From positions 1 through 64,000 of the forward strand of contig CAVVOB010000029.1 in assembly GCA_963749655.1 (NCBI GenBank): a stretch of 64,000 nt of DNA, read 5' to 3'. The notes below the pieces were generated by a model. The model saw nothing but the letters and a program-made list of their open reading frames with translations. It was not told the origin of the DNA and searched no databases. Origin of the DNA: Nitrospirota bacterium. GTDB taxonomy: Bacteria; Nitrospirota; UBA9217. Below, piece by piece: positions 1-64,000 of this stretch (positions within the stretch are counted from its first letter, which is position 1; the number at the start of each line of letters is the position of its first letter). The position numbers and the translations under genes were made by a program.

Positions 1-1
1 G

Positions 2-2077
2 CCCGACTTCCGCGGTCCGCGGGGCGGACCGCGGCCTTTTGGCCGGTCTTCGGCGCCCGCCTCAGAGGGAGCCGCACCCGAAAAAGGCTGAAAAGTGAAA
101 TGTAGTGACTGAAAATGTTTTGCAACTGCTTGATGTTGTGTTTGACGCATCCATTGTAGCGTCATGTTCATTCGAAAGACAACACGGACCTACAAGGGGC
201 GTAACTACACCAACTACCTCCTGGTCGAGTCGGTGCGTACGCCCAACGGGCCGCGACAGAAAACCCTGTGCTCGCTGGGCAACCTGGATCCGCGGCCGGC
301 GGGAGAGTGGCTGAAGCTGGCGCATCGGGTCGAGCAGGCCCTGGCCGGACAGGGGGATCTGTTCAACTCCGCGGATGCCGAGGTCCGGCAGATCGTCCAT
401 CGGGCGCGCTCGGGCCGAGCGGAACCGGAAGCGGGTGGTCTGCCGGCCCCAGGCGGGTGTGACACCAAGGATGAGCGGGTCACCGTGCAGACGGCCGCGG
501 TGCGCACCGAAAAACATCGTGAAGCCGGTCCTGTGCATGTGGGCTTCCGCATGTGGGAACGGCTCGGGCTGGACGGCATCCTCGCCGGTGCCGGCCTTTC
601 GGAGCACTCCCGCAGCCTGAGCTGTGCCATGACAATGAACCGGCTGATCCACCCCGCCAGCGAACACGCCATGCCGGACTGGATACGCCGCACGGCGCTG
701 GACGACATCCTGGGCGCCGACTTTTCCAGTCTGGCCGACGATGCGCTCTACCGCAACCTGGACCGCCTGCATCCGAACCGGGCGAAGATCGAAACCGCGC
801 TGGCGGAAAGGGAGCGAACCCTGTTCAACCTGGAAGCCAGCGTGTTCTTCTACGACCTGACCTCGACCTACTTCGAGGGTCTCGCCGAGCTGAATGCGAA
901 GGCAAAGCGGGGCTACTCGCGGGACAAACGGCCTGACTGCAAGCAGGTGGTCGTCGGCCTGGCGGTGGGCGCGGAGGGCTTTCCGCAGGCTCACGAGGTC
1001 TTCGAAGGCAACATGCAGGATCGCCGCTCGCTGGGCCCCATGCTCGACGCCATGGACGCGCGGGTCGGCCTCAGGCCCGGCCAGACGGTGGTCATCGACC
1101 GCGGCATGGCATTCGACGAGAACCTGGCCGACATCCGCGCCCGGGGGCTCCACTACCTGGTGGCCACCCGCCAGGGCGAGCGCAACGCGTGGCTGGAAGA
1201 GTTCGAGAACATCGACAACTTCGCCGACGTGGTGCGCGAGCCGTCGCCGACCAACCCCGGGCAGAGGAAGTCGCGCGTGCGTGTCTGCCGGCACGAGGCT
1301 GACGGGGTAATCTACGTGCTGTGCCTCAGCGATGGCCGCAGCGAAAAGGACCGCGCCATCCGCGAAAAGCAGGAGGCACGGCTGCTGGCCGATCTGCGCA
1401 AACTGCAGAAGCGCGTCGCCGCCGGCTCGCCTGACGACCCGGTCAAAATCGGCGAGGCCATCGGACGGCTGAAGGAACGCTACCCGCGCGTGGCGCGGTA
1501 CTACAACATCGAGGCCGACATGGAAACTGCAACCCTCGTCTTCGCGCGTGACGAAGCGAAATATGCCCGCGCCTGCGAACTCGATGGCGCGTGGATGCTC
1601 AAGACCGACCGCGACGACCTTTCTGCCGACGAGGCGTGGCGAACCTACACAACCCTGACCCGCGCCGAGGCCGCCTTTCGGGCCATGAAAAGCCCTCTGG
1701 CCGAACGCCCGATCTTCCACCACCTCGAACATCGCGTCGAAACCCATATCTTCCTCTGTGTCCTGGCCTACCATCTTCTGGTCGCCGTGGAGAACACCCT
1801 CTGCGAAAAGGGTCTGCACACTTCCTGGGCAACCGTGCGCGACACGCTGGCGACGCACCAGATATGCACCATCGTGCTGCCCGCTACCAACGGCGACGTG
1901 CTGCGCATCCGCCGGGCTTCCACCCCGGAACCGGAACACAAACGCATCTACGATCTGCTCGCCATCGATCACGAAGTCATCCAACCCGTGCGAACCTGGA
2001 CCAGGAAAAAGGGGGCCATGTAGTGACTGAAAACGGCCAATTTGAGCACAAATCCGCACAAAAGTGCGGAAGTTGGG
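2..2077 (+). mobile_element. IS1634-family insertion sequence
   Basis: Terminal IRs CCCGACTTCCGC (2-13) / GCGGAAGTTGGG (2066-2077) around one transposase ORF; left target duplication is outside the window. Confidence 0.85.
164..2023 (+). CDS. IS1634-family DDE transposase
   Basis: 619 aa; YDLTSTYFEG, GYSRDKRPDCKQVVVGL, VIDRGM, EAAFRAMKSPLAERPIFH motifs. Confidence 0.92.
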   Translation: MFIRKTTRTYKGRNYTNYLLVESVRTPNGPRQKTLCSLGNLDPRPAGEWLKLAHRVEQALAGQGDLFNSADAEVRQIVHRARSGRAEPEAGGLPAPGGCDTKDERVTVQTAAVRTEKHREAGPVHVGFRMWERLGLDGILAGAGLSEHSRSLSCAMTMNRLIHPASEHAMPDWIRRTALDDILGADFSSLADDALYRNLDRLHPNRAKIETALAERERTLFNLEASVFFYDLTSTYFEGLAELNAKAKRGYSRDKRPDCKQVVVGLAVGAEGFPQAHEVFEGNMQDRRSLGPMLDAMDARVGLRPGQTVVIDRGMAFDENLADIRARGLHYLVATRQGERNAWLEEFENIDNFADVVREPSPTNPGQRKSRVRVCRHEADGVIYVLCLSDGRSEKDRAIREKQEARLLADLRKLQKRVAAGSPDDPVKIGEAIGRLKERYPRVARYYNIEADMETATLVFARDEAKYARACELDGAWMLKTDRDDLSADEAWRTYTTLTRAEAAFRAMKSPLAERPIFHHLEHRVETHIFLCVLAYHLLVAVENTLCEKGLHTSWATVRDTLATHQICTIVLPATNGDVLRIRRASTPEPEHKRIYDLLAIDHEVIQPVRTWTRKKGAM

Positions 2078-2188
2078 CTAACGCCACGATATGGACCTGA
2101 TTCGGGGTAGCGATATCGTACCGGCATTCGTGGGTCGTTCCCGCCCTCCCGCGGGGATTGTCTGGGGAAGGGACCCGTCGGTGCCGTT

Positions 2189-3297
2189 TCACGGGTAATT
2201 CATGTGCTCGCGGTAGACGTCGAGCGCAGAAGCGTCGTCGTAGCGGACGTTGGTCGAGAGCGAGTGGTCGCAGCCGAAGACGTAGCGGGCGCCGCGCGTC
2301 TTCATGCCCTCGACGAGGCGCGCGACCTCGCGGCGGATGAGCGCGCGGTCGCCGGACTCGAGGATGCGCGCGTCGAGCCCGCCGATGAGGCGCAAGCTCG
2401 TCGCCGTACTTCTCGGCGATCCGCAGCGGGTCGTTCCCGGCCTTCACCTCCATCGGGTTCAGCCCGTCGAACCCCGCCGGCGACGATGAGGTCGGCAGCG
2501 CCCGGCTCCGTGAAGCCGCAGGTGTGCAGCACGACCGGCAGGTCGTAGGTGTGGAAGAACGCGACCAGCTCCCGGTAGTACGGGAAGATGAGCGGCCCGA
2601 GCGACCTCGGGGCGCGCGAAGAGGCGGTGTCTTGTAGCCGAGGTCCTCGTAGATCCAGATGCCGTCGGGCCGGCCGGCCTCCTCGAACGAGGAGCGCGTA
2701 AGCAGGTCTTGAAGAAGTCGGTGTAGACGCGGCCGTAGTCGTGGATCCAGTCCGGGTCGGCGAGGAGCGAGGTGTAGAGAGGCAGAGTCGCCCAGGCTCT
2801 GCCGCATGTTTTCCCAGATGAAGAGGTGCCCGTAGTGGGTCCAGCGCCCCTGGGCGCGGCGCTCGCGAGCGCCTCGGCGGCGCCCGGCACGTCCACGCGC
2901 GCGCGGTCGACCGCGAGCAGGTGCGGGCGGTAGTCGCGCTCCCAGATCTCGCGGCTCGTCATGCGGAAGTCGACGTGCTCGGGCGTGCCGGACTTGTTCT
3001 TCCACCACTTGAGCGCGGCGCCCGCGCCGTTGCGCGACACCTTCCACTCGTCGGTCTCCTCGACCATCTCCTCGACGCCGCGCATCGGGAGCGCGTCGAA
3101 CCACCCGCCGCAGCCGGCCATGTCGAGACCGAAATGCTCGATCGGCATCGACGGCATTGCCCTTCTCGTCCTTCGGGTAACCCTCGTCCTTGACCCGTTC
3201 TGCCAGCGTGTCGCCCAGGCGAATCGTACAGGCCGCAGCGCGGCCGCCCGCTGTGCCTGAACAGCGCCTGGACCACTGTGCGTGAATCGGCACCCAT
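2189..3297 (-). CDS. Uroporphyrinogen decarboxylase (URO-D)/cobalamin methyltransferase-like protein, frameshifted
   Basis: Fragments in several frames: DGIWIYEDLGYK, LHTCGF, GFDGLNPMEVKAGND, GGLDARIL, YVFGCDHS. Confidence 0.7.
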
Positions 3298-3857
3298 GAT
3301 GACTTCTCTCCTTCTATCAGCCGCCCCGCGCGGCGCTGGTCGGCACGCATGTGCCGCCACGTGGGCGCTCGCGCACCGTCTAGTCAGACATTGCGCCGCG
3401 CTAGCGCCAGCGCGAGGCCGGCCACATCCCACTCTACCGTCTCCGTCACCAATTGCACTCACGCCATGGTGCCAGACGAACCCCATAGCGCGGTGCAGCG
3501 CGCCCTGACACTGGGGCGCAGGGGTGACGCGACAAGACTTGCCGAGCGGATCGCGCTCCTGCGCCTCCCCGTCGAACGAGGTGCAGCGTCTGGCGACATC
3601 CGCCATCGGCGAGCTGGCCGGCGCCTGGCGCCTCGGGGCATGTGCCTCGGGCCATTTGCCGTTTCACCAGCACTAGTTGGCGCTGGCCGGGCCAAAGGTT
3701 ACAGGCACACCGGCCAAAAGCCGAACATCGCCTTGCGAACAGGTTCGCAAGCCACCCACACTCAGCCCGGGTGGCAACTCTCAAGCGCTTGCTCGTCGAC
3801 TACTTCGTGCTAGAGTTGGGGGGTGAGGAGGATGAATGCGAGAATGGGGACAGGATC

Positions 3858-4480
3858 ATGACACCTCGCACTCCCACGACCCATCCAACAACCTGTCCGG
3901 GCAACTGCGCCGGGCGGACCAGGAGATTCGGATCGAGCGTCTGCGCCGCGAGATTCACGCAGGCCGCCGGCGAGGCGGCCACGTTTGGCGATGCCAAGGA
4001 ACTCGACCCGGATATCGAGGAGGCCTTTCTTGAGCACGTGCTGGCATTCGAGCGCGCGCCGCAGGGCACCTGGTCGAGGAACTCACCAAGGCTGGGGTGG
4101 CCCTTCCCGGACCGGACTCGTTGACGGACGCCGAAATCGCTTCTCTCATCCAAGAGATTGGGAAGAAACTGGCCGAACTGCGCGTGTTTGCTCGAGCACC
4201 GATCACCTCAGCGACCGCGAATTGTATGCCCGGCCTGGTAACGAACATCCTTCTCGAGGAGCCGGCGACCATCATGCCGGCGCATCATGACTCGGCCTGT
4301 CACTTGGACTTGATCGGCTCGGGCAGCGAAGAAGACACGGGGCTTTGGTTGCGTTACTATGCGGACGAGAAGACGCGGCAGGATTGGCGTGCCCGCTTCC
4401 CCGAAGACGTCATTCCGCCCCACGAGGATCCACCGTGGCACCGCGACACCACTCTGCCGCAACGCGGATTACGGCTGATC
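3858..4480 (+). CDS. Hypothetical protein, frameshifted; end approximate
   Basis: Protein-like fragments across frames: DIEEAFLEHVLAFE, STDHLSDRELY, HLDLIGSGSEED, WLRYYADE. Confidence 0.5.
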
Positions 4481-4618
4481 CGACGGCGGTCCAGTCGCCC
4501 TCGTCCGGACTTGCGGACTCCGCACGGCAGTCGCCATGGCGCGGGGCAAGAGCGCTGTCAGATTACGACACTGCGTAGCGTCACTATGACATCATGTCAA
4601 GGCGCTTTGAGACGCGCG

Positions 4619-5397
4619 TCAGACGTAGATCATCTTCTTGGTCATGCCGCCGTCGATGACGAAGTTCTGGCCGGTGACAAAGCCCGCGGCCGGCGAGATC
4701 AGGTACGCCACCATCTCGGCCACGTCGGCAGGCACGCCGACCCGGCCGGCAGGATGCTGGGCGTGGTCCGCCGCACGTCAGTACCGGGGTCGTGCGCAGC
4801 CGTGCCTTCTTCCAGTCGCCGGTCTCGATCCAGCCGGGACTCACGCAATTGACGCGAATCTCCGGCCCCAGGCTGAGCGCGAGCGCATGGGTCAGCGCCA
4901 CGATCCCGCCCTTGGACGCGGCATAGGCTTCTGTGTTCCGCTCGGATTGCAGGGCGCGCGTCGAGGCGATGTTGACGATAGCTCCCGCGCGTCTGACGCA
5001 GGTGCGGCACAGCATGCTTGGTCATCAGGAAGCAGCCGGTCAGGTTGACGCCAATGACGCGGATTTTAAGCCTCGAGCCGCAGGGACGTAACGGGTGCGC
5101 CCCCGGGATTGGCAAGCCCGGCGTTGTTGACGAGCGTTATCCAGTCCGCCGAACGCTTCGATCGCCGCGGCCACCGCGCGGCGCGCCGACGTTTCGTTCT
5201 TGGCCACTCGGTAGAACAAACGGAGTCGCCCAAGGGCTGGTATTCAGCGAGTGTTTCGTGGCCGGCCTCCGCGTCAATGTCGGCAATGACCACGCGCATG
5301 CCCAGACCGAGAAGTGTCGGGCAAGGCCCTTCCCGATCCCCTGGGCGCCTCCGGTCACGAGTGCCGCTTGTCCTGCAGATCCTTCATACGTCTCCAT
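4619..5397 (-). CDS. SDR family oxidoreductase, frameshifted
   Basis: [35 protein letters not shown] motifs. Confidence 0.85.
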
Positions 5398-5633
5398 TCC
5401 AGGCTTGTCGTGGCTGGGGGATGGCGTCCTGCAGTCCCCAGACCCCTGCAGGGTGTCCGAAGGACACGGTTTCTGTGAGTTGCGAAACCCGTCGGCGCGT
5501 GAGGCGATGCCATGAACCCCTGGCCCAGTCGCGCCGACCGGCTTCGCAACTCCTTAAAAAGTGCCCATCGGGCACTCTCAGGTGGGGTTTGGGGAGGGGC
5601 AAGAACGGCCCCGCCCCAAACGCTTTGCGTGAC

Positions 5634-6695
5634 TCAGGCACTCCGGATCAGGTCGCGGAAGCGTTTGAAAAGGTAGGCGGCGTCGTGGGGCCCGGGCGCG
5701 GCTTCGGGGTGGTACTGCACGGAGAACATCGGCTCCTCCTGTGGCGCAGGCCCTCGACCGTCTGGTCGTTCAGGTTGACGTGCGTGACCTCGACCTTCGT
5801 CGTGTCGAAGCGCTCCGGGTCCACGGCGAAGTTGTGGTTCTGCGAGGTGATCTCGACCCTGCCGGTCGCCAGGTCCTTCACCGGGTGGTTGCAGCCGTGG
5901 TGCCCGAACTTGAGCCGGTAGGTGCGGCCGCCCAGCGCCAGGCCGAGGATCTGGTGCCCCAGGCAGATGCCCATGATCGGCACCTTGCCGATCAGCACCC
6001 GGATGCTCTCGATGGCGTAGGTCACGGCCGCCGGGTCGGCCGGGCCGTTGGAGGAAGACGCCGTCCGGCTTCAGCGCCAGCACCTCGTGCGCCGGTGTCT
6101 TGGCCGGCACCACGGTCACGTCCATGCCCTGCTGGCGCAGGCGGCGCAGGATGTTCCACTTGATGCCGAAGTCGTAGGCGACGACCTTCAGGTCCGTCGG
6201 CCGGCAGGCCGCCGCGATGCCCCAGGTCGTCGAGAGCTTGCCGTCCGCGTCCCACGCGAAGGGGCGGTCGCAGGGTGACCTTGGCGGCGTAGTCCTGGCC
6301 GTCGAGCCCTTCCCACTGCTTCGCCTTGTCGATGGCCTCGGCCTCGTCCACCGCTGCCGGTGACGGAGATGAATACCTTGCAGCGTGCCCCGGTGCGCAG
6401 TTTCGTGGTCAGGCCCGCGTGTCGATGCCCGCGATGGCCGGGAACGCCGGCATCGCGCAGATAGTCCGACAGCGAGCCCGTGGCTGCGCCAGTTGCTGCG
6501 GCTCGTTCATCTCGTGCACGATGAAACCGTTGGCAAACACCTGCCGCGATTCCATGTCCTCCGGGTTGATCCCGTTGTTGCCGATCTCGGGGTAGGTCAT
6601 GGTGACGATCTGGCCGCTGTAGGACGGGTCGGTCAGGATTTCCTGGTAGCCGGTCATGCCGGTGTTGAAGACCACTTCGCCGAGCACGTCCGTAG
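5634..6695 (-). CDS. carA: Carbamoyl-phosphate synthase small subunit, 5'-truncated and frameshifted
   Basis: [65 protein letters not shown]. Confidence 0.88.
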
Positions 6696-6699
6696 GCGC

Positions 6700-8115
6700 G
6701 TCAACGACGCGGCGGTCGATCATTACGGCTATACGCGACAGGAATTCCTCTCCCTCACGGTCAATGATCTCTACACTCACGAAGAAACCCCTTCGCTGCT
6801 GAACCTCCTGGCGAAACTCGACCAGGGAGCCAGGCAGACCGGCGTCTGGAAGCACCGCCTTAAGAACGGACGGATCATCGAGGTCGAGATCGTATCTCAT
6901 TGCATCACGATCGACGGAAAGAGGGCCCATTTTGTCCTGGCGAACGATATCAGCGAGCGGAAGGTCATGGAAGAGAACCTCCTGCGGTCTCAGAAGCTCG
7001 AGTCCGTCGGCATTCTGGCAGGCGGTCTTGCCCATGACTTCAATAACATGCTGACCGCGATCATCGGCAACATTGCTCTGGCAAAAATGGACGCCCCGGC
7101 CGGCAGTGAATTATCTCTCCGTCTCGAGGAAGCTGAAAAAGCAACGTCGCGGGCTCAGCGGCTTACCCAGCAGCTGCTCACGTTCTCGCGCGGCGGAGCG
7201 CCCCTGAAGAAAGCCCTGTCCCTCGCTCCGCTCATCGAGGACTCGGCAGGATTCGCACTCCGAGGCTCCAAATCACGCCCTGTCCTGATGCTGCCCCCGG
7301 ACCTCTGGACCGTCGAGGCCGATGAAGGCCAGCTGACCCAGGTGATCCATCACCTTATCATGAATGCGGACCAGTCGATGCCCGACGGCGGCACGATCAC
7401 CGTCTCGGGCGAAAACTGCATACTGCCGCCGGGCAATTCCCTGGGGATCAAGGAAGGGGCCTACGTCAAAATAGCCATTGTCGACCAGGGCGTCGGCATC
7501 CCCGAAGAATACGTCCAGAAAATTTTCGACCCCTTCTTCACGACAAAACACAAGGGCCGCGGGCTCGGGCTTGCGACGTGCTATTCCATCATCAAGCGTC
7601 ATCATGGACACATCGCCGTCGATTCCGTGCAGGGACAGGGCGCGACTTTCACGCTCTACCTCCCTTCGCTGGGCCGTGTTGCCCACGACTCCCGCGAGGA
7701 AAGCAGGCAGGACCTGCGCGGCACCGGCCGCATTCTCGTCATGGATGATGAAGACATGGTCCGGGACGTAGCGACGAGGATCCTCTCCATGCTGGGTTTC
7801 GAGGTCGCGTGCTCGCGTGACGGGGCCGAAACGATCGCGCTCTACACGGAGGCCAGGGCCAGCGGCCGCCCGTTCAAGGCCGTGATCATGGACCTCACCA
7901 TACCCGGCGGCATGGGCGGCAAGGATACGATAAAACGGCTGGTCGAGATCGATCCCGACGTGAAGGCGATCGTCTCGAGCGGATACTCGAATGACCCCAT
8001 CATGTCCGAGTATCAGGAATACGGCTTCAGCGGAGTGGTCTCCAAACCCTATTCGATCAAGTCCCTCGGAGAAACGGTCAAGACCGTCCTCACCGGCGTG
8101 CACCATCCTTTATGA
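6700..8115 (+). CDS. PAS-domain hybrid sensor histidine kinase/response regulator, 5'-truncated
   Basis: PAS ([11 protein letters not shown]), H-box [28 protein letters not shown]-terminal receiver ILVMDDE...[12 protein letters not shown]. Confidence 0.9.
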
Positions 8116-8186
8116 TTCAGGTCATGGTTTTCCCCTGAAGTACTATGGTATCCTTTGCTTGAGACACGACAGAAACGGAGGATGCC

Positions 8187-8501
8187 ATGGAAATACTCGA
8201 CCTGAAGAAGCTCATCAAATTCAGCCCTGACAGGATCTCTCGGGAAATGCTTTCCGACAAGCCCGAGATGCGGGTCGCGCTCATGTGCCTTGATGCGGGC
8301 CAGAAGCTCGATCCCCACAAGGCCCCGCTCAGGCTCATGATGTACTGCGTCCAGGGAAAAGGAACGTTTACCGTGGGCGATGAGAAGATCGAAGCAAACG
8401 AGAAGACCTGCATTCTCTGCGATCCCAATGTGCCCCACGGGTTCGCCGCAGACAAGGGCGAAAAACTCGTGGTCATGGCCGTCGTCACGCCGGTGGATTG
8501 A
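8187..8501 (+). CDS. Cupin domain protein
   Basis: 104 aa cupin pattern (LDPHKAP...VQGKGTFTVG...PNVPHGF); GGAGG RBS. Confidence 0.8.
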   Translation: MEILDLKKLIKFSPDRISREMLSDKPEMRVALMCLDAGQKLDPHKAPLRLMMYCVQGKGTFTVGDEKIEANEKTCILCDPNVPHGFAADKGEKLVVMAVVTPVD

Positions 8502-8554
8502 TCGCGAGAACGTTATCGGAATCGGCATCACGAAGGAGCGCCGAAGACAATAAA

Positions 8555-8585
8555 AAAGGCCCCTGTCCTCACGGACGGGGCCTTT
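8555..8585. terminator. Bidirectional rho-independent terminator
   Basis: AAAGGCCCCTGTCC-TCAC-GGACGGGGCCTTT hairpin with A/T tracts between convergent genes. Confidence 0.8.
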
Positions 8586-8608
8586 CGTTTTCATTCGCTG
8601 CTTGCCGA

Positions 8609-9016
8609 TCAGATCTGTTTCATTTCCTTGCCGCAGCCGCACTTGCCGGGCTTGTCCGAGATCGCCCCGCATTGACAGCCCGCTCCGCAGGCGCATACAT
8701 ACTTCCCTTTCAGCGAAACCTGCTTGACCGATTTGCCGCAGCCGCACTTGCTCGGGTCCGTCGTGCTCCGTTCGCAGTTGCATTCGGCCCCGCACCGGCA
8801 GAACACCGCCGTATCCTTGTCGATCGCCAGCAGGTGCATGGCCGCCAGTTCCTTGCCGCAGGTGCATTTGCCCGGTTCCTTCGAGATGGTGTTGCACTTG
8901 CAGTCGTCAGCGCAATTACAGACGTAATAGACCTTGCTCTTGTCCGCAGCCATTGCCAGTCCTATTGCAACGATCACAAAAACCAAAGCCAGTAAAACTA
9001 CATATGCTTTTTTCAT
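8609..9016 (-). CDS. Exported cysteine-rich (metallothionein-like) repeat protein
   Basis: Signal peptide followed by three six-Cys repeats ending KCxCGK; 18 Cys. Confidence 0.75.
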   Translation of the reverse strand: MKKAYVVLLALVFVIVAIGLAMAADKSKVYYVCNCADDCKCNTISKEPGKCTCGKELAAMHLLAIDKDTAVFCRCGAECNCERSTTDPSKCGCGKSVKQVSLKGKYVCACGAGCQCGAISDKPGKCGCGKEMKQI

Positions 9017-9146
9017 GCTGTTGCTCCTTTCGGAAATGATTTTGATTGAACTATAGCGTGAGACCTGAGAATTGTCAAACTTTCGCAGTGCAACGCGGCC
9101 CGCTTTTCTGCATCTTCATGCCCGTTTAAAAGAACAGGCTCTCTTC

Positions 9147-10582
9147 TCAGAAATCCAGCGGGCTCTTCACCTCTTTCCCGGGTTTGCGCGGGAGGCAGTG
9201 CAGATAGATCATCGTGGTCCTGATGTCCGCATGGCCCAGCAGCGTCTGGATCGTGCGGAGGTCGTAGCCCGCCTGAAGCAGGTGCGTGGCGTAACAATGG
9301 CGGAAGGTGTGCGACGTGACGCGCTTCGTGAGCTTCGCCTTTCGGACCGCTTCGCCGAAAACTTCCTGCATCCGCGAATCATGCACATGATAACGCCGCG
9401 ATTCTTTCGTTTGAGCGACGAAGGTCAGTGACTCCTGCGGTAAAAACCATTGCCAGATAAGCTCCTTCGCGGCCCGCGGATACTTCTTCTCAAGTTGATC
9501 ATCGAGAAAGACCCCGGAGAAACCCGCCGCGAGATCTTCGTCATGCAGTTTTTTCACGCGCTCCAACTGAGCATGCAGTTCCGGGAGGAGTGTCTTCGGC
9601 AGCGGCACGGTCCGTACTTTTTTGCCCTTTCCCCGGACCGTAAGGAGACCGGTATCGAAGTCGAAATCCTTGACTCGAAGCGTGCAGCCCTCCGAGATGC
9701 GCAGCCCGCACCCGTACTGGAGCTGGGCCACGAGTTTGAAGGGATGCCGGAGATGAGCCAGAACCGAATCTATTTCTTTCCGGCAAAGGACCGTGGGGAT
9801 ATAATTCGACGTCTTCGCGCGGGGGATGTCTTTATGAGTTCCGAAATCCTTGTTCAGCACATGCCGGTAGAGAAACAGCAAGGCATTGAACGCCTGATTC
9901 TGACGACTGGAGGAAACGTTGCAGTTGACCGCCAGATAAGTGAGATAAGTCCTTTACGTCCTGCGAGGACAGTTCGCCGGGGTCCTTGTCTTTCAGGTAA
10001 TTCTGGAACTTACGGCTCCAATCGGCATAATGCCTTGAGCGTTTTCCGGGAGTAATGCCGCACCTTTATTTCGGCGGCAAGTTTTTCGATGACCGTGTCC
10101 CATGCAGGAGCTTCGGTCTTTCTGAGACAGCGCCATTCGTCATACCGTCTGCCGCTTCTTTCCGGAGGCGCAAACTGAAAACCGCCCGGCGGCTCGCAAA
10201 CCATCAGAGGAGCTGTTTTCGCGGAAGCTGAATTTCGATCCGCATGGCCTTTGCCCTCAAACTGCCGCCCGGACAGCGTCGCCGCGGGAGCGCCCCCGGT
10301 GACCGACGAAGGATCGATTTTACTTCCCGGACGGGAAGCGAAAAACAGGGAAATCGCGTCCGCAGCCTGTTCAACCTGCCCCGCGGTCTGATTCTTGGAA
10401 CGCAGTTTATCGGCGAACAGCCTGACTTGATCCGATGGCGAGTCGGGGAGAGGATATTTTGCGCGAAAGTCGAGAAAATAGAGCAGCCACTTCCGGTAAT
10501 CGGCGAGAAACATGGGAGGGACATTCCGCTGTTTCAGCAGGTCGTTAAAGCCGGCGAGAATATTCTGAGGGATAGGTTTCAT
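9147..10582 (-). CDS. intI: Integron integrase (tyrosine recombinase) with N-terminal extension; frameshifts near 9960-10030
   Basis: YGCGLRISE, HTFRHCYATHLL, LLGH..IRTTMIY and the integron-specific insertion (LHDEDLAAG...LEKKYPRAAKELIWQWFLP...RRYHVHD); GGAGG RBS; adjacent attC array. Confidence 0.93.
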
Positions 10583-10613
10583 GGTAGGCAAACCTCCAGG
10601 TGCAGTTGAAGAC

Positions 10614-10642
10614 AGTATAGTGAACATTCGTTCACCTGTCAA
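10614..10642 (-). promoter_or_regulatory. Pint promoter TTGACA-N17-TATACT with a GTGAAC-ATTC-GTTCAC operator (LexA-type box) in the spacer
   Basis: -35 at 10637-10642, -10 at 10614-10619, palindrome at 10620-10635. Confidence 0.75.
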
Positions 10643-10726
10643 GCAAAAAGGCCTCCTCCTGGAGCGCACACCTTAAACATGTCCGGGATTTCGCCGGAGT
10701 TGATCCAATGAATCAACAAATATACC

Positions 10727-10755
10727 TTGACATGTCTGAAGGAATAAAATATAGT
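10727..10755 (+). promoter_or_regulatory. Putative cassette promoter Pc (TTGACA-N17-TATAGT)
   Basis: Near-consensus sigma70 boxes divergent from intI, pointing toward attI. Confidence 0.6.
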
Positions 10756-10807
10756 TTTTTAGTCGCATCTCCTATTTATAAAAATCTTTTCAAAGATAGC
10801 TTGCGCT

Positions 10808-12182
10808 CATTGCTGTCCAAGATAATCTGATTTCCTGAAGCTCACCCCTACCAATCAAGGCTTTTAGACAGGTAATTCCATCATCTCGGATTCAGGTTCT
10901 TTGTTCTGCTGTCCAATTACCGATAGCTCATTACCAGTTGTTCTGCCGACGGTACAATCGGCGGTGTTTCAAACGGATTATCCAGCCATGTCCATAAATC
11001 TCGATACGTGAACAGGTTATACCGGAGCATGGCAACCAAATTCGACAACGACCAGCCGAGTGTGGAACGGAACTTCAAGTACTTCAACACCAGGATTGCG
11101 ATTAATGCTGTCCAAATCTGGGTCAGCAAAGCATTCCGGCTCGTTCCCACAAACGTCTTGATCTTCAGATTCTGCTTGATCGTCTTGAAAAATATCTCAA
11201 TCTGCCAACGGTCTTTATATATGCTCGCGATGGTCGTAGCGCCAAAAGTGAGATGATTTGTCCACAGAACAATCACCCGCTCATTGTCTGCGTCCCATAC
11301 TTCTACCCGCCGCAGGATATATGGGCATTTCCTGATTGAGTAATGGCCTGTCAGCTCAATGAGCTGGTCTTTAATGATGTTTCTGTTGTCGGGTACCGCT
11401 CTCTTTTCGATCACCTTGAAAGCGGCGTTATCCTTCTCTCTCGTTACAAAAAAAATTCCGGCCTCGGTCCATCGGGCAAACTGCTCATAGTCCACATAAC
11501 CCCGATCAATTGCCAGGATGGAGCCTTTGGGGAACGTGAGCGTATGCGCGATGTTCACTTCATGCACATTCCCCTCGGTCATACTGCAGAAGACCGGAAG
11601 ATAGCCGTCGTGGTCCAACAGCAGGTGAAGCTTGATAGCTCCTTTTTTCTGCCGATACTTTGCCCAGTCAAACAAAGTGATGCAAAGTTCTATCAGCGTG
11701 GCATCGAGGCTGAACAGCTTGTTCTTGAACCGAAACGGCTTCTTGCCGTGTGCCAGAACCCGGCACTTGGCCAGGAGCTGATAAAAGACCTTCTGGTACA
11801 GCTGCCACGGCCGATGCTCGTTGGCATAGGCCAGTGTGGAACGTTTGGGCGCTACATCTATCCCGAGGTGCTTAAGCTTGCCTAGGCATGTCGCCAATCC
11901 GCCGCAAATCTCCCGCAGCGAGTGTGCTTGTCCCAACTGACAGAACACCATTGCAACGAACTGACCCCAGCAACTGAACCCTTTTACGCCTCTTTCTGCC
12001 CGTGTTTCCCGCACCGCTCTCACAAAATCCTGCTGCGGAAATATATCTAGAATCTGTCCGAAAATGCTGTTAAACTTGTTCACGGGGATGTCCTCCTTCG
12101 GATATTTTGGTCTTCGACAAACCTACTTTATCCGATTGAGGCTTCCCCTGCAATTACTCAAATCCTATCTTGGACGGGTCTG
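10808..12182 (-). mobile_element. IS4-family insertion sequence (1375 bp)
   Basis: IRs CATTGCTGTCCAAGATA / TATCTTGGACGGGTCTG; 9-bp target duplication GCTTGCGCT at 10799-10807 and 12183-12191. Confidence 0.92.
10917..12083 (-). CDS. IS4-family transposase (DUF4372-type N-terminus + DDE)
   Basis: 388 aa; SLDATLI, AIDRGY, YKDRWQIEIFFKTIKQNL. Confidence 0.92.
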   Translation of the reverse strand: MNKFNSIFGQILDIFPQQDFVRAVRETRAERGVKGFSCWGQFVAMVFCQLGQAHSLREICGGLATCLGKLKHLGIDVAPKRSTLAYANEHRPWQLYQKVFYQLLAKCRVLAHGKKPFRFKNKLFSLDATLIELCITLFDWAKYRQKKGAIKLHLLLDHDGYLPVFCSMTEGNVHEVNIAHTLTFPKGSILAIDRGYVDYEQFARWTEAGIFFVTREKDNAAFKVIEKRAVPDNRNIIKDQLIELTGHYSIRKCPYILRRVEVWDADNERVIVLWTNHLTFGATTIASIYKDRWQIEIFFKTIKQNLKIKTFVGTSRNALLTQIWTALIAILVLKYLKFRSTLGWSLSNLVAMLRYNLFTYRDLWTWLDNPFETPPIVPSAEQLVMSYR

Positions 12183-12279
12183 GCTTGCGCTTTTCCCCGC
12201 ACTCTCAGTTTGCATCCGTCTCCTGAGCGCTTGTTTTTTTCTTCCGGGTTTTTTTAAATTTTTAATTCAGAGGTATACA

Positions 12280-12645
12280 ATGACAGCGAGATCAAAACTG
12301 CTGCCTGGGCAGAAAGGGACAAAAAGTCTGATCGCCGAATATGGCGACGCGCTCCTCTGCGTTCGCTATAGGTACGACGAACTGAGCCGGACCCGGCTGA
12401 AGACAGTTGAACTGATCATTGAAAGAAAACCGTGGACTCCAACTCCGCGCCGGTACATGGACAGCACTCTCGTCCCGGTGCGGATAGGCTTTCGGGATAA
12501 GGCTTCGCGGGACCAAGCCAAGTCGGCACAGGGGAAATGGGATCCGGAGGCAAAGGCATGGTACATCGAATACGGTAAAATCAAGGGAACCGAATTGGAA
12601 AAGCTTATAATATCAAAAACCCAAGTGAACAAGTCGGGTTTGTAA
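12280..12645 (+). CDS. Small basic hypothetical protein between intI and attI
   Basis: 121 aa with GAGGT RBS; PGQKGTK...YGDALLCVRYRYD; C-terminal GKWDPEAKAWY (DUF5710-like, inference). Confidence 0.75.
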   Translation: MTARSKLLPGQKGTKSLIAEYGDALLCVRYRYDELSRTRLKTVELIIERKPWTPTPRRYMDSTLVPVRIGFRDKASRDQAKSAQGKWDPEAKAWYIEYGKIKGTELEKLIISKTQVNKSGL

Positions 12646-12720
12646 TACTACAAACCATGAAAGTTTATACTATTACAAACCGGCATCTAATATTATAAAC
12701 TTGTTTGTAATATTACAAAC
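12638..12720. repeat. Four 18-bp palindromes, consensus GTTTGTAATATTACAAAC
   Basis: Copies at 12638, 12663, 12683 (degenerate) and 12703 (perfect). Confidence 0.9.
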
Positions 12721-12723
12721 CGA

Positions 12724-12751
12724 GTTCCTTATAGTCAATAACTGGTTAATC
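12724..12751 (+). other. Putative attI site, crossover G/TTAATC at 12745
   Basis: GTTAATC (12745-12751) is the exact reverse complement of the first attC R'' GATTAAC (13662-13668); left boundary approximate. Confidence 0.75.
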
Positions 12752-12761
12752 AGGAAATTTA

Positions 12762-13667
12762 ATGGCGTACTACTGTTTTCTATGTAATAAAAATCACGAA
12801 GATACATCGACGGAAGAGCACTTCATTCCTAGGTCGATAAATGGTCCCGAAGATCAATGGCTACCTGTATGCAAAATTAGCAATGCACGTTCTAATTCTG
12901 TGTTTGATAATGGTGTCAGAGATATTTTGTACATGGCAAGGCATCAAAACACCAACATTTTAAAACGTACTGGAGATGCTCTTCTAACAGATGGCAGTCT
13001 AAAACAATATAAATTTTCGTATGACGAGCCCAAAGCCCTCGAGGGAGCCGCTGCCTTTCGCTATTTTTATGATCGAGAATTAAGCACGAAAATAGAAAGT
13101 AGCACAGTGTATGCAATCAAGTTCTCTGTCGGATTAAACCAACAAGAACAATTAACATTCTGCAGAGGACTGGCCAAAATGTCAATTGGCGCACTCGCCT
13201 ACCTTCTATTAAAACAAGGAGTACAAACAGAAACAGTCCGTCATATATATTCACAAACATCAATTGATTCGATTCGACATATTGCCCTCGACTTGCCGTG
13301 GGCAGGCAAGTCAGTTGCCCATAGATTCTCGCTAGGACGAACTGACGTATTATCACGCCTTCAGGCTACGTGTAAGAATCCGCAGATAAGCAATCATGTT
13401 ATCCGAATCACGTTTGAAGAGAGGAAATCAATTCATATTGAGGGGATGCTATATAGCAAATACGGCTGGCTGCTAGAACTTTCAAATGATGTTATCGTTG
13501 AGCAGAATGAATTGCGCCTTGAAAACTCGATTGCAGATATACCTGCGCCAGCTATGCTTCGAGACCTAACTTTGTCGCCAGATTCTATTTGCATAATTAA
13601 CCCGAACTACAAAGGTGAGCAACCGCTTCTTCCTAAACATTGGATCAATGAACGATATGACGATTAA
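12762..13667 (+). CDS. Cassette 1: HNH-endonuclease-like protein
   Basis: CFLC...TEEHFIPRSING...VCKISN N-terminus. Confidence 0.65.
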   Translation: MAYYCFLCNKNHEDTSTEEHFIPRSINGPEDQWLPVCKISNARSNSVFDNGVRDILYMARHQNTNILKRTGDALLTDGSLKQYKFSYDEPKALEGAAAFRYFYDRELSTKIESSTVYAIKFSVGLNQQEQLTFCRGLAKMSIGALAYLLLKQGVQTETVRHIYSQTSIDSIRHIALDLPWAGKSVAHRFSLGRTDVLSRLQATCKNPQISNHVIRITFEERKSIHIEGMLYSKYGWLLELSNDVIVEQNELRLENSIADIPAPAMLRDLTLSPDSICIINPNYKGEQPLLPKHWINERYDD

Positions 13668-13719
13668 CTTGCGGGTCGAGTGAGTCGCGAAAAGCACGCT
13701 CCTCACCCGCGTGTTGTAC
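13662..13719 (+). other. attC 1
   Basis: GATTAAC...GCGGGTCGAG/CTCACCCGC...GTTGTAC. Confidence 0.9.
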
Positions 13720-13728
13720 CGGAAAAAA

Positions 13729-14325
13729 ATGAATCACAATACTTACATTTTTACTATAAGCATGCTGCTATTTGCCCCGGCGATATTCGCTCTTTTTGGC
13801 TACATTTCGCGATGGACGCTACGTTCCTATTTTTTAGAAATAGAAGATTTATCCAAGCATTTTCCCAGCTCCCGCTCAAATTCTAAAATATTTTTTCCGC
13901 AACCTCAATTCGTCGGGGAGTTCTCCGGTTTTAAATTTTCAGTAACATACGCGACAGGCAATAAAGGCATGTCTGTATACGGGCTATCAACGGTTTGTTA
14001 TTTTACTTCTACAAGCAAGATGAAAATATACGTGTATGATAAAAAACCCGGCCCTGTATTGTTCGCAAAAAAAATTAATACTGGCGACAACGATTTAGAA
14101 AAATATTTCATTTACTCAAACAATCCTGAAGAGGCAATGCGATACTTTAGCGTCCCCGCGAGAAGAAAAAGCATTCAACAGATTATAAGCAAGTGGCAAA
14201 TGCTGAAGATAAGCGGAAAAAAGATTTATACTTATGCCGAAATACGTACCGCACCGGCACTTGATCCTGAATTGATTCGAGCAACCCTACATGATTTGAC
14301 GGATTTGCGAATTGATCACATATAA
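13729..14325 (+). CDS. Cassette 2: membrane-anchored hypothetical protein
   Basis: ORF fills the cassette; N-terminal hydrophobic helix. Confidence 0.65.
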   Translation: MNHNTYIFTISMLLFAPAIFALFGYISRWTLRSYFLEIEDLSKHFPSSRSNSKIFFPQPQFVGEFSGFKFSVTYATGNKGMSVYGLSTVCYFTSTSKMKIYVYDKKPGPVLFAKKINTGDNDLEKYFIYSNNPEEAMRYFSVPARRKSIQQIISKWQMLKISGKKIYTYAEIRTAPALDPELIRATLHDLTDLRIDHI

Positions 14326-14380
14326 CAACCAGCGGGTCGAGTGAGTCGCGAAAGGCACGCTCCTCACCCGCGCGTTGATT
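14323..14380 (+). other. attC 2
   Basis: TAACAAC...GTTGATT; nearly identical to attC 1. Confidence 0.9.
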
Positions 14381-14425
14381 TTGAAAAGTGCTACTCATTC
14401 CACCAAGTAAAGCAAAAGAAAGGTA

Positions 14426-14707
14426 ATGCCCATGTATGTATTCAATGACAGAACTAATCTTGAAGATGCCATTGCGAAACTCAAAGAAAAAGGGGTTACA
14501 TTACCATGCCCGCGCTGCGGAAAATTAAAATTCAGCATTGTGGGCGAAACGGATATATCTATCCTAACTATTACCCATAAAGAAACTGCTCTACCTGTCA
14601 TGCCTTCATCTATTCCAACCCTTATTGTTGGCTGTGACAATTGCGGCTTTCTAGCTCATCACGCAAAAGGCCCTCTTGGATTATCAAGTCACAGTCGGAG
14701 GTTTTAA
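14426..14707 (+). CDS. Cassette 3 gene a: small zinc-ribbon protein
   Basis: CPRCG and CDNCG motifs. Confidence 0.65.
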   Translation: MPMYVFNDRTNLEDAIAKLKEKGVTLPCPRCGKLKFSIVGETDISILTITHKETALPVMPSSIPTLIVGCDNCGFLAHHAKGPLGLSSHSRRF

Positions 14708-14708
14708 C

Positions 14709-15116
14709 ATGGCCGACCTTTTAACAGACAAAATAGCAACATACGCCCCACTTGAGGGCGAGAATAAATTTATTGACCAGCACTGTGTAAATACTAAATC
14801 AGCCCTCATCGAAATCACGGAGGACAAATTAGAAAATATCCTATTAAAACACCTCCATAAATTAACAATAAAAAGTTCTTGGCTGGCCCCTCTCTCTCTT
14901 TTTCTTTCCGTCCTATTAGCAAATCTTACTGCAAAGTTTGTGGCTAAATTTGGATTCCCTGCCGATGTTTGGGCAGCAGTTTATTTAATACTAATTATTG
15001 GTAGTGGCGTATGGCTCATCACTGCTTTTATTAAAGCGAATAAGGTTAAGGATGAGTGCACACTTGCTTGGCTTATGTCTTTAATAAAGAATGCAAAACC
15101 GCAGTATCTAAGATAA
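14709..15116 (+). CDS. Cassette 3 gene b: two-TM hypothetical protein
   Basis: GGAGG RBS overlapping the upstream gene end; two hydrophobic helices. Confidence 0.65.
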   Translation: MADLLTDKIATYAPLEGENKFIDQHCVNTKSALIEITEDKLENILLKHLHKLTIKSSWLAPLSLFLSVLLANLTAKFVAKFGFPADVWAAVYLILIIGSGVWLITAFIKANKVKDECTLAWLMSLIKNAKPQYLR

Positions 15117-15263
15117 TTGCGCGTCTATTTTGGCATGGAGTTCGGCAGTCGTTTTTGTATCTCTATTTATAAAACACATCAAATGTTCTAACTCTGCCAT
15201 TAGCCTATGCCAGTCACGGACTGATAGTTCTACTGCAATTTTAGGCGAACTCATGAAACCTCC

Positions 15264-15319
15264 TTCCAACCACCGCGTCGTGTCCGACCGCTACGCGGCG
15301 GTACACGCGGGCGTTAGCC
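15264..15319 (+). other. attC 3
   Basis: TTCCAAC...CCGCGTCGTG/CACGCGG...GTTAGCC. Confidence 0.85.
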
Positions 15320-15335
15320 GACTAATATATATCTT

Positions 15336-15845
15336 ATGAATACATTTCAATTCCCCAATAAGGGCTGGCGGTTCGATAGCAGTAATTCGTATGGGTCAGA
15401 TATGCTGTACAACAGCATATCTCAAGTAATTGTGAAAGTATTTCCCCCGGAAGATAAGGCCCTGGCTTATGAAACACATACGTTCCTACTATGGAATGGA
15501 ATTACATCGGTACGATTAGAAGAAGTCACCCATGTAACCGATAATAAAACCTATTGTTATGTCTTTGCCGAGAAGTCAGAAATGCTAAGCTTTCGCGCTC
15601 GCCTTTTCCCTGAGATAGAAATTGCGACACCAATCAAAAATACCTATACACGAATGCTCGCATTCTCATTCATTGGATTCACTGTTTTCTTTGTTGGATC
15701 ATATTTAGCAATGAAATATTTCGGTGACAATCGCGGGGCTAATAATCCATATGCTGGCGCACCACCTCTGATGACATGCCTGTTTATTGGAGTTATTGGC
15801 CTGGTCAGTGGAGCACTGGCAGGATTAATCAGAAGAAACAATTAG
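15336..15845 (+). CDS. Cassette 4: hypothetical membrane protein
   Basis: 169 aa, two C-terminal TM helices. Confidence 0.6.
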   Translation: MNTFQFPNKGWRFDSSNSYGSDMLYNSISQVIVKVFPPEDKALAYETHTFLLWNGITSVRLEEVTHVTDNKTYCYVFAEKSEMLSFRARLFPEIEIATPIKNTYTRMLAFSFIGFTVFFVGSYLAMKYFGDNRGANNPYAGAPPLMTCLFIGVIGLVSGALAGLIRRNN

Positions 15846-15903
15846 CCCAACGAGACGCGTCGAGAGGGTCGCGAAAACCGCGCCCCTCACGCGCGTGTTA
15901 GTT
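15845..15903 (+). other. attC 4
   Basis: GCCCAAC...GAGAGGGTCGCG/CGCGCCCCTC...GTTAGTT. Confidence 0.9.
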
Positions 15904-15914
15904 TCAAAAGACAG

Positions 15915-16133
15915 TCAATCGTCATAGCCGCATACGATAGTAACGCGTCCATCGTTGACCATTTTTTTACCAGCGAGTTTTTCCTTGAAAGGAGATATAA
16001 AATCCAACTTGTGCGGTTTCTTGCCGACATCGAGGAATGAAATCTTGTATCCGACCTTTTCGAGATGCAATGAAATTTCTTTACCCAACACCGTCTTACC
16101 TCTTCCCGAAATCTTGATTTTCAACTCATGCAT
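15915..16133 (-). CDS. Cassette 5 gene a: reverse-oriented small protein
   Basis: 72 aa MHELKIKISGRGKT..., GGAGG RBS. Confidence 0.55.
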   Translation of the reverse strand: MHELKIKISGRGKTVLGKEISLHLEKVGYKISFLDVGKKPHKLDFISPFKEKLAGKKMVNDGRVTIVCGYDD

Positions 16134-16163
16134 GTCATCCTCCAATGAAAGGTGGTATTTATT

Positions 16164-16472
16164 ATGAGCCTCACCAACACACGTAAAAAAGAACAAAAGG
16201 CAAGAGACATCATCTGCAAAGCACTCACTGATTTAGATGGTGCTAATATTTCTATCCCTAATTTCAGCGAATACAACATCAGAGACGATGAATTCAAAGA
16301 AAAGCTTACTCGGCCTAACATAGATGCCGGGCTTCGAGCCTTTACATTGATAACAAATCTTTATAGTTCAGACGGCAGCGATTTTGACTTATGCAGTTTG
16401 CTTCACCAATACCTGCTCGATCAAACTAGCCGTGCTCAAATGAATGAGATTATAAAGAGCAAATACCGATGA
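16164..16472 (+). CDS. Cassette 5 gene b: hypothetical protein
   Basis: AAGGTGG RBS; stop abuts R''. Confidence 0.55.
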   Translation: MSLTNTRKKEQKARDIICKALTDLDGANISIPNFSEYNIRDDEFKEKLTRPNIDAGLRAFTLITNLYSSDGSDFDLCSLLHQYLLDQTSRAQMNEIIKSKYR

Positions 16473-16530
16473 AACTAACAATCGGGTGGTGTCGGGCGCA
16501 AAAACCGCGCCGTACACCCGCGCGTTAATC
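16473..16530 (+). other. attC 5
   Basis: AACTAAC (complement of the cassette start GTTAGTT)...GTTAATC. Confidence 0.9.
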
Positions 16531-16552
16531 CGTAAAAAGCATTGGAGGATAC

Positions 16553-17485
16553 ATGGTTCGATTTGTCATAATTGGTCTCTTGCTACTTATGCCAATAACA
16601 GCACTATCACAACCACCATCCCCAACTCCACTCAAAAAAGGTGACACACCACATCAAAAGACCACTAATAAAAATGAAGCTGCCAAAAAACTCCCAAATG
16701 GTACTCAAGATCATCCTATCTTTATCGACATAATAAAAACACAATTGGATAGAAACGATAAAGATGAAGAGCGCCAATACCGCAATGCAGAATCGACGAA
16801 GAATTGGTGGATCATGTTTTTCACTGGTGGGATGTTCATCATTGCTGCTGGACAGGCTCTTCTTTTTCTTCACCAATTGAAGTTGATGAGAAAATCCATC
16901 GACGACACCGAAACAACGGCCCAAGCTGCCTTGCAAGCCGTCCAAACAAGTCAGCAAACTGGGCGTGCCTATGTAAAAATTACTAGCTGTTCCCCTGGCG
17001 TAAGATTCCACAATGGTAGCCCTGCCCTGCCATCGGGATTTTCCTGTGACCTGAAAATTACGAATCATGGAGAAACACCGGCCCAAATAACTGACATTGT
17101 GATCCACCATAAGATTTTGGATGGCCTTCAGTTGTTGCCAGATGTTCCTGATTACGGCAGTGCTAAAAAATATCAATTTTCTCATGCTTTCTTGGTTCGA
17201 GGTGAAAGCATATCGTATAACTTTGCTGAATTTATCTCTGACGATACTATTATTGATTTGCAAGTGGGTAATAAAATTCTTAGTATCTATGGCTACGTTG
17301 ATTACATTGACTCTTTCAATAGAAGCCATCGCAGTGGATTCGGGCAAAATTATTATTACTTCAATGACAATCGTAACCATTATGCAGACGATGCCGCGTA
17401 TATTCATAGAAACAACCTTACCTTTTTGATGCAAGCAAACTATAATTTTGATCGCCCAAGAACAGATACTGAAAGCAATGCGTAA
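16553..17485 (+). CDS. Cassette 6: hypothetical protein with signal peptide and one TM
   Basis: 310 aa; GGAGG RBS; KITNHGETPA motif. Confidence 0.7.
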   Translation: MVRFVIIGLLLLMPITALSQPPSPTPLKKGDTPHQKTTNKNEAAKKLPNGTQDHPIFIDIIKTQLDRNDKDEERQYRNAESTKNWWIMFFTGGMFIIAAGQALLFLHQLKLMRKSIDDTETTAQAALQAVQTSQQTGRAYVKITSCSPGVRFHNGSPALPSGFSCDLKITNHGETPAQITDIVIHHKILDGLQLLPDVPDYGSAKKYQFSHAFLVRGESISYNFAEFISDDTIIDLQVGNKILSIYGYVDYIDSFNRSHRSGFGQNYYYFNDNRNHYADDAAYIHRNNLTFLMQANYNFDRPRTDTESNA

Positions 17486-17544
17486 TCCCAACCTGGCGCT
17501 CGACTGCGACGCGCCAAGGTCGGCGCGTCAGCGCCGCGTTAGAC
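17486..17544 (+). other. attC 6
   Basis: TCCCAAC...GACGCGCC/GGCGCGTC...GTTAGAC. Confidence 0.9.
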
Positions 17545-17573
17545 CGTAAATCCACGAAGGATGTGAGGGCCAA

Positions 17574-18599
17574 ATGGCAAAAGAAAAATACACCATATTT
17601 ATAAGCTCTACGTATGATGATCTGCGCGATGAGCGAGATCAAGCCATAAAGGCCATTCTCGAGATGGGACATATCCCGGTTGGGATGGAAATGTTTAGTG
17701 CTGGCGATGAACAACAATGGGAGCTAATTAAACGAAGTATCGACGAGTGCGACTATTATGTTGCAATACTTGCTCACAGATATGGAAGCCTTGACGGTTC
17801 TATAAGTTATACAGAAAAGGAATACGATTACGCTACTTTGAAACGCGTTCCTACACTTAGCTTTGTAATTGATGATTCGGCTAAGTGGCCAAAAAACAAG
17901 ATCGACACAGATCCAAACAGCCTTTCAGCGCTTAACGCATTTAAGGTTAAAGTCAAAAGCAAAATCGTTAATTTCTGGCAGAGCAAAGACGACTTGAATG
18001 CCAAGATTACCGTTGCATTATCAAAAGCAATTACAGCTTATCCCCGATCCGGCTGGATCAAGGCTGAAAACGCCATTGGCCCTGTTGCACTTAGCGAGTT
18101 AACTCGCCTGAGCAAGGAAAATGCCGAGCTTCGTAAAATTATTGCAGAATCCGAGAAAACAAGTACAACAGAAAAGACTGAAAACGAAAAAAAGGTTATT
18201 AATATCTTAAAATCAAATAAAGCAGATGTTTCATTTTATTACGAAGGCGACAAGGACTGGTCAAATGATTCTAAATTTAAATACTCTGATATATTCTTCT
18301 TGATGGCCCCCGAATTAATGGTGGAAAAATCAATATTGGCGATAGCTAATTATATAGGAACGATGTGGAACCCTGACAAATCTACCCCAAAAAGGAAGCT
18401 TAGGGCTAACTGGTCAACACCCTCGAATACTATTAAAAATGTTTTTGCAGATTTTCACGCATTAGGCATTGCGTGCCCATCTCCCAAGAAACACTCTGTT
18501 CATGACAAGGAAGAATATTGGTGTATTACCGAACTTGGCATAGCCATTTATAGCAGAATCCGCCTGTCGAAATTAGAATCCGGCTTAGCAAAACCTTAA
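17574..18599 (+). CDS. Cassette 7: DUF4062 domain protein
   Basis: IFISSTYDDLRDER...GHIPVGMEMF...IDECDYYV...RYGS...SYTEKEYDYA. Confidence 0.85.
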   Translation: MAKEKYTIFISSTYDDLRDERDQAIKAILEMGHIPVGMEMFSAGDEQQWELIKRSIDECDYYVAILAHRYGSLDGSISYTEKEYDYATLKRVPTLSFVIDDSAKWPKNKIDTDPNSLSALNAFKVKVKSKIVNFWQSKDDLNAKITVALSKAITAYPRSGWIKAENAIGPVALSELTRLSKENAELRKIIAESEKTSTTEKTENEKKVINILKSNKADVSFYYEGDKDWSNDSKFKYSDIFFLMAPELMVEKSILAIANYIGTMWNPDKSTPKRKLRANWSTPSNTIKNVFADFHALGIACPSPKKHSVHDKEEYWCITELGIAIYSRIRLSKLESGLAKP

Positions 18600-18618
18600 A
18601 TCCAAGAACCACTGAAGG

Positions 18619-18678
18619 TTCTAACCATTCGGCTCGAGAGGGTCGCGAAAGTCGCGCCCCTCAGCCGAGCCGTTGGAG
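18619..18678 (+). other. attC 7
   Basis: TTCTAAC...TCGGCTCGAG/CTCAGCCGA...GTTGGAG. Confidence 0.9.
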
Positions 18679-18685
18679 GTGTGAA

Positions 18686-19297
18686 ATGAAAATGGGTATA
18701 ACCATTATAATGATTGGAGCTGTTTTAGTCGCGGCAATATGCGTTTATCTCTTCAAAGAGAGATTTCTGCACAACTCGCCTCCCCGGAATCTTGCTATTG
18801 GTTATCAAATCGACGAACCGAAGGTTTTTATTCCGTGGGATATAGACGAAAATGGGCTACGCAGCTTACTCGATAAATATGGATTAATCAAGGTTACTGA
18901 CGGTTACTACTATTTAGCGTGTAAATCACTTGGAGGATTACGACACGAACTAGGCTTCCATTTTCAAATTAACGATGAAAAAGCCACTCAGGATTTTGAA
19001 AAACACATGGCGGCCTTGGGTGCGAAAGTCGTGAAGAAAATTGAGCCACGGCGAGACCAGACGCGTGATGGAAAGTTAATCAAACTCGAATTTTTCAGAA
19101 AGGGACCACGCGATATTAAGAAATCATTCGATGAGTTTCAGTCTGTTTTTGAAACTGCCTTTGGTAAACCTAACCGCTCCGAGAATTCTACCAGTGCTGA
19201 GCCGTCCCATGAGTGGCGATTTCGAGGCATAAAAATCCATCATTTTATTCTTGATAGGTTCGGTCCAGAAGAACATTTAGCTATAGAAAAAATCTAA
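18686..19297 (+). CDS. Cassette 8: hypothetical protein with N-terminal anchor
   Basis: 203 aa ORF filling the cassette. Confidence 0.65.
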   Translation: MKMGITIIMIGAVLVAAICVYLFKERFLHNSPPRNLAIGYQIDEPKVFIPWDIDENGLRSLLDKYGLIKVTDGYYYLACKSLGGLRHELGFHFQINDEKATQDFEKHMAALGAKVVKKIEPRRDQTRDGKLIKLEFFRKGPRDIKKSFDEFQSVFETAFGKPNRSENSTSAEPSHEWRFRGIKIHHFILDRFGPEEHLAIEKI

Positions 19298-19353
19298 CGA
19301 GGCGGGTCGACTGCGACGCGCCATGAGTCGGCGCGTCACCCGCGTCGTTAGTC
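19292..19353 (+). other. attC 8
   Basis: ATCTAAC...GTTAGTC. Confidence 0.9.
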
Positions 19354-19366
19354 CGGAGAAAAGAAT

Positions 19367-19846
19367 ATGGACGAAGATCAAGAACAACAAGAATCGCGCA
19401 AGTCTTATCGGGAAAAGCTAAAAGACCCGCGCTGGCAGAAAATTCGATTGAAAGTGTTTGAGCGGGATATATTTCGATGCCAATATTGTCGCGATACAAA
19501 GGAAACATTACATGTGCATCACTTGGAATATACAGCAGGCCTTGATCCGTGGGATTACCCCTTAGAATCACTGATCACAGTATGCGCATCCTGTCACGAA
19601 GAAGAAACTATGTATCGCCGAACAGTTGAGGAAAATTTGCTGGCGACACTTCGTGTAGTAGGTTTTTCTGCTGATCATTTGGAACAGCTCAAAACGACCG
19701 TCGGCATGGCACACTTTCCATGCACGAAGGGTGAATTCGTCGAGTTTTTTGATTGGTTCATGACGTCATCAACGACCTTTGAAGAAGCCTTACGTGATTA
19801 CTGGAGTTCGGGCCTGTCAAGCGAGCTCGAGGATAAAGACCATTGA
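19367..19846 (+). CDS. Cassette 9 gene a: HNH endonuclease
   Basis: DPRWQKIRLKVFERD..CQYC...LHVHHLEY...LITVCASCH. Confidence 0.85.
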   Translation: MDEDQEQQESRKSYREKLKDPRWQKIRLKVFERDIFRCQYCRDTKETLHVHHLEYTAGLDPWDYPLESLITVCASCHEEETMYRRTVEENLLATLRVVGFSADHLEQLKTTVGMAHFPCTKGEFVEFFDWFMTSSTTFEEALRDYWSSGLSSELEDKDH

Positions 19847-19911
19847 AGTATATTTGAGGAGATCAGTTGCATGGCTTGTCAAAGCTCGGATGCGGTGATG
19901 GTAATACATAG

Positions 19912-20388
19912 ATGAAAAATGATTTCAAAGATACGATTCGTACTTTTTGCCTCCATATTAAAGCATTTCGTGCTCACCATTCGAAAGGCGATTACTTGAA
20001 GGGTTTGAAATTATATCAGCAAATTATAGCTTCGGGTCATCCCAACATTAACGCCTACTGGGGGCTGGGTTTCTGTAATTGGACGCTTGGTAATAATGAG
20101 GCCGCCATAGCAGCAGCGAAAAAGGCACTAGAGATCAAATCAGATTACTTTAGAGCGCTTCAGTTATTGACTAAAATCTATTCTGAACAAAAGCAAGACG
20201 ATCTAACCTATGAATATGTAGCAAGGGCGTTGTCAAACATTCCACATTGGCCAGCCGATGATGAAGATGACCTGCCATGGATTGCCTGGGCAACTGACTT
20301 CAAAAAAGAATATGAAGCACGCAATCCCGAGAAAACTCAAGTTCTAACAATGCGGGTCCACAGCGACGCGCCAGAAGGCGGCGCGTGA
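19912..20388 (+). CDS. Cassette 9 gene b: TPR-repeat protein
   Basis: AYWGLG...GNNEAAIAAAKKALEIKSDY; ORF ends inside the attC. Confidence 0.7.
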   Translation: MKNDFKDTIRTFCLHIKAFRAHHSKGDYLKGLKLYQQIIASGHPNINAYWGLGFCNWTLGNNEAAIAAAKKALEIKSDYFRALQLLTKIYSEQKQDDLTYEYVARALSNIPHWPADDEDDLPWIAWATDFKKEYEARNPEKTQVLTMRVHSDAPEGGA

Positions 20389-20403
20389 CCCGCGTCGTTA
20401 TCT
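20342..20403 (+). other. attC 9
   Basis: TTCTAAC...GTTATCT. Confidence 0.9.
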
Positions 20404-20406
20404 CTT

Positions 20407-21003
20407 ATGAAGATCCTGATAAAAACAATAACAATCTTTTTTCTTTCGCTGGGGATATTGAGCGACTACGGGATAACGTGTGCGACCGAAACTAACAATC
20501 ATTCCTCCCCCATTGATACCAAAAGAAAGCCTTCCAAATCGATTGAGAATAAACGCAAGTACAAATTCCCATCAATCATGGTTAAACACGATATGCATCA
20601 TTGTAATAAAGATGGCGACTACAACTGCACGCCGCTTCTCGGGAATTTGGTGGTAAACAGTTGGGACATAATACATGATAAGTATGGTCGTCAGTGCAAA
20701 TATTCTTCGCCTGCAATTACCTATGCTGAATTAAAGGAATACCTGCATTTCAACGACGATGAGGTAATCTACCTGGAAAATCCGAAACCAGGCGCACCAC
20801 AGGCGGTCATAAGAACGGAATGGCTCACATGCAACATCACTTTCTTAAATCAAGTTTATGATAGGCAAGATGCGTCAGTTAAGCTGACCGCAGTTTTGAT
20901 TGACAACGAGGTTATGGCTAATTCTCTAAAAGACGAGGAATATCGCAAAAAAAAAGGAATCATAAGAACATTACTAGATTTCTTTGATGTCGTCCATCAA
21001 TAG
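20407..21003 (+). CDS. Cassette 10: exported hypothetical protein
   Basis: 198 aa with signal-peptide-like N-terminus. Confidence 0.6.
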   Translation: MKILIKTITIFFLSLGILSDYGITCATETNNHSSPIDTKRKPSKSIENKRKYKFPSIMVKHDMHHCNKDGDYNCTPLLGNLVVNSWDIIHDKYGRQCKYSSPAITYAELKEYLHFNDDEVIYLENPKPGAPQAVIRTEWLTCNITFLNQVYDRQDASVKLTAVLIDNEVMANSLKDEEYRKKKGIIRTLLDFFDVVHQ

Positions 21004-21039
21004 ACTTTCTATTCAAAAGGTTTTGAACTACGCGCGCGT

Positions 21040-21098
21040 CGACAACCTGCCGGTCCACAGCGACGCGCCATAGGCGGCGCGTGACCGGCGTGTTGAGC
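21040..21098 (+). other. attC 10, MITE inserted at its GTT
   Basis: CGACAAC...GCCGGTCCAC/GTGACCGGC...GTT|GAGC. Confidence 0.88.
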
Positions 21099-21311
21099 CT
21101 GTAGGAAAAGTCCTGAAAAGGCCTTTTTTGCACTTCCAAGACAGCGACGAATTTTTGCTGATGCTAATAGGAATGGCGATGGCGACGATTCTGAGCCCTA
21201 ATGACAGGCTCATTCTCACTCGGCCATCATCGAACGACATTGCGGCAGTTTAATCGCGATATGCGAAGACTGGCGCGTTGGGGTTCAAAAAGGGACTTAT
21301 TCTACAGACTC
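21095..21311 (+). mobile_element. 217-bp non-autonomous element (MITE) with IS1182-type ends
   Basis: IRs GAGCCTGTAGGAAAAGTCC / GGACTTATTCTACAGACTC resemble the ends of the two IS1182 copies; GTT at 21092-21094 and 21312-21314; no transposase. Confidence 0.88.
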
Positions 21312-21329
21312 GTTAGTCTGGAGTTGATA

Positions 21330-22277
21330 ATGAAATTCTCACGCCTTTTAAATGCAGTCTCTCTTCTTTTACTGATCACATCAAATGCAAATGCACAGCT
21401 GAACGATGGCAGCAAATTCGCCGATATTTTGTTTCCAGGGACCAACCAGTTGGCGAATCTGAAATCGACACCATTATCTAGCGCAGAAATTATTGCTTTA
21501 GATGGCAATATTGACCTACCTATTGACCCACACCGTGAAAAACAGTCATTTGACGAACAGATCAAGTCTTTTGCCATAGCCTCGGTTAAACATTTATTTG
21601 AAGGAGCGCGAAAGAAAGACGACAACCCGGAGTGGTATCTGAACCAGTTACAGTTTGATAAATTTGACCTGGGGAAAGGTCGGGTGGGAATAATCTGTTC
21701 TTCTTACTTTGGCGCTGAAGACATGTATGACGCAATATGGATGAAGCAAGGAAATTATTACAGGTATTCGGGCCAATTAATAGGCAAAATAGTAAAGATA
21801 TTTAGGAACACTAATAAACAACCATTTACCATTGTGACGAGAAGTGGGTGGTGTTGCGCATCAGGAATCGGCGAGTTTAATCTATATAGCCCAAAAGATG
21901 ATTCAGGGTTTATTTCCTATGAGTTGACCCAGTCTATTCAAGAACACGCAGCCGTTAAAATGCCTGAAAACCGAATGGATGCAAAAAGGATCCAGGTCGT
22001 GGAGCAACGCTATCGTCTCAGAGAATCCCCAGAGATAGATGACAAACCATACATGAATGAGTTTGAAGGTGACGAAGTTATCGGCAATGTACTCGCTGAA
22101 TTTAAGACAGGCGATAAGGGTACGGCAATTGCTGAGAAAACTGACAATACAGGTAGAATATGGTGGTTTGTGATAATGGAACCAGTTGCTGGACAAACGT
22201 ATACGCGGTTCAATGATAATAAAAGTCAGTCCACGATGGGCTGGATGAGTTCACGATATCTTAAAGTAATAAAGTGA
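21330..22277 (+). CDS. Cassette 11: secreted hypothetical protein, possible C-terminal SH3-like domain
   Basis: Signal peptide MKFSRLL...ANA; LRESP...WWFV...GWMSSRYL. Confidence 0.7.
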   Translation: MKFSRLLNAVSLLLLITSNANAQLNDGSKFADILFPGTNQLANLKSTPLSSAEIIALDGNIDLPIDPHREKQSFDEQIKSFAIASVKHLFEGARKKDDNPEWYLNQLQFDKFDLGKGRVGIICSSYFGAEDMYDAIWMKQGNYYRYSGQLIGKIVKIFRNTNKQPFTIVTRSGWCCASGIGEFNLYSPKDDSGFISYELTQSIQEHAAVKMPENRMDAKRIQVVEQRYRLRESPEIDDKPYMNEFEGDEVIGNVLAEFKTGDKGTAIAEKTDNTGRIWWFVIMEPVAGQTYTRFNDNKSQSTMGWMSSRYLKVIK

Positions 22278-22282
22278 ATGAA

Positions 22283-22342
22283 GACTAACGATAACGCTCG
22301 AGAGGGTCGCTAAAAACCGCGCCCCTCAGCGTCGCGTTGAAC
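22283..22342 (+). other. attC 11, IS1182 inserted at its GTT
   Basis: GACTAAC complements GTTAGTC at 21312; ends GTT|GAAC. Confidence 0.9.
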
Positions 22343-24127
22343 CTGTAGGAAAAGTCATTTTATGCTATAATGACGCCATTAAAATGCTGCACGGAAGCAT
22401 GAATACCCCTCACCCACGGGAGCGCGCATGGCGAAATACAAAGACTACGATTATTCCCAAGGCAAATTTATCCCGATCAACTTCGACAAACAAATCCTCC
22501 CCGGCACCTTCGAACACACCCTCCACTATCTCATCGACAACGACCTCGACCTATCCGCTTTTGATCTCCGGTACAGGAACGACGAAACCGGCGCCCCGGC
22601 CTACGATCCCCGGATCATGCTCAAGATCGTCCTGTATGCCTACTCCAAAGGGATCACCTCCAGCCGGAAGATCGCCGACTGTTGCAACGAGAATGTCGTG
22701 TTCATGGCCCTGTCCGCCGACACCCGGCCGCACTTCACCACGATCGCCGATTTCATCTCATCGAACGACCAGGAGACGGTGAAGCTCTTCCTTGAAGTAC
22801 TCTTTATCTGCGACCGGATGGGCCTGATCGGCAAAGAGATGTTCGCTATCGATGGCTGCAAGCTCCCTTCGAACGCTTCAAAGGAATGGAGCGGAACTAA
22901 AAAGGATCTCGACGTAAGAAAGAAAAGATGGAGAAGGCGATCAAGGCAATGATCGCTCAGCATAAGGAACGGGACAAAACCGAGACCGACCACGCGGTAA
23001 TCGAGAAGGAAGAGCAGTATATAGCCACCCTCAAGGCGAAGATCAAAAAGATAAAAGACTTCATGAACGATAACGACGACAAGCCCGGCAGCAAGGGGCC
23101 GAGGAAGAGCAACATAACCGACAACGAAAGCGCGAATATGATGACTTCGCACGGAGTAGTCCAGGGTTACAACGGTGTAGCCATGGTGGACAGCAAACAC
23201 CAGGTAGTTGTCCATGCCGATGCGACCGGAGACTCCGAGACTGCAATACTTAAACCCATGGTCGAAGGGACCCGGGGAAACTTCAAGACAATCGGAAAAG
23301 AAGAGGACATCTTCAAAAAGACCCAACTGACGACCGATGCCGGTTTTCATTCCGCAATGAACGTGCAGATGGTAATCGAAGAAGGCATCGACGCATACAT
23401 CGCGGATAACAAGTTCCGTCATCGCGATCCCCGATATGCTACGGCCGACAGGCATAAGGAGAGGTTCAATAAAGAGATCGCAAAGAAATTCGACCGGCCG
23501 ATCGTCTTCCAGCCGAGAGACTTCACGGTGAGCCCGGATAAAAGCTTCTGCACCTGCCCGGCCGGGAAACGGATGTACAAATGCGGCAACGCGAATCATC
23601 ATGGACTCCATGCGATCAAGTATCACGGAACAAAACGAGACTGTATCCCGTGCACGCAGCGCGCGCAGTGCCTGAAGAACCCCGAAGTGACCGAAACGCG
23701 CCAGTTCTCCCATTTCACAGGCAGGACCAACAAACAAGAAAAGACCTTCACGCAGAAGATGCGAGAGAAGATAGACTCGGTGGCCGGCAAGTTGATCTAC
23801 GGACGAAGGATGGCGACGGTCGAACCGGTATTTGCTGACATCCGATCGAGTCTCGGTCTCGACCGCTTCAGTCTCAGAGGGAAAAAGAAGGTAAGCACCC
23901 AGTGGCGGCTATACTGTGTGGTTCACAACCTGCTCAAAGTGCACCGATACGGGTTCGGGTTCGCGGAAAGTTGAGATAACGGGAAGCAGAAAGAGAAAGA
24001 AAATGCAGTAGCGAGATCGACCAGGACCGATTGAATCACGCAAAAGCTCAAATCAAGAACTCACCCTGATAAAAACTTGCTACCGGGGATCAATGATGCT
24101 TTTCAAATCGACTTTTTCTACAGACTC
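22339..24127 (+). mobile_element. IS1182-family insertion sequence, copy 1 (1789 bp)
   Basis: IRs GAACCTGTAGGAAAAGTC / GACTTTTTCTACAGACTC; GTT at 22336-22338 and 24128-24130. Confidence 0.92.
22428..23974 (+). CDS. IS1182-family transposase, frameshift near 22915
   Basis: GAPAYDPRIMLKIVLYAY (DUF772-type), AIDGCK, TDAGF, CPAGK, RRMATVEPVF. Confidence 0.9.
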
Positions 24128-24161
24128 GTTATACCAGCTCAAATATTAAGGTTTGGATATC

Positions 24162-24641
24162 ATGACTAGAATAGAACGAAATTGGAAGGACAAGCAGATC
24201 CTGTTGCCATATGCTCTTCTCTGGTTAACTTTGACAGCCAACTTCTGGATGAGAACCAGGAATGAGCCGTTTGTCTTTAGTCCGCTAAATATACTTATGC
24301 TTGGCTTGTTTCTATTCATGATTTGTCATATCGCGGCAAAAGCTATCTGGCTATTCAGGAATCCGTTTGCCCTCATAGATCAGGACCGCCTTGTTATCAG
24401 TGTTGCTCCTTTTCAGAAGGAAGTAATAAAGATTCACGAAATTACAAAGGCACGAGAAATATTGTCTCGCGAGGCAATGACTATATTTGGGTTCAAGTCC
24501 GAGTATGACAACTGGGTTCTCATGTTTGACACTTTGAATAATATGACCACAACTATATCACTCAGAGCATATCTCGATAAGCGTGAGCATCTGCTGCGAC
24601 TGTTAACAGAAAATAACATTCCTATTGAGAAAGATGTATAA
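24162..24641 (+). CDS. Cassette 12: two-TM hypothetical protein
   Basis: Two N-terminal TM helices; stop at the attC. Confidence 0.6.
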   Translation: MTRIERNWKDKQILLPYALLWLTLTANFWMRTRNEPFVFSPLNILMLGLFLFMICHIAAKAIWLFRNPFALIDQDRLVISVAPFQKEVIKIHEITKAREILSREAMTIFGFKSEYDNWVLMFDTLNNMTTTISLRAYLDKREHLLRLLTENNIPIEKDV

Positions 24642-24700
24642 CATAACCTGAACGCTCGAGAGGGTCGCTAAAAAACGCGACCTTCAGCGTCGCGTTAGTC
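24641..24700 (+). other. attC 12
   Basis: ACATAAC...GTTAGTC; similar to attC 11. Confidence 0.88.
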
Positions 24701-24719
24701 CTGGCAAGATTTAAGGAAC

Positions 24720-25544
24720 GTGAAGAATATGATGACAAATTTTCTTATAGTCTTATTCTGTTTAGCCGCTGGTCTCTCGCTCGGCAATATCGCAGGTACA
24801 TCAATGTCGATGGCCCTTGGACTTGATTTACCTGCAGGACCATACATCGGAGCCGTTATGGGCGGTATCCTTGGCTTGCTGTTTTCGCCACTCTTTCTCC
24901 TGAAAAAAGTGCGCAACAACATCTTCGAGATACTTGCTTTATGTTTCGCTCTTGCAGTTCCAGTTGCCGTGATTTCTAGTCTTGCTCGGCAGCCGTGGTT
25001 CTCAATCGGACTGACTTTGGCTACTGTGATTTCCGTCTACATCTTTGCATTATGGAGGGGCGATGACACGGGCACCTCGTTGTCATCAAAAAAGAAGATT
25101 CTGTACGCTCCCTTAGCCGCTGTCGTCCTTGCATCTTTCGCCGCGTATTGGTCAGAGGACAAAAGGCTCCCTAACGACGTTCCCACATTAATAGAAATGA
25201 TGGGTGATAATGATATGGCAGTACACGTAGACGCCGCACGAAAGCTGATGAAACGAGGAAAAGAACCTTTTCTAACCGCATTACATCATAAAAACCCAAA
25301 TGTACGTGCGGTGGCAGCTCACTCTTTAGGTCTTCTCCACGACCCATCAGTTCAGGCTGCTTTAATTGAAAGCGCAACTGATCCTGATCAATATGTTCGT
25401 ATGTGGTCGGCGTTTTCGCTTGGGGTAATAGGTGATGAGAACGCGCTGCCCACTCTAACTGCTCTAACGAAAGATAAAGTGGAAGTTGTTCGAGTTGATG
25501 CACAAGAAGCGATAGCCAAACTCGAAAAACGATTGAAACACTAA
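24720..25544 (+). CDS. Cassette 13: membrane protein with C-terminal HEAT repeats
   Basis: Several TM helices, then NVRAVAAHSLG, YVRMWSAFSLG, VVRVDAQEAI. Confidence 0.8.
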   Translation: MKNMMTNFLIVLFCLAAGLSLGNIAGTSMSMALGLDLPAGPYIGAVMGGILGLLFSPLFLLKKVRNNIFEILALCFALAVPVAVISSLARQPWFSIGLTLATVISVYIFALWRGDDTGTSLSSKKKILYAPLAAVVLASFAAYWSEDKRLPNDVPTLIEMMGDNDMAVHVDAARKLMKRGKEPFLTALHHKNPNVRAVAAHSLGLLHDPSVQAALIESATDPDQYVRMWSAFSLGVIGDENALPTLTALTKDKVEVVRVDAQEAIAKLEKRLKH

Positions 25545-25596
25545 CTAATCGTTCGAGTCCCGCGCTTACTGCGCGGGGCTCAACTCGTCGTTATCG
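25539..25596 (+). other. attC 13
   Basis: CACTAAC...CCCGCGC/GCGCGGG...GTTATCG. Confidence 0.85.
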
Positions 25597-25598
25597 TC

Positions 25599-25754
25599 TC
25601 AATCTGTTGCCGGTCCGTATGGTGGCAAATTATTTTCTTTGAGGTGCTTTTCCCACGCAACCTGATCCCATGGCACATAGCCTGGATACGGCTCAATTTT
25701 AAATGCCTGATCCGTCAGGGGATCCGAAGGAAATAATTGTAATTGTTCACCCAT
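25599..25754 (-). CDS. Cassette 14: reverse-oriented 51-aa peptide
   Basis: Hand translation MGEQLQLFPSDPLTDQAFKIEPYPGYVPWDQVAWEKHLKENNLPPYGPATD; spans the cassette between its core sites. Confidence 0.55.
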   Translation of the reverse strand: MGEQLQLFPSDPLTDQAFKIEPYPGYVPWDQVAWEKHLKENNLPPYGPATD

Positions 25755-25756
25755 GA

Positions 25757-25813
25757 CGATAACCATAATTTCGACAACGACACGCTTCGCGGCGTGTCAA
25801 ATTGTCGTTAGGC
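25757..25813 (+). other. attC 14
   Basis: CGATAAC complements GTTATCG; GACACGC/GCGTGTC; GTTAGGC. Confidence 0.88.
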
Positions 25814-25867
25814 TGTAGATCAGGAAACATAATTGACCTAGACAATTCAAATGCAGAAGGGGGTATT

Positions 25868-26926
25868 ATGTTCAAGATCAGCGCGTTCCCGAAGAAGAAT
25901 CTGAAATGGTGGTTTCAGCAGGAAGCCACTATCGATTTTGATCCCGATTTCCAGCGAACTTCACGGGTCTGGAAGGATAAGGACAAAGCATTTCTGATTG
26001 ACTCTATCCTGAACGGTTTTGACATCCCCAAAATTTATGTTGCCGATTTCACAAAACACAATATCCCATCAATGAACCGTCACGGCAAGAGCTATGCTAT
26101 TATCGACGGCAAACAAAGATTAACAGCTATCTTTGCGTTCCTCCACGATCGTTTACCACTCCACAAGAAATTTCGCCTGGAGTCCCAACCAATGCTGGAT
26201 ATCGGCAACCTGCGCTTCAGCGACCTCAAGAAGCAACAACCGCAAATCGCCAGAATCATCGATAAATATGTCCTCGACGTCAAGGTTATCGAAACAGACG
26301 ACCGAAAAAAGATCAACGATGTCTTTCTTCGCCTGAATAAGGCCTCTAAAGCTTTAAACGGAGCGGAGGTTCGCAACGCTATGATTGGGCAAGCAGTTGA
26401 CGCGATACGCGACGTGGCGAAAGATAGTTTCTTCGTTCGTAGGATTCGCTTCTCTACGGATCGCAGCCAAGAACGCAATGCGACCGCGAAGATGCTGCTT
26501 CTTGAGTACGAAAGCGGTCCTACAGAGACAAAGAAAAAGAATTTAGACGCATTCGTCACAAGTATAGGCGAGAGTGGTAGTGGCCGGTTTAACCGCACCG
26601 TACGCCGGGTCAAGACCAATTTGAAAGTGCTCTCTAGCGTGTTCCGGAATCAGGACCCGTTATTAGGTGCTCAGGGGCATCTGCCCTTGTATTACATGTT
26701 CATATCGCGCCTTAGACCCGCGGACCGCCGGGCTGTTCGCGTCTTTCTTGAAACCCTTGAGCGGCAGAGGGTGCGTAATCGCAACAGGACTACTGCCGCC
26801 GGTGACCGCGCCTTGGACCAGTATGATCTTGCTAGCCGTAGTATCAACGATAAAATCAGTTTTGAGACACGCCTGCGGATTATCAGGGCTAAATATGTGT
26901 CTTGGAAGCGAAGCCATAGAATTTAG
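25868..26926 (+). CDS. Cassette 15: DUF262 (GmrSD/ParB-like) domain protein
   Basis: PDFQR..VW...LIDSILNGFDIP...IIDGKQRLTAI...VFLRLN. Confidence 0.85.
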   Translation: MFKISAFPKKNLKWWFQQEATIDFDPDFQRTSRVWKDKDKAFLIDSILNGFDIPKIYVADFTKHNIPSMNRHGKSYAIIDGKQRLTAIFAFLHDRLPLHKKFRLESQPMLDIGNLRFSDLKKQQPQIARIIDKYVLDVKVIETDDRKKINDVFLRLNKASKALNGAEVRNAMIGQAVDAIRDVAKDSFFVRRIRFSTDRSQERNATAKMLLLEYESGPTETKKKNLDAFVTSIGESGSGRFNRTVRRVKTNLKVLSSVFRNQDPLLGAQGHLPLYYMFISRLRPADRRAVRVFLETLERQRVRNRNRTTAAGDRALDQYDLASRSINDKISFETRLRIIRAKYVSWKRSHRI

Positions 26927-26986
26927 GTGTCACACATCAGCCTTGACCTCAGCGGTCATGTAGCAAGCCGTTACCTATCATAATGA

Positions 26987-27043
26987 TCCCAACCACGCCG
27001 TCGAGAGGGTCGCAAAAACGCGCCCCTCACGGCGGCGTTGTAC
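26987..27043 (+). other. attC 15
   Basis: TCCCAAC...GTTGTAC. Confidence 0.9.
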
Positions 27044-27076
27044 GTAAATAATGTTTTATCCTATTGAGGAGATAGC

Positions 27077-27514
27077 ATGCTTCCATCCAAAGACGGAATA
27101 GACAAATGGATAAAAGACCAGATATGGAAAATAGCAGCAGCGCCACTGCTATCGTTATTATCTCTTCTGAGTCCGAGTGTGAGAAAATTCCTAATTGACC
27201 ACATTCTCCCATTGCTATCACAAAAAATACTGCTGATAACCACGCTGCTGTGCTCATACCTATCAGTTCTTTTGTTCCTAGCAATTTGTTCCCTCCGCAA
27301 AGAAATAAGAGATATTCAATGTCTAAAAGCCGACTTTGGAATTTATTGGGATAAAAATAAAAAACCATTTTGCCCAAATTGTAAAATTCCACTCTCCGGC
27401 TATAGTGAAAATCCCCAGCCCGTTTTCTATTGTCATGGGCATGATAAGCTGGTTTATATACACGACAATAAAGGCGTCCCCATTACCCAATCTGAAGCTC
27501 AAAGCAGATTATGA
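27077..27514 (+). CDS. Cassette 16: TM + zinc-ribbon-like hypothetical protein
   Basis: Hydrophobic N-half; FCPNCK...FYCHGH. Confidence 0.65.
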   Translation: MLPSKDGIDKWIKDQIWKIAAAPLLSLLSLLSPSVRKFLIDHILPLLSQKILLITTLLCSYLSVLLFLAICSLRKEIRDIQCLKADFGIYWDKNKKPFCPNCKIPLSGYSENPQPVFYCHGHDKLVYIHDNKGVPITQSEAQSRL

Positions 27515-27527
27515 TAAAAGAACACGA

Positions 27528-27587
27528 TTACAACCACCGCGTCCACATCGACTCGCCAAAAAGCGGCGAGTGACGCGGACGTTAGTC
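27528..27587 (+). other. attC 16
   Basis: TTACAAC...GTTAGTC. Confidence 0.88.
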
Positions 27588-27607
27588 CTCAAAGGAGAAG
27601 TACTTCT

Positions 27608-28198
27608 ATGGCTTATCAAGGTCACAGAAAATTAATCGTAGGCCTCTCGCTGCTGATTATTCTATTAATGCTAGGTTGTGACTTGACCGGTGCCAAAAAT
27701 TCAAAACAAATAAGTTATTCAAATACGCTTAACACTCCCGAAGAAGTCGTCGCCCTGTTTTGCGACATGGATTATTCTGGCAAGCGGTTATCAGGCTCAA
27801 CATGGAAAGAAATTCTTCCATACATAACATGGCCGGATGAACCAGGTTGGGATACAGTTCTTGTGGTGTCAAAATACAAACTTGCAGACGTTAAGCGTTC
27901 GGACAACACCGCTGACATTACAGTTGAGTACCATGTCGTGGGCAAGTACGGCACAGAATTATTGCAGGTTGACAAGATTGAAAAGGTACCTTTCAAAGTA
28001 ATCAAAACTGAAAATGGATGGAAAATTAATAGTCCCGACTCGATGTTGCCGCATGTTTCTCCAATGACATTATTGTCGAACTTGGAGGACAGACTTAAGG
28101 AAGAACAAGACTCGTCAATATCAAATAGGCTGCGACAAGAAATCGCTATCTTGAAAGCAAATCAAACTACTAAAGTGCAACAAACAATGAAAGACTAA
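27608..28198 (+). CDS. Cassette 17: putative lipoprotein
   Basis: Lipobox MLGC after a hydrophobic signal. Confidence 0.7.
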   Translation: MAYQGHRKLIVGLSLLIILLMLGCDLTGAKNSKQISYSNTLNTPEEVVALFCDMDYSGKRLSGSTWKEILPYITWPDEPGWDTVLVVSKYKLADVKRSDNTADITVEYHVVGKYGTELLQVDKIEKVPFKVIKTENGWKINSPDSMLPHVSPMTLLSNLEDRLKEEQDSSISNRLRQEIAILKANQTTKVQQTMKD

Positions 28199-28253
28199 TA
28201 CCCGTCGTTCGACAGCGACGCGCCAAAGGCGGCGCATCAGGCGGGCGTTAGCG
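28193..28253 (+). other. attC 17, degenerate (R'' AAC>AAT)
   Basis: GACTAAT...GACGCGCCAAAGGCGGCGC...GTTAGCG. Confidence 0.8.
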
Positions 28254-28290
28254 CGATAATGATTTCTATTGCCGCAGAGGACCTTACATA

Positions 28291-28857
28291 ATGAATACAA
28301 AGAATGGACAGATCATAGCGCATACGGACTATATCAATGCTCGATTTGAATCATCAAAATTACAATATGCAATGATCATATCTATGATTTTTGTCGGGCC
28401 ACTGGGGCTTCTCTATGGCTTCACTGGCTTACTGGCAAGTCAAGATTTTAAATTTAACGGACCAGTTAAGATAATGTTAGTCATAGTTTGCCTCGCTTTG
28501 GTCGGAGTTGCAGCAGTTTTCAAGTCACTAAGGAAATATTGGGTTTTTAAAATATCTACAACTCATACCGGCATCACCTCTGTCGGTCTGTTCAGAACGA
28601 TTTACGCAAATTGGCATGAAATAATGTCAATTGATGTCATTTCAACCGGAATCTTATTTGGCGGGCAAATGGTTGTTGTTCGGACACGTCCAGGAGATTT
28701 TTATTTCCCATTAACCATGAAGGAAAAAGGAAATGAATTCCCTAAATTAGATTTATTGGGGGAAAAGTGGGTGGATTCCACTGGCTTGAAGAGACCGATT
28801 GCGCCAGAGAATTGCTCACTTTATTCAGCTGTAAAAAATAATCTAAGCAAACAATGA
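28291..28857 (+). CDS. Cassette 18: two-TM hypothetical protein
   Basis: 188 aa; two TM helices then a soluble domain. Confidence 0.65.
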   Translation: MNTKNGQIIAHTDYINARFESSKLQYAMIISMIFVGPLGLLYGFTGLLASQDFKFNGPVKIMLVIVCLALVGVAAVFKSLRKYWVFKISTTHTGITSVGLFRTIYANWHEIMSIDVISTGILFGGQMVVVRTRPGDFYFPLTMKEKGNEFPKLDLLGEKWVDSTGLKRPIAPENCSLYSAVKNNLSKQ

Positions 28858-28863
28858 CTATCT

Positions 28864-28923
28864 TTCCAACATGCCGGTCCACAGCGACGCGCCAAAAGGC
28901 GGCGCGTGACCGGCGTGTTATCT
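28864..28923 (+). other. attC 18
   Basis: TTCCAAC...GTTATCT. Confidence 0.9.
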
Positions 28924-29458
28924 GCGAAAAATTATGTCGATAAAACATCTATCACAAGTTGAAGTCGCAATAATAGGAGAATGCTTAAAGGCGGCCTCCT
29001 CTGGTCCTTTTTTACGTCAGGGACAATTCTTTGATGAAGAAGTCCTGGGCTTTAATCTTGACGAACTACTTGACGTGTCTTCCAAATGGCCGCAGGTTTT
29101 CCTAGATAACAAAATTAATAGTGTCGTTAACAATGTACTCGCCGCGTTTATGCCAGATGGCTATCCATTGTATAAACGAGAGGATTGGGACAAGTGGATA
29201 TCGGCTTCGCCTGCCGAAGTTGACGAGATTTTAGCAAAATGGCGACGTCGCGATTGTCCGTTGAATGAAAAAGAAGCCGTTGAACTTGCCTCAAAGTACG
29301 CATTCAATGACGAAATTAATAACGCTGAATTTAAAATTGAAAAGAAGCCTGTTGCCAATTTCAAAGTCAACATCAGTTATAACAAATCTTGGGGCTGGGT
29401 CTTTAGACTAGAACCAGCATCAGATTTTTTAAGGCCAGTAGTGATAGTTAATAAATAT

Positions 29459-30835
29459 GGGTCTTCCGGGTTTAGTGTGGGTCATTTATAGCATCTGGGA
29501 GAAAGGAAGTCAGCACCTTCAGCTGAAGATACTCTTTATCCTTTATGCCATAAGCCCGACGTTGAATTACCCGAATCTTGTTGTTTAATCCCTCCATGAA
29601 CCCGAGGGAGACCTTGTTGTCGGGATGACAGTAACTGATGATTCCATCCCAGTGGCGTTCGATCATTGCAGCAAACTTTTGAAACGGTTCCAAGCGGCTC
29701 CAGCGAAGCTGTTCTTTCCAGTTCTCAAAGAACTTCCGTGCCCAGGTCGGATTGTTGTATGACCACAGCTGGCCGAAAGATTCCTTGAGTAAATAAGCCT
29801 TGTGAAGGCGGCTATTGGCCTTGAGTAGGAGTTTCAAAGCCCGCTTGCCATTCATATCCAGGTTGTCCCGGTTTGAAAGCAGCGTATAGCGCTGGCCCTT
29901 GATGAACCGTCGTTCTTTGTCATTGACACGTTTGTATTCGCTCCGCCTAACCTCATCCAAGGCGAACGACAGGTGCCGGAGTACATGGAACTTGTCGAAG
30001 ACGAGCTGAGCGTCCGGTGCATGGTGTTTAGTAGCGTTTCTGAAAGGCTTCCACATATCCATGACCGCCAGCTTGATGCCCTTCGATATATCCGGTCCAA
30101 TTTCATTGAAGAAGAGGTCTAAATCCTCTTCCTTGCGGCCGTTGCCGCCAAGCCATATCGGGCGCTGCTGATCCAGATCGGCAACAACGATTGCATAGGT
30201 ATGGCCCTTACGGATGGATATTTCATCGATGCCGATCACGCGAAGGTCCTTGGACGGCGGGTGCTTCGCCAGCAAATCACGCATGTAGCTTTTCTCGATG
30301 CGCTGGACCTGGTCCCAGCTTAAGCGGTTCATCTCAGCTACTCGCGATATGGACATTTCACGACACTGACGCCCAATGGCCTGTTCGAACCGTCCGGTGA
30401 ATCTCTTGGATGATGCCAGCCAGGCAAGGGTCTCTCGCTTCACGGCTTGGCACCTCCGGCAGAATATGCGGCGATACTCGAACTCGAGAGGATCCGAATG
30501 CCGCCGGAGTCCAGATCTCTGACCCGATGGTTGACGCGATCGTAGAAGCCTCGTCGGCTACTGCCACAGGAACAGGTAGTTTTTTTTGCCGTCGTCGCAG
30601 GATGATAATACGACCACCGGGATCGTCCGGGTCATCCTTTAACCGTGACTGGGCTCGAAATCCCGGAAAGCTATAGAGCGAGCTAAGGGTGGTCTTCTTC
30701 ATAAGGCAAGACGATACCCTTTGCACCGAAACGTGTCAAGTTATCAAAGAGCAATAAATCGTTAAAAGCAGCTTCAAATGGGCCTTATATCCATATATAT
30801 GCTTCTTAGTGACCCACAGGAAAGTCAGAAGATCC
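29459..30835 (-). mobile_element. ISL3-family insertion sequence (1377 bp)
   Basis: IRs GGGTCTTCC...TGTGGGTCA / TGACCCACA...GAAGATCC; 8-bp target duplication ATAAATAT at 29451-29458 and 30836-30843. Confidence 0.92.
29472..30702 (-). CDS. ISL3-family transposase, split 5' end
   Basis: IGIDEISIRKGHTY, VMDMWKPF, FDKFHV, EGLNNKIRVIQRRAYG; A8 tract (T8 at 30580-30587) near a frame break. Confidence 0.9.
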
Positions 30836-30942
30836 ATAAATATAACGGCTTTCATTTTGCTTGTTCGGATAGTGCCGATAACCATGCGGCGAATTATGAA
30901 AAAACACTATCGAAGTGGGAACTGAGTTAAACGAACAACAAA

Positions 30943-31001
30943 AGATAACCTGCGCCTCGACAGCGACGCGCCAAAGGCGGCGCGTCAGCCGCGCGTTGAA
31001 C
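30943..31001 (+). other. attC 19, IS1182 inserted at its GTT
   Basis: AGATAAC complements GTTATCT at 28917; ends GTT|GAAC. Confidence 0.9.
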
Positions 31002-32791
31002 CTGTAGGAAAAGTCATTTCATGCTATAATGACGCCATCGAAACGCAGTACGGAAGCATCAAAACCCCTCACCCACGGGAGCGCGCATGGCGAAATACAA
31101 ACATTACGATTATTCCCAAGGCAAATTCATTCCGATCAACTTCGACAAACAGATCCTCCACGGCACCTTCGAACACACCCTCCATTATCTCATCGACAAC
31201 GACATCGACCTGTCCGCTTTTGACCTCCGGTACAAGAACGACGAAACCGGCGCTCCGGCCTACGATCCCCGGATTCTCTTAAAGATCGTCCTCTACGCCT
31301 ATTCCAAAGGAATCACCTCAAGCAGAAAGATCGCCGACTGCTGCAACGATAACGTCGTCTTCATGGCCCTTTCCGCCGACACCCGGCCCCACTTCACGAC
31401 AATCGCCGACTTCATCTCCTCCCATGACCAGGAAACGATGAACCTCTTCCTCGAAGTCCTCCTGATCTGCGACCAGATGGGCCTGATCGGCAAAGAGATG
31501 TTCGCCGTAGACGGCTGCAAACTCCCCTCGAACGCCTCGAAGGAGTGGAGCGGTACCAAGGAAGAACTCGAACATAAGAAAGAGAAGATGGAGAAGGCCA
31601 TCCGGGAGATGATCGCGCAGCACAAGGAGCGGGACAAAACCGAGACCGACCAGGCGGTCATCGAGAAAGAAGAACAGTACATTTCAACGCTCAAGGCGAA
31701 GATCAAGAAGATAAAGACCTGGCTTGCTGAAAACGACGACAAGCCCGGCAGCAAGGGCAAGCCCCGGAAGAGCAACATAACCGATAACGAAAGCGCCAAT
31801 ATGAAGACTTCGCACGGGGTTGTCCAGGGATACAACGGCGTAGCCATGGTGGACAGCAAACACCAGGTAGTGGTCCATGCAGAGGCGACCGGAGACTCCG
31901 AATCCGCAATACTGAAACCCATGGTCGAAGGAACCCGGGAGAACTTCGAGACAATCGGCAAAGAAGAGGACATCTTCAAAAAGACCAAACTGACGACCGA
32001 CGCCGGCTTCCACTCCGAAAAGAACGTGGAGATGGTAATCGAGGACGGCATCGACGCATACATCGCCGACAACAAGTTCCGACACCGCGATCCCCGGTTT
32101 GCCGAAGCGGACAGACACAAGGAGAGGTTCAACAAGGAAGTTGCCAAACGATTCGACCGAGCCATCATCTTTCAACCGCGCGACTTCACGGTAAGCCCGG
32201 ACAAAAGCTTCTGCATCTGCCCGGCCGGGAAACGGATGTACAAATGCGGCAATGCGATCCATAATGGACTACAGGCGATCAAGTACCACGGAACAAAACG
32301 AGATTGCATCCCTTGTCAGCTCAGGGCGAAGTGCATGAAGAACCCCGACGTGACCGAAACCCGTCAGTTCGCCCACTTTACCGGAAGGACCGACCAACAA
32401 GAACAAGACGTTCACGCAGAAGATGCGGGAGAAGATAGACTCGGTAGCCGGCAAGCTGATCTACGGACGAAGAATGGCGACGGTCGAACCGGTCTTTGCC
32501 AATGTCCGGAGCAGCCTCGGCCTCGATCACTTCAGCCTCAGAGGGAAAAAGAAGGTGAGCATTCAGTGGCGGCTCTACTGCGTCGTGCACAATCTATTGA
32601 AGGTGCATCGATACGGGTTTGGATTCGCGGGTAGTTGAGGTAAAGGGAAGCCGAAAGGGAAAGAAAATGCAGTAGCGAGATCGACCAGGACCGATTGAAT
32701 CACGCAAAAGCTCAAATCAAGAACTCACCCTGATAAAAACTTGCTACCGGGGATCAATGATGCTTTTCAAATCGACTTTTTCTACAGACTC
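30998..32791 (+). mobile_element. IS1182-family insertion sequence, copy 2 (1794 bp)
   Basis: Same IRs as copy 1; GTT at 30995-30997 and 32792-32794. Confidence 0.92.
31087..32638 (+). CDS. IS1182-family transposase, frameshift near 32397
   Basis: Close but non-identical homologue of 22428-23974. Confidence 0.9.
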
Positions 32792-32794
32792 GTT

Positions 32795-32826
32795 GGGGTT
32801 CAAAAAGGGACTTATTCTACAGACTC
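32795..32826 (+). mobile_element. Right-end remnant of the MITE (32 bp)
   Basis: Identical to 21280-21311 and followed by GTT at 32827. Confidence 0.88.
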
Positions 32827-32861
32827 GTTATTCATACCGACGATGGAGGCACTCTCTCCCA

Positions 32862-33851
32862 ATGAGAAAAGGAACCTTTTTAAATTTGTGCGCATGTCTC
32901 GTCATATTTACATTTCCACATGATGTTCATGCAGACGATTCCGTTTACAGTGGGGATGGCATTGACGTTTACCCTTTACAAAGCGCGAACATTCAAATGG
33001 TCTCCGAAACAATCACCATTTCAGACAAGGGCGGCAGAGAAAGATTCGGCGTTGATGTCGATATGATCTTCAAGAATCACGGGCCTGATACTACGGTACA
33101 GATGGGGTTCCCAATTTTGATGGATGAGGTAGACGGCGAACGAGTAGAATTTGATCCGCATTTTCGGACTTGGGTTAATGGAAAGGAAGTTCAAACCACT
33201 AGGAAACGCGGCATTCCACATCCAGTAAAGGATTATTATCATTTTTCTGATGCCGTTTATGCTTACGCCGTCTCTTTCAAGAGCGGAGAATCAATAAAAA
33301 TAAAACATCAATATGCTGTTGGTGGCACTTTTGATTCGATTGGCGGCTGGAACTTCACTTACATTTTACGAACGGGCGCCTTGTGGAAAGGTGTGATTGA
33401 AGATTTTTCTATGATTTATAAAACCAACGTCGTGAATGCCCCCAACATTATTGGCTCACTCCCGAAGGAACAGAAGGCATCCTTGGATGGCTCGGAGATA
33501 ACTCTTTTCTGGCACATAAATAACTTTAAACCGCAAAGTGATTTCAAATTGATAGGGGGCAGCTCAAGTTTCGCGTTAATGAAGCAAACCGTGGATGAAG
33601 ATTTGAGAGGTGTTAAAAAATTTACGTTGATTATGACTTCTGCAGAGCTGAGATACGCCAAGAATAAGGTCTTCGCATTTTATGGCTATCCTTTCAAAAA
33701 TGCTTTTGTTAAAAAGCAATTTTATTATCCGGGTTCGCAATACAAGGAAAACTCTTCCTATTCCGAGCAGAAGGTGTCGAAGGAACATTTGAGCTACATT
33801 GAGTTGTTGTCAAAGCTCGAAGAAGCTAGGTTGAAATCAGAGAAATTCTAA
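32862..33851 (+). CDS. Cassette 20: secreted DUF4424-like protein with YARHG-like C-terminus
   Basis: Signal peptide; IQMVSETITI, YILRTGALWKG; ELRYAKNKVFAFYGYPFK. Confidence 0.7.
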   Translation: MRKGTFLNLCACLVIFTFPHDVHADDSVYSGDGIDVYPLQSANIQMVSETITISDKGGRERFGVDVDMIFKNHGPDTTVQMGFPILMDEVDGERVEFDPHFRTWVNGKEVQTTRKRGIPHPVKDYYHFSDAVYAYAVSFKSGESIKIKHQYAVGGTFDSIGGWNFTYILRTGALWKGVIEDFSMIYKTNVVNAPNIIGSLPKEQKASLDGSEITLFWHINNFKPQSDFKLIGGSSSFALMKQTVDEDLRGVKKFTLIMTSAELRYAKNKVFAFYGYPFKNAFVKKQFYYPGSQYKENSSYSEQKVSKEHLSYIELLSKLEEARLKSEKF

Positions 33852-33853
33852 GC

Positions 33854-33910
33854 GTATAACATGCCGGTCCACAGCGACGCGCCTTGCGGCGCGTGACCGG
33901 CTCGTTAGTT
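33854..33910 (+). other. attC 20
   Basis: GTATAAC...GTTAGTT. Confidence 0.9.
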
Positions 33911-34129
33911 TTCAGGATCACTCGGCAATTCATGCCAATGCGTAAATGCGTTTATATCCTGCGCTCCGGCACGTCCAATGCAAGACCAATATGCGTCTTT
34001 CGTCCACATAGACAATGAACCAAGTGCTTTAACGCAACCATGCGGCTCAAATGAAAAATGCCTGTTGATATTAACAAGAGCCACAACGGTATCAGGAGAA
34101 GGTAGTTTCTCTTTTATAGAAATCCACAT
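33905..34129 (-). CDS. Cassette 21: reverse-oriented DUF551-like phage protein
   Basis: MWISIKEKLP...FTHWHELPSDP. Confidence 0.75.
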   Translation of the reverse strand: MWISIKEKLPSPDTVVALVNINRHFSFEPHGCVKALGSLSMWTKDAYWSCIGRAGAQDINAFTHWHELPSDPEN

Positions 34130-34151
34130 ACTGCCTTTCCGCGCCCTGGAA

Positions 34152-34210
34152 AACTAACCAGAGTGCTCGACACCCGCGCTAAAGTCGCGGGGTTCAGCTT
34201 CGCGTTAACT
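34152..34210 (+). other. attC 21
   Basis: AACTAAC complements GTTAGTT; CCCGCG/CGCGGG; GTTAACT. Confidence 0.88.
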
Positions 34211-34218
34211 CTAAGAAT

Positions 34219-34569
34219 ATGAAAATATCATCTACTGAATTACAGAGGCTGGCCATAGCCGTCCATGACGCCATAATTGAGCAGCCAACAGATCTAAGAC
34301 GCCTTAGTTCATCGATGGAGGACCTTCTTTCTTTTCTAACAACGACTACAGGGCGTACTGATCAGAACTGCCAAGAAACAGATTCATATTTCTGTTTGCA
34401 CGAAGACAACGGCTTTAATTGGGGCCATCTTCCGGAAGAGTATCAATTAATCCTTGATGATATCGGAGGCCAACTGCACGATACGGTCATGAGCCCCAAT
34501 ATCGCCTCAAACTTTGAAAGCACCCCAGAACAACTGCTGGAGAGAGTCCGAAAACTAAAGAACAAGTAA
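34219..34569 (+). CDS. Cassette 22: hypothetical protein
   Basis: 116 aa ORF filling the cassette. Confidence 0.7.
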   Translation: MKISSTELQRLAIAVHDAIIEQPTDLRRLSSSMEDLLSFLTTTTGRTDQNCQETDSYFCLHEDNGFNWGHLPEEYQLILDDIGGQLHDTVMSPNIASNFESTPEQLLERVRKLKNK

Positions 34570-34630
34570 CGTTAACAACCGCGTCCACAGCGACGCGCCA
34601 GAAGGCGGCGCGTGACCCGCGTCGTTATGC
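34570..34630 (+). other. attC 22
   Basis: CGTTAAC...GTTATGC; nearly identical to attC 9. Confidence 0.9.
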
Positions 34631-34658
34631 ACCCTTCTAACCCGAGAGGCCCTAGCTA

Positions 34659-35105
34659 ATGGCAAACCAACTTTTCTTCGCATGTCTCATGCTTGCTACA
34701 GGCATAGGTATCCCTGTTATGGCGGCGCTAAGCGCAACGTTGGGCACCAAGTACGGAAGCCCAGCGTTCGCCGCCTCTGTCTTGTTTCTGGTAGCGCTGT
34801 CTATTTCGGTTGCTTTCCTTTTCGCTGTTGAGGGCGGCCTGAGGCCATTCCCGAAAACATCGCTGCCGTTCTATTTCTACTCAGGTGGTGTGTTCGTAGC
34901 CTTTTACGTCCTCAGCGTCACCTGGGTAGCCCCACAATTCGGTGTCGGAAATGCTGTGGCTTTTGTACTTCTAGGCCAGCTCATATCCATGGCGGCCATA
35001 GATCAATTCGGGCTGTTGGGTGCTCCAACGCATGCCATCACTTTTCAGAGGTCTATCGGTCTCATTCTGATGTCGGTCGGCGTTTTTTTGGCCGTACGCC
35101 GCTGA
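34659..35105 (+). CDS. Cassette 23: DMT-superfamily (YdcZ-like) transporter
   Basis: 148 aa hydrophobic; FVLLGQLISMAAIDQFGLLG. Confidence 0.85.
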   Translation: MANQLFFACLMLATGIGIPVMAALSATLGTKYGSPAFAASVLFLVALSISVAFLFAVEGGLRPFPKTSLPFYFYSGGVFVAFYVLSVTWVAPQFGVGNAVAFVLLGQLISMAAIDQFGLLGAPTHAITFQRSIGLILMSVGVFLAVRR

Positions 35106-35120
35106 TAACATGCGCGGGGC

Positions 35121-35139
35121 GCATAACAATTCGTTAGTC
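35121..35139 (+). other. Truncated attC 23
   Basis: GCATAAC (complements GTTATGC) + AATTC + GTTAGTC; no hairpin. Confidence 0.55.
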
Positions 35140-35331
35140 CAGCATCGCGATGACACAGTAGCTTTCATCCGCTCCCACTTCTCCGTTGCATGGTATGAAT
35201 GTTCAGCACCACTTGTGCCTTTTTAGAGGCTGCAGAAGCATTGCTTATCGCCGCACTCCGTCCTAAATTCAACAAAAATGCCGGGTATAAGACGCCTGCC
35301 TCTTTCTTCTCCGAATCCGCAAAGCTCGCTC

Positions 35332-35360
35332 TTGCATAAATCAGAATATCGTTGTAAAAT
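35332..35360 (+). promoter_or_regulatory. Putative toxin-antitoxin promoter TTGCAT-N17-TAAAAT
   Basis: Sigma70-like boxes upstream of the antitoxin RBS. Confidence 0.55.
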
Positions 35361-35391
35361 CATCATAAAAAAGATGAAGGAGGCGACTTTA

Positions 35392-35622
35392 ATGCCAATG
35401 AAAGTTAAAGAAATCGAGGAAGAGGCACTTCGGCTTAGCTCGCATGAACGGGCTCTCCTTGTTGAGCACCTAATTGGGAGCTTGGAACCCGATGAAGATC
35501 CTGAAGCTGAGCGTTCTTGGATTGAAGAAGCCGAACGCCGCTATCAGGATTACAAGGCAGGAAAAGTAAAAACTATACCGGCTGAACAGGTTTTCAAAGA
35601 TGCCCGCTTGAAATTAAAATGA
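35392..35622 (+). CDS. Cassette 24: addiction-module antitoxin
   Basis: EALRLSSHERALLVEHLIGSL...WIEEAERR; AGGAGG RBS. Confidence 0.88.
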   Translation: MPMKVKEIEEEALRLSSHERALLVEHLIGSLEPDEDPEAERSWIEEAERRYQDYKAGKVKTIPAEQVFKDARLKLK

Positions 35623-35924
35623 TGCCAGTCGACTTTCTTCCAGAGGCTGATCAGGAAATGATCGAGGCTGCTCGCTACTATCAGTCTCTGTCTTCGGGCT
35701 TAGGTGATGATTATCTCGCCGAGGTCGAACACGCTGTTCAATCCATAGCATCGTCCCCCCAAACATGGCCGGTTCTTGAAGGTAATTTGAGAAGACGGCT
35801 TATCAAAAGATTCCCCTTCGGTATTTTATACAGAATTGAGCCTGACAAAATCCTTATAATTGCTGTTGCACATCTGCGCAAGAAACCCGGATATTGGAAG
35901 AAAAGAATCAGTCAAAGTGAATAG
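35619..35924 (+). CDS. Cassette 24: RelE/ParE-family toxin
   Basis: RRRLIKRFPFGILY...IIAVAHLRKKPGYW; overlaps the antitoxin stop. Confidence 0.9.
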   Translation: MMPVDFLPEADQEMIEAARYYQSLSSGLGDDYLAEVEHAVQSIASSPQTWPVLEGNLRRRLIKRFPFGILYRIEPDKILIIAVAHLRKKPGYWKKRISQSE

Positions 35925-35931
35925 GCTGTCA

Positions 35932-35990
35932 TTCCAACCTGCGCGTCCACAGCGACGCGCCAGAAGGCGGCGGTCAGGCGCGCGTTAAAA
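35932..35990 (+). other. attC 24, last in the array
   Basis: TTCCAAC...GTTAAAA. Confidence 0.85.
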
Positions 35991-36031
35991 ACGTTTTTAT
36001 CTCTTATCTTATTCCCAGACGGAGGACGAAT

Positions 36032-36442
36032 GTGCTGAAGTCTAAATTTTCCGATATCAAATTCAAGGCTGTACTTGTCGGGGCAGTCGTTGACAACGCA
36101 GGGACCCTGCTCCTCATGACGGTCCTGGCGAGCGCTCTGGTGTCGACGGGCCTTACCGAAGACGAAGTCATGGGCCGTATGAAGAGCACGAGCGGACTGC
36201 TTCTGGGGCTTATTGTCGGACTGAGCTGCACGATCACGGGCAGCTACTTCGCAGGCAGAATTGCAGGCCGGGCGCAGGTCCTTCACGGAGTGTTGGTAGC
36301 GCTGATCGGAATGACCCTTGCGCTGATCTTCCGGGAAAAAGGCTCCCCCCTATGGTTCGACATTGCAGGGTTTGTGGGCATGCTTCCTGCCGGGATTGCC
36401 GGGGGATATCTGGCGCAAAAACACCAGCCTGTCCCGAAGTGA
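36032..36442 (+). CDS. Small membrane protein
   Basis: 136 aa, about four TM helices; GGAGG RBS. Confidence 0.7.
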   Translation: MLKSKFSDIKFKAVLVGAVVDNAGTLLLMTVLASALVSTGLTEDEVMGRMKSTSGLLLGLIVGLSCTITGSYFAGRIAGRAQVLHGVLVALIGMTLALIFREKGSPLWFDIAGFVGMLPAGIAGGYLAQKHQPVPK

Positions 36443-36565
36443 ACGGACCCCGCGAAAGCCGTCAGGTTGTTCGCAATTATTCACTTTCCCCTCTCCATCT
36501 GGTATAATGCAGGCGCTTCCAATCCGATTTCAGCAGGAATGTCGTAATACGGCAAAAAAGGCGCA

Positions 36566-36982
36566 ATGGGGAAAATACTTCTGATTGACGATGATGCGGC
36601 ATTTCTGAGACTCCTCGAAGGCTATGTCGAGGAGCGGTATCCCGAACTCGAGGTACTGACCTGCAATGATCCTCTCAAGTGCCTCATCAAGATCACCCAG
36701 GACCTCGACCTGCTGCTTGTGGACCTGGAGATGCCGGGGCTGGACGGATCAAAGATCCTGTCCTACGCCGTGGCCAAGGGAGTGAGCAAGAACCGCATCA
36801 TCATCATTTCCGGCAGGGACGCCGATTACCTCCATCAGCGGTTCCCCATGGGCAGCTGCCTCGCGGTCCTGAACAAATACGAGGGCAGACAGCGGGATGT
36901 GCTGGACATGATCTTTAGGTCCCTTCAGAAAAAGAGCTCCTACGGGGAGAACCGAGGTACTTCTCGAGGCGGTCAATCCTGA
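36566..36982 (+). CDS. Single-domain response regulator
   Basis: KILLIDDD...DLLLVDLEMPGLDG. Confidence 0.85.
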   Translation: MGKILLIDDDAAFLRLLEGYVEERYPELEVLTCNDPLKCLIKITQDLDLLLVDLEMPGLDGSKILSYAVAKGVSKNRIIIISGRDADYLHQRFPMGSCLAVLNKYEGRQRDVLDMIFRSLQKKSSYGENRGTSRGGQS

Positions 36983-38111
36983 AATACATCAGGAGCCGTA
37001 CAAAGGCCGGCGTGTGCAGCGGGTCTTCGGTCATGGCGAAAAGATGGCTTTCGCAGCCGCAGTCCGATGAACCGAAGCCGGGAACGCTCCATTCCGCGAT
37101 CTTGCCGAGCGCCGAGGCGATCGCGCACTCAAGGTCCTCGCTCGCGCGGACAGGCAGGGCTGCATGGTACTCCCCTGCTTCCCGGAGATAATCGATATGC
37201 CAGTGAAGATTCTTGATATGCCTCTTGTGCCGCTCGATCCGTTTCGTTAGATTCACCCTCGCCGATCCGACGTAGCAATAATATCCTTTCCTGAACTTGA
37301 TTTCACCGAGACCTCCGATCGAAAGCCTTCTGTCCCGCTTCAGGCGCAGGATAAAAATGTAGCTGCCGCTGTCATGGGCCTCGCGATCGACCACGTGCCA
37401 GGGAATCTCTATTGGATGGGTGCCTGCTATCGAAAGGTCCTCATTCCATTCCACGGCAACTGCCCTGACGGAAACAACATCTTTTACCGCCCTGAGCGTC
37501 CGGGAAAATTCCAGATCACTGTGCCACTCGGGAAGGAAATATCGGGCCTCGGGCCAGTGAACAATGAAAATGACATAAGCGGAATAGGTCCCTGATTTTG
37601 CGATGTCCGCCAGTTCAAGCAGGTGCTTCGTCCCCCGCGCCGTAACAGCGTCGGGAAACATGGCAATGCTGCTGCCGACGAGGGTGCAGGACTTTACTTC
37701 GGCAATGATCCGGACGGCCGTCTTTTTCGAGAAGAAAATCAAAGCGGCTCCGGCCCATGGCTGCTTCCGGCTTGACGATCTGCCGCTCCTTCCAGTCCCG
37801 GGACCCTGCCCTCCTCGATGAGACGCCTGGCCACGAGGTTGTTGACATGGGTATGAAGCATGATAGGACGGCCGTCATGCTCGACTGCCACGACTATAAA
37901 GTCCGTGCTGCCTTCATAGGACGGGGGATGTTGAACGAGATAGAGGATCGTGCCGGGAAAGAAGAGCTCCCAGAGCCTGCCGGGGTTGGGAAGATAGGCC
38001 CTGACCTTTCTCTCCGTCAATGCTGCATGCGACGATAAACCGGTTCGGTCTGCTTATAAAAACGCCTTTTTGAACGCCGCGAAAAAAGCTCACCGATAAT
38101 CCCTGGATCAA
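36915..38111 (-). CDS. sfsA: SfsA nuclease fused to a DUF123/GIY-YIG-like domain, frameshifted
   Basis: RPNRF, LPNPGRLWEL, EVKSCTLV, FPDAVTARGTKHL; C-terminal YCYVGSA...HWHIDYL...GFGSSDC. Confidence 0.85.
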
Positions 38112-38530
38112 TAGATCGATCCCTGCCGCGCAATGATGAAATCATGGACTTCCAGGAAGATGTTGAACCAGACCGCATCGACAACGGTTTCTACGGCGGC
38201 CCCGACCCAAAAGGTCGTTCCACTCTGGCGGCAGTGTTTGACGCGGATGCCGAAGGCGATCTCCTTTGAGAGCGAGAGCGATGCCGAGATAACGCATTCC
38301 GCGAAGAAATCCTTCTCGAAAGGAACCGGGCTTTCGAACAGGATACCGCCGCGGCTGAAGTTGCCGAGTTCCGCGCGCATAAAGGTTCCGTTCTTTTCTA
38401 CGCGAAGCTCGATATACTGACGATAAACCGTTGGAATGGTGTAACGCTCTTCCCTCCGTTTATCGTCAACTGCACTTCTTTGGGCCGCGAAAGCGAAAAA
38501 TGTACTTTCTTGTTCCTGCGCCATGCTCAT
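38108..38530 (-). CDS. PilZ domain protein
   Basis: KRREER and NFSRGG motifs. Confidence 0.75.
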   Translation of the reverse strand: MSMAQEQESTFFAFAAQRSAVDDKRREERYTIPTVYRQYIELRVEKNGTFMRAELGNFSRGGILFESPVPFEKDFFAECVISASLSLSKEIAFGIRVKHCRQSGTTFWVGAAVETVVDAVWFNIFLEVHDFIIARQGSIY

Positions 38531-38868
38531 ACCCCGCCAGGACCGATTCCGGACCGGCCCAGACATACAACCCCTGTCATAGTTTTCCCGCGGCGACCAT
38601 GCGATATATTATACATGAATATATCGGTCGCCCGAGCATAATGCACGCATCGTTCCGCGTTCCCGAATCCGAACTGTGGCAGAAACGGAAAGACCACGCT
38701 GCGATTACTGACACTCCTGACCGCCGTATCGCCCAGACTCAACCTGCTTTAAGATATGCTTCATGTGCCTGTCGGACGCACAGATAACAAAAAATTGCAA
38801 TCAGACCCTCCGTTCCCTCATTCCAACCCCTTGTTTTTCCGCTCCAATCATGTTTGTAAAAAAATTTC

Positions 38869-38915
38869 TTGACAGAACGGTTATCCATGGTAAGATTAGG
38901 ACTAAGTTAGTCCTA
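38869..38915 (+). promoter_or_regulatory. Promoter TTGACA-N16-TAAGAT followed by operator TAGGACTAAGTTAGTCCTA
   Basis: Perfect 9-1-9 palindrome at 38897-38915 directly after the -10 box. Confidence 0.75.
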
Positions 38916-38938
38916 TACTTTCACCTCAGGAGGTTGCA

Positions 38939-39550
38939 ATGAACGATTCAATTACTGTCCTGCGCGTGGGTCAGCAGGTTCCCGATTTCAAACTCGATAC
39001 TTTCGATCCTGTCAAAGGCGACTTCAGTGAGTTCAGCCTTGCTGCGCAGAAAAGCGCAAAAAAATGGACCATCTTATTCTTCTATCCCGCTGACTTCACA
39101 TTTGTCTGCGCAACGGAATTCGCCGCCCTGGCGGATCAGTATAACCAGTTCAAGGAACTGGGAGCCGAGGTGGTGACGGTCAGCACGGACACGAAATTCG
39201 TTCATCTTGCCTGGCAGCGCGATGAAAAGATGCTCGAACAGGCGAAATATCCCATGGGCTCCGACCGCACGGGCGAGCTTTCCCGCAGGTTCGGCGTCTA
39301 TGACGAGGCCTCGGGCAACGCGCTCCGGGGCGCCTTCATCATCAGCCCCGACGGCACGCTTCTGAACGCGGAGGTCAACTTTTACAATCTCGGCCGCAAT
39401 GTCGAAGAACTGCTGCGCAAGCTCAAGGCAAACGTTCATCTTGCGGCGAATCCCGTGGAAGTATGCCCTGCCCAGTGGAAGAAAGAGGGGGACAAGACCC
39501 TGAAGCCTTCCGCGAAGATCGTCGGCAAAATTTACCAGGAGTTGAAGTAA
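38939..39550 (+). CDS. ahpC: 2-Cys peroxiredoxin (AhpC/TSA family)
   Basis: FFYPADFTFVCATE and EVCPAQW. Confidence 0.88.
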   Translation: MNDSITVLRVGQQVPDFKLDTFDPVKGDFSEFSLAAQKSAKKWTILFFYPADFTFVCATEFAALADQYNQFKELGAEVVTVSTDTKFVHLAWQRDEKMLEQAKYPMGSDRTGELSRRFGVYDEASGNALRGAFIISPDGTLLNAEVNFYNLGRNVEELLRKLKANVHLAANPVEVCPAQWKKEGDKTLKPSAKIVGKIYQELK

Positions 39551-39553
39551 ATC

Positions 39554-39955
39554 ATGCTGGTGACGCGGGAAACGGATTATGCGGTCCGGTGCATCCTCTA
39601 TCTGGCCGAGGATAAGGACCAGGTCTCGAACGTGACCGAGGTCTCCCGGAAGATGCATATCCCGAAAACCTTTCTGGCAAAAATCTTTCAGCGCCTCGTG
39701 AAAGCGGGTCTGGTGGAATCGATCCGCGGCATGAACGGCGGATTCCGGCTTGCAAAGAAACCCGATGCGATCTCGCTCCTGGACATCATGGTTGCGATCC
39801 AGGGCCCTGCGTGCATCAACGTCTGCGCAGTCGACAGCAAAAAATGCAGAAGAAGCTCGATGTGCTCGGTCCACCCTGTCTGGGTGGAACTGCGGAAACA
39901 GGTGGACCAGCGGCTGCAGCAGCAGACGATCGCCCAGTTGATCGCCGGAAAATGA
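39554..39955 (+). CDS. Rrf2-family transcriptional regulator
   Basis: TDYAVR...SIRGMNGGFRLAK; C-terminal Cys residues. Confidence 0.92.
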   Translation: MLVTRETDYAVRCILYLAEDKDQVSNVTEVSRKMHIPKTFLAKIFQRLVKAGLVESIRGMNGGFRLAKKPDAISLLDIMVAIQGPACINVCAVDSKKCRRSSMCSVHPVWVELRKQVDQRLQQQTIAQLIAGK

Positions 39956-39982
39956 CCAGACTTTCCTTTTTTTCAGCAAGTA

Positions 39983-40001
39983 TAGGACTAAGATAGTCCT
40001 G
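39983..40001. promoter_or_regulatory. Second operator copy TAGGACTAAGATAGTCCTG upstream of cydA
   Basis: 17/19 identical to 38897-38915. Confidence 0.75.
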
Positions 40002-40038
40002 TTCTTAGATGCCAAGCACCGACCAAGGAGGAATGATT

Positions 40039-41389
40039 ATGGATGTCGTAGCATTAAGCAGGCTGCAGTTCGCGCTCACGAGCATGTTTCACTGGATCTT
40101 TGTGCCGCTCACCCTGGGGCTCTCCCTCATGACGGCGTACATGGAAACACGGTACGTCAAGACCGGCGACGAGATGTACCTCAGGATGACGAAATTCTGG
40201 GGCAAGCTGTTTCTGATCAACTTCGCCCTCGGCGTGGTGACGGGCATCACCATGGAGTTCCAGTTCGGCATGAACTGGGCTGAGTATTCCAAATATGTGG
40301 GGGACATTTTCGGGGCGCCCCTGGCCATCGAAGCGACGATGGCGTTCTTCCTCGAATCGGTCTTCATCGGCGTCTGGATCTTCGGCTGGAACAAGATCTC
40401 GAAGAAGGCCCATGCCACGTCCATCTGGCTCGTTTCCCTCGCAACCAATCTGTCCGCGCTCTGGATCCTGCTGGCGAACGGCTGGATGCAGCACCCCGTC
40501 GGCTACGTGCTCCGCAACAACCGCGCCGAGATGGTCGACTTCGGGGCGCTGCTCACCAACCCCTACGGCTGGCTCAAGTTCGGCCACACCCTCACCTCGG
40601 GGTACGTGGTTGCCGCCTTCTTTGTCATGGGCGTGTCCGCGTACCACCTTCTGAAAAAGAACCAGTCCGAATTCTTCCAGCGGTCGTTCAAGATCGCCGC
40701 GGTCTTCGGGCTGGCATCCACCCTCGCCGTGGCCGTGATCGGCGATTTCCATGCCGTCGAGGTCGCCAGAACACAGCCCACGAAATTCGCCGCCATGGAG
40801 TCGCTCTGGGACACGCAGAAGAATGTAGGATACAATCTTTTCATCATCCCCGACACCGATAAGGAATGCAACGTGCTCGAGGGCCCCTGCATGCCGAATC
40901 TGCTGAGCTACCTCGCCTTCCATACCGCCGACGCCGAGATCAAGGGCCTGAAGGCCTTTCCGCAAGGAAGATCGCCCGCCGGTACAGCCCACGTTCTGGA
41001 GCTTCCGGATCATGCTCACGCTCGGCTTTATCATGCTCTTTCTGACGATCATGGCGGTCATCTACGCAAAACGCGGGACCCTCGAAATGCATCCGCTATT
41101 CCTGACGATCATGCTCTTCTCCATCCCCCTGCCCTATATTGCCGGCCAGCTCGGCTGGATCGTGGCGGAGGTGGGCAGGCAGCCCTGGATCGTCTACGGG
41201 GTCCTGAAGACCACCCATGCCGTATCGCAGTCCATCAGCACGCTGCAGGTGTACGCCTCTCTGCTCGGATTCACCCTGCTCTACGGCGGGCTCGGCGCGG
41301 TCGATATCTATCTCCTGTCCAAGTTCGCGAAAAAGGGGCCTGATAACGACACCTCGGGACTGTTCAAACCGGCAAAGGAGGAAGCATAA
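40039..41389 (+). CDS. cydA: Cytochrome bd oxidase subunit I, frameshift near 40960
   Basis: LSRLQFA...FHWIFVPLTLG, QPTKFAAME, GWIVAEVGRQPW. Confidence 0.93.
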
Positions 41390-41390
41390 C

Positions 41391-42423
41391 ATGGAATTCC
41401 AAGTCACGTGGTTCGTACTCTGGGCGGTCCTGTGGGCCGTCTACTTCATGCTCGACGGCTTCGTGCTCGGCACGGGCATGCTGCACCACTATCTGGGCCG
41501 GAACGACCAGGACCGGAAGATCCTGATCAGGTCCGTAGGTCCGGTCTGGGACGGCAATGAGGTCTGGCTCCTGACCGCGGGCGGCGCCACCTTTGCGGCC
41601 TTTCCGACAACCTATGCGCTCATGTTCAGCTACCTGTACTCGGCCCTGCTCCTGCTCCTGTTCGCGCTCATCATCCGCGGGGTGTCCCTCGAGTTCCGGG
41701 GCAAGATCGGACAGCCCGGGCTGGAAAAAGGGCTGGGATATGGGCATCTTCATCGGAAGCGCCCTTCCGGCGCTTCTCCTGGGCGTCGCCTTCGGCAACA
41801 TCTTCAGCGGTCTTCCCATGGACGCGGCCGGATATCACGGCTCGCTCCTTTCGCTGCTGAATCCCTACGGCCTGCTGACCGGCGTTCTGTTCGTACTGCT
41901 GTTCCTGACCCACGGCAGCCTCTACGTCTGCGTCAAGACCGAGGGGCATCTGTGCGATACGATCCACGGCCCTGGCCGGCAAGCTCTGGTTCGCCGAGCT
42001 GGCCGTTGCCGTCCTGTTCCTCGTGGCCACGGCTTTTTCGACAAAGCTCTATGACAACTACATGAGCACTCCGCCGCTCCTGGTCGTGCCTTTTCTGGCG
42101 GTTGCGGCCCTGCTCGGGATCAAGATTTTCCTTGCTCAGGGAAATTCCCTGATGGCCTTTGCTGTCGTCGTGCCTGACCATCGTCATGGTCGTGTTCACC
42201 GGCGTGATCGGGCCTCTTCCCGAACCTGATCCCGTCGAGCATCGACGCGGCCTACAGCCTCACGATCTTCAATTCTTCTTCCAGCACCTACACCCTGAAG
42301 ATCATGACCGTCGTGGCGCTCGTCTTCGTTCCGATCGTGATCGGCTACAAGATCTGGGTCTATCGCCTGTTCCGCTCCACGGTGACCGGCAGCTCCGTCG
42401 CGGACAGCGAACAGATGTATTGA
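41391..42423 (+). CDS. cydB: Cytochrome bd oxidase subunit II, frameshifted
   Basis: GPVWDGNEVWL, FAAFP; follows cydA. Confidence 0.92.
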
Positions 42424-42693
42424 CCGACAAAACAACAAGGTTATTTCGTGAAAGCCTGAGCACCGCGGTGAAATGATTTCCCAACGGCCCGAGCACCACG
42501 GATTTACTCATCCATCACCTACGAGCACCGTTGCATTCACGGAGTAAAAGTTCGGCGGCCCGGCGGAGAGCCCCCTCCCTGCCGGGCCGTTCGAACGTTT
42601 ATAGAACAGAAGCTCGGAACATCAAAGCCGGCGGACCGGTTTTCACGACGAAGGACCGGCGGTATCCGGAAATAAAGGGGCTTGAAAGAAATC

Positions 42694-43098
42694 ATGGCAA
42701 TAGAGTGGACCGAGGATCTGGCAACGGGAATTACCGAAATCGACGATCAGCACAAGGAACTATTCAGTCGTGTAAACCTGCTTTTCAACGCCTGCAATCA
42801 GGGCAAGGGAAGGCTGGAGATCGGAAGGACCATCACCTTTCTTGAAGACTACGTCGTCACGCACTTCAGCACAGAAGAAAAAAATATGATAAAGAGCCAA
42901 TACCCCGGATACGCTTCCCACCGGGCTCAACACGCTGTTTTCAAGAACAGCCTGAAAGACATCAAGCGCCAACTTGACGCCGAGGGCCCGGGTATTCACA
43001 TAATCATCCTTACAAACCAGATGGTCATTGACTGGCTCAGAAACCATATTCTCACTCTGGATCGCGCATTGGGTGATTACTTGAAGAATTGGGCTTGA
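42694..43098 (+). CDS. Bacteriohemerythrin
   Basis: IDDQHKELF, HFSTEE, HRAQH, WLRNHILTLD. Confidence 0.92.
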   Translation: MAIEWTEDLATGITEIDDQHKELFSRVNLLFNACNQGKGRLEIGRTITFLEDYVVTHFSTEEKNMIKSQYPGYASHRAQHAVFKNSLKDIKRQLDAEGPGIHIIILTNQMVIDWLRNHILTLDRALGDYLKNWA

Positions 43099-43138
43099 TA
43101 TTTCGCCCCATTCCGTCAATCAACAGGCTGCTCTTACC

Positions 43139-44968
43139 ATGTACGACAATCGTGTCTTTAAACGGAACCTCCGCTGGCTGATCACCCTGCGATGGGTCGG
43201 AATCGGGATCGCACTGGTCGTGTCAGCAGCAGCAAAGCGTCTGGGATATATTCCCTCCTCTCTTGCGCCCTTGTACGGCATCCTGTTGTTTCCGATCCTC
43301 TGCAATTTATTGTTTACCTGGCAGATACGCCATGGCCGCGCCGGCAGCTATGGGACCATTCTCGCGCAGATCTTCGCTGACCAGTTTACGCTTGCCGGAC
43401 TCGTTTCAATATCGGGGACCTGTCACAGCCCTTTTCTTTTTTTCTTCCTCTTTCATGTGGTCATCAGCGGCATACTCCTGCCCTATCGCTACACGATCCT
43501 GGTCGCGACATGCGCCGCAGCTCTGCCGCTTGCAACAATCGGCATTCGGCATTTCTGGCAGTTTCCTCATTATGATCTCTTCAACCACGCGGCGTCCTCG
43601 TACGCTGATTGGGACACGATCGTTACGCATGGCGTCGCATTCTGCATCACGCTGACACTGACAACCTATTTTTCCGTCTATCTGAGCAGGGAGCTCCAGC
43701 GCAGCCGCGAGGATCTTGCGGAAAAAAACGAGAAACTTTCCGTGCTCGTCCAGTCCTCCCGCGCGGCTGCCTCGCCGCACGAGCGCAACGTGATCGCCAC
43801 GGAATCTTTTCGGGCCATCCTGAAGGACGAAAAGGCGCGAGCGGAGATCATTCTGCTGGACGACGCTCCCCCGGGCCCCTCGTGCAGCGATTTCTTCGGC
43901 TGCAAGCAGGCGAACTGCCCGGCCTATAAAACGGGAACAAACTGCTGGACGCTGTCGGGAACACACTGCAGGTCCCATGTCGAGATTTCCGAGCCCTTGC
44001 CGGGTCGTCCGGTTGCAATCGCAGGCGCCGGGAACGCCGTCCGGAACCGTTCCGACGACTTGTCGGCATGTTTCCACTGCAACTATTTTCTTCAAACAGC
44101 CGCGGCGCTTTCATCGAACGACCCGTCTTGCGACGGACCCGGGACGCCGCAGCCGCGGGAAGGCGCCGAGGCTGTCCGGCTTGCGCTGCGAAACGGGCTC
44201 CGCGCGCGTCATCACAGCGGCGGGTTTCAGGCGGTATCGAACGCTGCATTTCCGTTGATGATGCATGACAGCCTGTCAGGGCTCCTGTTCATATCCTCTT
44301 CCGCAGCAACGATCACCGAGGATATGACCGAGTTCATCACGTTGTTTTCCGAGCTGACGTCATCCGGCCTCATCGGGTCCAACATGATCGATGCAGTCGA
44401 GACCTCCTACCTGCAGACGGTCATGGCCCTGGCAAATGCAATAGAAGCAAAAGATCCCTATACCAAAGGACACAGTCAGCGGGTCGCTTATTACAGCATC
44501 AGGCTGGCCGATGCTTTGGGGCTCACCAAGCAGGAAAAGGAACATTTGAGCTTCGCCGCCATCCTGCATGATGTGGGCAAAATAGGTGTGAGCGAGGAAG
44601 TGCTGCTCAAAACGGCGCGGCTTACGGGCCAGGAACAGGAGATCATGCGGACCCATCCCGAAATCGGGGCGCGCATTCTTGAACCGGTACACTTTCTCAA
44701 ACCGGCCATCTCCGCCATCAAGCACCATCACGAACAATATGACGGATCAGGATATCCGGGAGGGCTGCAGGGGGCGGAAATACCTTTTAAGGCCAGGATC
44801 ATCAATGTGGCTGATGCATGGGACGCCATGACCTCCGACCGTGCATACCGCAAGGCGCTTCCCCGGGAAACGGCAATCCGGGAATTGATGCGCCATGCAG
44901 GGAAGCAGTTTGACCGGGAGATCACCGAGGTTTTTGTTGAATTGATCGTGGCGGGGCGCTGCGCGTAA
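43139..44968 (+). CDS. Membrane HD-GYP cyclic-dinucleotide phosphodiesterase with a Cys-rich insert
   Basis: N-terminal TMs; KDPYTKGHS, LHDVGKIG, HHEQYDGSGYP. Confidence 0.88.
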   Translation: MYDNRVFKRNLRWLITLRWVGIGIALVVSAAAKRLGYIPSSLAPLYGILLFPILCNLLFTWQIRHGRAGSYGTILAQIFADQFTLAGLVSISGTCHSPFLFFFLFHVVISGILLPYRYTILVATCAAALPLATIGIRHFWQFPHYDLFNHAASSYADWDTIVTHGVAFCITLTLTTYFSVYLSRELQRSREDLAEKNEKLSVLVQSSRAAASPHERNVIATESFRAILKDEKARAEIILLDDAPPGPSCSDFFGCKQANCPAYKTGTNCWTLSGTHCRSHVEISEPLPGRPVAIAGAGNAVRNRSDDLSACFHCNYFLQTAAALSSNDPSCDGPGTPQPREGAEAVRLALRNGLRARHHSGGFQAVSNAAFPLMMHDSLSGLLFISSSAATITEDMTEFITLFSELTSSGLIGSNMIDAVETSYLQTVMALANAIEAKDPYTKGHSQRVAYYSIRLADALGLTKQEKEHLSFAAILHDVGKIGVSEEVLLKTARLTGQEQEIMRTHPEIGARILEPVHFLKPAISAIKHHHEQYDGSGYPGGLQGAEIPFKARIINVADAWDAMTSDRAYRKALPRETAIRELMRHAGKQFDREITEVFVELIVAGRCA

Positions 44969-45019
44969 CCAACCAGAGGACAGTACGTTCGTTCCGCCCG
45001 GATCGGGAACGCGCCGCGA

Positions 45020-45565
45020 CTACAGCCAGTATTCTGGATACCGTCTGTGCTTGGCGAGGTTATTGACGAGCAGGGCTATCAGCAGCAGGATGACTGCGCC
45101 TGCGCCGGCGGGAACAAAAGCGTACAGGAAGCCGAGGTCATGGATCTTGGGCCCGCCGATGACGGCGATCAGGGCCGTAGCCCCGCCCGGCGGGTGAAGG
45201 GTCCTTGTGGCAAGCATGGCCACGATGGCGAGTGAAACGGAAAAAGAGGCAGCGAGCCAGAGCGTGTCGCCGAAGAGTTTATAACACGCCACACCGATGA
45301 GACCGGAAAGTACATGGCCGCCGACGAGGTTTCTCGGTTGGGCCAGGGGGCTCTTGATCGCGGCATAGACCAGGACCGCCGAAGCGCCGAAGGATCCGAT
45401 GAACAGGGAGAGGTCCCGGGGCTCGAAAAAGCGGGACGACAGATATCCGCAGAGCCCGATCCCGATAACGGCGCCCATCCAGGACCATACCAGCTCCTGA
45501 ACCGGTCCCGCGGGAGGACTCTGGCCCCCGCCTTTCATCTTTACAAGATAGTCGTTGATCGTCAT
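45020..45565 (-). CDS. HPP family membrane protein
   Basis: GSFGASAVL, SPLAQPRN, HPPGGA. Confidence 0.92.
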   Translation of the reverse strand: MTINDYLVKMKGGGQSPPAGPVQELVWSWMGAVIGIGLCGYLSSRFFEPRDLSLFIGSFGASAVLVYAAIKSPLAQPRNLVGGHVLSGLIGVACYKLFGDTLWLAASFSVSLAIVAMLATRTLHPPGGATALIAVIGGPKIHDLGFLYAFVPAGAGAVILLLIALLVNNLAKHRRYPEYWL

Positions 45566-45590
45566 GACGAAGCCCGGCGCATCCCTTTCC

Positions 45591-46184
45591 TTACGGCTGT
45601 TTCTTCCCGATCGCCCTCACAATATCGGCCCGTGAAATAATGCCGATGATCCTTCCTTCGTCGTCCACGACCGGCAGCCGTTTGATCCTTTTCTCATCGA
45701 GGATCTTTGCCACGTCCGAAACATCGTCGTCGGCCTTGCTGGTTATGGGCGGGAAACTCATGACGTCCTGAACTTTCTCGCCGCCTTTCCGGGCGGCAAG
45801 GGGCTCTCCCAGGATATTGCGCAGAATGTCCCTGAACGTATGCCCCTGCTTCATGCCCGCGAGCACGAGGACGTCCGCCTCGCTGATGACGCCGATGACC
45901 CGCTTGTTTTCGTCGACAACGGGCATGCCGCTGATGCGATTTTCGGACAGCAGCCGGGCCGCTTCATGAAGGTCGGTGTCCGGGGTCGTGGTAACGACGT
46001 TGACCGTCATGACCTCATCGACGAAAATGCGCGAGGCCGCCCTGTCCCGGGCATGACGGAGCGCGATCTCGAAGATCTTCTTCAGGTCTTCCTCGGTCAC
46101 GTCCACATAGGTCCGCATTTCCTGCAGCGCGGCCCTGAGATCGTTCTGCGACAGGGAGCATTCATCGTCCTGTCGTTTTTTCAT
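45591..46184 (-). CDS. CBS domain protein
   Basis: Two CBS repeats (ISGMPVVD, IKRLPVVD). Confidence 0.9.
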   Translation of the reverse strand: MKKRQDDECSLSQNDLRAALQEMRTYVDVTEEDLKKIFEIALRHARDRAASRIFVDEVMTVNVVTTTPDTDLHEAARLLSENRISGMPVVDENKRVIGVISEADVLVLAGMKQGHTFRDILRNILGEPLAARKGGEKVQDVMSFPPITSKADDDVSDVAKILDEKRIKRLPVVDDEGRIIGIISRADIVRAIGKKQP

Positions 46185-46262
46185 GGTTACCTCCGGCGTG
46201 AAAGCAGTATACCAGCAGGGGGAGAGCGGAAGTATGAGCTGGATCATACTCGGACCGCAGCT

Positions 46263-47159
46263 TTACTTTTCGCGCTCCTCTGCTTTGGCCACGATCCAAT
46301 ACACGAACCCGATGACCAGGATCGCCGCGATAAGGTAGTACACCGACTCCGGCTTCTCGTGCTTGAGCGTGGCGATCATGGTTTCCCTGATCATGGTCAC
46401 CAGCGCCACGCCCACGAACACGCTGATGTGGAACTTGCCTCCCTTGAGGTGGGAGATCTCCGTGTTCATGAGCTCTATCATGAGCCAGAGCAGCAGCATG
46501 GACCCGAGGGCTGAGATGATACCGCGCTCCACGTCGCCCGAGAGCAGGCGCATGACATCTTCGACGAAAAGCCATACCACGCCGATCGTCAACCCGATAA
46601 GCGCAAGCACCAGCAGGAGGTTCGTGGTCTGGGAAAAACGCTCGGCAAAGGTAACGAGGGCGCTTTTCACTTTATAGACAGGCGAATAGGTCCTGATCTC
46701 CTCCTCGATATAGGAGGTCGTGATGACGTCGAGGCTGATATCCAGGATCTTGCCCACCGTGATGATCCTGTTCGTGATCTCGGCCCTTTCCTCGTCCAGG
46801 TTCTGGAGTATGCCGATGCAGGCGTTCTTGACCAGGTTGACGGCCCGGTTCATATAGTGGGCGTCCACCTTGTGCTGCACGTGGGTAGCGCCTATTCTGA
46901 TCAGCTTCTCGTAATACCGGTTGTCGTAGCTCCCGGAGAAAAGATCGAGGAACCACTCCCGCTGGGCCCCGAAGACATGCTTCTTGCGCGATTCTTCGGT
47001 GAAGAACTGGGCCGCCCCCTTCGTGCCCATGATCCAGAGGCTGAGCGTGCCCATGATCTCGTCGGCATGCTCTTCCATGAGAGGACGGAGTCCGGCCAGC
47101 CGCTCTTCGTCCTCAATGGTGAAGCGGTAGTCATGCTTGATGTCCCGAAAAGCCCTCAT
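46263..47159 (-). CDS. Protoglobin/globin-sensor domain fused to a PsiE-like membrane domain
   Basis: WFLDLFSGSYD..YY...RIGATH globin motif; C-terminal TMs. Confidence 0.8.
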   Translation of the reverse strand: MRAFRDIKHDYRFTIEDEERLAGLRPLMEEHADEIMGTLSLWIMGTKGAAQFFTEESRKKHVFGAQREWFLDLFSGSYDNRYYEKLIRIGATHVQHKVDAHYMNRAVNLVKNACIGILQNLDEERAEITNRIITVGKILDISLDVITTSYIEEEIRTYSPVYKVKSALVTFAERFSQTTNLLLVLALIGLTIGVVWLFVEDVMRLLSGDVERGIISALGSMLLLWLMIELMNTEISHLKGGKFHISVFVGVALVTMIRETMIATLKHEKPESVYYLIAAILVIGFVYWIVAKAEEREK

Positions 47160-47208
47160 TCGATGGCGCCTCCTTAAGATTTCTCCGGCAGAGACCGCGT
47201 ACGGAAGA

Positions 47209-47397
47209 CTACCCGCTCCACGAGATCGCCTGGACCGGACAGGTGTCGATGGCCTCCTGGCAGTCGCAGGTTCCACACTTGCCCGGCCCGATGACCTCTG
47301 ATTTTTCATCCACCAGCTCGAAAACCTCAGGACAGACCTCAGTGCAGTGCCCGCAGCCGATGCAGAGGTCCTGATCCACGACCGGTTTTTTGGCCAT
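47209..47397 (-). CDS. 4Fe-4S ferredoxin
   Basis: CIGCGHC..VCP...CPVQAI. Confidence 0.9.
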   Translation of the reverse strand: MAKKPVVDQDLCIGCGHCTEVCPEVFELVDEKSEVIGPGKCGTCDCQEAIDTCPVQAISWSG

Positions 47398-47407
47398 GCC
47401 GTTCTCC

Positions 47408-48742
47408 TTACGCCGCAGTTCTGCGGGCGGGCCGCAGGAACAGCAGGTCTACAACCATGATCAGCACCCCGGTAAGAAAGAAGAACCCGAGAACGAACGT
47501 GACGAGCAGCCAGAGCCGCATATAGGACTGGGTCGCCATGTAACCGATACCGAGCACACGCTCAAGATACGACTGCACCACGCCGGCAATGCCGAAGGAA
47601 AGCCCCATCAGCATCATGGCGGTGGACATGGTCCAGAACGCCGCTTTGCCGCGCGAGGGGTCGTAGACCTCGATCCCCTTGATCTTCGGCATGGCGTAGT
47701 AGAACACCATGATGTTCAGGAGCGCATAGGCCCCGAAGAACGCAAGGTGGCCGTGGGAGACCGTCACCTGGGAGCCGTGGGTATAGTAGTTGATCTGCGG
47801 CAGCGTATGCATGAAGCCCCATACGCCGGCGCCGATCATATGCATCACCGCACAGCCGATGGCAATGGTCCAGGTAAGCGGATTGACGATCTTTACCTGG
47901 CGGTGCTTGACATGGTTCATCGTGTCGATGAGCATCAGCAGGATCGGGACCGGTTCAAGGGCCGAGAATATGCCGCCGATCCAGAGCCAGTAGTGCGGCG
48001 CGCCGATCCAGTAGTAGTGATGCCCTGTCCCGGCGATCCCGGTAAAGAGGAAGAGTCCGATCTCCACGTACAGCCACTTCTCCACAACCTGGCGGTCGAC
48101 GCCCGTAAGCTTCATCAGGACAAAGGCGAAAATAGCGGCGGTTACGAGCTCCCAGGCCCCTTCCACCCAGAGATGGATGACCCACCACCAGTAGTACCAG
48201 TCGATCACTTCATTCTTGTAGAACGGTATGCCGAAAAGATACAGGAGCGCGAGAAACAGCAGCCCTCCCAGGAGCGTGCCCTGGATCGCGGTCCAGCGGT
48301 TTGCCTTGTACATGGTCATCCCCACGTTGAAAAGAAAAACAAGGGCGCCGACGACGACCACGAGATCGAGGGTCGTCGGGATCTCGAGAAGCGGCCTTCC
48401 CTGGGTCCAGCCGAAGAGGAAGCCGACGAGGGCCGCCACGCCGGTCGTCACCAGAGCGATGAGCTGGAACCATGCAAGGTTCGGCGAGTAGATCTCGCTC
48501 CGCGTTTCCTCGGGGACGATGTAATAAGTCCCTCCCATGAACCCAAGGAGCATCCAGAGGACGAGGAGGTTGGTATGCATGGCACGCGCCGTGGCAAAGG
48601 GGAAGACGTCCACGATGCTCTGCGGCACGGTAAAGCTGTAATTAAAGGCAAGCCACAGCCCCATGACGACCTGGAGAGCGAACAGGAGCAGGGCAACGGC
48701 AAAATACCAGTAGGCGATCTTCTGTGAGCGGGGGTATTCCAT
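47408..48742 (-). CDS. norB: Nitric oxide reductase large subunit
   Basis: HLWVEGAWE, GTGHHYYW, SALEP, HGHLAFFG. Confidence 0.92.
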   Translation of the reverse strand: MEYPRSQKIAYWYFAVALLLFALQVVMGLWLAFNYSFTVPQSIVDVFPFATARAMHTNLLVLWMLLGFMGGTYYIVPEETRSEIYSPNLAWFQLIALVTTGVAALVGFLFGWTQGRPLLEIPTTLDLVVVVGALVFLFNVGMTMYKANRWTAIQGTLLGGLLFLALLYLFGIPFYKNEVIDWYYWWWVIHLWVEGAWELVTAAIFAFVLMKLTGVDRQVVEKWLYVEIGLFLFTGIAGTGHHYYWIGAPHYWLWIGGIFSALEPVPILLMLIDTMNHVKHRQVKIVNPLTWTIAIGCAVMHMIGAGVWGFMHTLPQINYYTHGSQVTVSHGHLAFFGAYALLNIMVFYYAMPKIKGIEVYDPSRGKAAFWTMSTAMMLMGLSFGIAGVVQSYLERVLGIGYMATQSYMRLWLLVTFVLGFFFLTGVLIMVVDLLFLRPARRTAA

Positions 48743-48751
48743 GCTGACCTC

Positions 48752-49454
48752 CTATTTTAAATTGGACAGAAAACCGGCGACCTCTTCCCGTTCCTTGTCC
48801 GAAAGTTCTTTCTGCGCCGGCATCAGGGCCTTCGGATTCACGGCCTTGGGGTTCGCGATATAGTGCTCGATCTGCTCCTTGCTGAGCTTCCTGCCGATCG
48901 TATCCAGGGCCGGACCGAAGGTCCCGCCGGTCCCGTGCAGTGAATGGCAATTCATGCAGCCCCGGCTCTGGAATACCGCAGCGCCCGGAGACACCCCCGC
49001 GCTCGCGACCATCCGTTCTTCACCTGCGGGAGAGGCGCTTCTTGCTGTCCTGAGGCGGCCAGTCGCCGTTCTCCACATTGCCGACCCAGGTAAAGAAAGC
49101 GATGAGGTTGTCGATCTCGGCGTCGGAAACATGCTCGTTCGGCATCTTGCGCCACGAGGCGGCAAAGGCCTTTTCCGGGCTCTTCACCCGGATGCGGATG
49201 CCGTCCTCGCCGACCCGCTGGACGACCTTGGTGAGGTCCGGTGCATAGTATGCGCCGAATCCGAGGATCGTATGACAATCATTGCAGTTGTACTTTTCAA
49301 AGGCCCGCTTTCCCGCGACCACCTTGTCCGAAAGATTGTCGACATGAGACAGGGTCTCGACCTGGCGATGGGTGTCCCAGGTCAGGCCGAGAAACAATAA
49401 GGCCGAAGAAAGAGTACCCAGAAAAAAAATCCAAAAGGCAGTTTTCTTTGACAT
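48752..49454 (-). CDS. norC: Nitric oxide reductase cytochrome c subunit with a second heme domain, frameshift near 49030
   Basis: TM, CNDCHTILGFGAYYAPDLT, second CMNCH. Confidence 0.85.
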
Positions 49455-49501
49455 CCTGCACCTCCTTCACGATTAAAGATGATCATGCGCGAAAGCCTGC
49501 A

Positions 49502-49660
49502 TTACTCCTTTACAAAGGCATCCTTGGTCGCCCCGCAGACCGGGCATACCCACGTGTCGGGGATCTTTTCAAAAGGCGTTCCCGGCGCAATACCTCCGTC
49601 AGGATCGCCGACAGCCGGATCGTAGACCCAGTCGCATACGGTGCATCTCCATTTGTCCAT
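49502..49660 (-). CDS. Rubredoxin
   Basis: [10 protein letters not shown]...WVCPVCG. Confidence 0.95.
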
Positions 49661-49891
49661 GGAATACCTCCTCGGGAATATCGGGAAATATGAAATATAT
49701 TGAAATTTGCAGTTTGTTACGATTCGGCTGAAGCAGTTTATAAAAATGATGCGTCCGGACGATAGTATCAATATACCATAGGAAAAAGGGGCTTGGGCAC
49801 AAGGGGCGGAATTTGCAGGTACGGAAACGTTCCGAACCGATCCTATATGGATTTAGTCGTGCAGATGCGCTTCAGCCCTTAGAGCCTGGAT

Positions 49892-51004
49892 TTATCCGAG
49901 ACGTTTTCTGAACCTGAAGGCACTGAACCAGATGACGGCGACTCCCAGTATGAGCAGCCCGGCCATCTGGGGCCAGAGGATGGAAAGCCCGTTCCCTTTC
50001 AGGAAGAGGCCCCTGATGATGACCAAAAAAAAGCGGAGGGGGTTTGCAAATGTCAGGTACTGAAAGAAGTCGGGCATGTTTTCGATGGGAAACATGAATC
50101 CCGACAGGAGCACGGCAGGCATATAGAACAGAAAACCCGCCATGAGCGCCTGCTGCTGGGTGCGGGCGATGGTGGAAATAAAAAGGCCGATGCCGAGCAC
50201 CGAGAGAAGGTAAATAGCTGTGGACAGCGGCAGCAGCACCAACGAGCCCCTTATCGGGATGTTGAATATCAGGACGCCGAAGACGGTAATGAGCGCCATG
50301 TCCAGGAAGCCGATGATAGCGAACGGAATGGTCTTGCCGAGGATGAGCTCCAGGGGCGTAAGCGGCGTGACCATAAGCTGTTCCATGGTGCCGACTTCGC
50401 GCTCCCGCACGATTGCCATGGACGTGAGCAGGAGCGACGTAAGCATGATCACCATGGCGATGACGCCGGGAACATTGTAATTCTTGCTCTTGAGTTCGGG
50501 ATTGTACCAGGCCCGCGTCCGTACGTCCAGGGGGAGCGGCCGACCTCCGCCTGCCTTGTCCGCTGCGAATTGCCCGATGATCCTGCTTGCGTAATCCATG
50601 GCAACGGTGGCGGTGTTCGAATCCGTCCCGTCGACGATGACCTGAATGGTCGTCGGCTTCCTGCGGCGGAGGTCTGCGGAAAAACCGCGGTTGATCTGGA
50701 TGGCCATGGTCGCTCTGCCGCGGTCGAGAAGGTCTTGCAGGGCTGCTGCTGAGTCAGGCCGCGAGGTTATGCGAAAATAGCCCGAAGCGGTCATCCGCTG
50801 GACAAGCTCCCTGCTTTCCTGGGATCGGTCGAGGTCATAGATCGCCGTGGGAACGTTGTTCACGTCGGTCGTGACCGCGTAGCCGAAAACCAGGGTCTGC
50901 AGAAACGGGACCACAAAGACGATGGCCTTCATGCGGCGGTCCCGGAGGATGTGGATGAACTCCTTGATGACCATCTGTTTTATGCGTTCAATGCTTTTGC
51001 GCAT
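49892..51004 (-). CDS. ABC-2 exporter permease (YbhR-like)
   Basis: REREVGTMEQL, LLSGFMFPIENMP. Confidence 0.9.
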   Translation of the reverse strand: MRKSIERIKQMVIKEFIHILRDRRMKAIVFVVPFLQTLVFGYAVTTDVNNVPTAIYDLDRSQESRELVQRMTASGYFRITSRPDSAAALQDLLDRGRATMAIQINRGFSADLRRRKPTTIQVIVDGTDSNTATVAMDYASRIIGQFAADKAGGGRPLPLDVRTRAWYNPELKSKNYNVPGVIAMVIMLTSLLLTSMAIVREREVGTMEQLMVTPLTPLELILGKTIPFAIIGFLDMALITVFGVLIFNIPIRGSLVLLPLSTAIYLLSVLGIGLFISTIARTQQQALMAGFLFYMPAVLLSGFMFPIENMPDFFQYLTFANPLRFFLVIIRGLFLKGNGLSILWPQMAGLLILGVAVIWFSAFRFRKRLG

Positions 51005-51023
51005 GCGCTGCTCCGTTTTACTG

Positions 51024-52133
51024 CTACACGATCTTTTTCTTGAACTTCCTGTTGGCAACGGCGAAAATGAACGCCGCGAAGGCCGTCAGAAAGAGCGCTT
51101 CAGTCGTTAGAAACTTGAGCGTGCTTCCCTTTAAAAAGATCCCCTTGACCACGGTCACATAGTAGCGCGCCGGAATGATCCGCGTCATGAACTGCAGGGG
51201 CGTGGGCATGTTCGAGATGGCGAACATGAAGCCCGAAAGCAGAAAAGCCGGAAGAAAGGTCGCCACCATCGAGATCTGGCTGGCCACGAGCTGGGACTTG
51301 GCGACAACGGAAATGACGATGCCGAGCCCCAGGCCGCCGAAGAGGAAGATGCCCGACAGCAGGGCGAGCAGAAAAAGGTTCCCCCGCAGGGGTACGCCGA
51401 AGAGCGTGGTCGCCATCAGGACCGAAACAGCGACATCGATGAATCCGATCAAAAAATAGGGGATCAGCTTCCCGAGGATCAGTTCCGGCGGTTTGACCGG
51501 CGTTGCAATGAGCTGCTCCATGGTCCCCCGCTCCCACTCCCGTGCGATCGTGAGCGAGGTGAGCAGCGCGGCGATCACCACCATGATCACGGCGATGAGC
51601 CCCGGAATGATGAAGTGCTGCGACTTGAGCTCGGGATTGTACCAGACACGGACCCGGGGATCGATCAGCGGAACAATTTTTACGTTGGCCAGTCTTTCTG
51701 CGTAGAGATTGGTAAAAGCCGTCATGTAACCCAGGGCGATCGTCGCCGTGTTCGAGTCGCTTCCGTCCACGATGACCTGACGGGACGCCGTCCTGCTCGT
51801 CCTGATGTCGCGGGAGAAATGTTCGGGAATGGAAACCGCTACTCGCGCTTTGCCCGAGTCGAGATAGTCGTCAATCTCGCGCCCGTCTTCGGCAGAGCGG
51901 ACAACGGTGAAATAACCCGACGCGCTCAGCGCAGCCACGAGTTCCCTGCTGGTGCTGCTCCGGTCGCGGTCGTACACAATGGTCGTGAGCCGGTTCACAT
52001 CGAGGGTGATGGCGTACCCGAAAATGAACAGCAGCATCGCAGGCATGGCAAAGGCCATGGCCAGGCTCAGCGGATCCCGCCGGATCTGGATCAGCTCTTT
52101 TTGTACGATGGCTTTGATGCGAAGTAGTTTCAT
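51024..52133 (-). CDS. ABC-2 exporter permease (YbhS-like)
   Basis: AREWERGTMEQL. Confidence 0.9.
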   Translation of the reverse strand: MKLLRIKAIVQKELIQIRRDPLSLAMAFAMPAMLLFIFGYAITLDVNRLTTIVYDRDRSSTSRELVAALSASGYFTVVRSAEDGREIDDYLDSGKARVAVSIPEHFSRDIRTSRTASRQVIVDGSDSNTATIALGYMTAFTNLYAERLANVKIVPLIDPRVRVWYNPELKSQHFIIPGLIAVIMVVIAALLTSLTIAREWERGTMEQLIATPVKPPELILGKLIPYFLIGFIDVAVSVLMATTLFGVPLRGNLFLLALLSGIFLFGGLGLGIVISVVAKSQLVASQISMVATFLPAFLLSGFMFAISNMPTPLQFMTRIIPARYYVTVVKGIFLKGSTLKFLTTEALFLTAFAAFIFAVANRKFKKKIV

Positions 52134-52194
52134 ATTTAATTCAGTGAGGAGTAAGGAGTGAGGTGGAAGGTGAAAAGGAATCAGGGAAGAGACC

Positions 52195-52240
<46 letters not shown>

Positions 52241-52242
52241 CT

Positions 52243-53164
52243 TCACGATACCTCAATCAACGTCACAAACACATCCTCGAGCGACGGCACGATCTTCTCT
52301 ATTCTTCTGACATTAATGCCCGCGCCCTCCAGGTGCCGGCGAATCAGGGGCTCGGCTGCTGCGGCGTTTTCCACTGTCGCATGGAGCACGCTCCCGAAAA
52401 TCGCTGATTCGATATTATTCCTGTTCAACAGGTCCATCGCATCGACGACGCGGTCCGCGTCGATTTCCAGCACGTCCCTGGTCATGTACTTCAATTTGAG
52501 CTCGTTCGGTGTGCCTTCGGCAATGATCCTGCCGCGGTAAATGAGCCCCAGCCGGTCACAGTAATCCGCCTCGTCCATATAGTGCGTCGTAACAAAGACC
52601 GTGGTCCCTGCCTGGGACATTTCATAGATCATGGTCCAGAAGTTGCGGCGCGAAACCGGGTCCACACCCGAAGTGGGCTCGTCGAGGAACAGGATCGGCG
52701 GTTCGTGCAGCACGGCGCAACCCAGGGCCAGCCGCTGTTTGAAGCCGCCGGGAAGCGTCCTCGTAACGGAGCCCCTTTTGTCTTCAAGGCCCGCCATGGA
52801 CAGGACCCATCTTTTCCGCTCGTCTTTTCTCGAATCGGGCACCGAGTAGATGCCGCTGTAGAAGTTGATGTTCTCGTCGACCGTCAGATCGTCATAGAGC
52901 GAAAACTTCTGCGACATGTAGCCGATGGTCTTCTTGATTTCCTCGGATTGCTTGATGATGTCATAACCGCCTACGGTCCCGCTTCCGCCTGAAGGCAAAA
53001 GCAGGCCGCAGAGCATCTTGATCGTTGTCGACTTTCCCGCTCCGTTCGGCCCGAGGAAACCGAAGATCTCGCCTTTCCTGACTTCGAGGTCGATCCGGTC
53101 CACGGCAATGAAATCACCGAACGTGCGGGTGAGACCCTTAACTGTGACTGCAGATCGCTGTTAT
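52243..53164 (-). CDS. ABC transporter ATP-binding protein; 5' end uncertain
   Basis: GPNGAGKST, LDEPTSG. Confidence 0.88.
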
Positions 53165-54147
53165 GATTTATGGTCATTTGTTCGCCTTAATTCCGCATTC
53201 CGCAATCCGCATTCCGCAATGCCTTCCTTCTTCTCCACCATCGATATAAACACGTCTTCAAGCGACGGCTGAATGTCCCGCAGCCCCTTGACTTCGATTC
53301 CCATTTTCTTGACTGCTTCGACAACCGACCCTGCAGCCTCCCGTTGCTCCAGGGCGATGTGGAGCCTGTCGCCGTAGATGCTTGCGCTCCTTGTGCCCGG
53401 TATCTGCCGCACGACAGGAAGGGCTGACCGGGCATCGCCGGACCAAAGCTCGATCATGGGTAGACCGAGCGATTGTTTGATCGCCGCGGGATTGTCTAGT
53501 TTGAGCACCTTTCCGTTGTGCATCAAGGCGATCCTGGTGCAGCGTTCGGCTTCGTCAAGATAGGCTGTCGAGACAAAGATGGTAATGCCTTCCTTTAAGA
53601 GATCATAGAGGATCTTCCAGAAGTCCCTGCGCGATACCGGGTCCACGCCGTTCGTCGGTTCGTCGAGAAAGAGCACTTCCGGAGTATGGATAAGCGAGCA
53701 GGCGAGGCCCAGCTTCTGCTTCATGCCGCCCGAGAGCTTGCCGGCAAGTCGGTCCTTGAACGGGGTCAGATTGCTGAACCCGAGGAGCCGTTCGATGCGG
53801 GGCGGCCGCTCCTTTTTCGGCACTTCATAGAGGTCTGCATAGAACAGGATATTTTCCATGACCGTCAGATCTTCGTACAGCCCGAAGCGCTGCGACATGT
53901 ATCCGATCTTTTCTTTTATCCTCTCGCCTGCAGTGCGGATGGAAAGACCGGCCACCCATGCATCACCCGAGGTGGGGTCCATGATCGCGGCAAGGAGACG
54001 CATGGTCGTGGTCTTTCCAGCGCCGTCAGGCCCCACGAGTCCGAACAGCTCGCCTTTCGGGATCTCGATGTTCAAGCAGTCAACGGCAGTAAGGCTGTTA
54101 AACGACTTCGTAAGATTGTCAGTCTTTATTGCAGCGAAATTGTTCAC
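53161..54147 (-). CDS. ABC transporter ATP-binding protein
   Basis: GPDGAGKTT, LSGGMKQ, LDEPT. Confidence 0.92.
   Translation of the reverse strand: MNNFAAIKTDNLTKSFNSLTAVDCLNIEIPKGELFGLVGPDGAGKTTTMRLLAAIMDPTSGDAWVAGLSIRTAGERIKEKIGYMSQRFGLYEDLTVMENILFYADLYEVPKKERPPRIERLLGFSNLTPFKDRLAGKLSGGMKQKLGLACSLIHTPEVLFLDEPTNGVDPVSRRDFWKILYDLLKEGITIFVSTAYLDEAERCTRIALMHNGKVLKLDNPAAIKQSLGLPMIELWSGDARSALPVVRQIPGTRSASIYGDRLHIALEQREAAGSVVEAVKKMGIEVKGLRDIQPSLEDVFISMVEKKEGIAECGLRNAELRRTNDHKS
53190..53220. repeat. Heptamer tandem repeat (AWTCCGC)n
   Basis: ATTCCGC ATTCCGC AATCCGC ATTCCGC AAT; related tract near 60341-60364. Confidence 0.8.
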
Positions 54148-54196
54148 TCCTGACTCCTTGCTCCTGACTCCTTGCTCCTGACTCCTGCCTTCTGAC
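54146..54196. repeat. Degenerate heptamer tandem repeat (ACTCCTG/GCTCCTG/ACTCCTT)
   Basis: About 7 units filling the intergenic gap. Confidence 0.85.
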
Positions 54197-54197
54197 C

Positions 54198-55028
54198 CTA
54201 CGGTTTCATCAAGATCCTTACATCCGCCGGCATGCTTGGTTTGAGCTCGTCATTCACGTTCTTCACGCTCACCTTTACGCCGAAGACGAGCTTCACCCGC
54301 TCTTCCTTTGTTTGGACATTTTTAGGGGTGAATTCTGCCTCCGATGCAATATAGGTAACCGTGCCGTCATAAACCTTGCCGGGATAGGTATCGGTGGAGA
54401 CGAAAACCTTCTGTCCCAGTTTTATGAGCCCCAGCTTGTCTTCCTTTACGTAGACCTTGATCCAGGGATTTTCGAGATCGCCTATCGTGAATACGGGAGT
54501 TCCTACCGCTACCGTCTCGCCTGCTTCCACGTTCTTTTTGAGCACTACGCCCGATACCGGTGCGTACAGCACTGCGTCCCTCATCCGTACTTCGCTGGTC
54601 CTGAGCGCGGCCGTTGATTGCCGGATCTGTGCCTGCGCCACATCGTAGACTGTTTTTGCCGCGTCCATCTGCTGGGCTGAGATCGCTTCTTGCTTAAAAA
54701 GCATCTCCGCCCGCGTAAAATCATTCTTTGCCTGTTCGAGCTGCGCATTCGAATGTTCAAGGACGGCTTTGCTTTGTGCAACCTGGGTCGCATACTCCGC
54801 GTTGTCGAGCTGGGCGATCTTATCGCCCGCCTTCACGGTTCGGCCTTCATCGGTGAGCAGCGTTGTAACCCTGCCGGGAATCTTGAACGCAACGTCGACT
54901 TCCGTTACCTCCACGTTGCCCGAAAGTGTCATATTTCCCTGGTCGCGGTTATTCCCGAATCGATATACCAGCGCCGTTGCTACGACGGCCGCCAGCAGAA
55001 TTCCCGCTATGATCAATCTTTTCTTCAT
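54198..55028 (-). CDS. HlyD-family periplasmic adaptor
   Basis: N-terminal anchor; IASEAEFTPKNVQT. Confidence 0.9.
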   Translation of the reverse strand: MKKRLIIAGILLAAVVATALVYRFGNNRDQGNMTLSGNVEVTEVDVAFKIPGRVTTLLTDEGRTVKAGDKIAQLDNAEYATQVAQSKAVLEHSNAQLEQAKNDFTRAEMLFKQEAISAQQMDAAKTVYDVAQAQIRQSTAALRTSEVRMRDAVLYAPVSGVVLKKNVEAGETVAVGTPVFTIGDLENPWIKVYVKEDKLGLIKLGQKVFVSTDTYPGKVYDGTVTYIASEAEFTPKNVQTKEERVKLVFGVKVSVKNVNDELKPSMPADVRILMKP

Positions 55029-55125
55029 CCAACATCCTCCTGATTGGAAAATCCTTTATGCAGACCGCAAAGAGTACCGAGCTCCGTCGGACAAACCGGC
55101 CTCCGATGGCTCAGATTCGACGTCA

Positions 55126-55737
55126 TTATTCCACGGCGACGCATTTTTCAAAATTCCTCCAGAGTTTCCGCGCTTCCGCTGCCAGGGAAAAGGAAAAATT
55201 GCTCAACGACCATCGGAACATGAGGCCCTGGATCATGCCGATGTACATCAAGGCAGTTGTTTTCGGGTCCAGATCGCTCCGGAACCGGCCTGACTTCTGG
55301 GCATCCCTGATGAACGTTGCCAGGGTAGCGGAAAAGGCATACATCGTCTGGAGCAGTATCCCCCGGAGTTTTTCGGAAATGTGCAGCTCATCGGAAAACA
55401 TGAACCGCGGGATCCCGCTGTTTGCCTCCATAAGTTCGATCTGGAGATCGTAAAAACGTTTGAGCTTTTTTACCGGCGCCGCTTCACCGGCAAGGGATGC
55501 CCCGATGTTCCCGGCGATACGCTCCTTAACATAGCCGACGGCGGCGAAGAAGATGTCTTCCTTGCCTTTGAAATGCCGGTATAAGTTTGCCTCCGAAATG
55601 CCCGCCTCAGCCGCAAGAGCGGACGTTGTCAGGCCGCCCACGCCTTTCTTCGATATGATCGCAAGCGCCGCCTGAATAACCTGGTCCCGCCGGACCTCTC
55701 CCCTCATTTTCAAACCGGACTTTCCACCGGACGCCAT
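55126..55737 (-). CDS. TetR/AcrR-family regulator
   Basis: LAAEAGISEANLYRHFKGKE HTH. Confidence 0.9.
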   Translation of the reverse strand: MASGGKSGLKMRGEVRRDQVIQAALAIISKKGVGGLTTSALAAEAGISEANLYRHFKGKEDIFFAAVGYVKERIAGNIGASLAGEAAPVKKLKRFYDLQIELMEANSGIPRFMFSDELHISEKLRGILLQTMYAFSATLATFIRDAQKSGRFRSDLDPKTTALMYIGMIQGLMFRWSLSNFSFSLAAEARKLWRNFEKCVAVE

Positions 55738-55750
55738 GGCTGCTCTCCTT

Positions 55751-55800
55751 ATGTGAGTGAACATTCACTTACATTATACCGCAGAATCCGTACCTGTCAA
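55751..55800 (-). promoter_or_regulatory. Promoter TTGACA-N16-TATAAT with TetR-type operator ATGTGAGTGAA-CA-TTCACTTACAT
   Basis: -35 at 55795-55800, -10 at 55773-55778, palindrome at 55751-55774. Confidence 0.8.
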
Positions 55801-55852
55801 GGATCGCTTTTTTGGCTTGTTCTTGCGGAAAAACACGCTATAATCGCATCGT

Positions 55853-56425
55853 ATGCCGTCCCTCTTCAAACCTGGAACCTGTGCAAAGAAGCTCCTCATT
55901 ATTCTCACGCTCCTGATCGCCTTTTTTCCGGCTCTTTTGCAGGGCCATGCCGCAGCGGCCCCTTCCCTGCACCAGGCAAAGGTCACTGCAGTCAATGACG
56001 GCGACACGGTGACGATTTTTCTGGAGGGCAAGGAGCATCGCTGCCGCCTCATCGGTTTCGATGCACCGGAAATGGGACAAGAACCATGGGGCCGGCGCTC
56101 GCGGGAGCATCTGCGCGGTTTGCTCAAGGCTTCCCGTTGGAAAATAACGGTCGAAACCGATCTGGAGAAATATGACAAATACAACCGGCTCCTCGTCTAT
56201 CTTCGGACCCCGGACAATGTTATGATCAACGAACGGATGCTGACCGACGGATACGCCGTGCTCTTCACGATTCAGCCGAACAGCAGGTACGTTGAACGTT
56301 TTAAAAAAGCGCAGCATCAGGCACGACAGGAAAAACGGGGGATCTGGGGACCCAACGGGTTGAAAGAACGGCCCCTGGACTACAAAAAAGCCCATCCGCG
56401 GACTGAATCAAGGAAGGCATTATGA
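55853..56425 (+). CDS. Thermonuclease (SNase) family protein
   Basis: VNDGDT, RLIGFDAPE, DKYNRLL. Confidence 0.9.
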   Translation: MPSLFKPGTCAKKLLIILTLLIAFFPALLQGHAAAAPSLHQAKVTAVNDGDTVTIFLEGKEHRCRLIGFDAPEMGQEPWGRRSREHLRGLLKASRWKITVETDLEKYDKYNRLLVYLRTPDNVMINERMLTDGYAVLFTIQPNSRYVERFKKAQHQARQEKRGIWGPNGLKERPLDYKKAHPRTESRKAL

Positions 56426-56799
56426 GACGATACTGCATCGCAGTCATGGCAGTGCTCCTGCTGATCACGGTAGTTCATTCAAAAATCGGCTGCTGTGAGG
56501 AGCAGAAAGCGGACCGTTCCTGGTACCGCATGGAAATTCAGACGGGCGACACCACCTACCAGTGCATGGGCAGTTCACCCCTTGACGAGAAAGCGTTTGC
56601 GAAGCGGCTCGAAACCGGGGAATTCATAGTGCTCGACGATGCCTCGTACCTTGATGCAACGGGCAGAGCAAAAGACTGGCATGAATGGGATCCCAAGACG
56701 CATCCGAGGCTGTATATCAATCCCCAATATGTCATCTTCTTTAATCCCCTGAAAGGAGACCTGCGGAAAACTTCATCAACGAAATCACCGGGAAAATGA
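56422..56799 (+). CDS. Exported hypothetical protein
   Basis: Signal-like N-terminus; overlaps the upstream stop. Confidence 0.6.
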   Translation: MRRYCIAVMAVLLLITVVHSKIGCCEEQKADRSWYRMEIQTGDTTYQCMGSSPLDEKAFAKRLETGEFIVLDDASYLDATGRAKDWHEWDPKTHPRLYINPQYVIFFNPLKGDLRKTSSTKSPGK

Positions 56800-56920
56800 T
56801 ACAATCAGAAAACAGCATGCGGGAATGCGCTCTACGGCATTTCATGCTCTGCTCGCCCCACTGATCCAAGAGACGGGGTAGTGCCGACATCCGCTATCGA
56901 GTCAGGACAGGAGCCGAATC

Positions 56921-57571
56921 ATGAAACGATTTCTCAGTGAGCAGGAGCGTCAAGAGGTGGACATCCGCGTAGCTGAAGCGGAAAAAAAGACCGGCGCGCA
57001 GATCGTATGCGCCGTCGTCGAACGATGCGATGCCTATGCAGAGCTTCCCTGGAAAGCTTTTGCCCTCGGAGCATCCATGGCGGGTCTGGCAATCGTCCTC
57101 CTGGGGCTGATGCGACCGGGTTGGACCGCCCCTTCCGACCCGCTGCCCGCTGTTATGACGACCCTTGCAGGAGGGGCAAGCCTCGCCCTGTTGTCAATCT
57201 GGACTCCCGGGTTCGGCCGTCTCCTGCTTGACGGTCACCGCGTCGAGGCCGAGGTGCGGCAATACGCCGAGTCCCTGTTTCTCACCCGGGAGCTCTTTGC
57301 CACCCGCGGCCGGACCGGCGTCCTGCTCCTCGTCAGCCTTTTCGAGAGACGCGTCGTGGTGCTGCCGGACACCGGGCTCGCATCATGTCTTTCCCGGGAC
57401 AATCTGCACAAGGTCATCACAGGGATGTCTGGACCACTTGCGTCGGGTCAGGTCAGCCGGGCGCTCGAGGGGGGGCTTGGAGCGCTGGAGCAGGACCTGT
57501 CTGCCTCATCAACAGACAGGTCGCGCGCAAACGAGATCCCCACTACCATCATCGAGGAGAAAGGCCAATGA
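56921..57571 (+). CDS. TPM-domain membrane protein
   Basis: AEAEKKTGAQIV...TRGRTGVLLLVS.FERRVVVLPD. Confidence 0.82.
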   Translation: MKRFLSEQERQEVDIRVAEAEKKTGAQIVCAVVERCDAYAELPWKAFALGASMAGLAIVLLGLMRPGWTAPSDPLPAVMTTLAGGASLALLSIWTPGFGRLLLDGHRVEAEVRQYAESLFLTRELFATRGRTGVLLLVSLFERRVVVLPDTGLASCLSRDNLHKVITGMSGPLASGQVSRALEGGLGALEQDLSASSTDRSRANEIPTTIIEEKGQ

Positions 57572-58527
57572 AAACGAGCATCCGTCTCTCCTGTTTCGCA
57601 TTTTTGTTCTTTTCGGCCTTTCAGGCCTTTGGCGCGGACATCCCTTACCTCACCGGACGGATAACCGACAACGCGCAGATACTCTCCGACGGCGCACGCC
57701 GGGCCCTGACGAATAGTCTCAAAGCCCACGAGGAGCAGACCGGCAACCAGGTCGCAGTGCTCACCACGCCTTCGCTCGGCGATGAAAGCATCGAGGACTA
57801 CGCCGTCGCGGTATTTCAGGCATGGAAACTCGGACAAAAAGGCAAGGACAACGGAGTGCTGGTCATCATCGCGCCGAAAGACCGGCGCATGCGTATTGAA
57901 GTTGGCTACGGACTTGAGGGAACGCTGACCGACTCCATTGCCGGCAGCATAATCCGGAACAGCATGACGCCGCGGTTTAAGGCCGAAGATTATGACGGCG
58001 GCGTTGCCGCAGGAGTGCAGGCCATATTGACCGTGCTGGAAGGAGGTCAGGCGCCGCAGGACACCGGCGTCACCGCGGGTGCAGAAGAGTCCTCATCGGG
58101 CTTCCACATCGATGCGCCTGACATGCCGCTTACCGAACGCATCCTCTTCGGCGCGTTCATCTTCGGAATCATCGGGCTGTTCACCGTGATCGGCGTACTG
58201 ACGCCGGGTGTGGGCTGGTTCCTTTACTTTTTTCTGATACCCTTTTGGGCCATGTTCCCCATCGTTGTAGTAGGAAGCACCGGCGCCCTTTACCTGCTCA
58301 TTACGTACCTGGTGGTGTTCCCCATTGCCAAGCTTATGCTCAGGAAAACGAGCTGGTATGCGAAGGCAAAGGAAGATCTTCGTACCAAAGGCAAGGCCTC
58401 TATCGGCGGCTTTGCGATTTCATCGGGAAGCTCCTGGAGCTCCGGCGGTTCCGGAAGTTCGGGAAGCTCGGGATTTTCAGGAGGGGGCGGTTCATCAGGG
58501 GGCGGTGGCGCATCAGGGAGCTGGTGA
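57568..58527 (+). CDS. TPM-domain (YgcG-like) protein
   Basis: WKLGQKGKDNGVL, RIEVGYGLEG, C-terminal GGGGASGSW. Confidence 0.9.
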   Translation: MKTSIRLSCFAFLFFSAFQAFGADIPYLTGRITDNAQILSDGARRALTNSLKAHEEQTGNQVAVLTTPSLGDESIEDYAVAVFQAWKLGQKGKDNGVLVIIAPKDRRMRIEVGYGLEGTLTDSIAGSIIRNSMTPRFKAEDYDGGVAAGVQAILTVLEGGQAPQDTGVTAGAEESSSGFHIDAPDMPLTERILFGAFIFGIIGLFTVIGVLTPGVGWFLYFFLIPFWAMFPIVVVGSTGALYLLITYLVVFPIAKLMLRKTSWYAKAKEDLRTKGKASIGGFAISSGSSWSSGGSGSSGSSGFSGGGGSSGGGGASGSW

Positions 58528-58596
58528 CGGAGCATTTCGGACAGGTATTATACCTGCGTCTCCTGTTCGAACATCCTCTAACAATCGGAAAAGCAC

Positions 58597-58702
58597 TTTG
58601 CCACAGAGGACGCCGAGAACACAGAGGGAAACATAACAGGGGTCAAAACAATTCACGCTGTTTGTTTCTTTTCTCTGTGCCCTCTGTGACCTCTGTGGCA
58701 AA
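58597..58702. repeat. Palindromic element with arms built of 9-bp CACAGAGnn units
   Basis: TTTGCCACAGAGGACGCCGAGAACACAGAG ... CTCTGTGCCCTCTGTGACCTCTGTGGCAAA. Confidence 0.8.
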
Positions 58703-58732
58703 ATAATCTTCGAGACATTGATTCGTAACCGA

Positions 58733-60163
58733 CTACCCCTTTACGCAGGCGATGGGCTTCACCCGGACCACTTTCCGGGCAAGATTCGCCTGATGGGCCG
58801 ACTCAACGACCTCAGATACGTCTTTATATGATTCAGGCGCTTCCTCGGCAATGCCTGAATAGGAATGGCCCCGGACCAATACCCCCTGCTCCTCCAGCAT
58901 TTTGACCACGTCCCGCCCGTGCCATTTGTGCTTTGCCTGGGTGCGGGACATGGCCCTGCCTGCTCCGTGACAGGCCGATCCGAATGCCTGCTGCATTCCG
59001 GCGACCGTTCCCACGAGAATGTACGATGAGGTCCCCATGGTTCCGCCGATCAGCACGGGCTGGCCCACGTGACGGTATTCCAACGGCAGATCGATCTCCT
59101 GGGGCCCGAAAGCCCGGGTCGCTCCCTTGCGGTGGACATACAGTTTTTTCTTCTTTCCATCGACGATATGCGTCTCCACTTTGCAGGTATTATGGCTTAT
59201 ATCGTAGAGCATCTTGATACTGCCCTGGGGAAATACGTCGGTGAATACTTCCCGCACAATATGGGTTATGATCTGACGATTGGCGAGCGCGCAGTTGATT
59301 CCCGCGCACATGGCGCCGAAATACTTCCTGCCTTCGGGAGAGTTGATGGGTGCTGACGCAAGTTCGCGGTCCCTGATCGGCAGTTTGAACCTTGTTGCCG
59401 CAAAGGCAAGGCTTCTGAGATAATCCGTGCCGATCTGATGCCCCAGCCCGCGCGAGCCGCAATGCAGCGATAGTACGACATCGTCCTTCCGGAGCCCCAT
59501 CGCCTGGGCCGCCTGCTCGTCGTAGATGTCTGCCACGACCTGGACTTCGAGGTAATGGTTTCCCGACCCGAGGGTGCCCATCTCGCTGTGCTGCCGCTTC
59601 TTGGCCGTGTCGGAGACATGCTGCGGCTCCGCGCCTTCGACGCGGCCGCGCTCCTCGCTGTACTCGAGGTCCTCTTTAATCCCATAGCCCTTCTTGACCG
59701 CCCACACCGCGCCTCCGAAGAGCATCTCGTCGACCTGGCCGGCAGACAGCCTGATAAGCCCTTCCGAACCCACGCCCGCGGGAACGCGGCTGAAAAGCCG
59801 GTCTACCAACGTCTGAAGCCTCGGCATGACTTCGTCCCGCGTCATGCCGGTCTTGAGAGTGCGGACCCCGCAGGAGATGTCGAACCCCACGCCCCCCATG
59901 GAAATGATGCCGCCTTCGTCCGGATCAAAAGCGGCGACCCCGCCGATGGGGAAGCCGTAGCCCCAGTGCGCGTCGGGCATGGCCATGGAGGCGATCTGGA
60001 TGCCCGGCAGCATGGCCACGTTCGTCACCTGCTCGCGCACCTTCTCGTCCATCTCCTGGATCAGCTTTTCACTGGCAAAGATCCTGCCGGGCACGCGCAT
60101 CTCACCGTGGCGCGGGATCTCCCAGGCATAGTCGTTTATCTTCGTTAATGTTTTCGGATCCAT
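58733..60163 (-). CDS. rtcB: RtcB RNA ligase
   Basis: MPDAHWGYGFPIGG, GFDISCG, GSGNHYLE, HRKGATR, SACHGAGR. Confidence 0.95.
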   Translation of the reverse strand: MDPKTLTKINDYAWEIPRHGEMRVPGRIFASEKLIQEMDEKVREQVTNVAMLPGIQIASMAMPDAHWGYGFPIGGVAAFDPDEGGIISMGGVGFDISCGVRTLKTGMTRDEVMPRLQTLVDRLFSRVPAGVGSEGLIRLSAGQVDEMLFGGAVWAVKKGYGIKEDLEYSEERGRVEGAEPQHVSDTAKKRQHSEMGTLGSGNHYLEVQVVADIYDEQAAQAMGLRKDDVVLSLHCGSRGLGHQIGTDYLRSLAFAATRFKLPIRDRELASAPINSPEGRKYFGAMCAGINCALANRQIITHIVREVFTDVFPQGSIKMLYDISHNTCKVETHIVDGKKKKLYVHRKGATRAFGPQEIDLPLEYRHVGQPVLIGGTMGTSSYILVGTVAGMQQAFGSACHGAGRAMSRTQAKHKWHGRDVVKMLEEQGVLVRGHSYSGIAEEAPESYKDVSEVVESAHQANLARKVVRVKPIACVKG

Positions 60164-60193
60164 AAGCTGATGATCTCGTAAAAAATCGGATTT

Positions 60194-60273
60194 AACCGCA
60201 AAGCCGCGGAGGACGCGGAGAAACTCTTCAACGTTTATGGTCTTTTCTCGGCGTCTCAGCGCCTCGGCGGTGA
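60194..60273. repeat. Palindromic element with arms built of 9-bp CGCnGAGnn units
   Basis: AACCGCAAAGCCGCGGAGGACGCGGAGAAA ... TTTCTCGGCGTCTCAGCGCCTCGGCGGTGA. Confidence 0.7.
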
Positions 60274-60365
60274 ATTCTGACCTTATTCGAATTCATCATA
60301 ATTACAAGTCACAATCTTCTGTTCAAACGTTCGGCTATGCATTCCGCAATTCGTAATCCGCAATT

Positions 60366-60779
60366 TCAAACGTCCACGACGCACTGCGCAACATACCGGC
60401 CGCCTTCGTTCTTCACTGCCAGCATGTGGTACGTTGCGCCTTTTGCCTCCACCTTCGGCTCATGCCGTACGCGGTCCAGGGCCTCTCCCCAGGCAGAACC
60501 ACGGAGAGCCGCCCCCTCCACCTTCACGTGGAACCGAGAGAACACCATGCGTTCGACGTCGGACAGGGAAAGCAAGGCATTCAGCCATTCCACAAATAGC
60601 AGCTCGATGTCGGGAGCTGAAACCGAAATGTCCCGCCGCGTTATTGCCTTGACGGCATCAACATTGACCACCACGGAGTAGAGCGCGACAGCGGCGTTTT
60701 CGAACGCCTCTTCGACCGTGTTCCCGAATCCCCGGATGCCGATGTCCGCTTCATGGTCGAAGGTCTCATAGTTCTTCAT
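60366..60779 (-). CDS. Archease
   Basis: FDHEADIG, KGATYH, C-terminal VVDV. Confidence 0.92.
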   Translation of the reverse strand: MKNYETFDHEADIGIRGFGNTVEEAFENAAVALYSVVVNVDAVKAITRRDISVSAPDIELLFVEWLNALLSLSDVERMVFSRFHVKVEGAALRGSAWGEALDRVRHEPKVEAKGATYHMLAVKNEGGRYVAQCVVDV

Positions 60780-61831
60780 GCCTTGTCTGAACTCCGTCCT
60801 CCCGCACCGATACTCGTTCCTTCTCCCCACACGCCGGCGATCGGTGCGCCGCAGAAACCGCACTTTCCTTCTGCCAGGTTGTATGCTTCAACGCTGAAGC
60901 CGACGCGCTCGATCAGGGTCTCTCCGCATTTCCAGCAGAAGGTGTCCTCTCCCTCCCCCGGCACATTGCCTTCATACACATACCGAAGGCCGGCGTCCAG
61001 TCCGATCTTTCGTGCGCGGCTGAGCGTTTCCACCGGCGTTCGCGGCCGGTCCGCAAGTTTGTAGGTGGGATGGAACCTCGAAACGTGCCAGGGGATGTCC
61101 TCGCTCACGGACCTGATGAAGCCTGCGAGCTCGGCGAGTTCCTTGTCCGAATCGTTCAGGCCCGGGATGACGAGGGTCGTGATCTCGATCCAGATCCCGT
61201 ACTCCCGATACAATCTGATCGCATCAAGCACCGGCTGGAGCCGCGCGCCGCACACTTCGCGGTAAAACTCGTCCCGAAAGCCCTTGAGATCGATGTTTGC
61301 CGCGTGCAGGTAAGGCCGGATCGTCTCAAGCGCCTCGGGCGTGATATAACCGTTCGTCACGAACACGTTCCTGAGCCCGGCTTCCGCTGCAAGCCTCGCA
61401 GTATCGAGTGCCAGTTCGAAATAGATTGTGGGTTCGGTATAGGTGTAGGAAATGCTGGCGCAGCGGTGGTTGCGGGCGCTGGTGACGATTTCATGGGGCG
61501 TGATCTCTTCTCCCATGATCAGCCCCCCACGGTCATGAGGGAGCTGTGAAATATCGGCGTTCTGGCAGTGTTTGCAGCGGAAATTGCATCCCGGCGTGGC
61601 GATGGAATAGGAACCGCTGCCGGGTAGGAAATGGAAAAGCGGTTTTTTCTCGATCGGATCGATGTTCCGGGCGATGACCTTATCGTAGACGAGCGTGTAG
61701 AGGGTGCCCTCGCGGTTCTCGCGCACTGCGCAGATGCCGCGTCTGCCCGGAGGGATAAGACAGCGGTGACTGCACAGTCCGCAGCGGACGCCTTTGTTCT
61801 CTCGTGGCTCCTGGAACAATGCGGACTTCAT
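60776..61831 (-). CDS. amrS: AmmeMemoRadiSam-system radical SAM enzyme
   Basis: DPIEKKPLFHF, GCNFRCKHCQN, YTYTEPT. Confidence 0.9.
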   Translation of the reverse strand: MKSALFQEPRENKGVRCGLCSHRCLIPPGRRGICAVRENREGTLYTLVYDKVIARNIDPIEKKPLFHFLPGSGSYSIATPGCNFRCKHCQNADISQLPHDRGGLIMGEEITPHEIVTSARNHRCASISYTYTEPTIYFELALDTARLAAEAGLRNVFVTNGYITPEALETIRPYLHAANIDLKGFRDEFYREVCGARLQPVLDAIRLYREYGIWIEITTLVIPGLNDSDKELAELAGFIRSVSEDIPWHVSRFHPTYKLADRPRTPVETLSRARKIGLDAGLRYVYEGNVPGEGEDTFCWKCGETLIERVGFSVEAYNLAEGKCGFCGAPIAGVWGEGTSIGAGGRSSDKA

Positions 61832-61895
61832 GGGATGGACCTCCCGGCGCGGATCCGGCCGATGCAGGCAGTGAACGTCCGGCGGGCCCCCGGAG

Positions 61896-62675
61896 CTACA
61901 GCGAATCAGGACGCCGGAGCTTTTCCCCTTCGAGCTTGTGCTGCACCGCCTCTGCCTGGATCCTGGTTCTGCAGTTCGTGCAGATGAGGTCCGGAGAGGG
62001 AGTGCCGCAGACGAGGCATTTCCGGTCGAGACCCGGCTTCACGCCCTCCGCCTGAAAGATCATCTCGAGAAATTCGCTCTCCGTCACATGCCCTTCCATG
62101 CGGAGGTTTTCACCGAAGAGCGTCACCGGAAGCGTGGTGACCCGGTGTTTCCTGACGAGTTCCGGGAAATCGCCGGCAGCGATGATATCGGTGTAAATCA
62201 ACGGGCTCTCGAAGGCAAGCCCGATGGCCGTTTCAGAAACGGGGTTGCACAGAGCGCAGTCGCTTTCCACGAACACGCGGATCGAAACGTCATTCGAAAG
62301 ATGCGACAGCGTCCGGCGGACTTTTTCCGGGAACCAGATTACTCCGTCGGTTACGGCTGCTATGGTGTCCAGGAGAACGTCGAGAAGAAGGCCTTCGATC
62401 ATGCCGTAGAACGTGACCGCCCGGCCTTCGCCGTCCTGCACCACCAGGGCCGGCACGGCTTTCACACCGTATTGTTCCGTCTTGTCCCGGTCCATTACGA
62501 GGTCGTACGTCTCCAGGGCGATCTTGTTTGAGCGCGCCTTGATGGTCCGGGAGAGCTCCAGCATATCGGGACAGGCAGGGCATCCCACATCCAAAGTGAA
62601 GAGGACAAGCCGAACAGGCTTGAGAAACCGGGCCTGCATGTTCCCGATTCTTGACGAGGATTGTTGCGAAAGCAT
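61896..62675 (-). CDS. Glutaredoxin-like protein-disulfide oxidoreductase (two thioredoxin folds)
   Basis: CPAC and CALC; extra C-terminal CLVC...CTNC. Confidence 0.75.
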   Translation of the reverse strand: MLSQQSSSRIGNMQARFLKPVRLVLFTLDVGCPACPDMLELSRTIKARSNKIALETYDLVMDRDKTEQYGVKAVPALVVQDGEGRAVTFYGMIEGLLLDVLLDTIAAVTDGVIWFPEKVRRTLSHLSNDVSIRVFVESDCALCNPVSETAIGLAFESPLIYTDIIAAGDFPELVRKHRVTTLPVTLFGENLRMEGHVTESEFLEMIFQAEGVKPGLDRKCLVCGTPSPDLICTNCRTRIQAEAVQHKLEGEKLRRPDSL

Positions 62676-62866
62676 TATAAAGGCCGCTCCTTCTGCACGG
62701 TGATTCGTGCTGGCTACAATTATATCAGAATTCGGCCCGAATCATCAAGAATCCGGAAGGAAAGAACGAAGAAAATAGCTTGAACAACCCATCAGGTATT
62801 GTTATAATGATTTCCAAGTTTATAATACGTTGTACTTGCTATGTATGAGACAAGGGGGGGGCGGGT

Positions 62867-63187
62867 ATGAAGAAGCTGTTGATCGTTGTAAGTGTCGTCG
62901 TCTGGATGATGGTCCCGGTTGGAGCTTTCGCCCAGAAAGTAGGCGGAGGAGATCTGACCTTTGCGCCCAAGAATGCTGCGCCCGTCGTATTCAGCCATGA
63001 CAAGCATGTCAATGGAAAAGGCCTGAAGTGTACCGGCTGCCACTACCAGATTTTCCAGATGGCCCAGGGTTCCTACAAAATGGAGATGAGCAAGATCAAC
63101 AAGGGTGACTTCTGCGGCAAATGTCATAACGGACAAAAAGGGTTCGACGTGAAGGATCCCAAGAATTGCACACGCTGCCATAAATAG
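62867..63187 (+). CDS. Triheme c7-type cytochrome
   Basis: Signal peptide; VFSH..H; three CxxCH. Confidence 0.9.
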   Translation: MKKLLIVVSVVVWMMVPVGAFAQKVGGGDLTFAPKNAAPVVFSHDKHVNGKGLKCTGCHYQIFQMAQGSYKMEMSKINKGDFCGKCHNGQKGFDVKDPKNCTRCHK

Positions 63188-63198
63188 CGGAGTGACCC

Positions 63199-63513
63199 AT
63201 GCGCATGTTGCTTACGGTTTTCATCTCACTGTTCGTACTTCTGCAGGGGCATGCTTATGCAACCGGCGGGGGCGACATCACCTTTAAACCGTCAAACGTC
63301 GAGCCCGTGCACTTCAGTCACGACTACCACATGAAAGCCAGGGGCCTCAAATGCGCTGCCTGCCACTATTCGTTGTTTTCCGACAACGGCGGCGGTTATC
63401 TGATGAAAAAAGAAAAAATGAACAAACAGGAATTCTGCGGACACTGCCACAACGGGATGAAGGCCTTCGATCTCAAATCCGACAAGAACTGCAAGCGCTG
63501 TCACCGCAAATAA
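63199..63513 (+). CDS. Triheme c7-type cytochrome, tandem paralogue
   Basis: Signal peptide; three CxxCH. Confidence 0.9.
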   Translation: MRMLLTVFISLFVLLQGHAYATGGGDITFKPSNVEPVHFSHDYHMKARGLKCAACHYSLFSDNGGGYLMKKEKMNKQEFCGHCHNGMKAFDLKSDKNCKRCHRK

Positions 63514-63580
63514 CATCCACCGCTGTTATCCGGTCCGGCAGGCCCGGCCGGAATTGCCTGTCAACGAGCATCGTCCGTCG

Positions 63581-64000
63581 CTAAAAAGGACTGGTCGTCT
63601 TCCCGTCCTTTCGCTCCGCCTGTTTCTTGCGATATGCTTCTTCTTCCTGCGCCATTTTTTTCGACTCAACCAGGCCGTACGCCCCGTATTTCCAGTTGCC
63701 CGTCTTAAAACCCGTGGCGATGGTGAGCAGTTTGTCCCTCCATGCGCACTGCACGCCGTCATAGATCACGATCGAATCCTTGCACGAGGGTTTTGTCCCG
63801 TACTTGTTCGAAAAAATGCTTTTCAGCACCTGGTGGTCGTTCATGACCTGTTCTTCGAGGTATTGCTCCTTCATCGCCGTAAGCATGGAGAAGCCGGAAA
63901 ACCGCTTCTCGTGGTTGAAGCCGAACACCACATCGACTTTCAGCGGTCCCAGGTCGAACTGCTTGAGCGTCAGGGAATCGGGTGCGCTGACGGCAAGGCT
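63581..64000 (-). CDS. Hypothetical protein, 5' end beyond the window
   Basis: ORF ending at 63581; frame appears to extend to the window edge. Confidence 0.5.
   Translation of the reverse strand, partial: SLAVSAPDSLTLKQFDLGPLKVDVVFGFNHEKRFSGFSMLTAMKEQYLEEQVMNDHQVLKSIFSNKYGTKPSCKDSIVIYDGVQCAWRDKLLTIATGFKTGNWKYGAYGLVESKKMAQEEEAYRKKQAERKDGKTTSPF

Follow-up and report, generated by a model that had tools for sequence, protein, structure and literature searches.

The cassette array of this Nitrospirota integron raises the question of how several transposable elements came to lie at one and the same point of different attC sites. We analysed a 64,000-nt stretch of contig C29 from a Nitrospirota MAG (the window), in which nhmmer detected 19 attC matches across a cassette array on the forward strand (13663-35989). 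A sequence-only reading of the window had placed three elements immediately behind the invariant GTT of an attC R' site and had proposed that they form a group of the IS1182 family specific for the attC crossover. Their coordinates, GTT junctions and common orientation were confirmed by the sequence. The first is a 217-bp MITE with terminal inverted repeats of the IS type (21095-21311), followed by GTT at 21312-21314. The other two are IS elements of the IS1182 family, copy A of 1789 bp (22339-24127, then GTT at 24128-24130) and copy B of 1794 bp (30998-32791, then GTT at 32792-32794). Junctions read ...GTGTT/GAGCC...GACTC/GTT for the MITE and ...GCGTT/GAACC...GACTC/GTT for both IS copies. The terminal inverted repeats match at 15 of 18 positions, and all three elements lie on the forward strand, co-oriented with the cassette ORFs.

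As had also been claimed, the targeted attC sites differ in internal sequence. All on the forward strand, they span 21044-21094 for the MITE (GTT at 21092-21094; nhmmer match 21042-21108; anchored arm score 12), 22288-22338 for copy A (GTT at 22336-22338; nhmmer match 22283-22351) and 30947-30997 for copy B (GTT at 30995-30997; nhmmer match 30942-31011). Searches with nhmmer gave no attC match inside the IS or the MITE. Directly behind copy B lies a 32-nt right-end remnant of a MITE (32795-32826, forward strand, family D14) with its own GTT (32827-32829). The remnant matches MITE positions 182-217 at 100% by blastn and is the trace of an older element that copy B displaced downstream. No attC hairpin is broken, the IS1182 elements adjoining the attC end. 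In contrast, an ISL3-family IS of the same array (29459-30835, reverse strand; NF033550, 281.6 bits; inverted repeat I1; 8-bp direct repeat ATAAATAT) interrupts a cassette ORF.

Other features of the locus were examined alongside. The integron integrase gene (9153-9992, reverse strand) reads as broken by one in-frame TAA or frameshift; it covers profile positions 34-313 (TIGR02249, 317.9 bits, against 283.4 bits for ORF 9147-9881 alone), and both intI genes of the genome read as frameshifted. The start of ORF 21201-22277 falls within the MITE, and the ATG at 21331 is the likelier cassette start. A promoter and terminator scan of 21000-24300 gave signals at shuffle level, and an Rfam search of 20900-24300 returned zero family matches.

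Family assignment was based on an intact copy from the same genome (P0001), which matched the NF033551 profile "IS1182 family transposase" with 278.7 bits (cut-off 270) over positions 24-487 of 488. Its domain layout, with an N-terminal DUF772 (PF05598, 59.2 bits) and a C-terminal DDE_Tnp_1_6 (PF13751, 82.6 bits; DDE_Tnp_1, PF01609, 40.1 bits), is that of an IS1182-family DDE transposase. Members of this family have a single ORF, roughly 1.3-2 kb of sequence and terminal inverted repeats, and the elements described here, at 1789-1794 bp with one 515-aa ORF if intact, lie within this format. The transposase gene of copy A is split by a 1-nt gap (alignment column 633) into ORFs 22428-22952 and 22928-23974; the copy is 99.9% identical to an intact copy on contig C28. 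Copy B shares 87% identity with the remaining copies; an additional base at alignment column 1466 (near 32405) has cost it the C-terminal frame. Its NF033551 score is only 210.2 bits, and in its ORF (31087-32634) the DDE_Tnp_1_6 match ends at residue 451 and the C-terminus is unlike that of intact copies. Both frameshifts could be assembly errors. The 217-bp element is non-coding, with IS-like ends, GTT flanks and several copies, as expected of a MITE.

The genome holds 12 insertion events in total, comprising six full IS, one left-end fragment, four MITE copies and one remnant; four of the IS, three of the MITEs and the fragment lie outside the window. Eleven events are in an attC context, seven adjoining an nhmmer-defined attC, one behind a degenerate attC and three in tandem behind another element at a spacing of exactly GTT. 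The twelfth, the C28 copy, lies within a gene. The right flank is GTT in every element having a right end, the left-end fragment on contig C30 having none. Two further MITE copies (C30:120050-120266 and C14:216407-216623), each behind an attC, are 100% identical to the window MITE, and the three identical copies each stand before a different cassette; the fourth shares 81% identity. Of the two MITEs in tandem on C14, the one next to the attC is the young, 100% identical copy, and the distal one is the 81% copy. As the three MITE copies are identical, and the tandem pair on contig C38 is likewise 100% identical, the elements have been active recently in this genome. An intact 515-aa transposase is encoded in four copies.

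To determine the breadth of this pattern, target sites were collected from genome contigs (17 loci), metagenomes (46 loci), the genus and a Pseudoalteromonas piscicida replicon, most of them originating from MAGs and short metagenome contigs. All 53 sites across genomes and metagenomes end in GTT, with the element in one orientation, and 44 end in CGTT. In 52 of the 53, the triplet T-[C/G/T]-A (T-B-A) is located 6 or 7 nt before YGTT; the same motif accompanies 9.3% of 106,311 background GTT sites. This T-B-A-N6/7-YGTT motif corresponds to the L'-spacer-R' arm of attC. GTT also forms the right flank in 22 of the 26 foreign elements with a right end, the exceptions being L008, L012, L037 and L065. 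The pattern extends to the finished genome of a cultured Pseudoalteromonas piscicida (L088), whose homologue shares 40.7% amino acid identity. In another MAG (L013), a homologous MITE lies in tandem behind the IS. A protein search indicated that the group is abundant in environmental metagenomes, where matches sharing 64% identity or more form at least 120 clusters.

These counts are defined by several exclusions. Loci whose left end could not be located were excluded (L009, L020, L024/L056, L051, L052, L054, L058, L060, L066 and L067); for L052, the left end is 1 nt shorter and stands behind an attC-like ...GCGCGTT. L074, L075 and L082 repeat L008 and L010. A separate tally was kept of elements whose ends are of the TGTCG type and whose flanks are GCT or TTA (L016-L019, L022, L049, L053, L057 and L062).

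Since every site ends in GTT in one orientation, chance placement is excluded. A rival explanation supposes that the elements have no intrinsic specificity, so that random insertions survive only in the neutral spacer after attC, or that assembly joined two repeat classes into chimeric junctions. The boundary of a cassette is a plausible refuge for an insertion, and assemblers handle both repeat classes, attC and IS, badly. However, identical position and orientation recur throughout many independent assemblies, including the finished L088 genome, with unique flanks on both sides. The gene-disrupting C28 copy still carries the motif, and the ISL3 element of the same array sits within an ORF. 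We consider this explanation extremely improbable. The sequence-only reading is borne out in part: an attC-crossover-specific IS1182 group exists, inserted just after the R' GTT in one orientation with GTT on the other side.

The second GTT may be a true 3-bp target duplication, although an element that brings along a terminal GTT of its own would look the same. A search for empty sites gave no true pair of an empty and a filled site. Among relatives, an attC near-identical to the target of copy A is unoccupied at five places, where it ends in GTT, and occupied at two. In 60 family genomes, the cassettes next to the MITE and copy A find a match only for their attC sites and are not themselves conserved, and the left flank of the C28 copy had no orthologue among 40 relatives searched. 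Alignment of C28 to a paralogue scored 84 with one GTT, 81 with two and 85 with none. Contigs of four public runs compared with 20900-24300 yielded IS and attC pieces and no skipped (empty) form; one contig, from run X2, joined the right end of the IS to its left part. In a sister clade, GCT stands on either side of the element, at another conserved target that is not an attC; the triplet at the flanks therefore changes together with the transposase lineage.

Flanking GTTs could alternatively be crossover products, if a circular IS had been captured by IntI and integrated at G/TT like a cassette. Cassette integration likewise leaves GTT on each side, the insertion position is at most 2 nt from the crossover, and the joint in the X2 contig is what a circle, or a tandem, would give. 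The IS nevertheless has inverted repeats and a DDE transposase; it has no attC of its own, for which reason a cassette-like reading was rejected, and MITEs with the same ends also move. Non-attC and non-hairpin sites are in use, the GCT flanks of the sister clade occur at a non-attC target, and the MITE copies are 100% identical although both intI genes read as frameshifted. Capture by IntI is accordingly very unlikely.

It had further been proposed that transposition is structure-guided. In this scenario, attC would be recognised in its folded form, as a hairpin or cruciform, and the transposase would join the element at the 3' foot of the fold, the motif being no more than a reflection of what attC looks like. 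We scored hairpins by an anchored arm score with a strict threshold of at least 9, a crude measure. At this threshold, 18 of 40 foreign flanks scored positive, compared with about 1.5% of 1194 random CGTT sites; of the window's own attC sites, 16 of 19 scored at least 10. Seven further foreign flanks fold with L' paired. Eleven, about a quarter of the foreign sites, have no hairpin at the 3' arm and retain the motif, although some of these could be long or degenerate attC sites. Two other hairpin tests were discarded: the free energy of the best fold closed by AAC...GTT failed to tell true attC sites from background, and an unanchored Smith-Waterman arm score performed worse still.

The C28 site behaves like the eleven hairpin-less flanks, with the T-B-A-N6/7-YGTT motif present and no hairpin involving the 3' arm. 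Because all of these keep the motif, primary sequence is at least sufficient, and the right-hand site of attC seems to be chosen by its sequence rather than by structure alone. The claim of structure guidance is weakened. On its side are the attC hairpins that make up the majority of targets here, and reports on IS1272 and TnSha1, also of the IS1182 family, describe hairpin targets without a primary-sequence consensus (PMC4923244, PMC5678879). Occupancy in this genome also fits it: a strict 13-nt motif has 104 matches, and elements occupy 6 of the 18 that lie in attC but none of the 86 that lie elsewhere, so the 13-nt motif is not enough by itself to predict an insertion. Either more of attC or its fold matters, or insertions outside attC have been purged. 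Against structure guidance, insertion is nucleotide-exact and orientation-specific, GTT flanks the element at either end and the hairpin survives, unlike with IS1272, which makes no duplication, deletes the stem-loop and uses both orientations. We regard recognition of the fold as rather unlikely to be the main determinant.

The explanation that we favour, and hold to be reasonably probable, is that a clade of the IS1182 family and its trans-mobilised MITEs insert after the attC GTT mainly by reading primary sequence. The transposase would place the element directly 3' of the attC-terminal GTT (the R' core), always in the orientation that gives its own gene the sense of the cassettes, and would duplicate the 3-bp GTT. 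The target would be read mainly as the right arm of attC, namely L' T-[C/G/T]-A, a 6-7 nt spacer and (C/T)GTT, which is the stretch that IntI binds as well. A folded hairpin or the remainder of attC may boost efficiency but would not be required. The MITEs, being non-autonomous, would be mobilised in trans by the IS transposase. New copies would enter at the attC-proximal GTT and shove older ones downstream, giving rise to tandem arrays. The position, orientation, GTT flanks, motif, family membership, recent activity in this genome and taxonomic breadth are observations, whereas we infer that the transposase itself reads the motif and that the target GTT is truly duplicated, as we do any effect that insertion may have on IntI recombination.

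The insertion point is 2 nt downstream of the G/TT crossover and leaves the hairpin whole, and the element therefore forms the 5' end of the next cassette. As argued from this geometry only, IntI may move it as part of that cassette. The IS thereby resembles an integron gene cassette, lying GTT-flanked between two crossover points and being formally part of the downstream cassette. Unlike a cassette, it has inverted repeats and a transposase but no 3' attC of its own, and it also occurs outside integrons. Junctions had been said to rebuild a core site (GTTRRRY). The three window copies do so, but across all 56 junctions only 29 restore the core; the others read GTTRRRR, and the new RRRY at junctions does not pair with the upstream R''.

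Our search of the literature retrieved only IS1111-attC elements and group IIC-attC introns as attC-targeting elements. Neither it nor the source names in the protein search gave an attC-specific IS1182 group, in agreement with the sequence-only reading. Published reports describe IS1111-attC elements (ISPa21, ISPst6 and ISKpn4; IS1111/IS110 family) as attC-specific, with a fixed position and one orientation (PMC3001079, PMC11187229). On that description, both they and the IS1182 group are attC-targeting clades within a larger IS family. According to the same reports, IS1111-attC elements are inserted near the attC 5' end, antisense to the cassettes (PMC3001079), with a seekRNA guiding their DEDD transposase (PMC11187229). 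The IS1182 elements instead stand behind the 3' GTT in the sense of the cassettes, flanked by GTT at either end, and have only DDE-type matches and no Rfam match, in contrast to a DEDD/seekRNA system. Group IIC-attC introns are also a mobile-element lineage specialised on attC, described as monophyletic and as possibly influencing how the next cassette is expressed (PMC3001079). They are, however, retroelements that insert in the bottom strand and antisense, whereas the IS1182 elements have no reverse transcriptase and no Rfam match. Within the IS1182 family, IS1272 and TnSha1 of staphylococci share a non-random target, a palindrome or stem-loop. For IS1272, the reports give no sequence consensus, no target duplication, partial or whole deletion of the stem-loop and both orientations (PMC4923244, PMC5678879). 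The attC elements differ in their strict motif, preserved hairpin, GTT on both sides and single orientation.

A further, tentative possibility, about which we are more doubtful than confident, is that this DDE lineage evolved to read the L'-spacer-R' consensus that IntI binds, with arrays serving as a dedicated safe haven and the IS or MITE riding with each cassette that IntI moves. If true, transposition would be coupled to the movement of cassettes among phyla, with Nitrospirota, "delta proteobacteria" and Pseudoalteromonas all involved. On this view, the sister clade with GCT flanks suggests that such site-specific targeting of 3 bp may be redirected as the transposases evolve.

To our knowledge, attC-targeting mobile elements have previously comprised two classes only, both on the attC 5' side and antisense to the cassettes. 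The IS1182 group would constitute a third, with a classical DDE transposase, insertion at the crossover end and sense orientation. IS5/IS1182-type transposases are usually regarded as weakly specific, and the group makes it practicable to study such an enzyme that hits its target to the nucleotide and in a single orientation. Integron annotation tools would gain from recognising these elements and their MITEs. The finding bears on the splitting of cassette arrays into CALINs, on how downstream cassettes lose access to the Pc promoter, and on whether IS and MITEs travel between hosts as cassette passengers.

Re-reading of the window sequence bore out the positions and junctions claimed for three insertions: a 217-bp MITE (21095-21311) and two IS1182-family elements, copy A (22339-24127) and copy B (30998-32791). 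All three lie on the plus strand, co-oriented with the cassette ORFs, directly after the GTT of an attC site and with GTT on their right side too. The attC sites hit vary in internal sequence. The element ends are imperfect 18-bp inverted repeats (15 of 18 positions match). Copies A and B share 87% identity overall. While their coding parts are about 87% identical, their final ~136 bp (23991-24127 and 32655-32791) match at 100%, which suggests that gene conversion or recombination may have occurred between IS lineages inside this genome. Copy A reads as frameshifted by a 1-nt gap and copy B by an additional base ahead of where its DDE domain reaches the C-terminal portion; both may be assembly errors. 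Downstream of copy B come GTT, 32 nt identical to the right end of the MITE, and a second GTT (32792-32829). The 32-nt stretch (32795-32826) is the remnant of an older element, now downstream of the newer copy B. The MITE, which has no Rfam match, carries an internal ...GGCGCGTT directly 5' of these last 32 nt.

The host integron belongs to a MAG of 39 contigs (4.27 Mb, 86.6% complete). Its integrase gene intI (9153-9992, minus strand; TIGR02249, 317.9 bits) has a single internal stop and is apparently broken by one TAA or a frameshift. An IS4-family transposase (10917-12083) separates it from a plus-strand array of 19 attC sites (13.6-36 kb), all with the standard layout of AAC, imperfect palindrome, and GTT. 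TTAGTC, which opens the cassette starting at 21312, is the exact complement of GACTAA in that cassette's own attC R'' at 22288; cassette boundaries are therefore located as integron theory predicts. A second integron lies on contig C38, where intI (C38:149106-150550) is split over two frames. The frameshifts in both integrase genes may be assembly errors. Outside the window contig, C29, 21 additional attC matches occur on C14, C15, C19, C20, C27, C28, C30, C35, and C38, grouped in small CALIN-like clusters (e.g. C15:163.8-168.8 kb and C38:137-148.5 kb). The window also holds an ISL3-family element (29459-30835) inside a cassette ORF beginning at 28934, with imperfect terminal repeats of 26 nt and an 8-bp direct repeat, ATAAATAT; its transposase appears as two minus-strand ORFs (29472-30443 and 30358-30726). 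Two runs of CTCCTGA-like 7-nt units (52181-52252 and 54133-54204) are spaced 1.9 kb apart.

A DNA search of the MAG located four full IS beyond the window. One (C28:190018-191807) interrupts a long beta-helix-repeat ORF. The other three (C38:139170-140958, and a tandem pair at C38:144911-146699 and 146703-148491 whose members are 100% identical) fall within the C38 attC cluster, which starts ~600 bp from that intI. All four retain an intact 515-aa ORF. The intact transposase P0001 scored 278.7 bits on the curated IS1182 model (cut-off 270) and contains DUF772, DDE_Tnp_1_6, and DDE_Tnp_1 domains. A 132-bp left-end fragment at C30:121266 (region 121228-121397) is preceded by a degenerate attC with a deleted centre (...CTCGACAGCGACGCGTT) and followed by an abrupt switch to unrelated DNA. 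MITE copies 100% identical to that of the window were found at C30:120050-120266 and C14:216407-216623. The C14 copy is followed in tandem, with GTT between, by an 81% identical relative (C14:216627-216843). The young MITE is thus the attC-proximal one, and new insertions therefore enter the GTT adjoining attC. Conservation across genomes covers the MITE interior and not the ends alone (window 21095-21311; C14:216627-216843; foreign locus L013:4225 onwards). Altogether, 11 of the 12 own-genome insertions were in attC context: seven adjoin an attC defined by nhmmer, three stand behind another element, and one follows the degenerate attC on C30. The twelfth, inside the C28 gene, has a target with no 5' arm; its terminal sequence is ...TTCAGCGCCGCGTT, with a final 12 nt that exactly match those of the attC at 17490.

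Foreign loci came from scans of genome contigs (17) and metagenomes (46). Searches at genus and family level added two and one (L095) occupied attC sites, respectively. The finished genome of a cultured gammaproteobacterium, Pseudoalteromonas piscicida, encodes a relative at 40.7% identity, preceded by an attC-like site of ~95 nt ending ...CGGCGTT and with GTT at its right. The left junction could be read at 44 foreign and 9 own-genome sites; pooled, all 53 ended in GTT and 44 of them in CGTT. A T-[C/G/T]-A motif 6 or 7 nt ahead of YGTT occurred at 52 of 53, versus 9.3% of 106,311 background GTT sites in the own genome. GTT also formed the right flank of 22 of the 26 foreign elements having a right end. 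Among the loci examined, no element had the opposite orientation or an AAC flank. Near-identical copies of copy A's attC in relatives were empty at five places and occupied at two. The window observation is thus confirmed and extends to other genomes: an attC-specific IS1182 group, as the sequence-only reading had proposed, exists.

That reading had also held targeting to be structure-guided. Hairpins were assessed using an anchored arm-complementarity score, standing in for the attC covariance model. At 1194 random CGTT sites the 95th and 99th percentiles were 7 and 9.5. Scores of at least 10 were obtained for 16 of the 19 window attC sites, and scores of at least 9 for 18 of 40 foreign flanks (background frequency about 1.5%). 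We folded 18 of the 22 sub-threshold flanks together with two passing ones. In seven of the 18 (L012 ambiguously), L' formed a stem with upstream sequence, so these are attC-like, but asymmetric or with a mutated AAC. A hairpin at the 3' arm was absent in 11 (L043, L044, L042, L040, L037, L030, L061, L038, L021, L039, and L050), every one of which contained the motif. Because these flanks and the C28 copy keep the motif, the data indicate that the L'-spacer-R' primary sequence would be sufficient for targeting. Against this stands the occupancy of the strict 13-nt motif, which has 104 matches in the own genome: 6 of 18 were occupied inside attC but 0 of 86 outside, so either more of attC helps or insertions elsewhere get lost. 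Weighing the hairpin-less motif sites against this count, we consider sequence-directed recognition of the right-hand arm of attC probable, and recognition guided purely by structure, which the occupancy bias would favour, unlikely.

Indirect arguments favour the flanking GTT as a target duplication. In an uninterrupted array the upstream cassette ends in G and the downstream one starts with TT, sharing one GTT, whereas at the elements each cassette has a full GTT. Tandem elements likewise have exactly GTT between them. A third argument comes from a sister clade (42-52% amino acid identity, TGTCG-type ends; L016-L019, L022, L049, L053, L057, and L024/L056) flanked on both sides by GCT at another conserved target (CTGCT before, GCTATCT after; CTGCT|ATCT) that is not attC-like. 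The flanking triplet thus co-varies with transposase lineage, and the IS lineage seems to have a further site-specific target, distinct from the first. In a quick ML tree of 31 transposases the GCT elements formed a single clade, sister to the GTT-targeting L046 and L047, a join resting on long branches. No pair of empty and filled sites was found among 40 relatives for the C28 flank, 60 family genomes, and contigs of four public runs.

The proposed rebuilding of the core site held in part. The left end invariably starts GA(A/G), so the junction invariably reads GTT-R-R-R, and in the window GTTRRRY is perfect; across the clade it is not conserved, with a pyrimidine seventh in only 29 of 56 junctions and G in the own-genome C38 copies. 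Nor is the new RRRY paired with R'' of the upstream attC. By geometry the IS is part of the next cassette, because it is located 2 nt past the crossover; the mobilisation by IntI that the sequence-only reading had proposed would follow from this placement. No sign of an IS or MITE travelling as a cassette passenger was found in the data examined; three identical MITEs stand ahead of three different cassettes, and each of the genome's two intI genes reads as frameshifted. In a wetland metagenome contig (run X2, 1950 nt) an IS right end is joined to the left part (window 24131 to 22428), an arrangement that two elements in tandem or a circle, present in that other sample, would produce.

Published work on known attC-associated elements describes IS1111-attC elements and group IIC-attC introns as inserting near the attC 5' end, antisense to cassettes (PMC3001079), and IS1111-attC as using a DEDD transposase with seekRNA (PMC11187229). 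The elements described here lack the defining IS1111-attC features given there. IS1272 and TnSha1 belong to the same IS1182 family; they target stem-loops without sequence consensus, delete the stem-loop, make no duplication, and insert in both orientations (PMC4923244, PMC5678879), stem-loop-replacing features that the present elements do not share. Searches of full-text papers turned up no description of attC-located IS1182 elements. A 2025 integron paper references attC targeting to the two IS1111 papers only (PMC12444791). Among the matches listed, homologues were named merely 'IS1182 family transposase' or 'transposase'. The present group thus belongs to the IS1182 family but has a target that is new and defined to the nucleotide.

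Follow-up and report, generated by a model that had tools for sequence, protein, structure and literature searches.

A 217-bp MITE with IS1182-type ends behind an attC site of a Nitrospirota integron cassette array

Integron arrays are usually regarded as shaped by integrase alone. The DNA analyzed here (hereafter the window; 64,000 nucleotides) is contig C29 of a Nitrospirota genome assembly of 4.27 Mb that is 86.6% complete, and its + strand carries an integron cassette array. Using R1, a narrow covariance model built from 13 local attCs, we located 23 attCs on this strand between positions 13661 and 35986 (E ≤ 0.001); the attC calls below rest on R1, and a simple AAC...GTT hairpin rule overlooked many real attCs. 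The integrase gene of the array lies upstream of the cassettes on the − strand (9153–9992; TIGR02249, 317.9 bits) and is broken, with one in-frame TAA, no start and the first ~33 profile positions missing. Between this gene and the first cassettes sits an IS4-family transposase gene (10917–12083, − strand), and a second, stop-free integrase-like gene is found on another contig of the genome, C38 (149610–150547).

Within the array, the attC of one cassette (21039–21094, + strand; R1 70.7 bits, E = 4e-22) ends in the GTT at 21092–21094 and folds as DNA to −19.4 kcal/mol on the + strand and −19.9 kcal/mol (z = −3.41) on the − strand. The following cassette (21312–22338, + strand) consists of a GTT, an ORF of 315 aa with no Pfam family (21330–22277) and its own attC (22283–22338). 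Between the two lies a non-coding 217-bp element (21095–21311, + strand), which the initial annotation had described as a MITE inserted at the attC/cassette junction. That it is an insertion was borne out in two ways. First, the cassette start GTTAGTC (21312–21318) is the reverse complement of GACTAAC (22283–22289) at the cassette’s own attC. Second, contigs from three public wetland runs contain the downstream cassette at ~97% identity, with the likeness running exactly from 21312 to 22338 (26 differences in 1027 bases for the longest piece), which fixes the cassette boundary independently of the MITE. On the upstream side, many public-run contigs share the attC type at 21043–21094, and their likeness ends at 21090–21094. 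The four public runs compared are DNA contigs that stop short of the MITE interior; their limits on both sides place the MITE between two independent cassette-array modules.

All coordinates, junctions and motifs that had been reported for the element were found in place. Its left terminal inverted repeat, GAGCCTGTAGGAAAAGTCC (21095–21113), stands directly 3′ of the GTT at 21092–21094, and its right terminal inverted repeat, GGGACTTATTCTACAGACTC (21292–21311), is followed by GTTAGTC at 21312; the outermost letters are GAGCCTGTAGG at 21095 and CTACAGACTC ending at 21311. With the first bases of the MITE, the attC core reads GTTGAGC. The terminal-repeat motif occurs 7 times in the window at up to 3 mismatches, compared with 1.34 expected, and none of 100 shuffles reached 7; the MITE and two IS copies account for six of these sites, one at each end, and the right end of a remnant (32809–32823) is the seventh. 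Across 29 copies of the family, the terminal helix is 87.4% paired. Alignments of the MITE interior to the IS interiors scored within chance (10–56 of 200 shuffles as high), and we found no conserved reading frame in the MITE, no frame being stop-free in more than 3 of the 29 family members. The element thus has IS1182-like inverted ends around an unrelated, non-coding interior, as claimed. An ATG inside the MITE shares its frame with the ORF of the downstream cassette, and the open frame that results has 358 aa (21201–22277, + strand); this is probably due to chance, since the frame is closed in a divergent copy of the same genome (copy B, below).

The whole MITE folds to −37.2 kcal/mol (z = −3.91) on the + strand and −32.7 kcal/mol (z = −3.09) on the − strand, and this energy comes largely from the paired ends. 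Its interior contains two hairpins. The first is nested (GATGGCGA..TGAGCC/GGCTCA..TCGGCCATC; 21178–21228, + strand) and has 65–70% of its cells paired in the family; the stretch 21176–21230 folds to −9.6 and −10.6 kcal/mol (z = −2.2 and −2.5). The second (21232–21286, + strand) is strong only on the + strand and only in the lineage to which this copy belongs, lineage A. Folded as single-stranded DNA, the stretch 21229–21289 reached −13.9 kcal/mol on the + strand (z = −3.55, none of 200 shuffles as good) and −8.9 kcal/mol on the − strand (z = −1.41, 21 of 200 shuffles as good). The stretch includes the motif ATCGAAC at 21229–21235 and an inner GTT at 21277–21279.

We next consider how widely the element occurs. 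The source genome holds three full lineage-A copies, all uninterrupted and 100% identical, at three different attCs on contigs C29, C30 and C14. It also contains copy B, which is 81% identical and forms a tandem with the C14 copy, and a remnant of 32 nt from the right end. Of 64 genomes of the order (source genome counted), 18 carried relatives of 216–218 bp and 69–81% identity; a comparison by family gave such relatives in 9 of 36 genomes from the family of the source genome and in none of 24 genomes from other families of the phylum. Scans for exact matches to an 18-nt motif returned mostly chance hits, with 13 true copies among 78 genome loci and 13 among 80 fetched metagenome loci. All 13 true copies of the genome collection come from records titled Nitrospirota, Nitrospirae or Nitrospiraceae; the metagenome copies had been picked by the 18-mer and were left out when its conservation was judged. 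Deletion derivatives also exist. One, at an attC junction (locus L017, 1346–1551), is a MITE of ~108 bp that retains 55 bases on the left and 50 on the right, a conserved interior block (described below) among them; in others the leftmost 47 bases are missing.

The ends of the MITE are shared with an IS1182-family IS, of which the genome contains six full copies at 85–100% identity. Two are in the window and both are defective: copy 1 (22339–24127, + strand), which follows the GTT of attC 22283–22338, has its transposase split into 174 aa and 348 aa, and copy 2 (30998–32791, + strand), which follows attC 30942–30997 (R1 71.4 bits), has a 515-aa frame whose last ~75 residues lie in a shifted frame. 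An intact 515-aa frame is present in four of the six copies, one on C28 and three on C38. The C28 transposase scores 278.7 bits on the NCBIfam IS1182 model NF033551 (cut-off 270) over profile positions 24–487 of 488, with the domains DUF772, DDE_Tnp_1_6 and DDE_Tnp_1; copy 2 of the window reaches just 210 bits because of its frameshift. Five of the six copies directly follow an attC-type ...CGTT, and the sixth follows the GTT at the right end of another IS copy. The description of the MITE as a non-autonomous element with the ends of an IS1182-type IS is upheld.

Relatives of this IS have the same ends and stand behind a hairpin ending in CGTT in Nitrospirota records (MAGs, 74–92% identity) and behind a hairpin and CGTT in beta- and gammaproteobacterial MAGs (52–54%). 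We also came across an unannotated IS of 39% protein identity in Pseudoalteromonas piscicida (NZ_CP074588.1, 760775–762607; locus L051), with the same end motifs (GAGGCTGTAG ... CTACAGGCTC), located behind a long hairpin-like repeat that ends in GGCGTT and followed by GTT. The shifted C-terminal frame of copy 2 of the window (32400–32634) recurs in an IS of 89% identity from another Nitrospirota record (L035), either because a defective IS has spread or because the shift is tolerated; a 572-bp IS remnant at an attC junction (L050, 1414–1985) keeps the first 16 codons.

Among 35 elements, the triplet flanking the left end is GTT in 33 and ATT in 2, preceded by C in 26, T in 8 and G in 1; on the right it is GTT in 31, ATT in 2 and ATC in 1, and the one remaining element, whose coordinate had been set wrongly by one base, has GTT. 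The two flanks differ in 5 of the 35. The survey of genomes and metagenomes for copies and flanks, which had been suggested as a check on the element, thus recovered a family flanked mostly by GTT. In 19 of the 28 non-tandem MITE sites (10 of 18 in genomes, 9 of 10 in metagenomes), the last base of an R1 attC directly adjoins the element, and the same is true of 11 of 14 left junctions of the IS. In every attC-adjacent case the orientation is the same, with the left end facing the attC. Some of the sites missed by R1, such as G029 and G071a (z = −2.6 and −2.4), look like attC variants beyond the narrow model; about five others (G022, G070, G013, m129 and the IS in C28) have no significant hairpin (z = −1.2 to +0.8). 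The attC is thus a strongly preferred target, yet not an obligatory one. The MITE copies at G022 and G070 (L006 and L023) both stand behind the same AT-rich, non-hairpin sequence (...CCGTTCATATAAACACT(T/G)GTT), so that they may point to another type of target or to one locus common to both genomes.

Insertion leaves the attC whole. Nearly all copies begin with GA(G/A), so that the junction again reads GTT followed by purines, which fits the attC core consensus RYYYAAC ... GTTRRRY. GTT would be duplicated on insertion, although such a duplication looks the same as an element-borne GTT because every target already ends in GTT. Five of the 35 elements directly follow the right end of another element, and tandem arrays take several forms: two MITEs (A and B in C14, a and b at G069, and a pair in G082), an IS with a MITE (L036 and L114) and two ISs (C38). 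That the attC stays whole, and so would remain a target, would explain such arrays. In C14, copy A adjoins the attC with copy B behind it; copy A, being identical to the other lineage-A copies, is the young one and copy B the older. In C38, two full IS copies lie in direct tandem (IS-GTT-IS) behind one attC (144907–148486; L162 and L163), ~1.1 kb from the second integrase-like gene. At C30, the MITE copy is followed by GTT, by eight bases, GAGTCTGT, resembling the beginning of a further left end (L001, 1718–1740; C30:120267–120289), and then by unrelated DNA; an IS left-end fragment lies ~1 kb further on (C30:121266–121397), behind an attC that has no right half.

With this anatomy and copy number, this specificity of site and orientation, and intact transposase genes in the same genome, the element is, judged by its sequence, a real MITE that has been active recently and belongs to an IS1182-family clade specific for attC. 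Its recent activity and multiple copies are borne out by three identical copies at different attCs and relatives in 18 genomes of the order. We consider it probable that the MITE is moved in trans by an IS1182-family DDE transposase and that this IS clade and its MITEs are specialized attC parasites. In the mechanism that we propose, the transposase encoded in the same genome would insert the MITE immediately 3′ of the conserved GTT that closes an attC, with the left end toward the attC. The GA(G/A) of the left end would rebuild the attC core so that attC function continues, and the element would become the 5′ leader of the next cassette, with which it could travel. In lineage A, a site inside the MITE would have served one time as a secondary target of the transposase, leaving the 32-nt remnant.

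The evidence for this last step comes from a single junction. The remnant (32795–32826, + strand) is the last 32 bases of lineage A and starts directly after the inner CGTT; together with the CGTT that it shares with the preceding IS (32791–32794), it is identical to the MITE from the inner CGTT to the end in 36 of 36 bases. The order after IS copy 2 is the IS end, GTT, GGGGTTCAAAAAGGGACTTATTCTACAGACTC and GTT. The corresponding inner site of the MITE, CGAAGACTGGCGCGTT (21264–21279, + strand), is where the best-conserved inner block of the family ends. Since the remnant starts exactly at the inner CGTT, the transposase probably took this site as its target on one occasion. In the simplest history, an IS would have landed at the attC beside a MITE, and its right end would then have attacked the inner site, producing an adjacent deletion. 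Alternatively, the inner site would itself have received the IS, with loss of the left part between two near-identical left ends. In both histories the actor is likely the transposase, not the integrase.

A serious, though less probable, alternative is that the inner hairpin is incidental, that the truncated copy is the product of ordinary deletion or slippage that ended by chance at CGTT, and that the MITE offers no secondary target. This would agree with the uniqueness of the junction: scans for further junctions of an IS or MITE end, GTY and a MITE right end returned 0 in genome_contigs and 0 in metagenome_contigs. It would also agree with the absence of the hairpin from relatives and with the four bases of microhomology that CGTT, common to the IS end plus GTT and to the MITE, provides. 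The inner site is moreover a modest match to the known targets. In a 16-nt weight matrix built from 39 true sites (among which the score of L051 is meaningless, its coordinate being one base off), it scores 6.8 bits, more than any other position of the element and rank 164 among the 127,970 positions of the window; 32 of the 39 true sites score higher. On the other hand, the breakpoint falls on the only CGTT, and one of only three GTTs, in 217 bp, the left breakpoint is exactly the IS end, and the breakpoint is preceded by the same eight bases, GGCGCGTT, as the insertion point of the C30 copy at its attC, a real target. We therefore retain one-time use of the inner site by the transposase as the probable reading of this junction.

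Mobilization by a transposase leaves two features of the MITE family unaccounted for, a conserved 15-nt interior block and the near-constant length of 216–218 bp. The block (alignment columns 171–185, CGAAGCCTGGTGCGT) ends at the inner GT and has a mean identity of 0.96, as conserved as the MITE ends, as judged on 19 copies found without using the block. It is preceded by a 6+5+6 palindrome, GTTTAATCGCGTTAAAC (columns 155–171; window 21248–21264), which is kept in most copies and degraded in lineage A, and which looks like an operator for a dimeric protein. Neither the 15-mer nor the palindrome was found in the IS copies. These features raise the alternative that the conserved interior serves a function of its own, as an outward promoter or small RNA acting on the downstream cassette or as a protein operator at GTTTAATCGCGTTAAAC. 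The length kept at 69–81% identity, the block, the presence of the palindrome in most copies and the fixed orientation, which always puts the + strand upstream of a cassette, all speak for such a role.

The individual forms of this alternative fared poorly in our scans. A promoter scan of 20900–21500 gave two weak promoter-like sites, compared with 0.8 expected, and nothing convincing, and no terminators were detected in this interval. Family-wide, no sigma-70-like promoter was common to a majority of the 29 copies, the best being present in 9 on the + strand and in 12 on the − strand. Rfam produced no match at the gathering score over the whole window, and, with the threshold relaxed to E ≤ 1 for the surroundings of the element, a single 20-bit hit at chance level. 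The covariation term from RNAalifold on 20 copies was just −1.15, and a scan of all column pairs returned short helices only, with similar scores on both strands. Given these results, together with the loss of the palindrome in lineage A, which is the active lineage here, and the existence of deletion derivatives, we regard a separate function of the interior as unlikely. Two further candidates were discarded: a long-range helix between columns 52–58 and 181–187, whose variable columns are unassociated (G/T 13, G/C 9, A/T 5, A/C 1, G/A 1), and the likeness of the ATGCTAATAA motif to TGCTATAAT of the IS, which was set aside because the motif fails the T6 rule.

The initial annotation had also proposed that the MITE carries its own attC in the inner hairpin and supplies a new target or pseudo-attC. 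The corresponding alternative to a transposase target is that the hairpin is a working pseudo-attC for the integron integrase, creating a new cassette boundary, and that the remnant at 32795 is an integrase deletion between attC 30942–30997 and the inner site. The hairpin is indeed imperfect, with AAC...GTT, and its candidate R″ and R′ boxes, ATCGAAC and GTTGGGG, agree in part with the attC consensus. On its 3′ side, GACTGGCGCGTT is similar to how local attCs end at 3′ and matches their L′–R′ end in 11 of 12 bases; the remnant breakpoint lies exactly at a GTT, and the stop-free gene on C38 could offer an integrase. Against this, R1 gave no hit on 21229–21289 even at E ≤ 10 with filters off, nor any inside the MITE relatives at E ≤ 0.01. 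The integrase recombines the − (bottom) strand of attC, which is the strand that folds weakly here; in the best fold, AAC pairs with a second GTT (21283–21285) and not with the GTT of the breakpoint, and the intI of this array is broken.

Comparison across the family weighs further against an attC. The AAC and GTT are not kept in relatives: the inner triplet is GTT in 11, GTC in 8 and GTA in 1 of 20 copies, and the position of AAC is usually GAGC or GAGA. Over 29 copies, the helices that had been annotated have 74.9% of their cells paired, compared with 74.8% in shuffles (262 of 500 as high), and a covariation score of 0.116, which is that of shuffles (0.116). The hairpin 2 stretch folds to between −3.5 and −11.4 kcal/mol in 28 relatives, weaker than the lineage-A fold, with z = −0.56 in copy B. 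Several substitutions specific to lineage A create or strengthen hairpin pairs, to which we give little weight because the structure was derived from lineage A itself. The evidence thus says no to an attC of the MITE’s own, and the strong inner hairpin appears instead to be a lineage-specific feature; a working pseudo-attC seems very unlikely to us. What survives of the earlier proposal is the new target, probably used once by the transposase, while little speaks for the attC-like site. Finally, the idea that the MITE is the single-copy, decayed remnant of a full IS, with which it has its ends alone in common, can be dismissed, refuted as it is by three identical copies at separate sites and a family spread over many genomes, and opposed by an interior unrelated to the IS.

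The MITE and its partner IS bear comparison with several known systems, among them IS1272, other IS1182-family ISs and TnSha1. Some IS1182-family members are reported to target palindromes, and IS1272 to target hairpins (PMC4923244, PMC5678879); the partner IS is placed beside them by its match to the NCBIfam IS1182 model. As described in these reports, IS1272 shows no primary-sequence preference, inserts in both orientations and deletes part of the hairpin without making a duplication, whereas the elements here insert at one exact position after GTT, in one orientation, leaving the attC whole with GTT on both sides. Such exact and oriented insertion at the GTT of attC is a sharper form of a known habit of the IS1182 family.

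Two groups of attC-specific elements have been documented, the IS1111-attC group (PMC11187229) and the group IIC-attC introns (PMC3001079). Members of the first, such as ISKpn4 and ISPst6, likewise insert site-specifically at one end of cassette attCs, and are reported to use a DEDD transposase guided by a seekRNA (PMC11187229). In contrast, the partner enzyme here is a DDE transposase of IS1182 type acting on classical terminal inverted repeats, and would also mobilize a MITE. Group IIC-attC introns are also attC parasites, reported as possibly feeding transcription into the next cassette (PMC3001079). They are retroelements with a ribozyme and a reverse transcriptase; the MITE has no Rfam family and no frame, and no conserved promoter was found in its family. 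The MITEs and IMUs of class 1 integrons resemble the present family as small, non-autonomous, integron-associated elements with inverted ends, but are described as flanking whole integrons and moving them as composite units (PMC3575428), while the family here occupies the attC core of individual cassettes within the array. The element also recalls attC sites and ORF-less cassettes, with an imperfect hairpin ending in CGTT and a unit bounded by GTT on both sides. As an ORF-less gene cassette it was rejected: it has no attC at its 3′ end and no R1 hit inside, and its ends are IS inverted repeats.

Full-text searches of the literature returned no report of an IS1182-type IS or MITE inserting in attCs. 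A bolder reading of our data, which we offer tentatively and which in its full form is doubtful, holds that the IS1182-type DDE transposases of this clade would read attC much as the integrase does, as a folded hairpin plus GTT, and would with their MITEs form a third class of attC-specific parasites that rebuild the core, stack in tandem and are borne by cassettes; in lineage A, a copy of the 3′ half of attC would in addition have evolved within the MITE and would already act as a landing or deletion site.

For the annotation of cassette arrays, the finding matters because a 220-bp insert at GTT resembles an ORF-less cassette. For the biology of the arrays, the same attC base is hit in Nitrospirota and, by relatives of the IS, in proteobacterial records. 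Cassettes would be expected to be pushed away from their promoter, tandem parasites to accumulate at one junction and deletions to be able to begin at IS ends, and extra DNA may be carried with cassettes. A clade of DDE-type ISs with its own MITE would thereby add a third route of array remodeling.

Follow-up and report, generated by a model that had tools for sequence, protein, structure and literature searches.

Why does an IS lodged in an attC site of an integron cassette array end in a second right end, and why does the piece that carries this extra end begin exactly at a GTT in the interior of a different element? The question is raised by a 64,000-nucleotide stretch of Nitrospirota DNA (contig CAVVOB010000029.1, positions 1 to 64,000; henceforth termed the window), in which the second of two related IS copies is followed by a GTT, by the last 32 bp of a MITE and by another GTT. 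Either the integron integrase (IntI) or the transposase had been proposed to have cut at the internal GTT of the MITE, and both routes had been taken to imply that this site is active. Here, we set the scar beside related elements in other genomes and weigh the processes that could have produced it.

The cassette array and the anatomy of the scar

The window contains an integrase gene and 21 detected attCs, all on the plus strand, which extend from 13662 to 35990 and score 32.6-76.9 bits. The covariance model used for their detection, R1, was built from 16 attCs of the window's own array, with the attC of IS copy 2 outside the training set. An integrase and an attC array of one orientation, which together define an integron cassette array, are thus both present. 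The RtcB homologues with a named source are all from Nitrospirota, at 80-84% identity, and point to a Nitrospirota bacterium as the most likely host. Three attCs bear insertions, namely a MITE, IS copy 1 and IS copy 2, each starting directly after the attC GTT and followed by a further GTT. The attCs bearing the MITE (21040-21094) and IS copy 1 (22284-22338) reach 62.0 and 54.9 bits with R1, and the occupied attCs still score 54.9-65.7 bits because the first bases of the inserted element (GAAC or GAGC) replace RRRY. The features on which the argument depends are the following.

9147-9881, minus strand: integron integrase gene, intI (TIGR02249, 283 bits against a cutoff of 265, model positions 71-313 of 315)
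21095-21311, plus strand: intact putative MITE, 217 bp, in another attC, with GTT at 21092-21094 and 21312-21314 and an internal GTT at 21277-21279
22339-24127, plus strand: IS copy 1, 1789 bp, flanked by GTT and without a stump, lacking one base after 22911 in comparison with copy 2
30943-30997, plus strand: attC bearing IS copy 2 and the stump, ending in GCCGCGC GTT (R1 match 30943-31001, 65.7 bits, E 5.6e-20)
30995-30997, plus strand: GTT at the left end of IS copy 2, which is the attC R' triplet and the left copy of a presumed 3-bp target duplication
30998-32791, plus strand: IS copy 2, an IS1182-family element of 1794 bp (GAACCTGTAGGAAAAGTC ... GACTTTTTCTACAGACTC), with its left inverted repeat (IRL) at 30998-31015 and its right inverted repeat (IRR) at 32774-32791
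32792-32794, plus strand: junction GTT between IS right end and stump, the counterpart of the MITE internal GTT at 21277-21279 (repeat family D14)
32795-32826, plus strand: MITE stump, 32 bp including the right inverted repeat, identical to 21280-21311; the fourth right end
32827-32833, plus strand: outer flanking GTT plus ATTC, by direct reading the original attC R' (GTTATTC)
32862-33851, plus strand: cassette ORF downstream of the stump, 329 aa, matching DUF4424 and YARHG weakly and not related to the cassette that follows the intact MITE

Two stretches between detected attCs, 24701-26986 and 28924-30942, hold two ORFs each with no attC match between the ORFs, and are either two-gene cassettes or cassettes with degenerate attCs. 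Degenerate sites may also account for the numbering of the attC that bears IS copy 2: the site itself stands, yet it is the 17th of 21 on the plus strand by R1 and not attC 19 as originally counted. The interval from intI to the first cassettes, the expected place of attI and of the cassette promoter, contains an IS4-family transposase gene (10917-12083, minus strand; NF033592, 259 bits). An IS1634-family transposase gene is found at the window start (164-2023, plus strand), and a CTCCTGACT-like 7-nt unit forms short tandem arrays (52181-52252 and 54133-54204; repeat family D6), with a 14-nt spacing between the listed repeat copies, at ABC-transporter ATPase gene ends on the minus strand. As assembled, intI is spread over at least three frames (9147-10672), with its N-terminal pieces upstream in two other frames; model positions 1-308 and 319-418 of cydA likewise fall in different frames, and cydB occupies at least two (40009-42065). 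These split conserved genes, together with the frame changes in the IS copies, point either to an indel-prone assembly or to several decaying genes.

Judged by their sequence, IS copies 1 and 2 both belong to the IS1182 family of DDE transposases. The transposase contains the Pfam domains DUF772 (N-terminal) and DDE_Tnp_1_6 (C-terminal), and the frame of copy 2 (31087-32638) has a +1 frame change, an extra base, near 32404 as assembled. Since each gene is split by a frame change, the NF033551 scores of 210 bits for the copy 2 ORF and 160 bits for the second ORF of copy 1 fall under the cutoff of 270. Compared with an intact 526-aa homologue (locus L078), which bears the name "IS1182 family transposase", the copy 2 protein is 69% identical up to residue 437, and its conserved C-terminal 77 aa lie in another frame. 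Homologues are abundant (7967 of the 8000 scored candidates at E <= 1e-20), and the names among the best 120 of the 8000 are exclusively "transposase" or "IS1182 family transposase". The splitting of cydA, cydB and intI makes the assembly look indel-prone, so that the frame changes in the IS copies say little about activity. Over their full length the two copies are 86.8% identical (1560 of 1797 columns; 74-93% per 100 bp), with 100% identity in the last 136 bp (32659-32794 and 23995-24130). This segment is not conserved in the IS of locus L029, described below, so that a recent exchange between the right ends, by gene conversion or recombination, is likelier than constraint.

The terminal inverted repeats of the IS are 18 bp long and match at 15 of 18 positions, and all three window elements have GTT on both sides. 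The 217-bp element has only these ends in common with the IS, and the longest run common to an IS end and a MITE end is 15 bp. With the same ends, the same flanks, a non-coding interior and multiple copies, this element and the stump are classed by sequence as a MITE, a putative non-autonomous derivative of the IS; its first base is 21095, three positions before the 21098 given earlier. Six distinct relatives of the MITE, at 73-78% identity and on Nitrospirota-type contigs, occur among the matches listed.

Read directly, the scar consists of the right end of IS copy 2 (...CTACAGACTC), GTT, 32 bp, GTT and the attC R' tail ATTC, the order that the original prediction had described, and 32795-32829 equals MITE positions 21280-21314 at 35 of 35 bp. 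The stump starts with the first base past the internal GTT of the MITE, so the breakpoint indeed falls exactly on that triplet. The part of the MITE that is absent from the scar comprises 182 bp and one GTT (185 bp in total), and no MITE left part was found near IS copy 2 when the window was read for left ends. Across the whole window, the 15-nt right-end core occurs in four copies with 0 mismatches and left ends number three, which leaves one right end unpaired; it lies 35 bp beyond the IS's own right end. A 20-mer put forward in the original prediction is present twice in the window, against 0.00 occurrences expected from 100 shuffles. The outer R' (GTTATTC) is complementary to R'' (GATAAC) of the same attC, with which it presumably pairs. 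No promoter-like or terminator-like sites were found in 32500-33000.

An extra right end could also be created by assembly if repeats were mis-joined, and this region is repeat-rich, with frame changes in cydA, cydB and intI that suggest indel-prone assembly. Against this, the IS-GTT-GGGG junction is a single occurrence in the window, which a collapse of existing repeats could not have created, the stump is copied exactly over all 35 positions, and the flanks are biologically canonical on either side. Given a unique junction with two exact parts, we consider an artefact hardly credible. As a structure, the scar is a common by-product of transposon traffic, a footprint of the kind left by a nested, tandem or three-ended IS.

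Target choice, tandems and remnants in other genomes

A genome scan with the 21-nt right end, including its GTT, as query yielded at least 114 stretches, 80 of them with 3-kb flanks. The GTT being part of the scan pattern, its constancy at the right ends of these at least 114 loci is imposed by the search; the left-repeat pattern used for pairing right ends did not include GTT. Among the matches listed, hosts are mostly Nitrospirota/Thermodesulfovibrionia and Desulfobacterota MAGs, with some Proteobacteria and other phyla, and 48 elements could be paired: 14 IS copies of 1763-1843 bp, 31 MITEs of 99-870 bp and three of 1389, 1496 and 2710 bp, the last of which is probably a mispairing. Again among the matches listed, GTT stands directly before the left repeat in all 48 paired elements and 45 of the 48 left ends start with three purines; at unique right junctions without a further element, a purine follows the right GTT in 104 of 113, and the commonest right flanks (ATGT, AGGC, ATGC and GGGC) resemble the R' box. 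Many left flanks are recognisable as attCs by inspection, and the attC at L029 is of the window's type.

The sites also differ from random GTTs in predicted structure. For AAC:GTT hairpins of 40-75 nt, 56 real sites have a median of -3.4 kcal/mol, compared with 0.0 kcal/mol for 500 random GTTs (Mann-Whitney p 6.5e-11), and in a wider hairpin window the medians are -10.0 and -3.5 kcal/mol (p 7.7e-10). An attC test based on unconstrained folds recognised 21 of 57 sites and was dropped as too crude; constrained energies with controls were used instead. The family usually inserts at a GTT that forms the 3' foot of a DNA hairpin, which as a rule is the R' triplet of an attC, and its members are flanked by GTT left and right. 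The flanking GTT would be a 3-bp target duplication rather than part of the element.

The cultured isolate Desulfospira joergensenii DSM 10085 harbors at least seven loci (L011, L022, L035, L042, L054, L074 and L095), including five copies with a paired left end and an IS of 1833 bp, over three scaffolds. Some of its sites have TGTT flanks and a weak AAC...GTT hairpin upstream, or none (L022); targeting is therefore not strictly limited to attC. At L015 (309-1355), a 1047-bp element with family ends encodes a 150-aa ORF and no transposase, and may be MITE-like with cargo. More distant relatives, found by protein and not by pattern in a plasmid collection, have 42-45% amino acid identity. Three of them, in complete genomes of isolates, have CTGTAG-type ends: L115 in Pseudoalteromonas piscicida has GTT on both sides and a small hairpin in front, L116 in Pseudoalteromonas sp. 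NC201 has GTT on the right, and L117 in Catenovulum adriaticum is a mirror-image arrangement with AAC on the right. The Catenovulum copy, which has the opposite orientation, has a BrnT toxin gene and a maturase fragment of a group II intron as neighbors. In L118, from Desulfolutivibrio, no recognisable ends were found.

Several loci carry elements side by side. L029, from a Nitrospirota MAG (1150-3241), reads attC-GTT-IS-GTT-complete 217-bp MITE-GTT; its IS shares 86.8% identity with copy 2 over 1632 bp, and its MITE 73% with that of the window. At L002 (814-1254) two MITEs in tandem share one GTT, and at L108 (97-318) a right end abuts a MITE left end with a single shared GTT. These tandems indicate that the GTT beside a resident element stays a target. 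L029 also adds a starting arrangement, a tandem of IS, GTT and complete MITE, to the two that the original prediction had considered. Among the matches listed, right ends separated by less than 100 bp occur at no other locus, and no second copy of the IS with the stump was found. Right ends accompanied by only the C-terminal part of the transposase are present, among the matches listed, at L030, L031 and L047, and right ends with no left end or transposase within 3 kb at L005, L009, L017, L024, L026, L027, L034, L035, L066 and L073; left-truncated remnants, or longer cargo-carrying elements, seem common. No hairpin-GTT was found at the remnant breakpoints in L030, L031 and L047, which indicates a process other than that of the scar.

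The internal GTT and the routes to the scar

The breakpoint GTT is preceded by GGCGC, like the 3' end of the array's attCs, and GCGCGTT is common to the attC of IS copy 2 (30991-30997) and the internal site (21273-21279). In agreement with the earlier placement of this GTT at the 3' foot of a hairpin, it closes a 47-nt AAC...GTT hairpin with a predicted energy of -9.9 kcal/mol, matched by only 0.6% of 500 random GTTs and surpassing about 80% of the real insertion sites. A fold of the 60 nt up to and including the internal GTT has -12.0 kcal/mol, a value that 2% of controls attain, and the site has C at -1 and G at +1, as real insertion sites do. A weight matrix of the real sites, which ranks the internal site 97th of 1744 window GTTs, was not used as support, as C at -1 and A/G at +1 account for nearly all of its information. 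Within the MITE family the internal GTT is a non-conserved feature: eight members have GTT (3), GTC (3), ATT (1) or ACC (1) at this position. The single-sequence, AAC-closed and alignment consensus folds of the internal hairpin all differ, and a conserved MITE structure was dropped from consideration, given that the consensus hairpin of the eight relatives is a different one and shows weak covariation, with double changes in 7 of 46 pairs and a covariation term of -0.64.

Every constructible route to the scar needs three events. The reading that we favor, at roughly even odds of being right, is that the transposase linked the right end of the IS to the MITE's internal site, and that the left 185 bp of the MITE were later deleted or had never reached this attC. 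It is preferred because the junction has the canonical form of an insertion in the usual orientation, at an internal site with the structural hallmark of the family's targets. The sequence IS right end - GTT - stump has the exact form of a normal insertion junction, and the IS is oriented with the hairpin-GTT on its left-end side and its right end facing the remainder of the MITE, as the family rule has it in the window (3/3) and at L029. The event at the core of this reading would be the joining of the IS right end by the transposase to the CGTT at the hairpin foot, and the left 185 bp would have been lost, or would never have arrived, by one of three sub-routes. In the first, the IS would nest in a MITE resident in the attC, and recombination or slippage between the directly repeated junctions, each consisting of GCGCGTT plus the left inverted repeat and alike at 24 of 25 bp, would remove the left part. 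In the second, the transposase would delete adjacent DNA in a tandem attC-IS-MITE of the L029 kind, starting at the right end of the IS and stopping at the internal GTT. In the third, the IS would nest in a MITE elsewhere, and IS and stump would then transpose as one three-ended unit, with the left end of the IS and the right end of the MITE as its termini, as IS1272L seems to do. The left junction bears the IS-type GAA, which all three sub-routes allow, and the sequence does not separate them. Repeats of 25 bp give rise to deletions orders of magnitude more often than repeats of 4-7 bp; routes that start with a nested insertion are thus favored, provided that the internal site is a competent target. 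A single hit suffices if IS and stump arrived as one unit, so the claim that the attC was hit at least twice is not established.

Two further candidates were rejected. Segmental duplication of the MITE with its cassette does not agree with the unrelated downstream cassette proteins (E 0.43) or with the lack of any long repeat except the IS. Stem-loop replacement of the IS1272 type does not agree with the intact attC, and the lost MITE segment is not a palindrome.

Because the shared GCGCGTT (7 bp, or 24 of 25 bp in the nested state) would allow slippage or recombination to set the same breakpoint, the internal GTT need not have been acted on by any recombinase. Such enzyme-free routes had been left out of the original prediction, and its conclusion that the internal site must be active does not follow. 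In one version, a MITE in the attC would be shortened by replication slippage between the two copies of GCGCGTT, a direct repeat of 7 bp whose copies lie 185 bp apart at the attC end and the internal site; this would leave attC-GTT-stump, and the IS would then insert at the attC GTT, as happened at an attC already bearing a MITE in L029. In the other, a tandem IS-MITE, an arrangement with parallels in L029 as well as in the L002 and L108 tandems, would lose the left part of the MITE by slippage on the 4-bp CGTT. The left-truncated remnants that keep a right end (3 + 10 loci, among the matches listed) and the presence of the internal GTT in only 3 of 8 family members agree with slippage. On the other side, the scar junction is a perfect IRR-GTT insertion junction, which in the second version just one among the numerous 4-bp repeat pairs would mimic; slippage between 7-bp copies 185 bp apart is generally rare compared with the 25-bp route; the breakpoints of the L030, L031 and L047 remnants are not at a hairpin-GTT; and the stable predicted hairpin at the internal GTT, in the top 0.6% of random GTTs, would be left as a coincidence. 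We therefore hold slippage to be unlikely in either version.

IntI crosses over at the G-TT triplet, and the breakpoint of the scar is such a triplet. With the integrase gene present (TIGR02249, 283 bits), IntI could have recombined the attC with the internal hairpin of the MITE as a pseudo-attC and excised a 185-nt circle, after which the IS entered the attC GTT. An AAC 47 nt upstream can pair with the breakpoint GTT (-9.9 kcal/mol) at a spacing that lies within the 40-140 nt of attCs, and L029 again exemplifies insertion of an IS beside a resident element. However, the internal region (21214-21283) scores 3.5 bits with R1 (E 0.65 in 233 nt), compared with 32.6-76.9 bits for the 21 attCs, and its alignment to the model is limited to the 3' 13 nt (TGGCGCGTTGGGG). 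When the MITE is folded as a whole, the AAC pairs in the minimum-energy structure with the next GTT (21283-21285) and not with the breakpoint GTT, and the AAC-closed fold has a 6-nt one-sided bulge where the usual R-box/spacer geometry would be expected. Moreover, intI is distributed over at least three frames as assembled, although the assembly seems indel-prone, and an attC-GTT-stump arrangement without an IS is absent from the at least 114 loci searched, a search of low power. Of the two routes originally proposed, the one through IntI is thus the weaker and in our view quite improbable, and joining by the transposase at the internal GTT is the one we retain.

The original prediction had suggested that these two routes be separated by searching for attC plus stump without an IS, or for an IS inside an intact MITE. 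The at least 114 loci (387,421 bases) contain 0 nested, stump-after-IS or junction cases; with only six distinct MITE relatives among them, this search is without discriminating power.

Relation to known systems and significance

The structural read-out of the family is apparently akin to that of IS1272 in staphylococci. IS1272 and IS1272L have the same transposase family as the window IS (DUF772 and DDE_Tnp_1_6, NF033551). In one report, IS1272, a member of the IS1182 family, is described as targeting stem-loop structures, IS1272L as a three-ended form with a tandemly duplicated 25-bp end that was found as a new insertion, and TnSha1 as containing three IS1272 repeats; Siguier et al., as cited there, note that some IS1182-family members target palindromes (PMC5678879). 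The stem-loop or inverted-repeat target of IS1272 has no fixed sequence, as in the window family, and IS1272L has its third terminal repeat in tandem, as in the scar. By the same account, IS1272 replaces its target stem-loop without a target duplication, whereas the window family keeps the attC hairpin and has GTT at both ends; the extra end of IS1272L is a copy of its own left side, whereas that of the scar is the right end of a different, non-autonomous element.

Two other groups of mobile elements are directed to attC. The original papers on the IS1111-attC group are reportedly those of Tetu and Holmes in 2008 and of Post and Hall in 2009. This group, which includes ISPa21, ISKpn4, ISPst6 and others of the IS110/IS1111 family, targets one end of attC according to a further report (PMC11187229). 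Its members have a DEDD transposase guided by a seekRNA and subterminal repeats, and move via circles. The window IS, in contrast, has a DDE transposase of the IS1182 type, terminal 18-bp repeats and many MITEs, and seems to read the hairpin foot and GTT. Membership of the IS1111-attC group was accordingly rejected, attC targeting being the only feature in common. Group IIC-attC introns, according to a third report (PMC3001079), home to attC in one orientation and keep the cassette structure. They are retroelements composed of a ribozyme and a reverse transcriptase, whereas positions 12000-37000 of the window have no match to Rfam families.

A solo end next to an intact element is what nested insertion plus deletion, or an IS adjacent deletion, usually leaves behind. 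The scar differs from IS and MITE remnants in general in that both of its breakpoints lie on the 3-bp target of the family, at a hairpin inside the family's own MITE and within an attC. We found no description of an IS1182-type DDE family with many MITEs that targets attC in the literature searched, and such a family is seemingly undescribed.

The scar alone carries little weight; its main value lies in the attC-targeting transposon family behind it. As a tentative reading, which we regard as possible rather than probable, a widespread IS1182-family clade and its MITEs may insert in a structure-guided manner and in one orientation at the G-TT triplet of the 3' foot of attC hairpins. The purine-rich left end would rebuild the R' box, so that the elements could travel onward in cassettes mobilised by IntI. 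The scar would then be a natural experiment in which the transposase takes any CGTT at a hairpin foot as its target, including one within its own MITE; target recognition would accordingly be structural and independent of IntI. If true, this would be a third mode of attC homing, mechanistically unlike those of IS1111-attC elements and group IIC-attC introns, in a family that is abundant in Nitrospirota and Desulfobacterota integrons among the matches listed. It would also make structure-guided DDE transposition tractable for study, and the MITE hairpin could serve as a test target that is not an attC. Such a mode of homing would bear on the decay and rearrangement of cassette arrays and perhaps on the spread of transposons.
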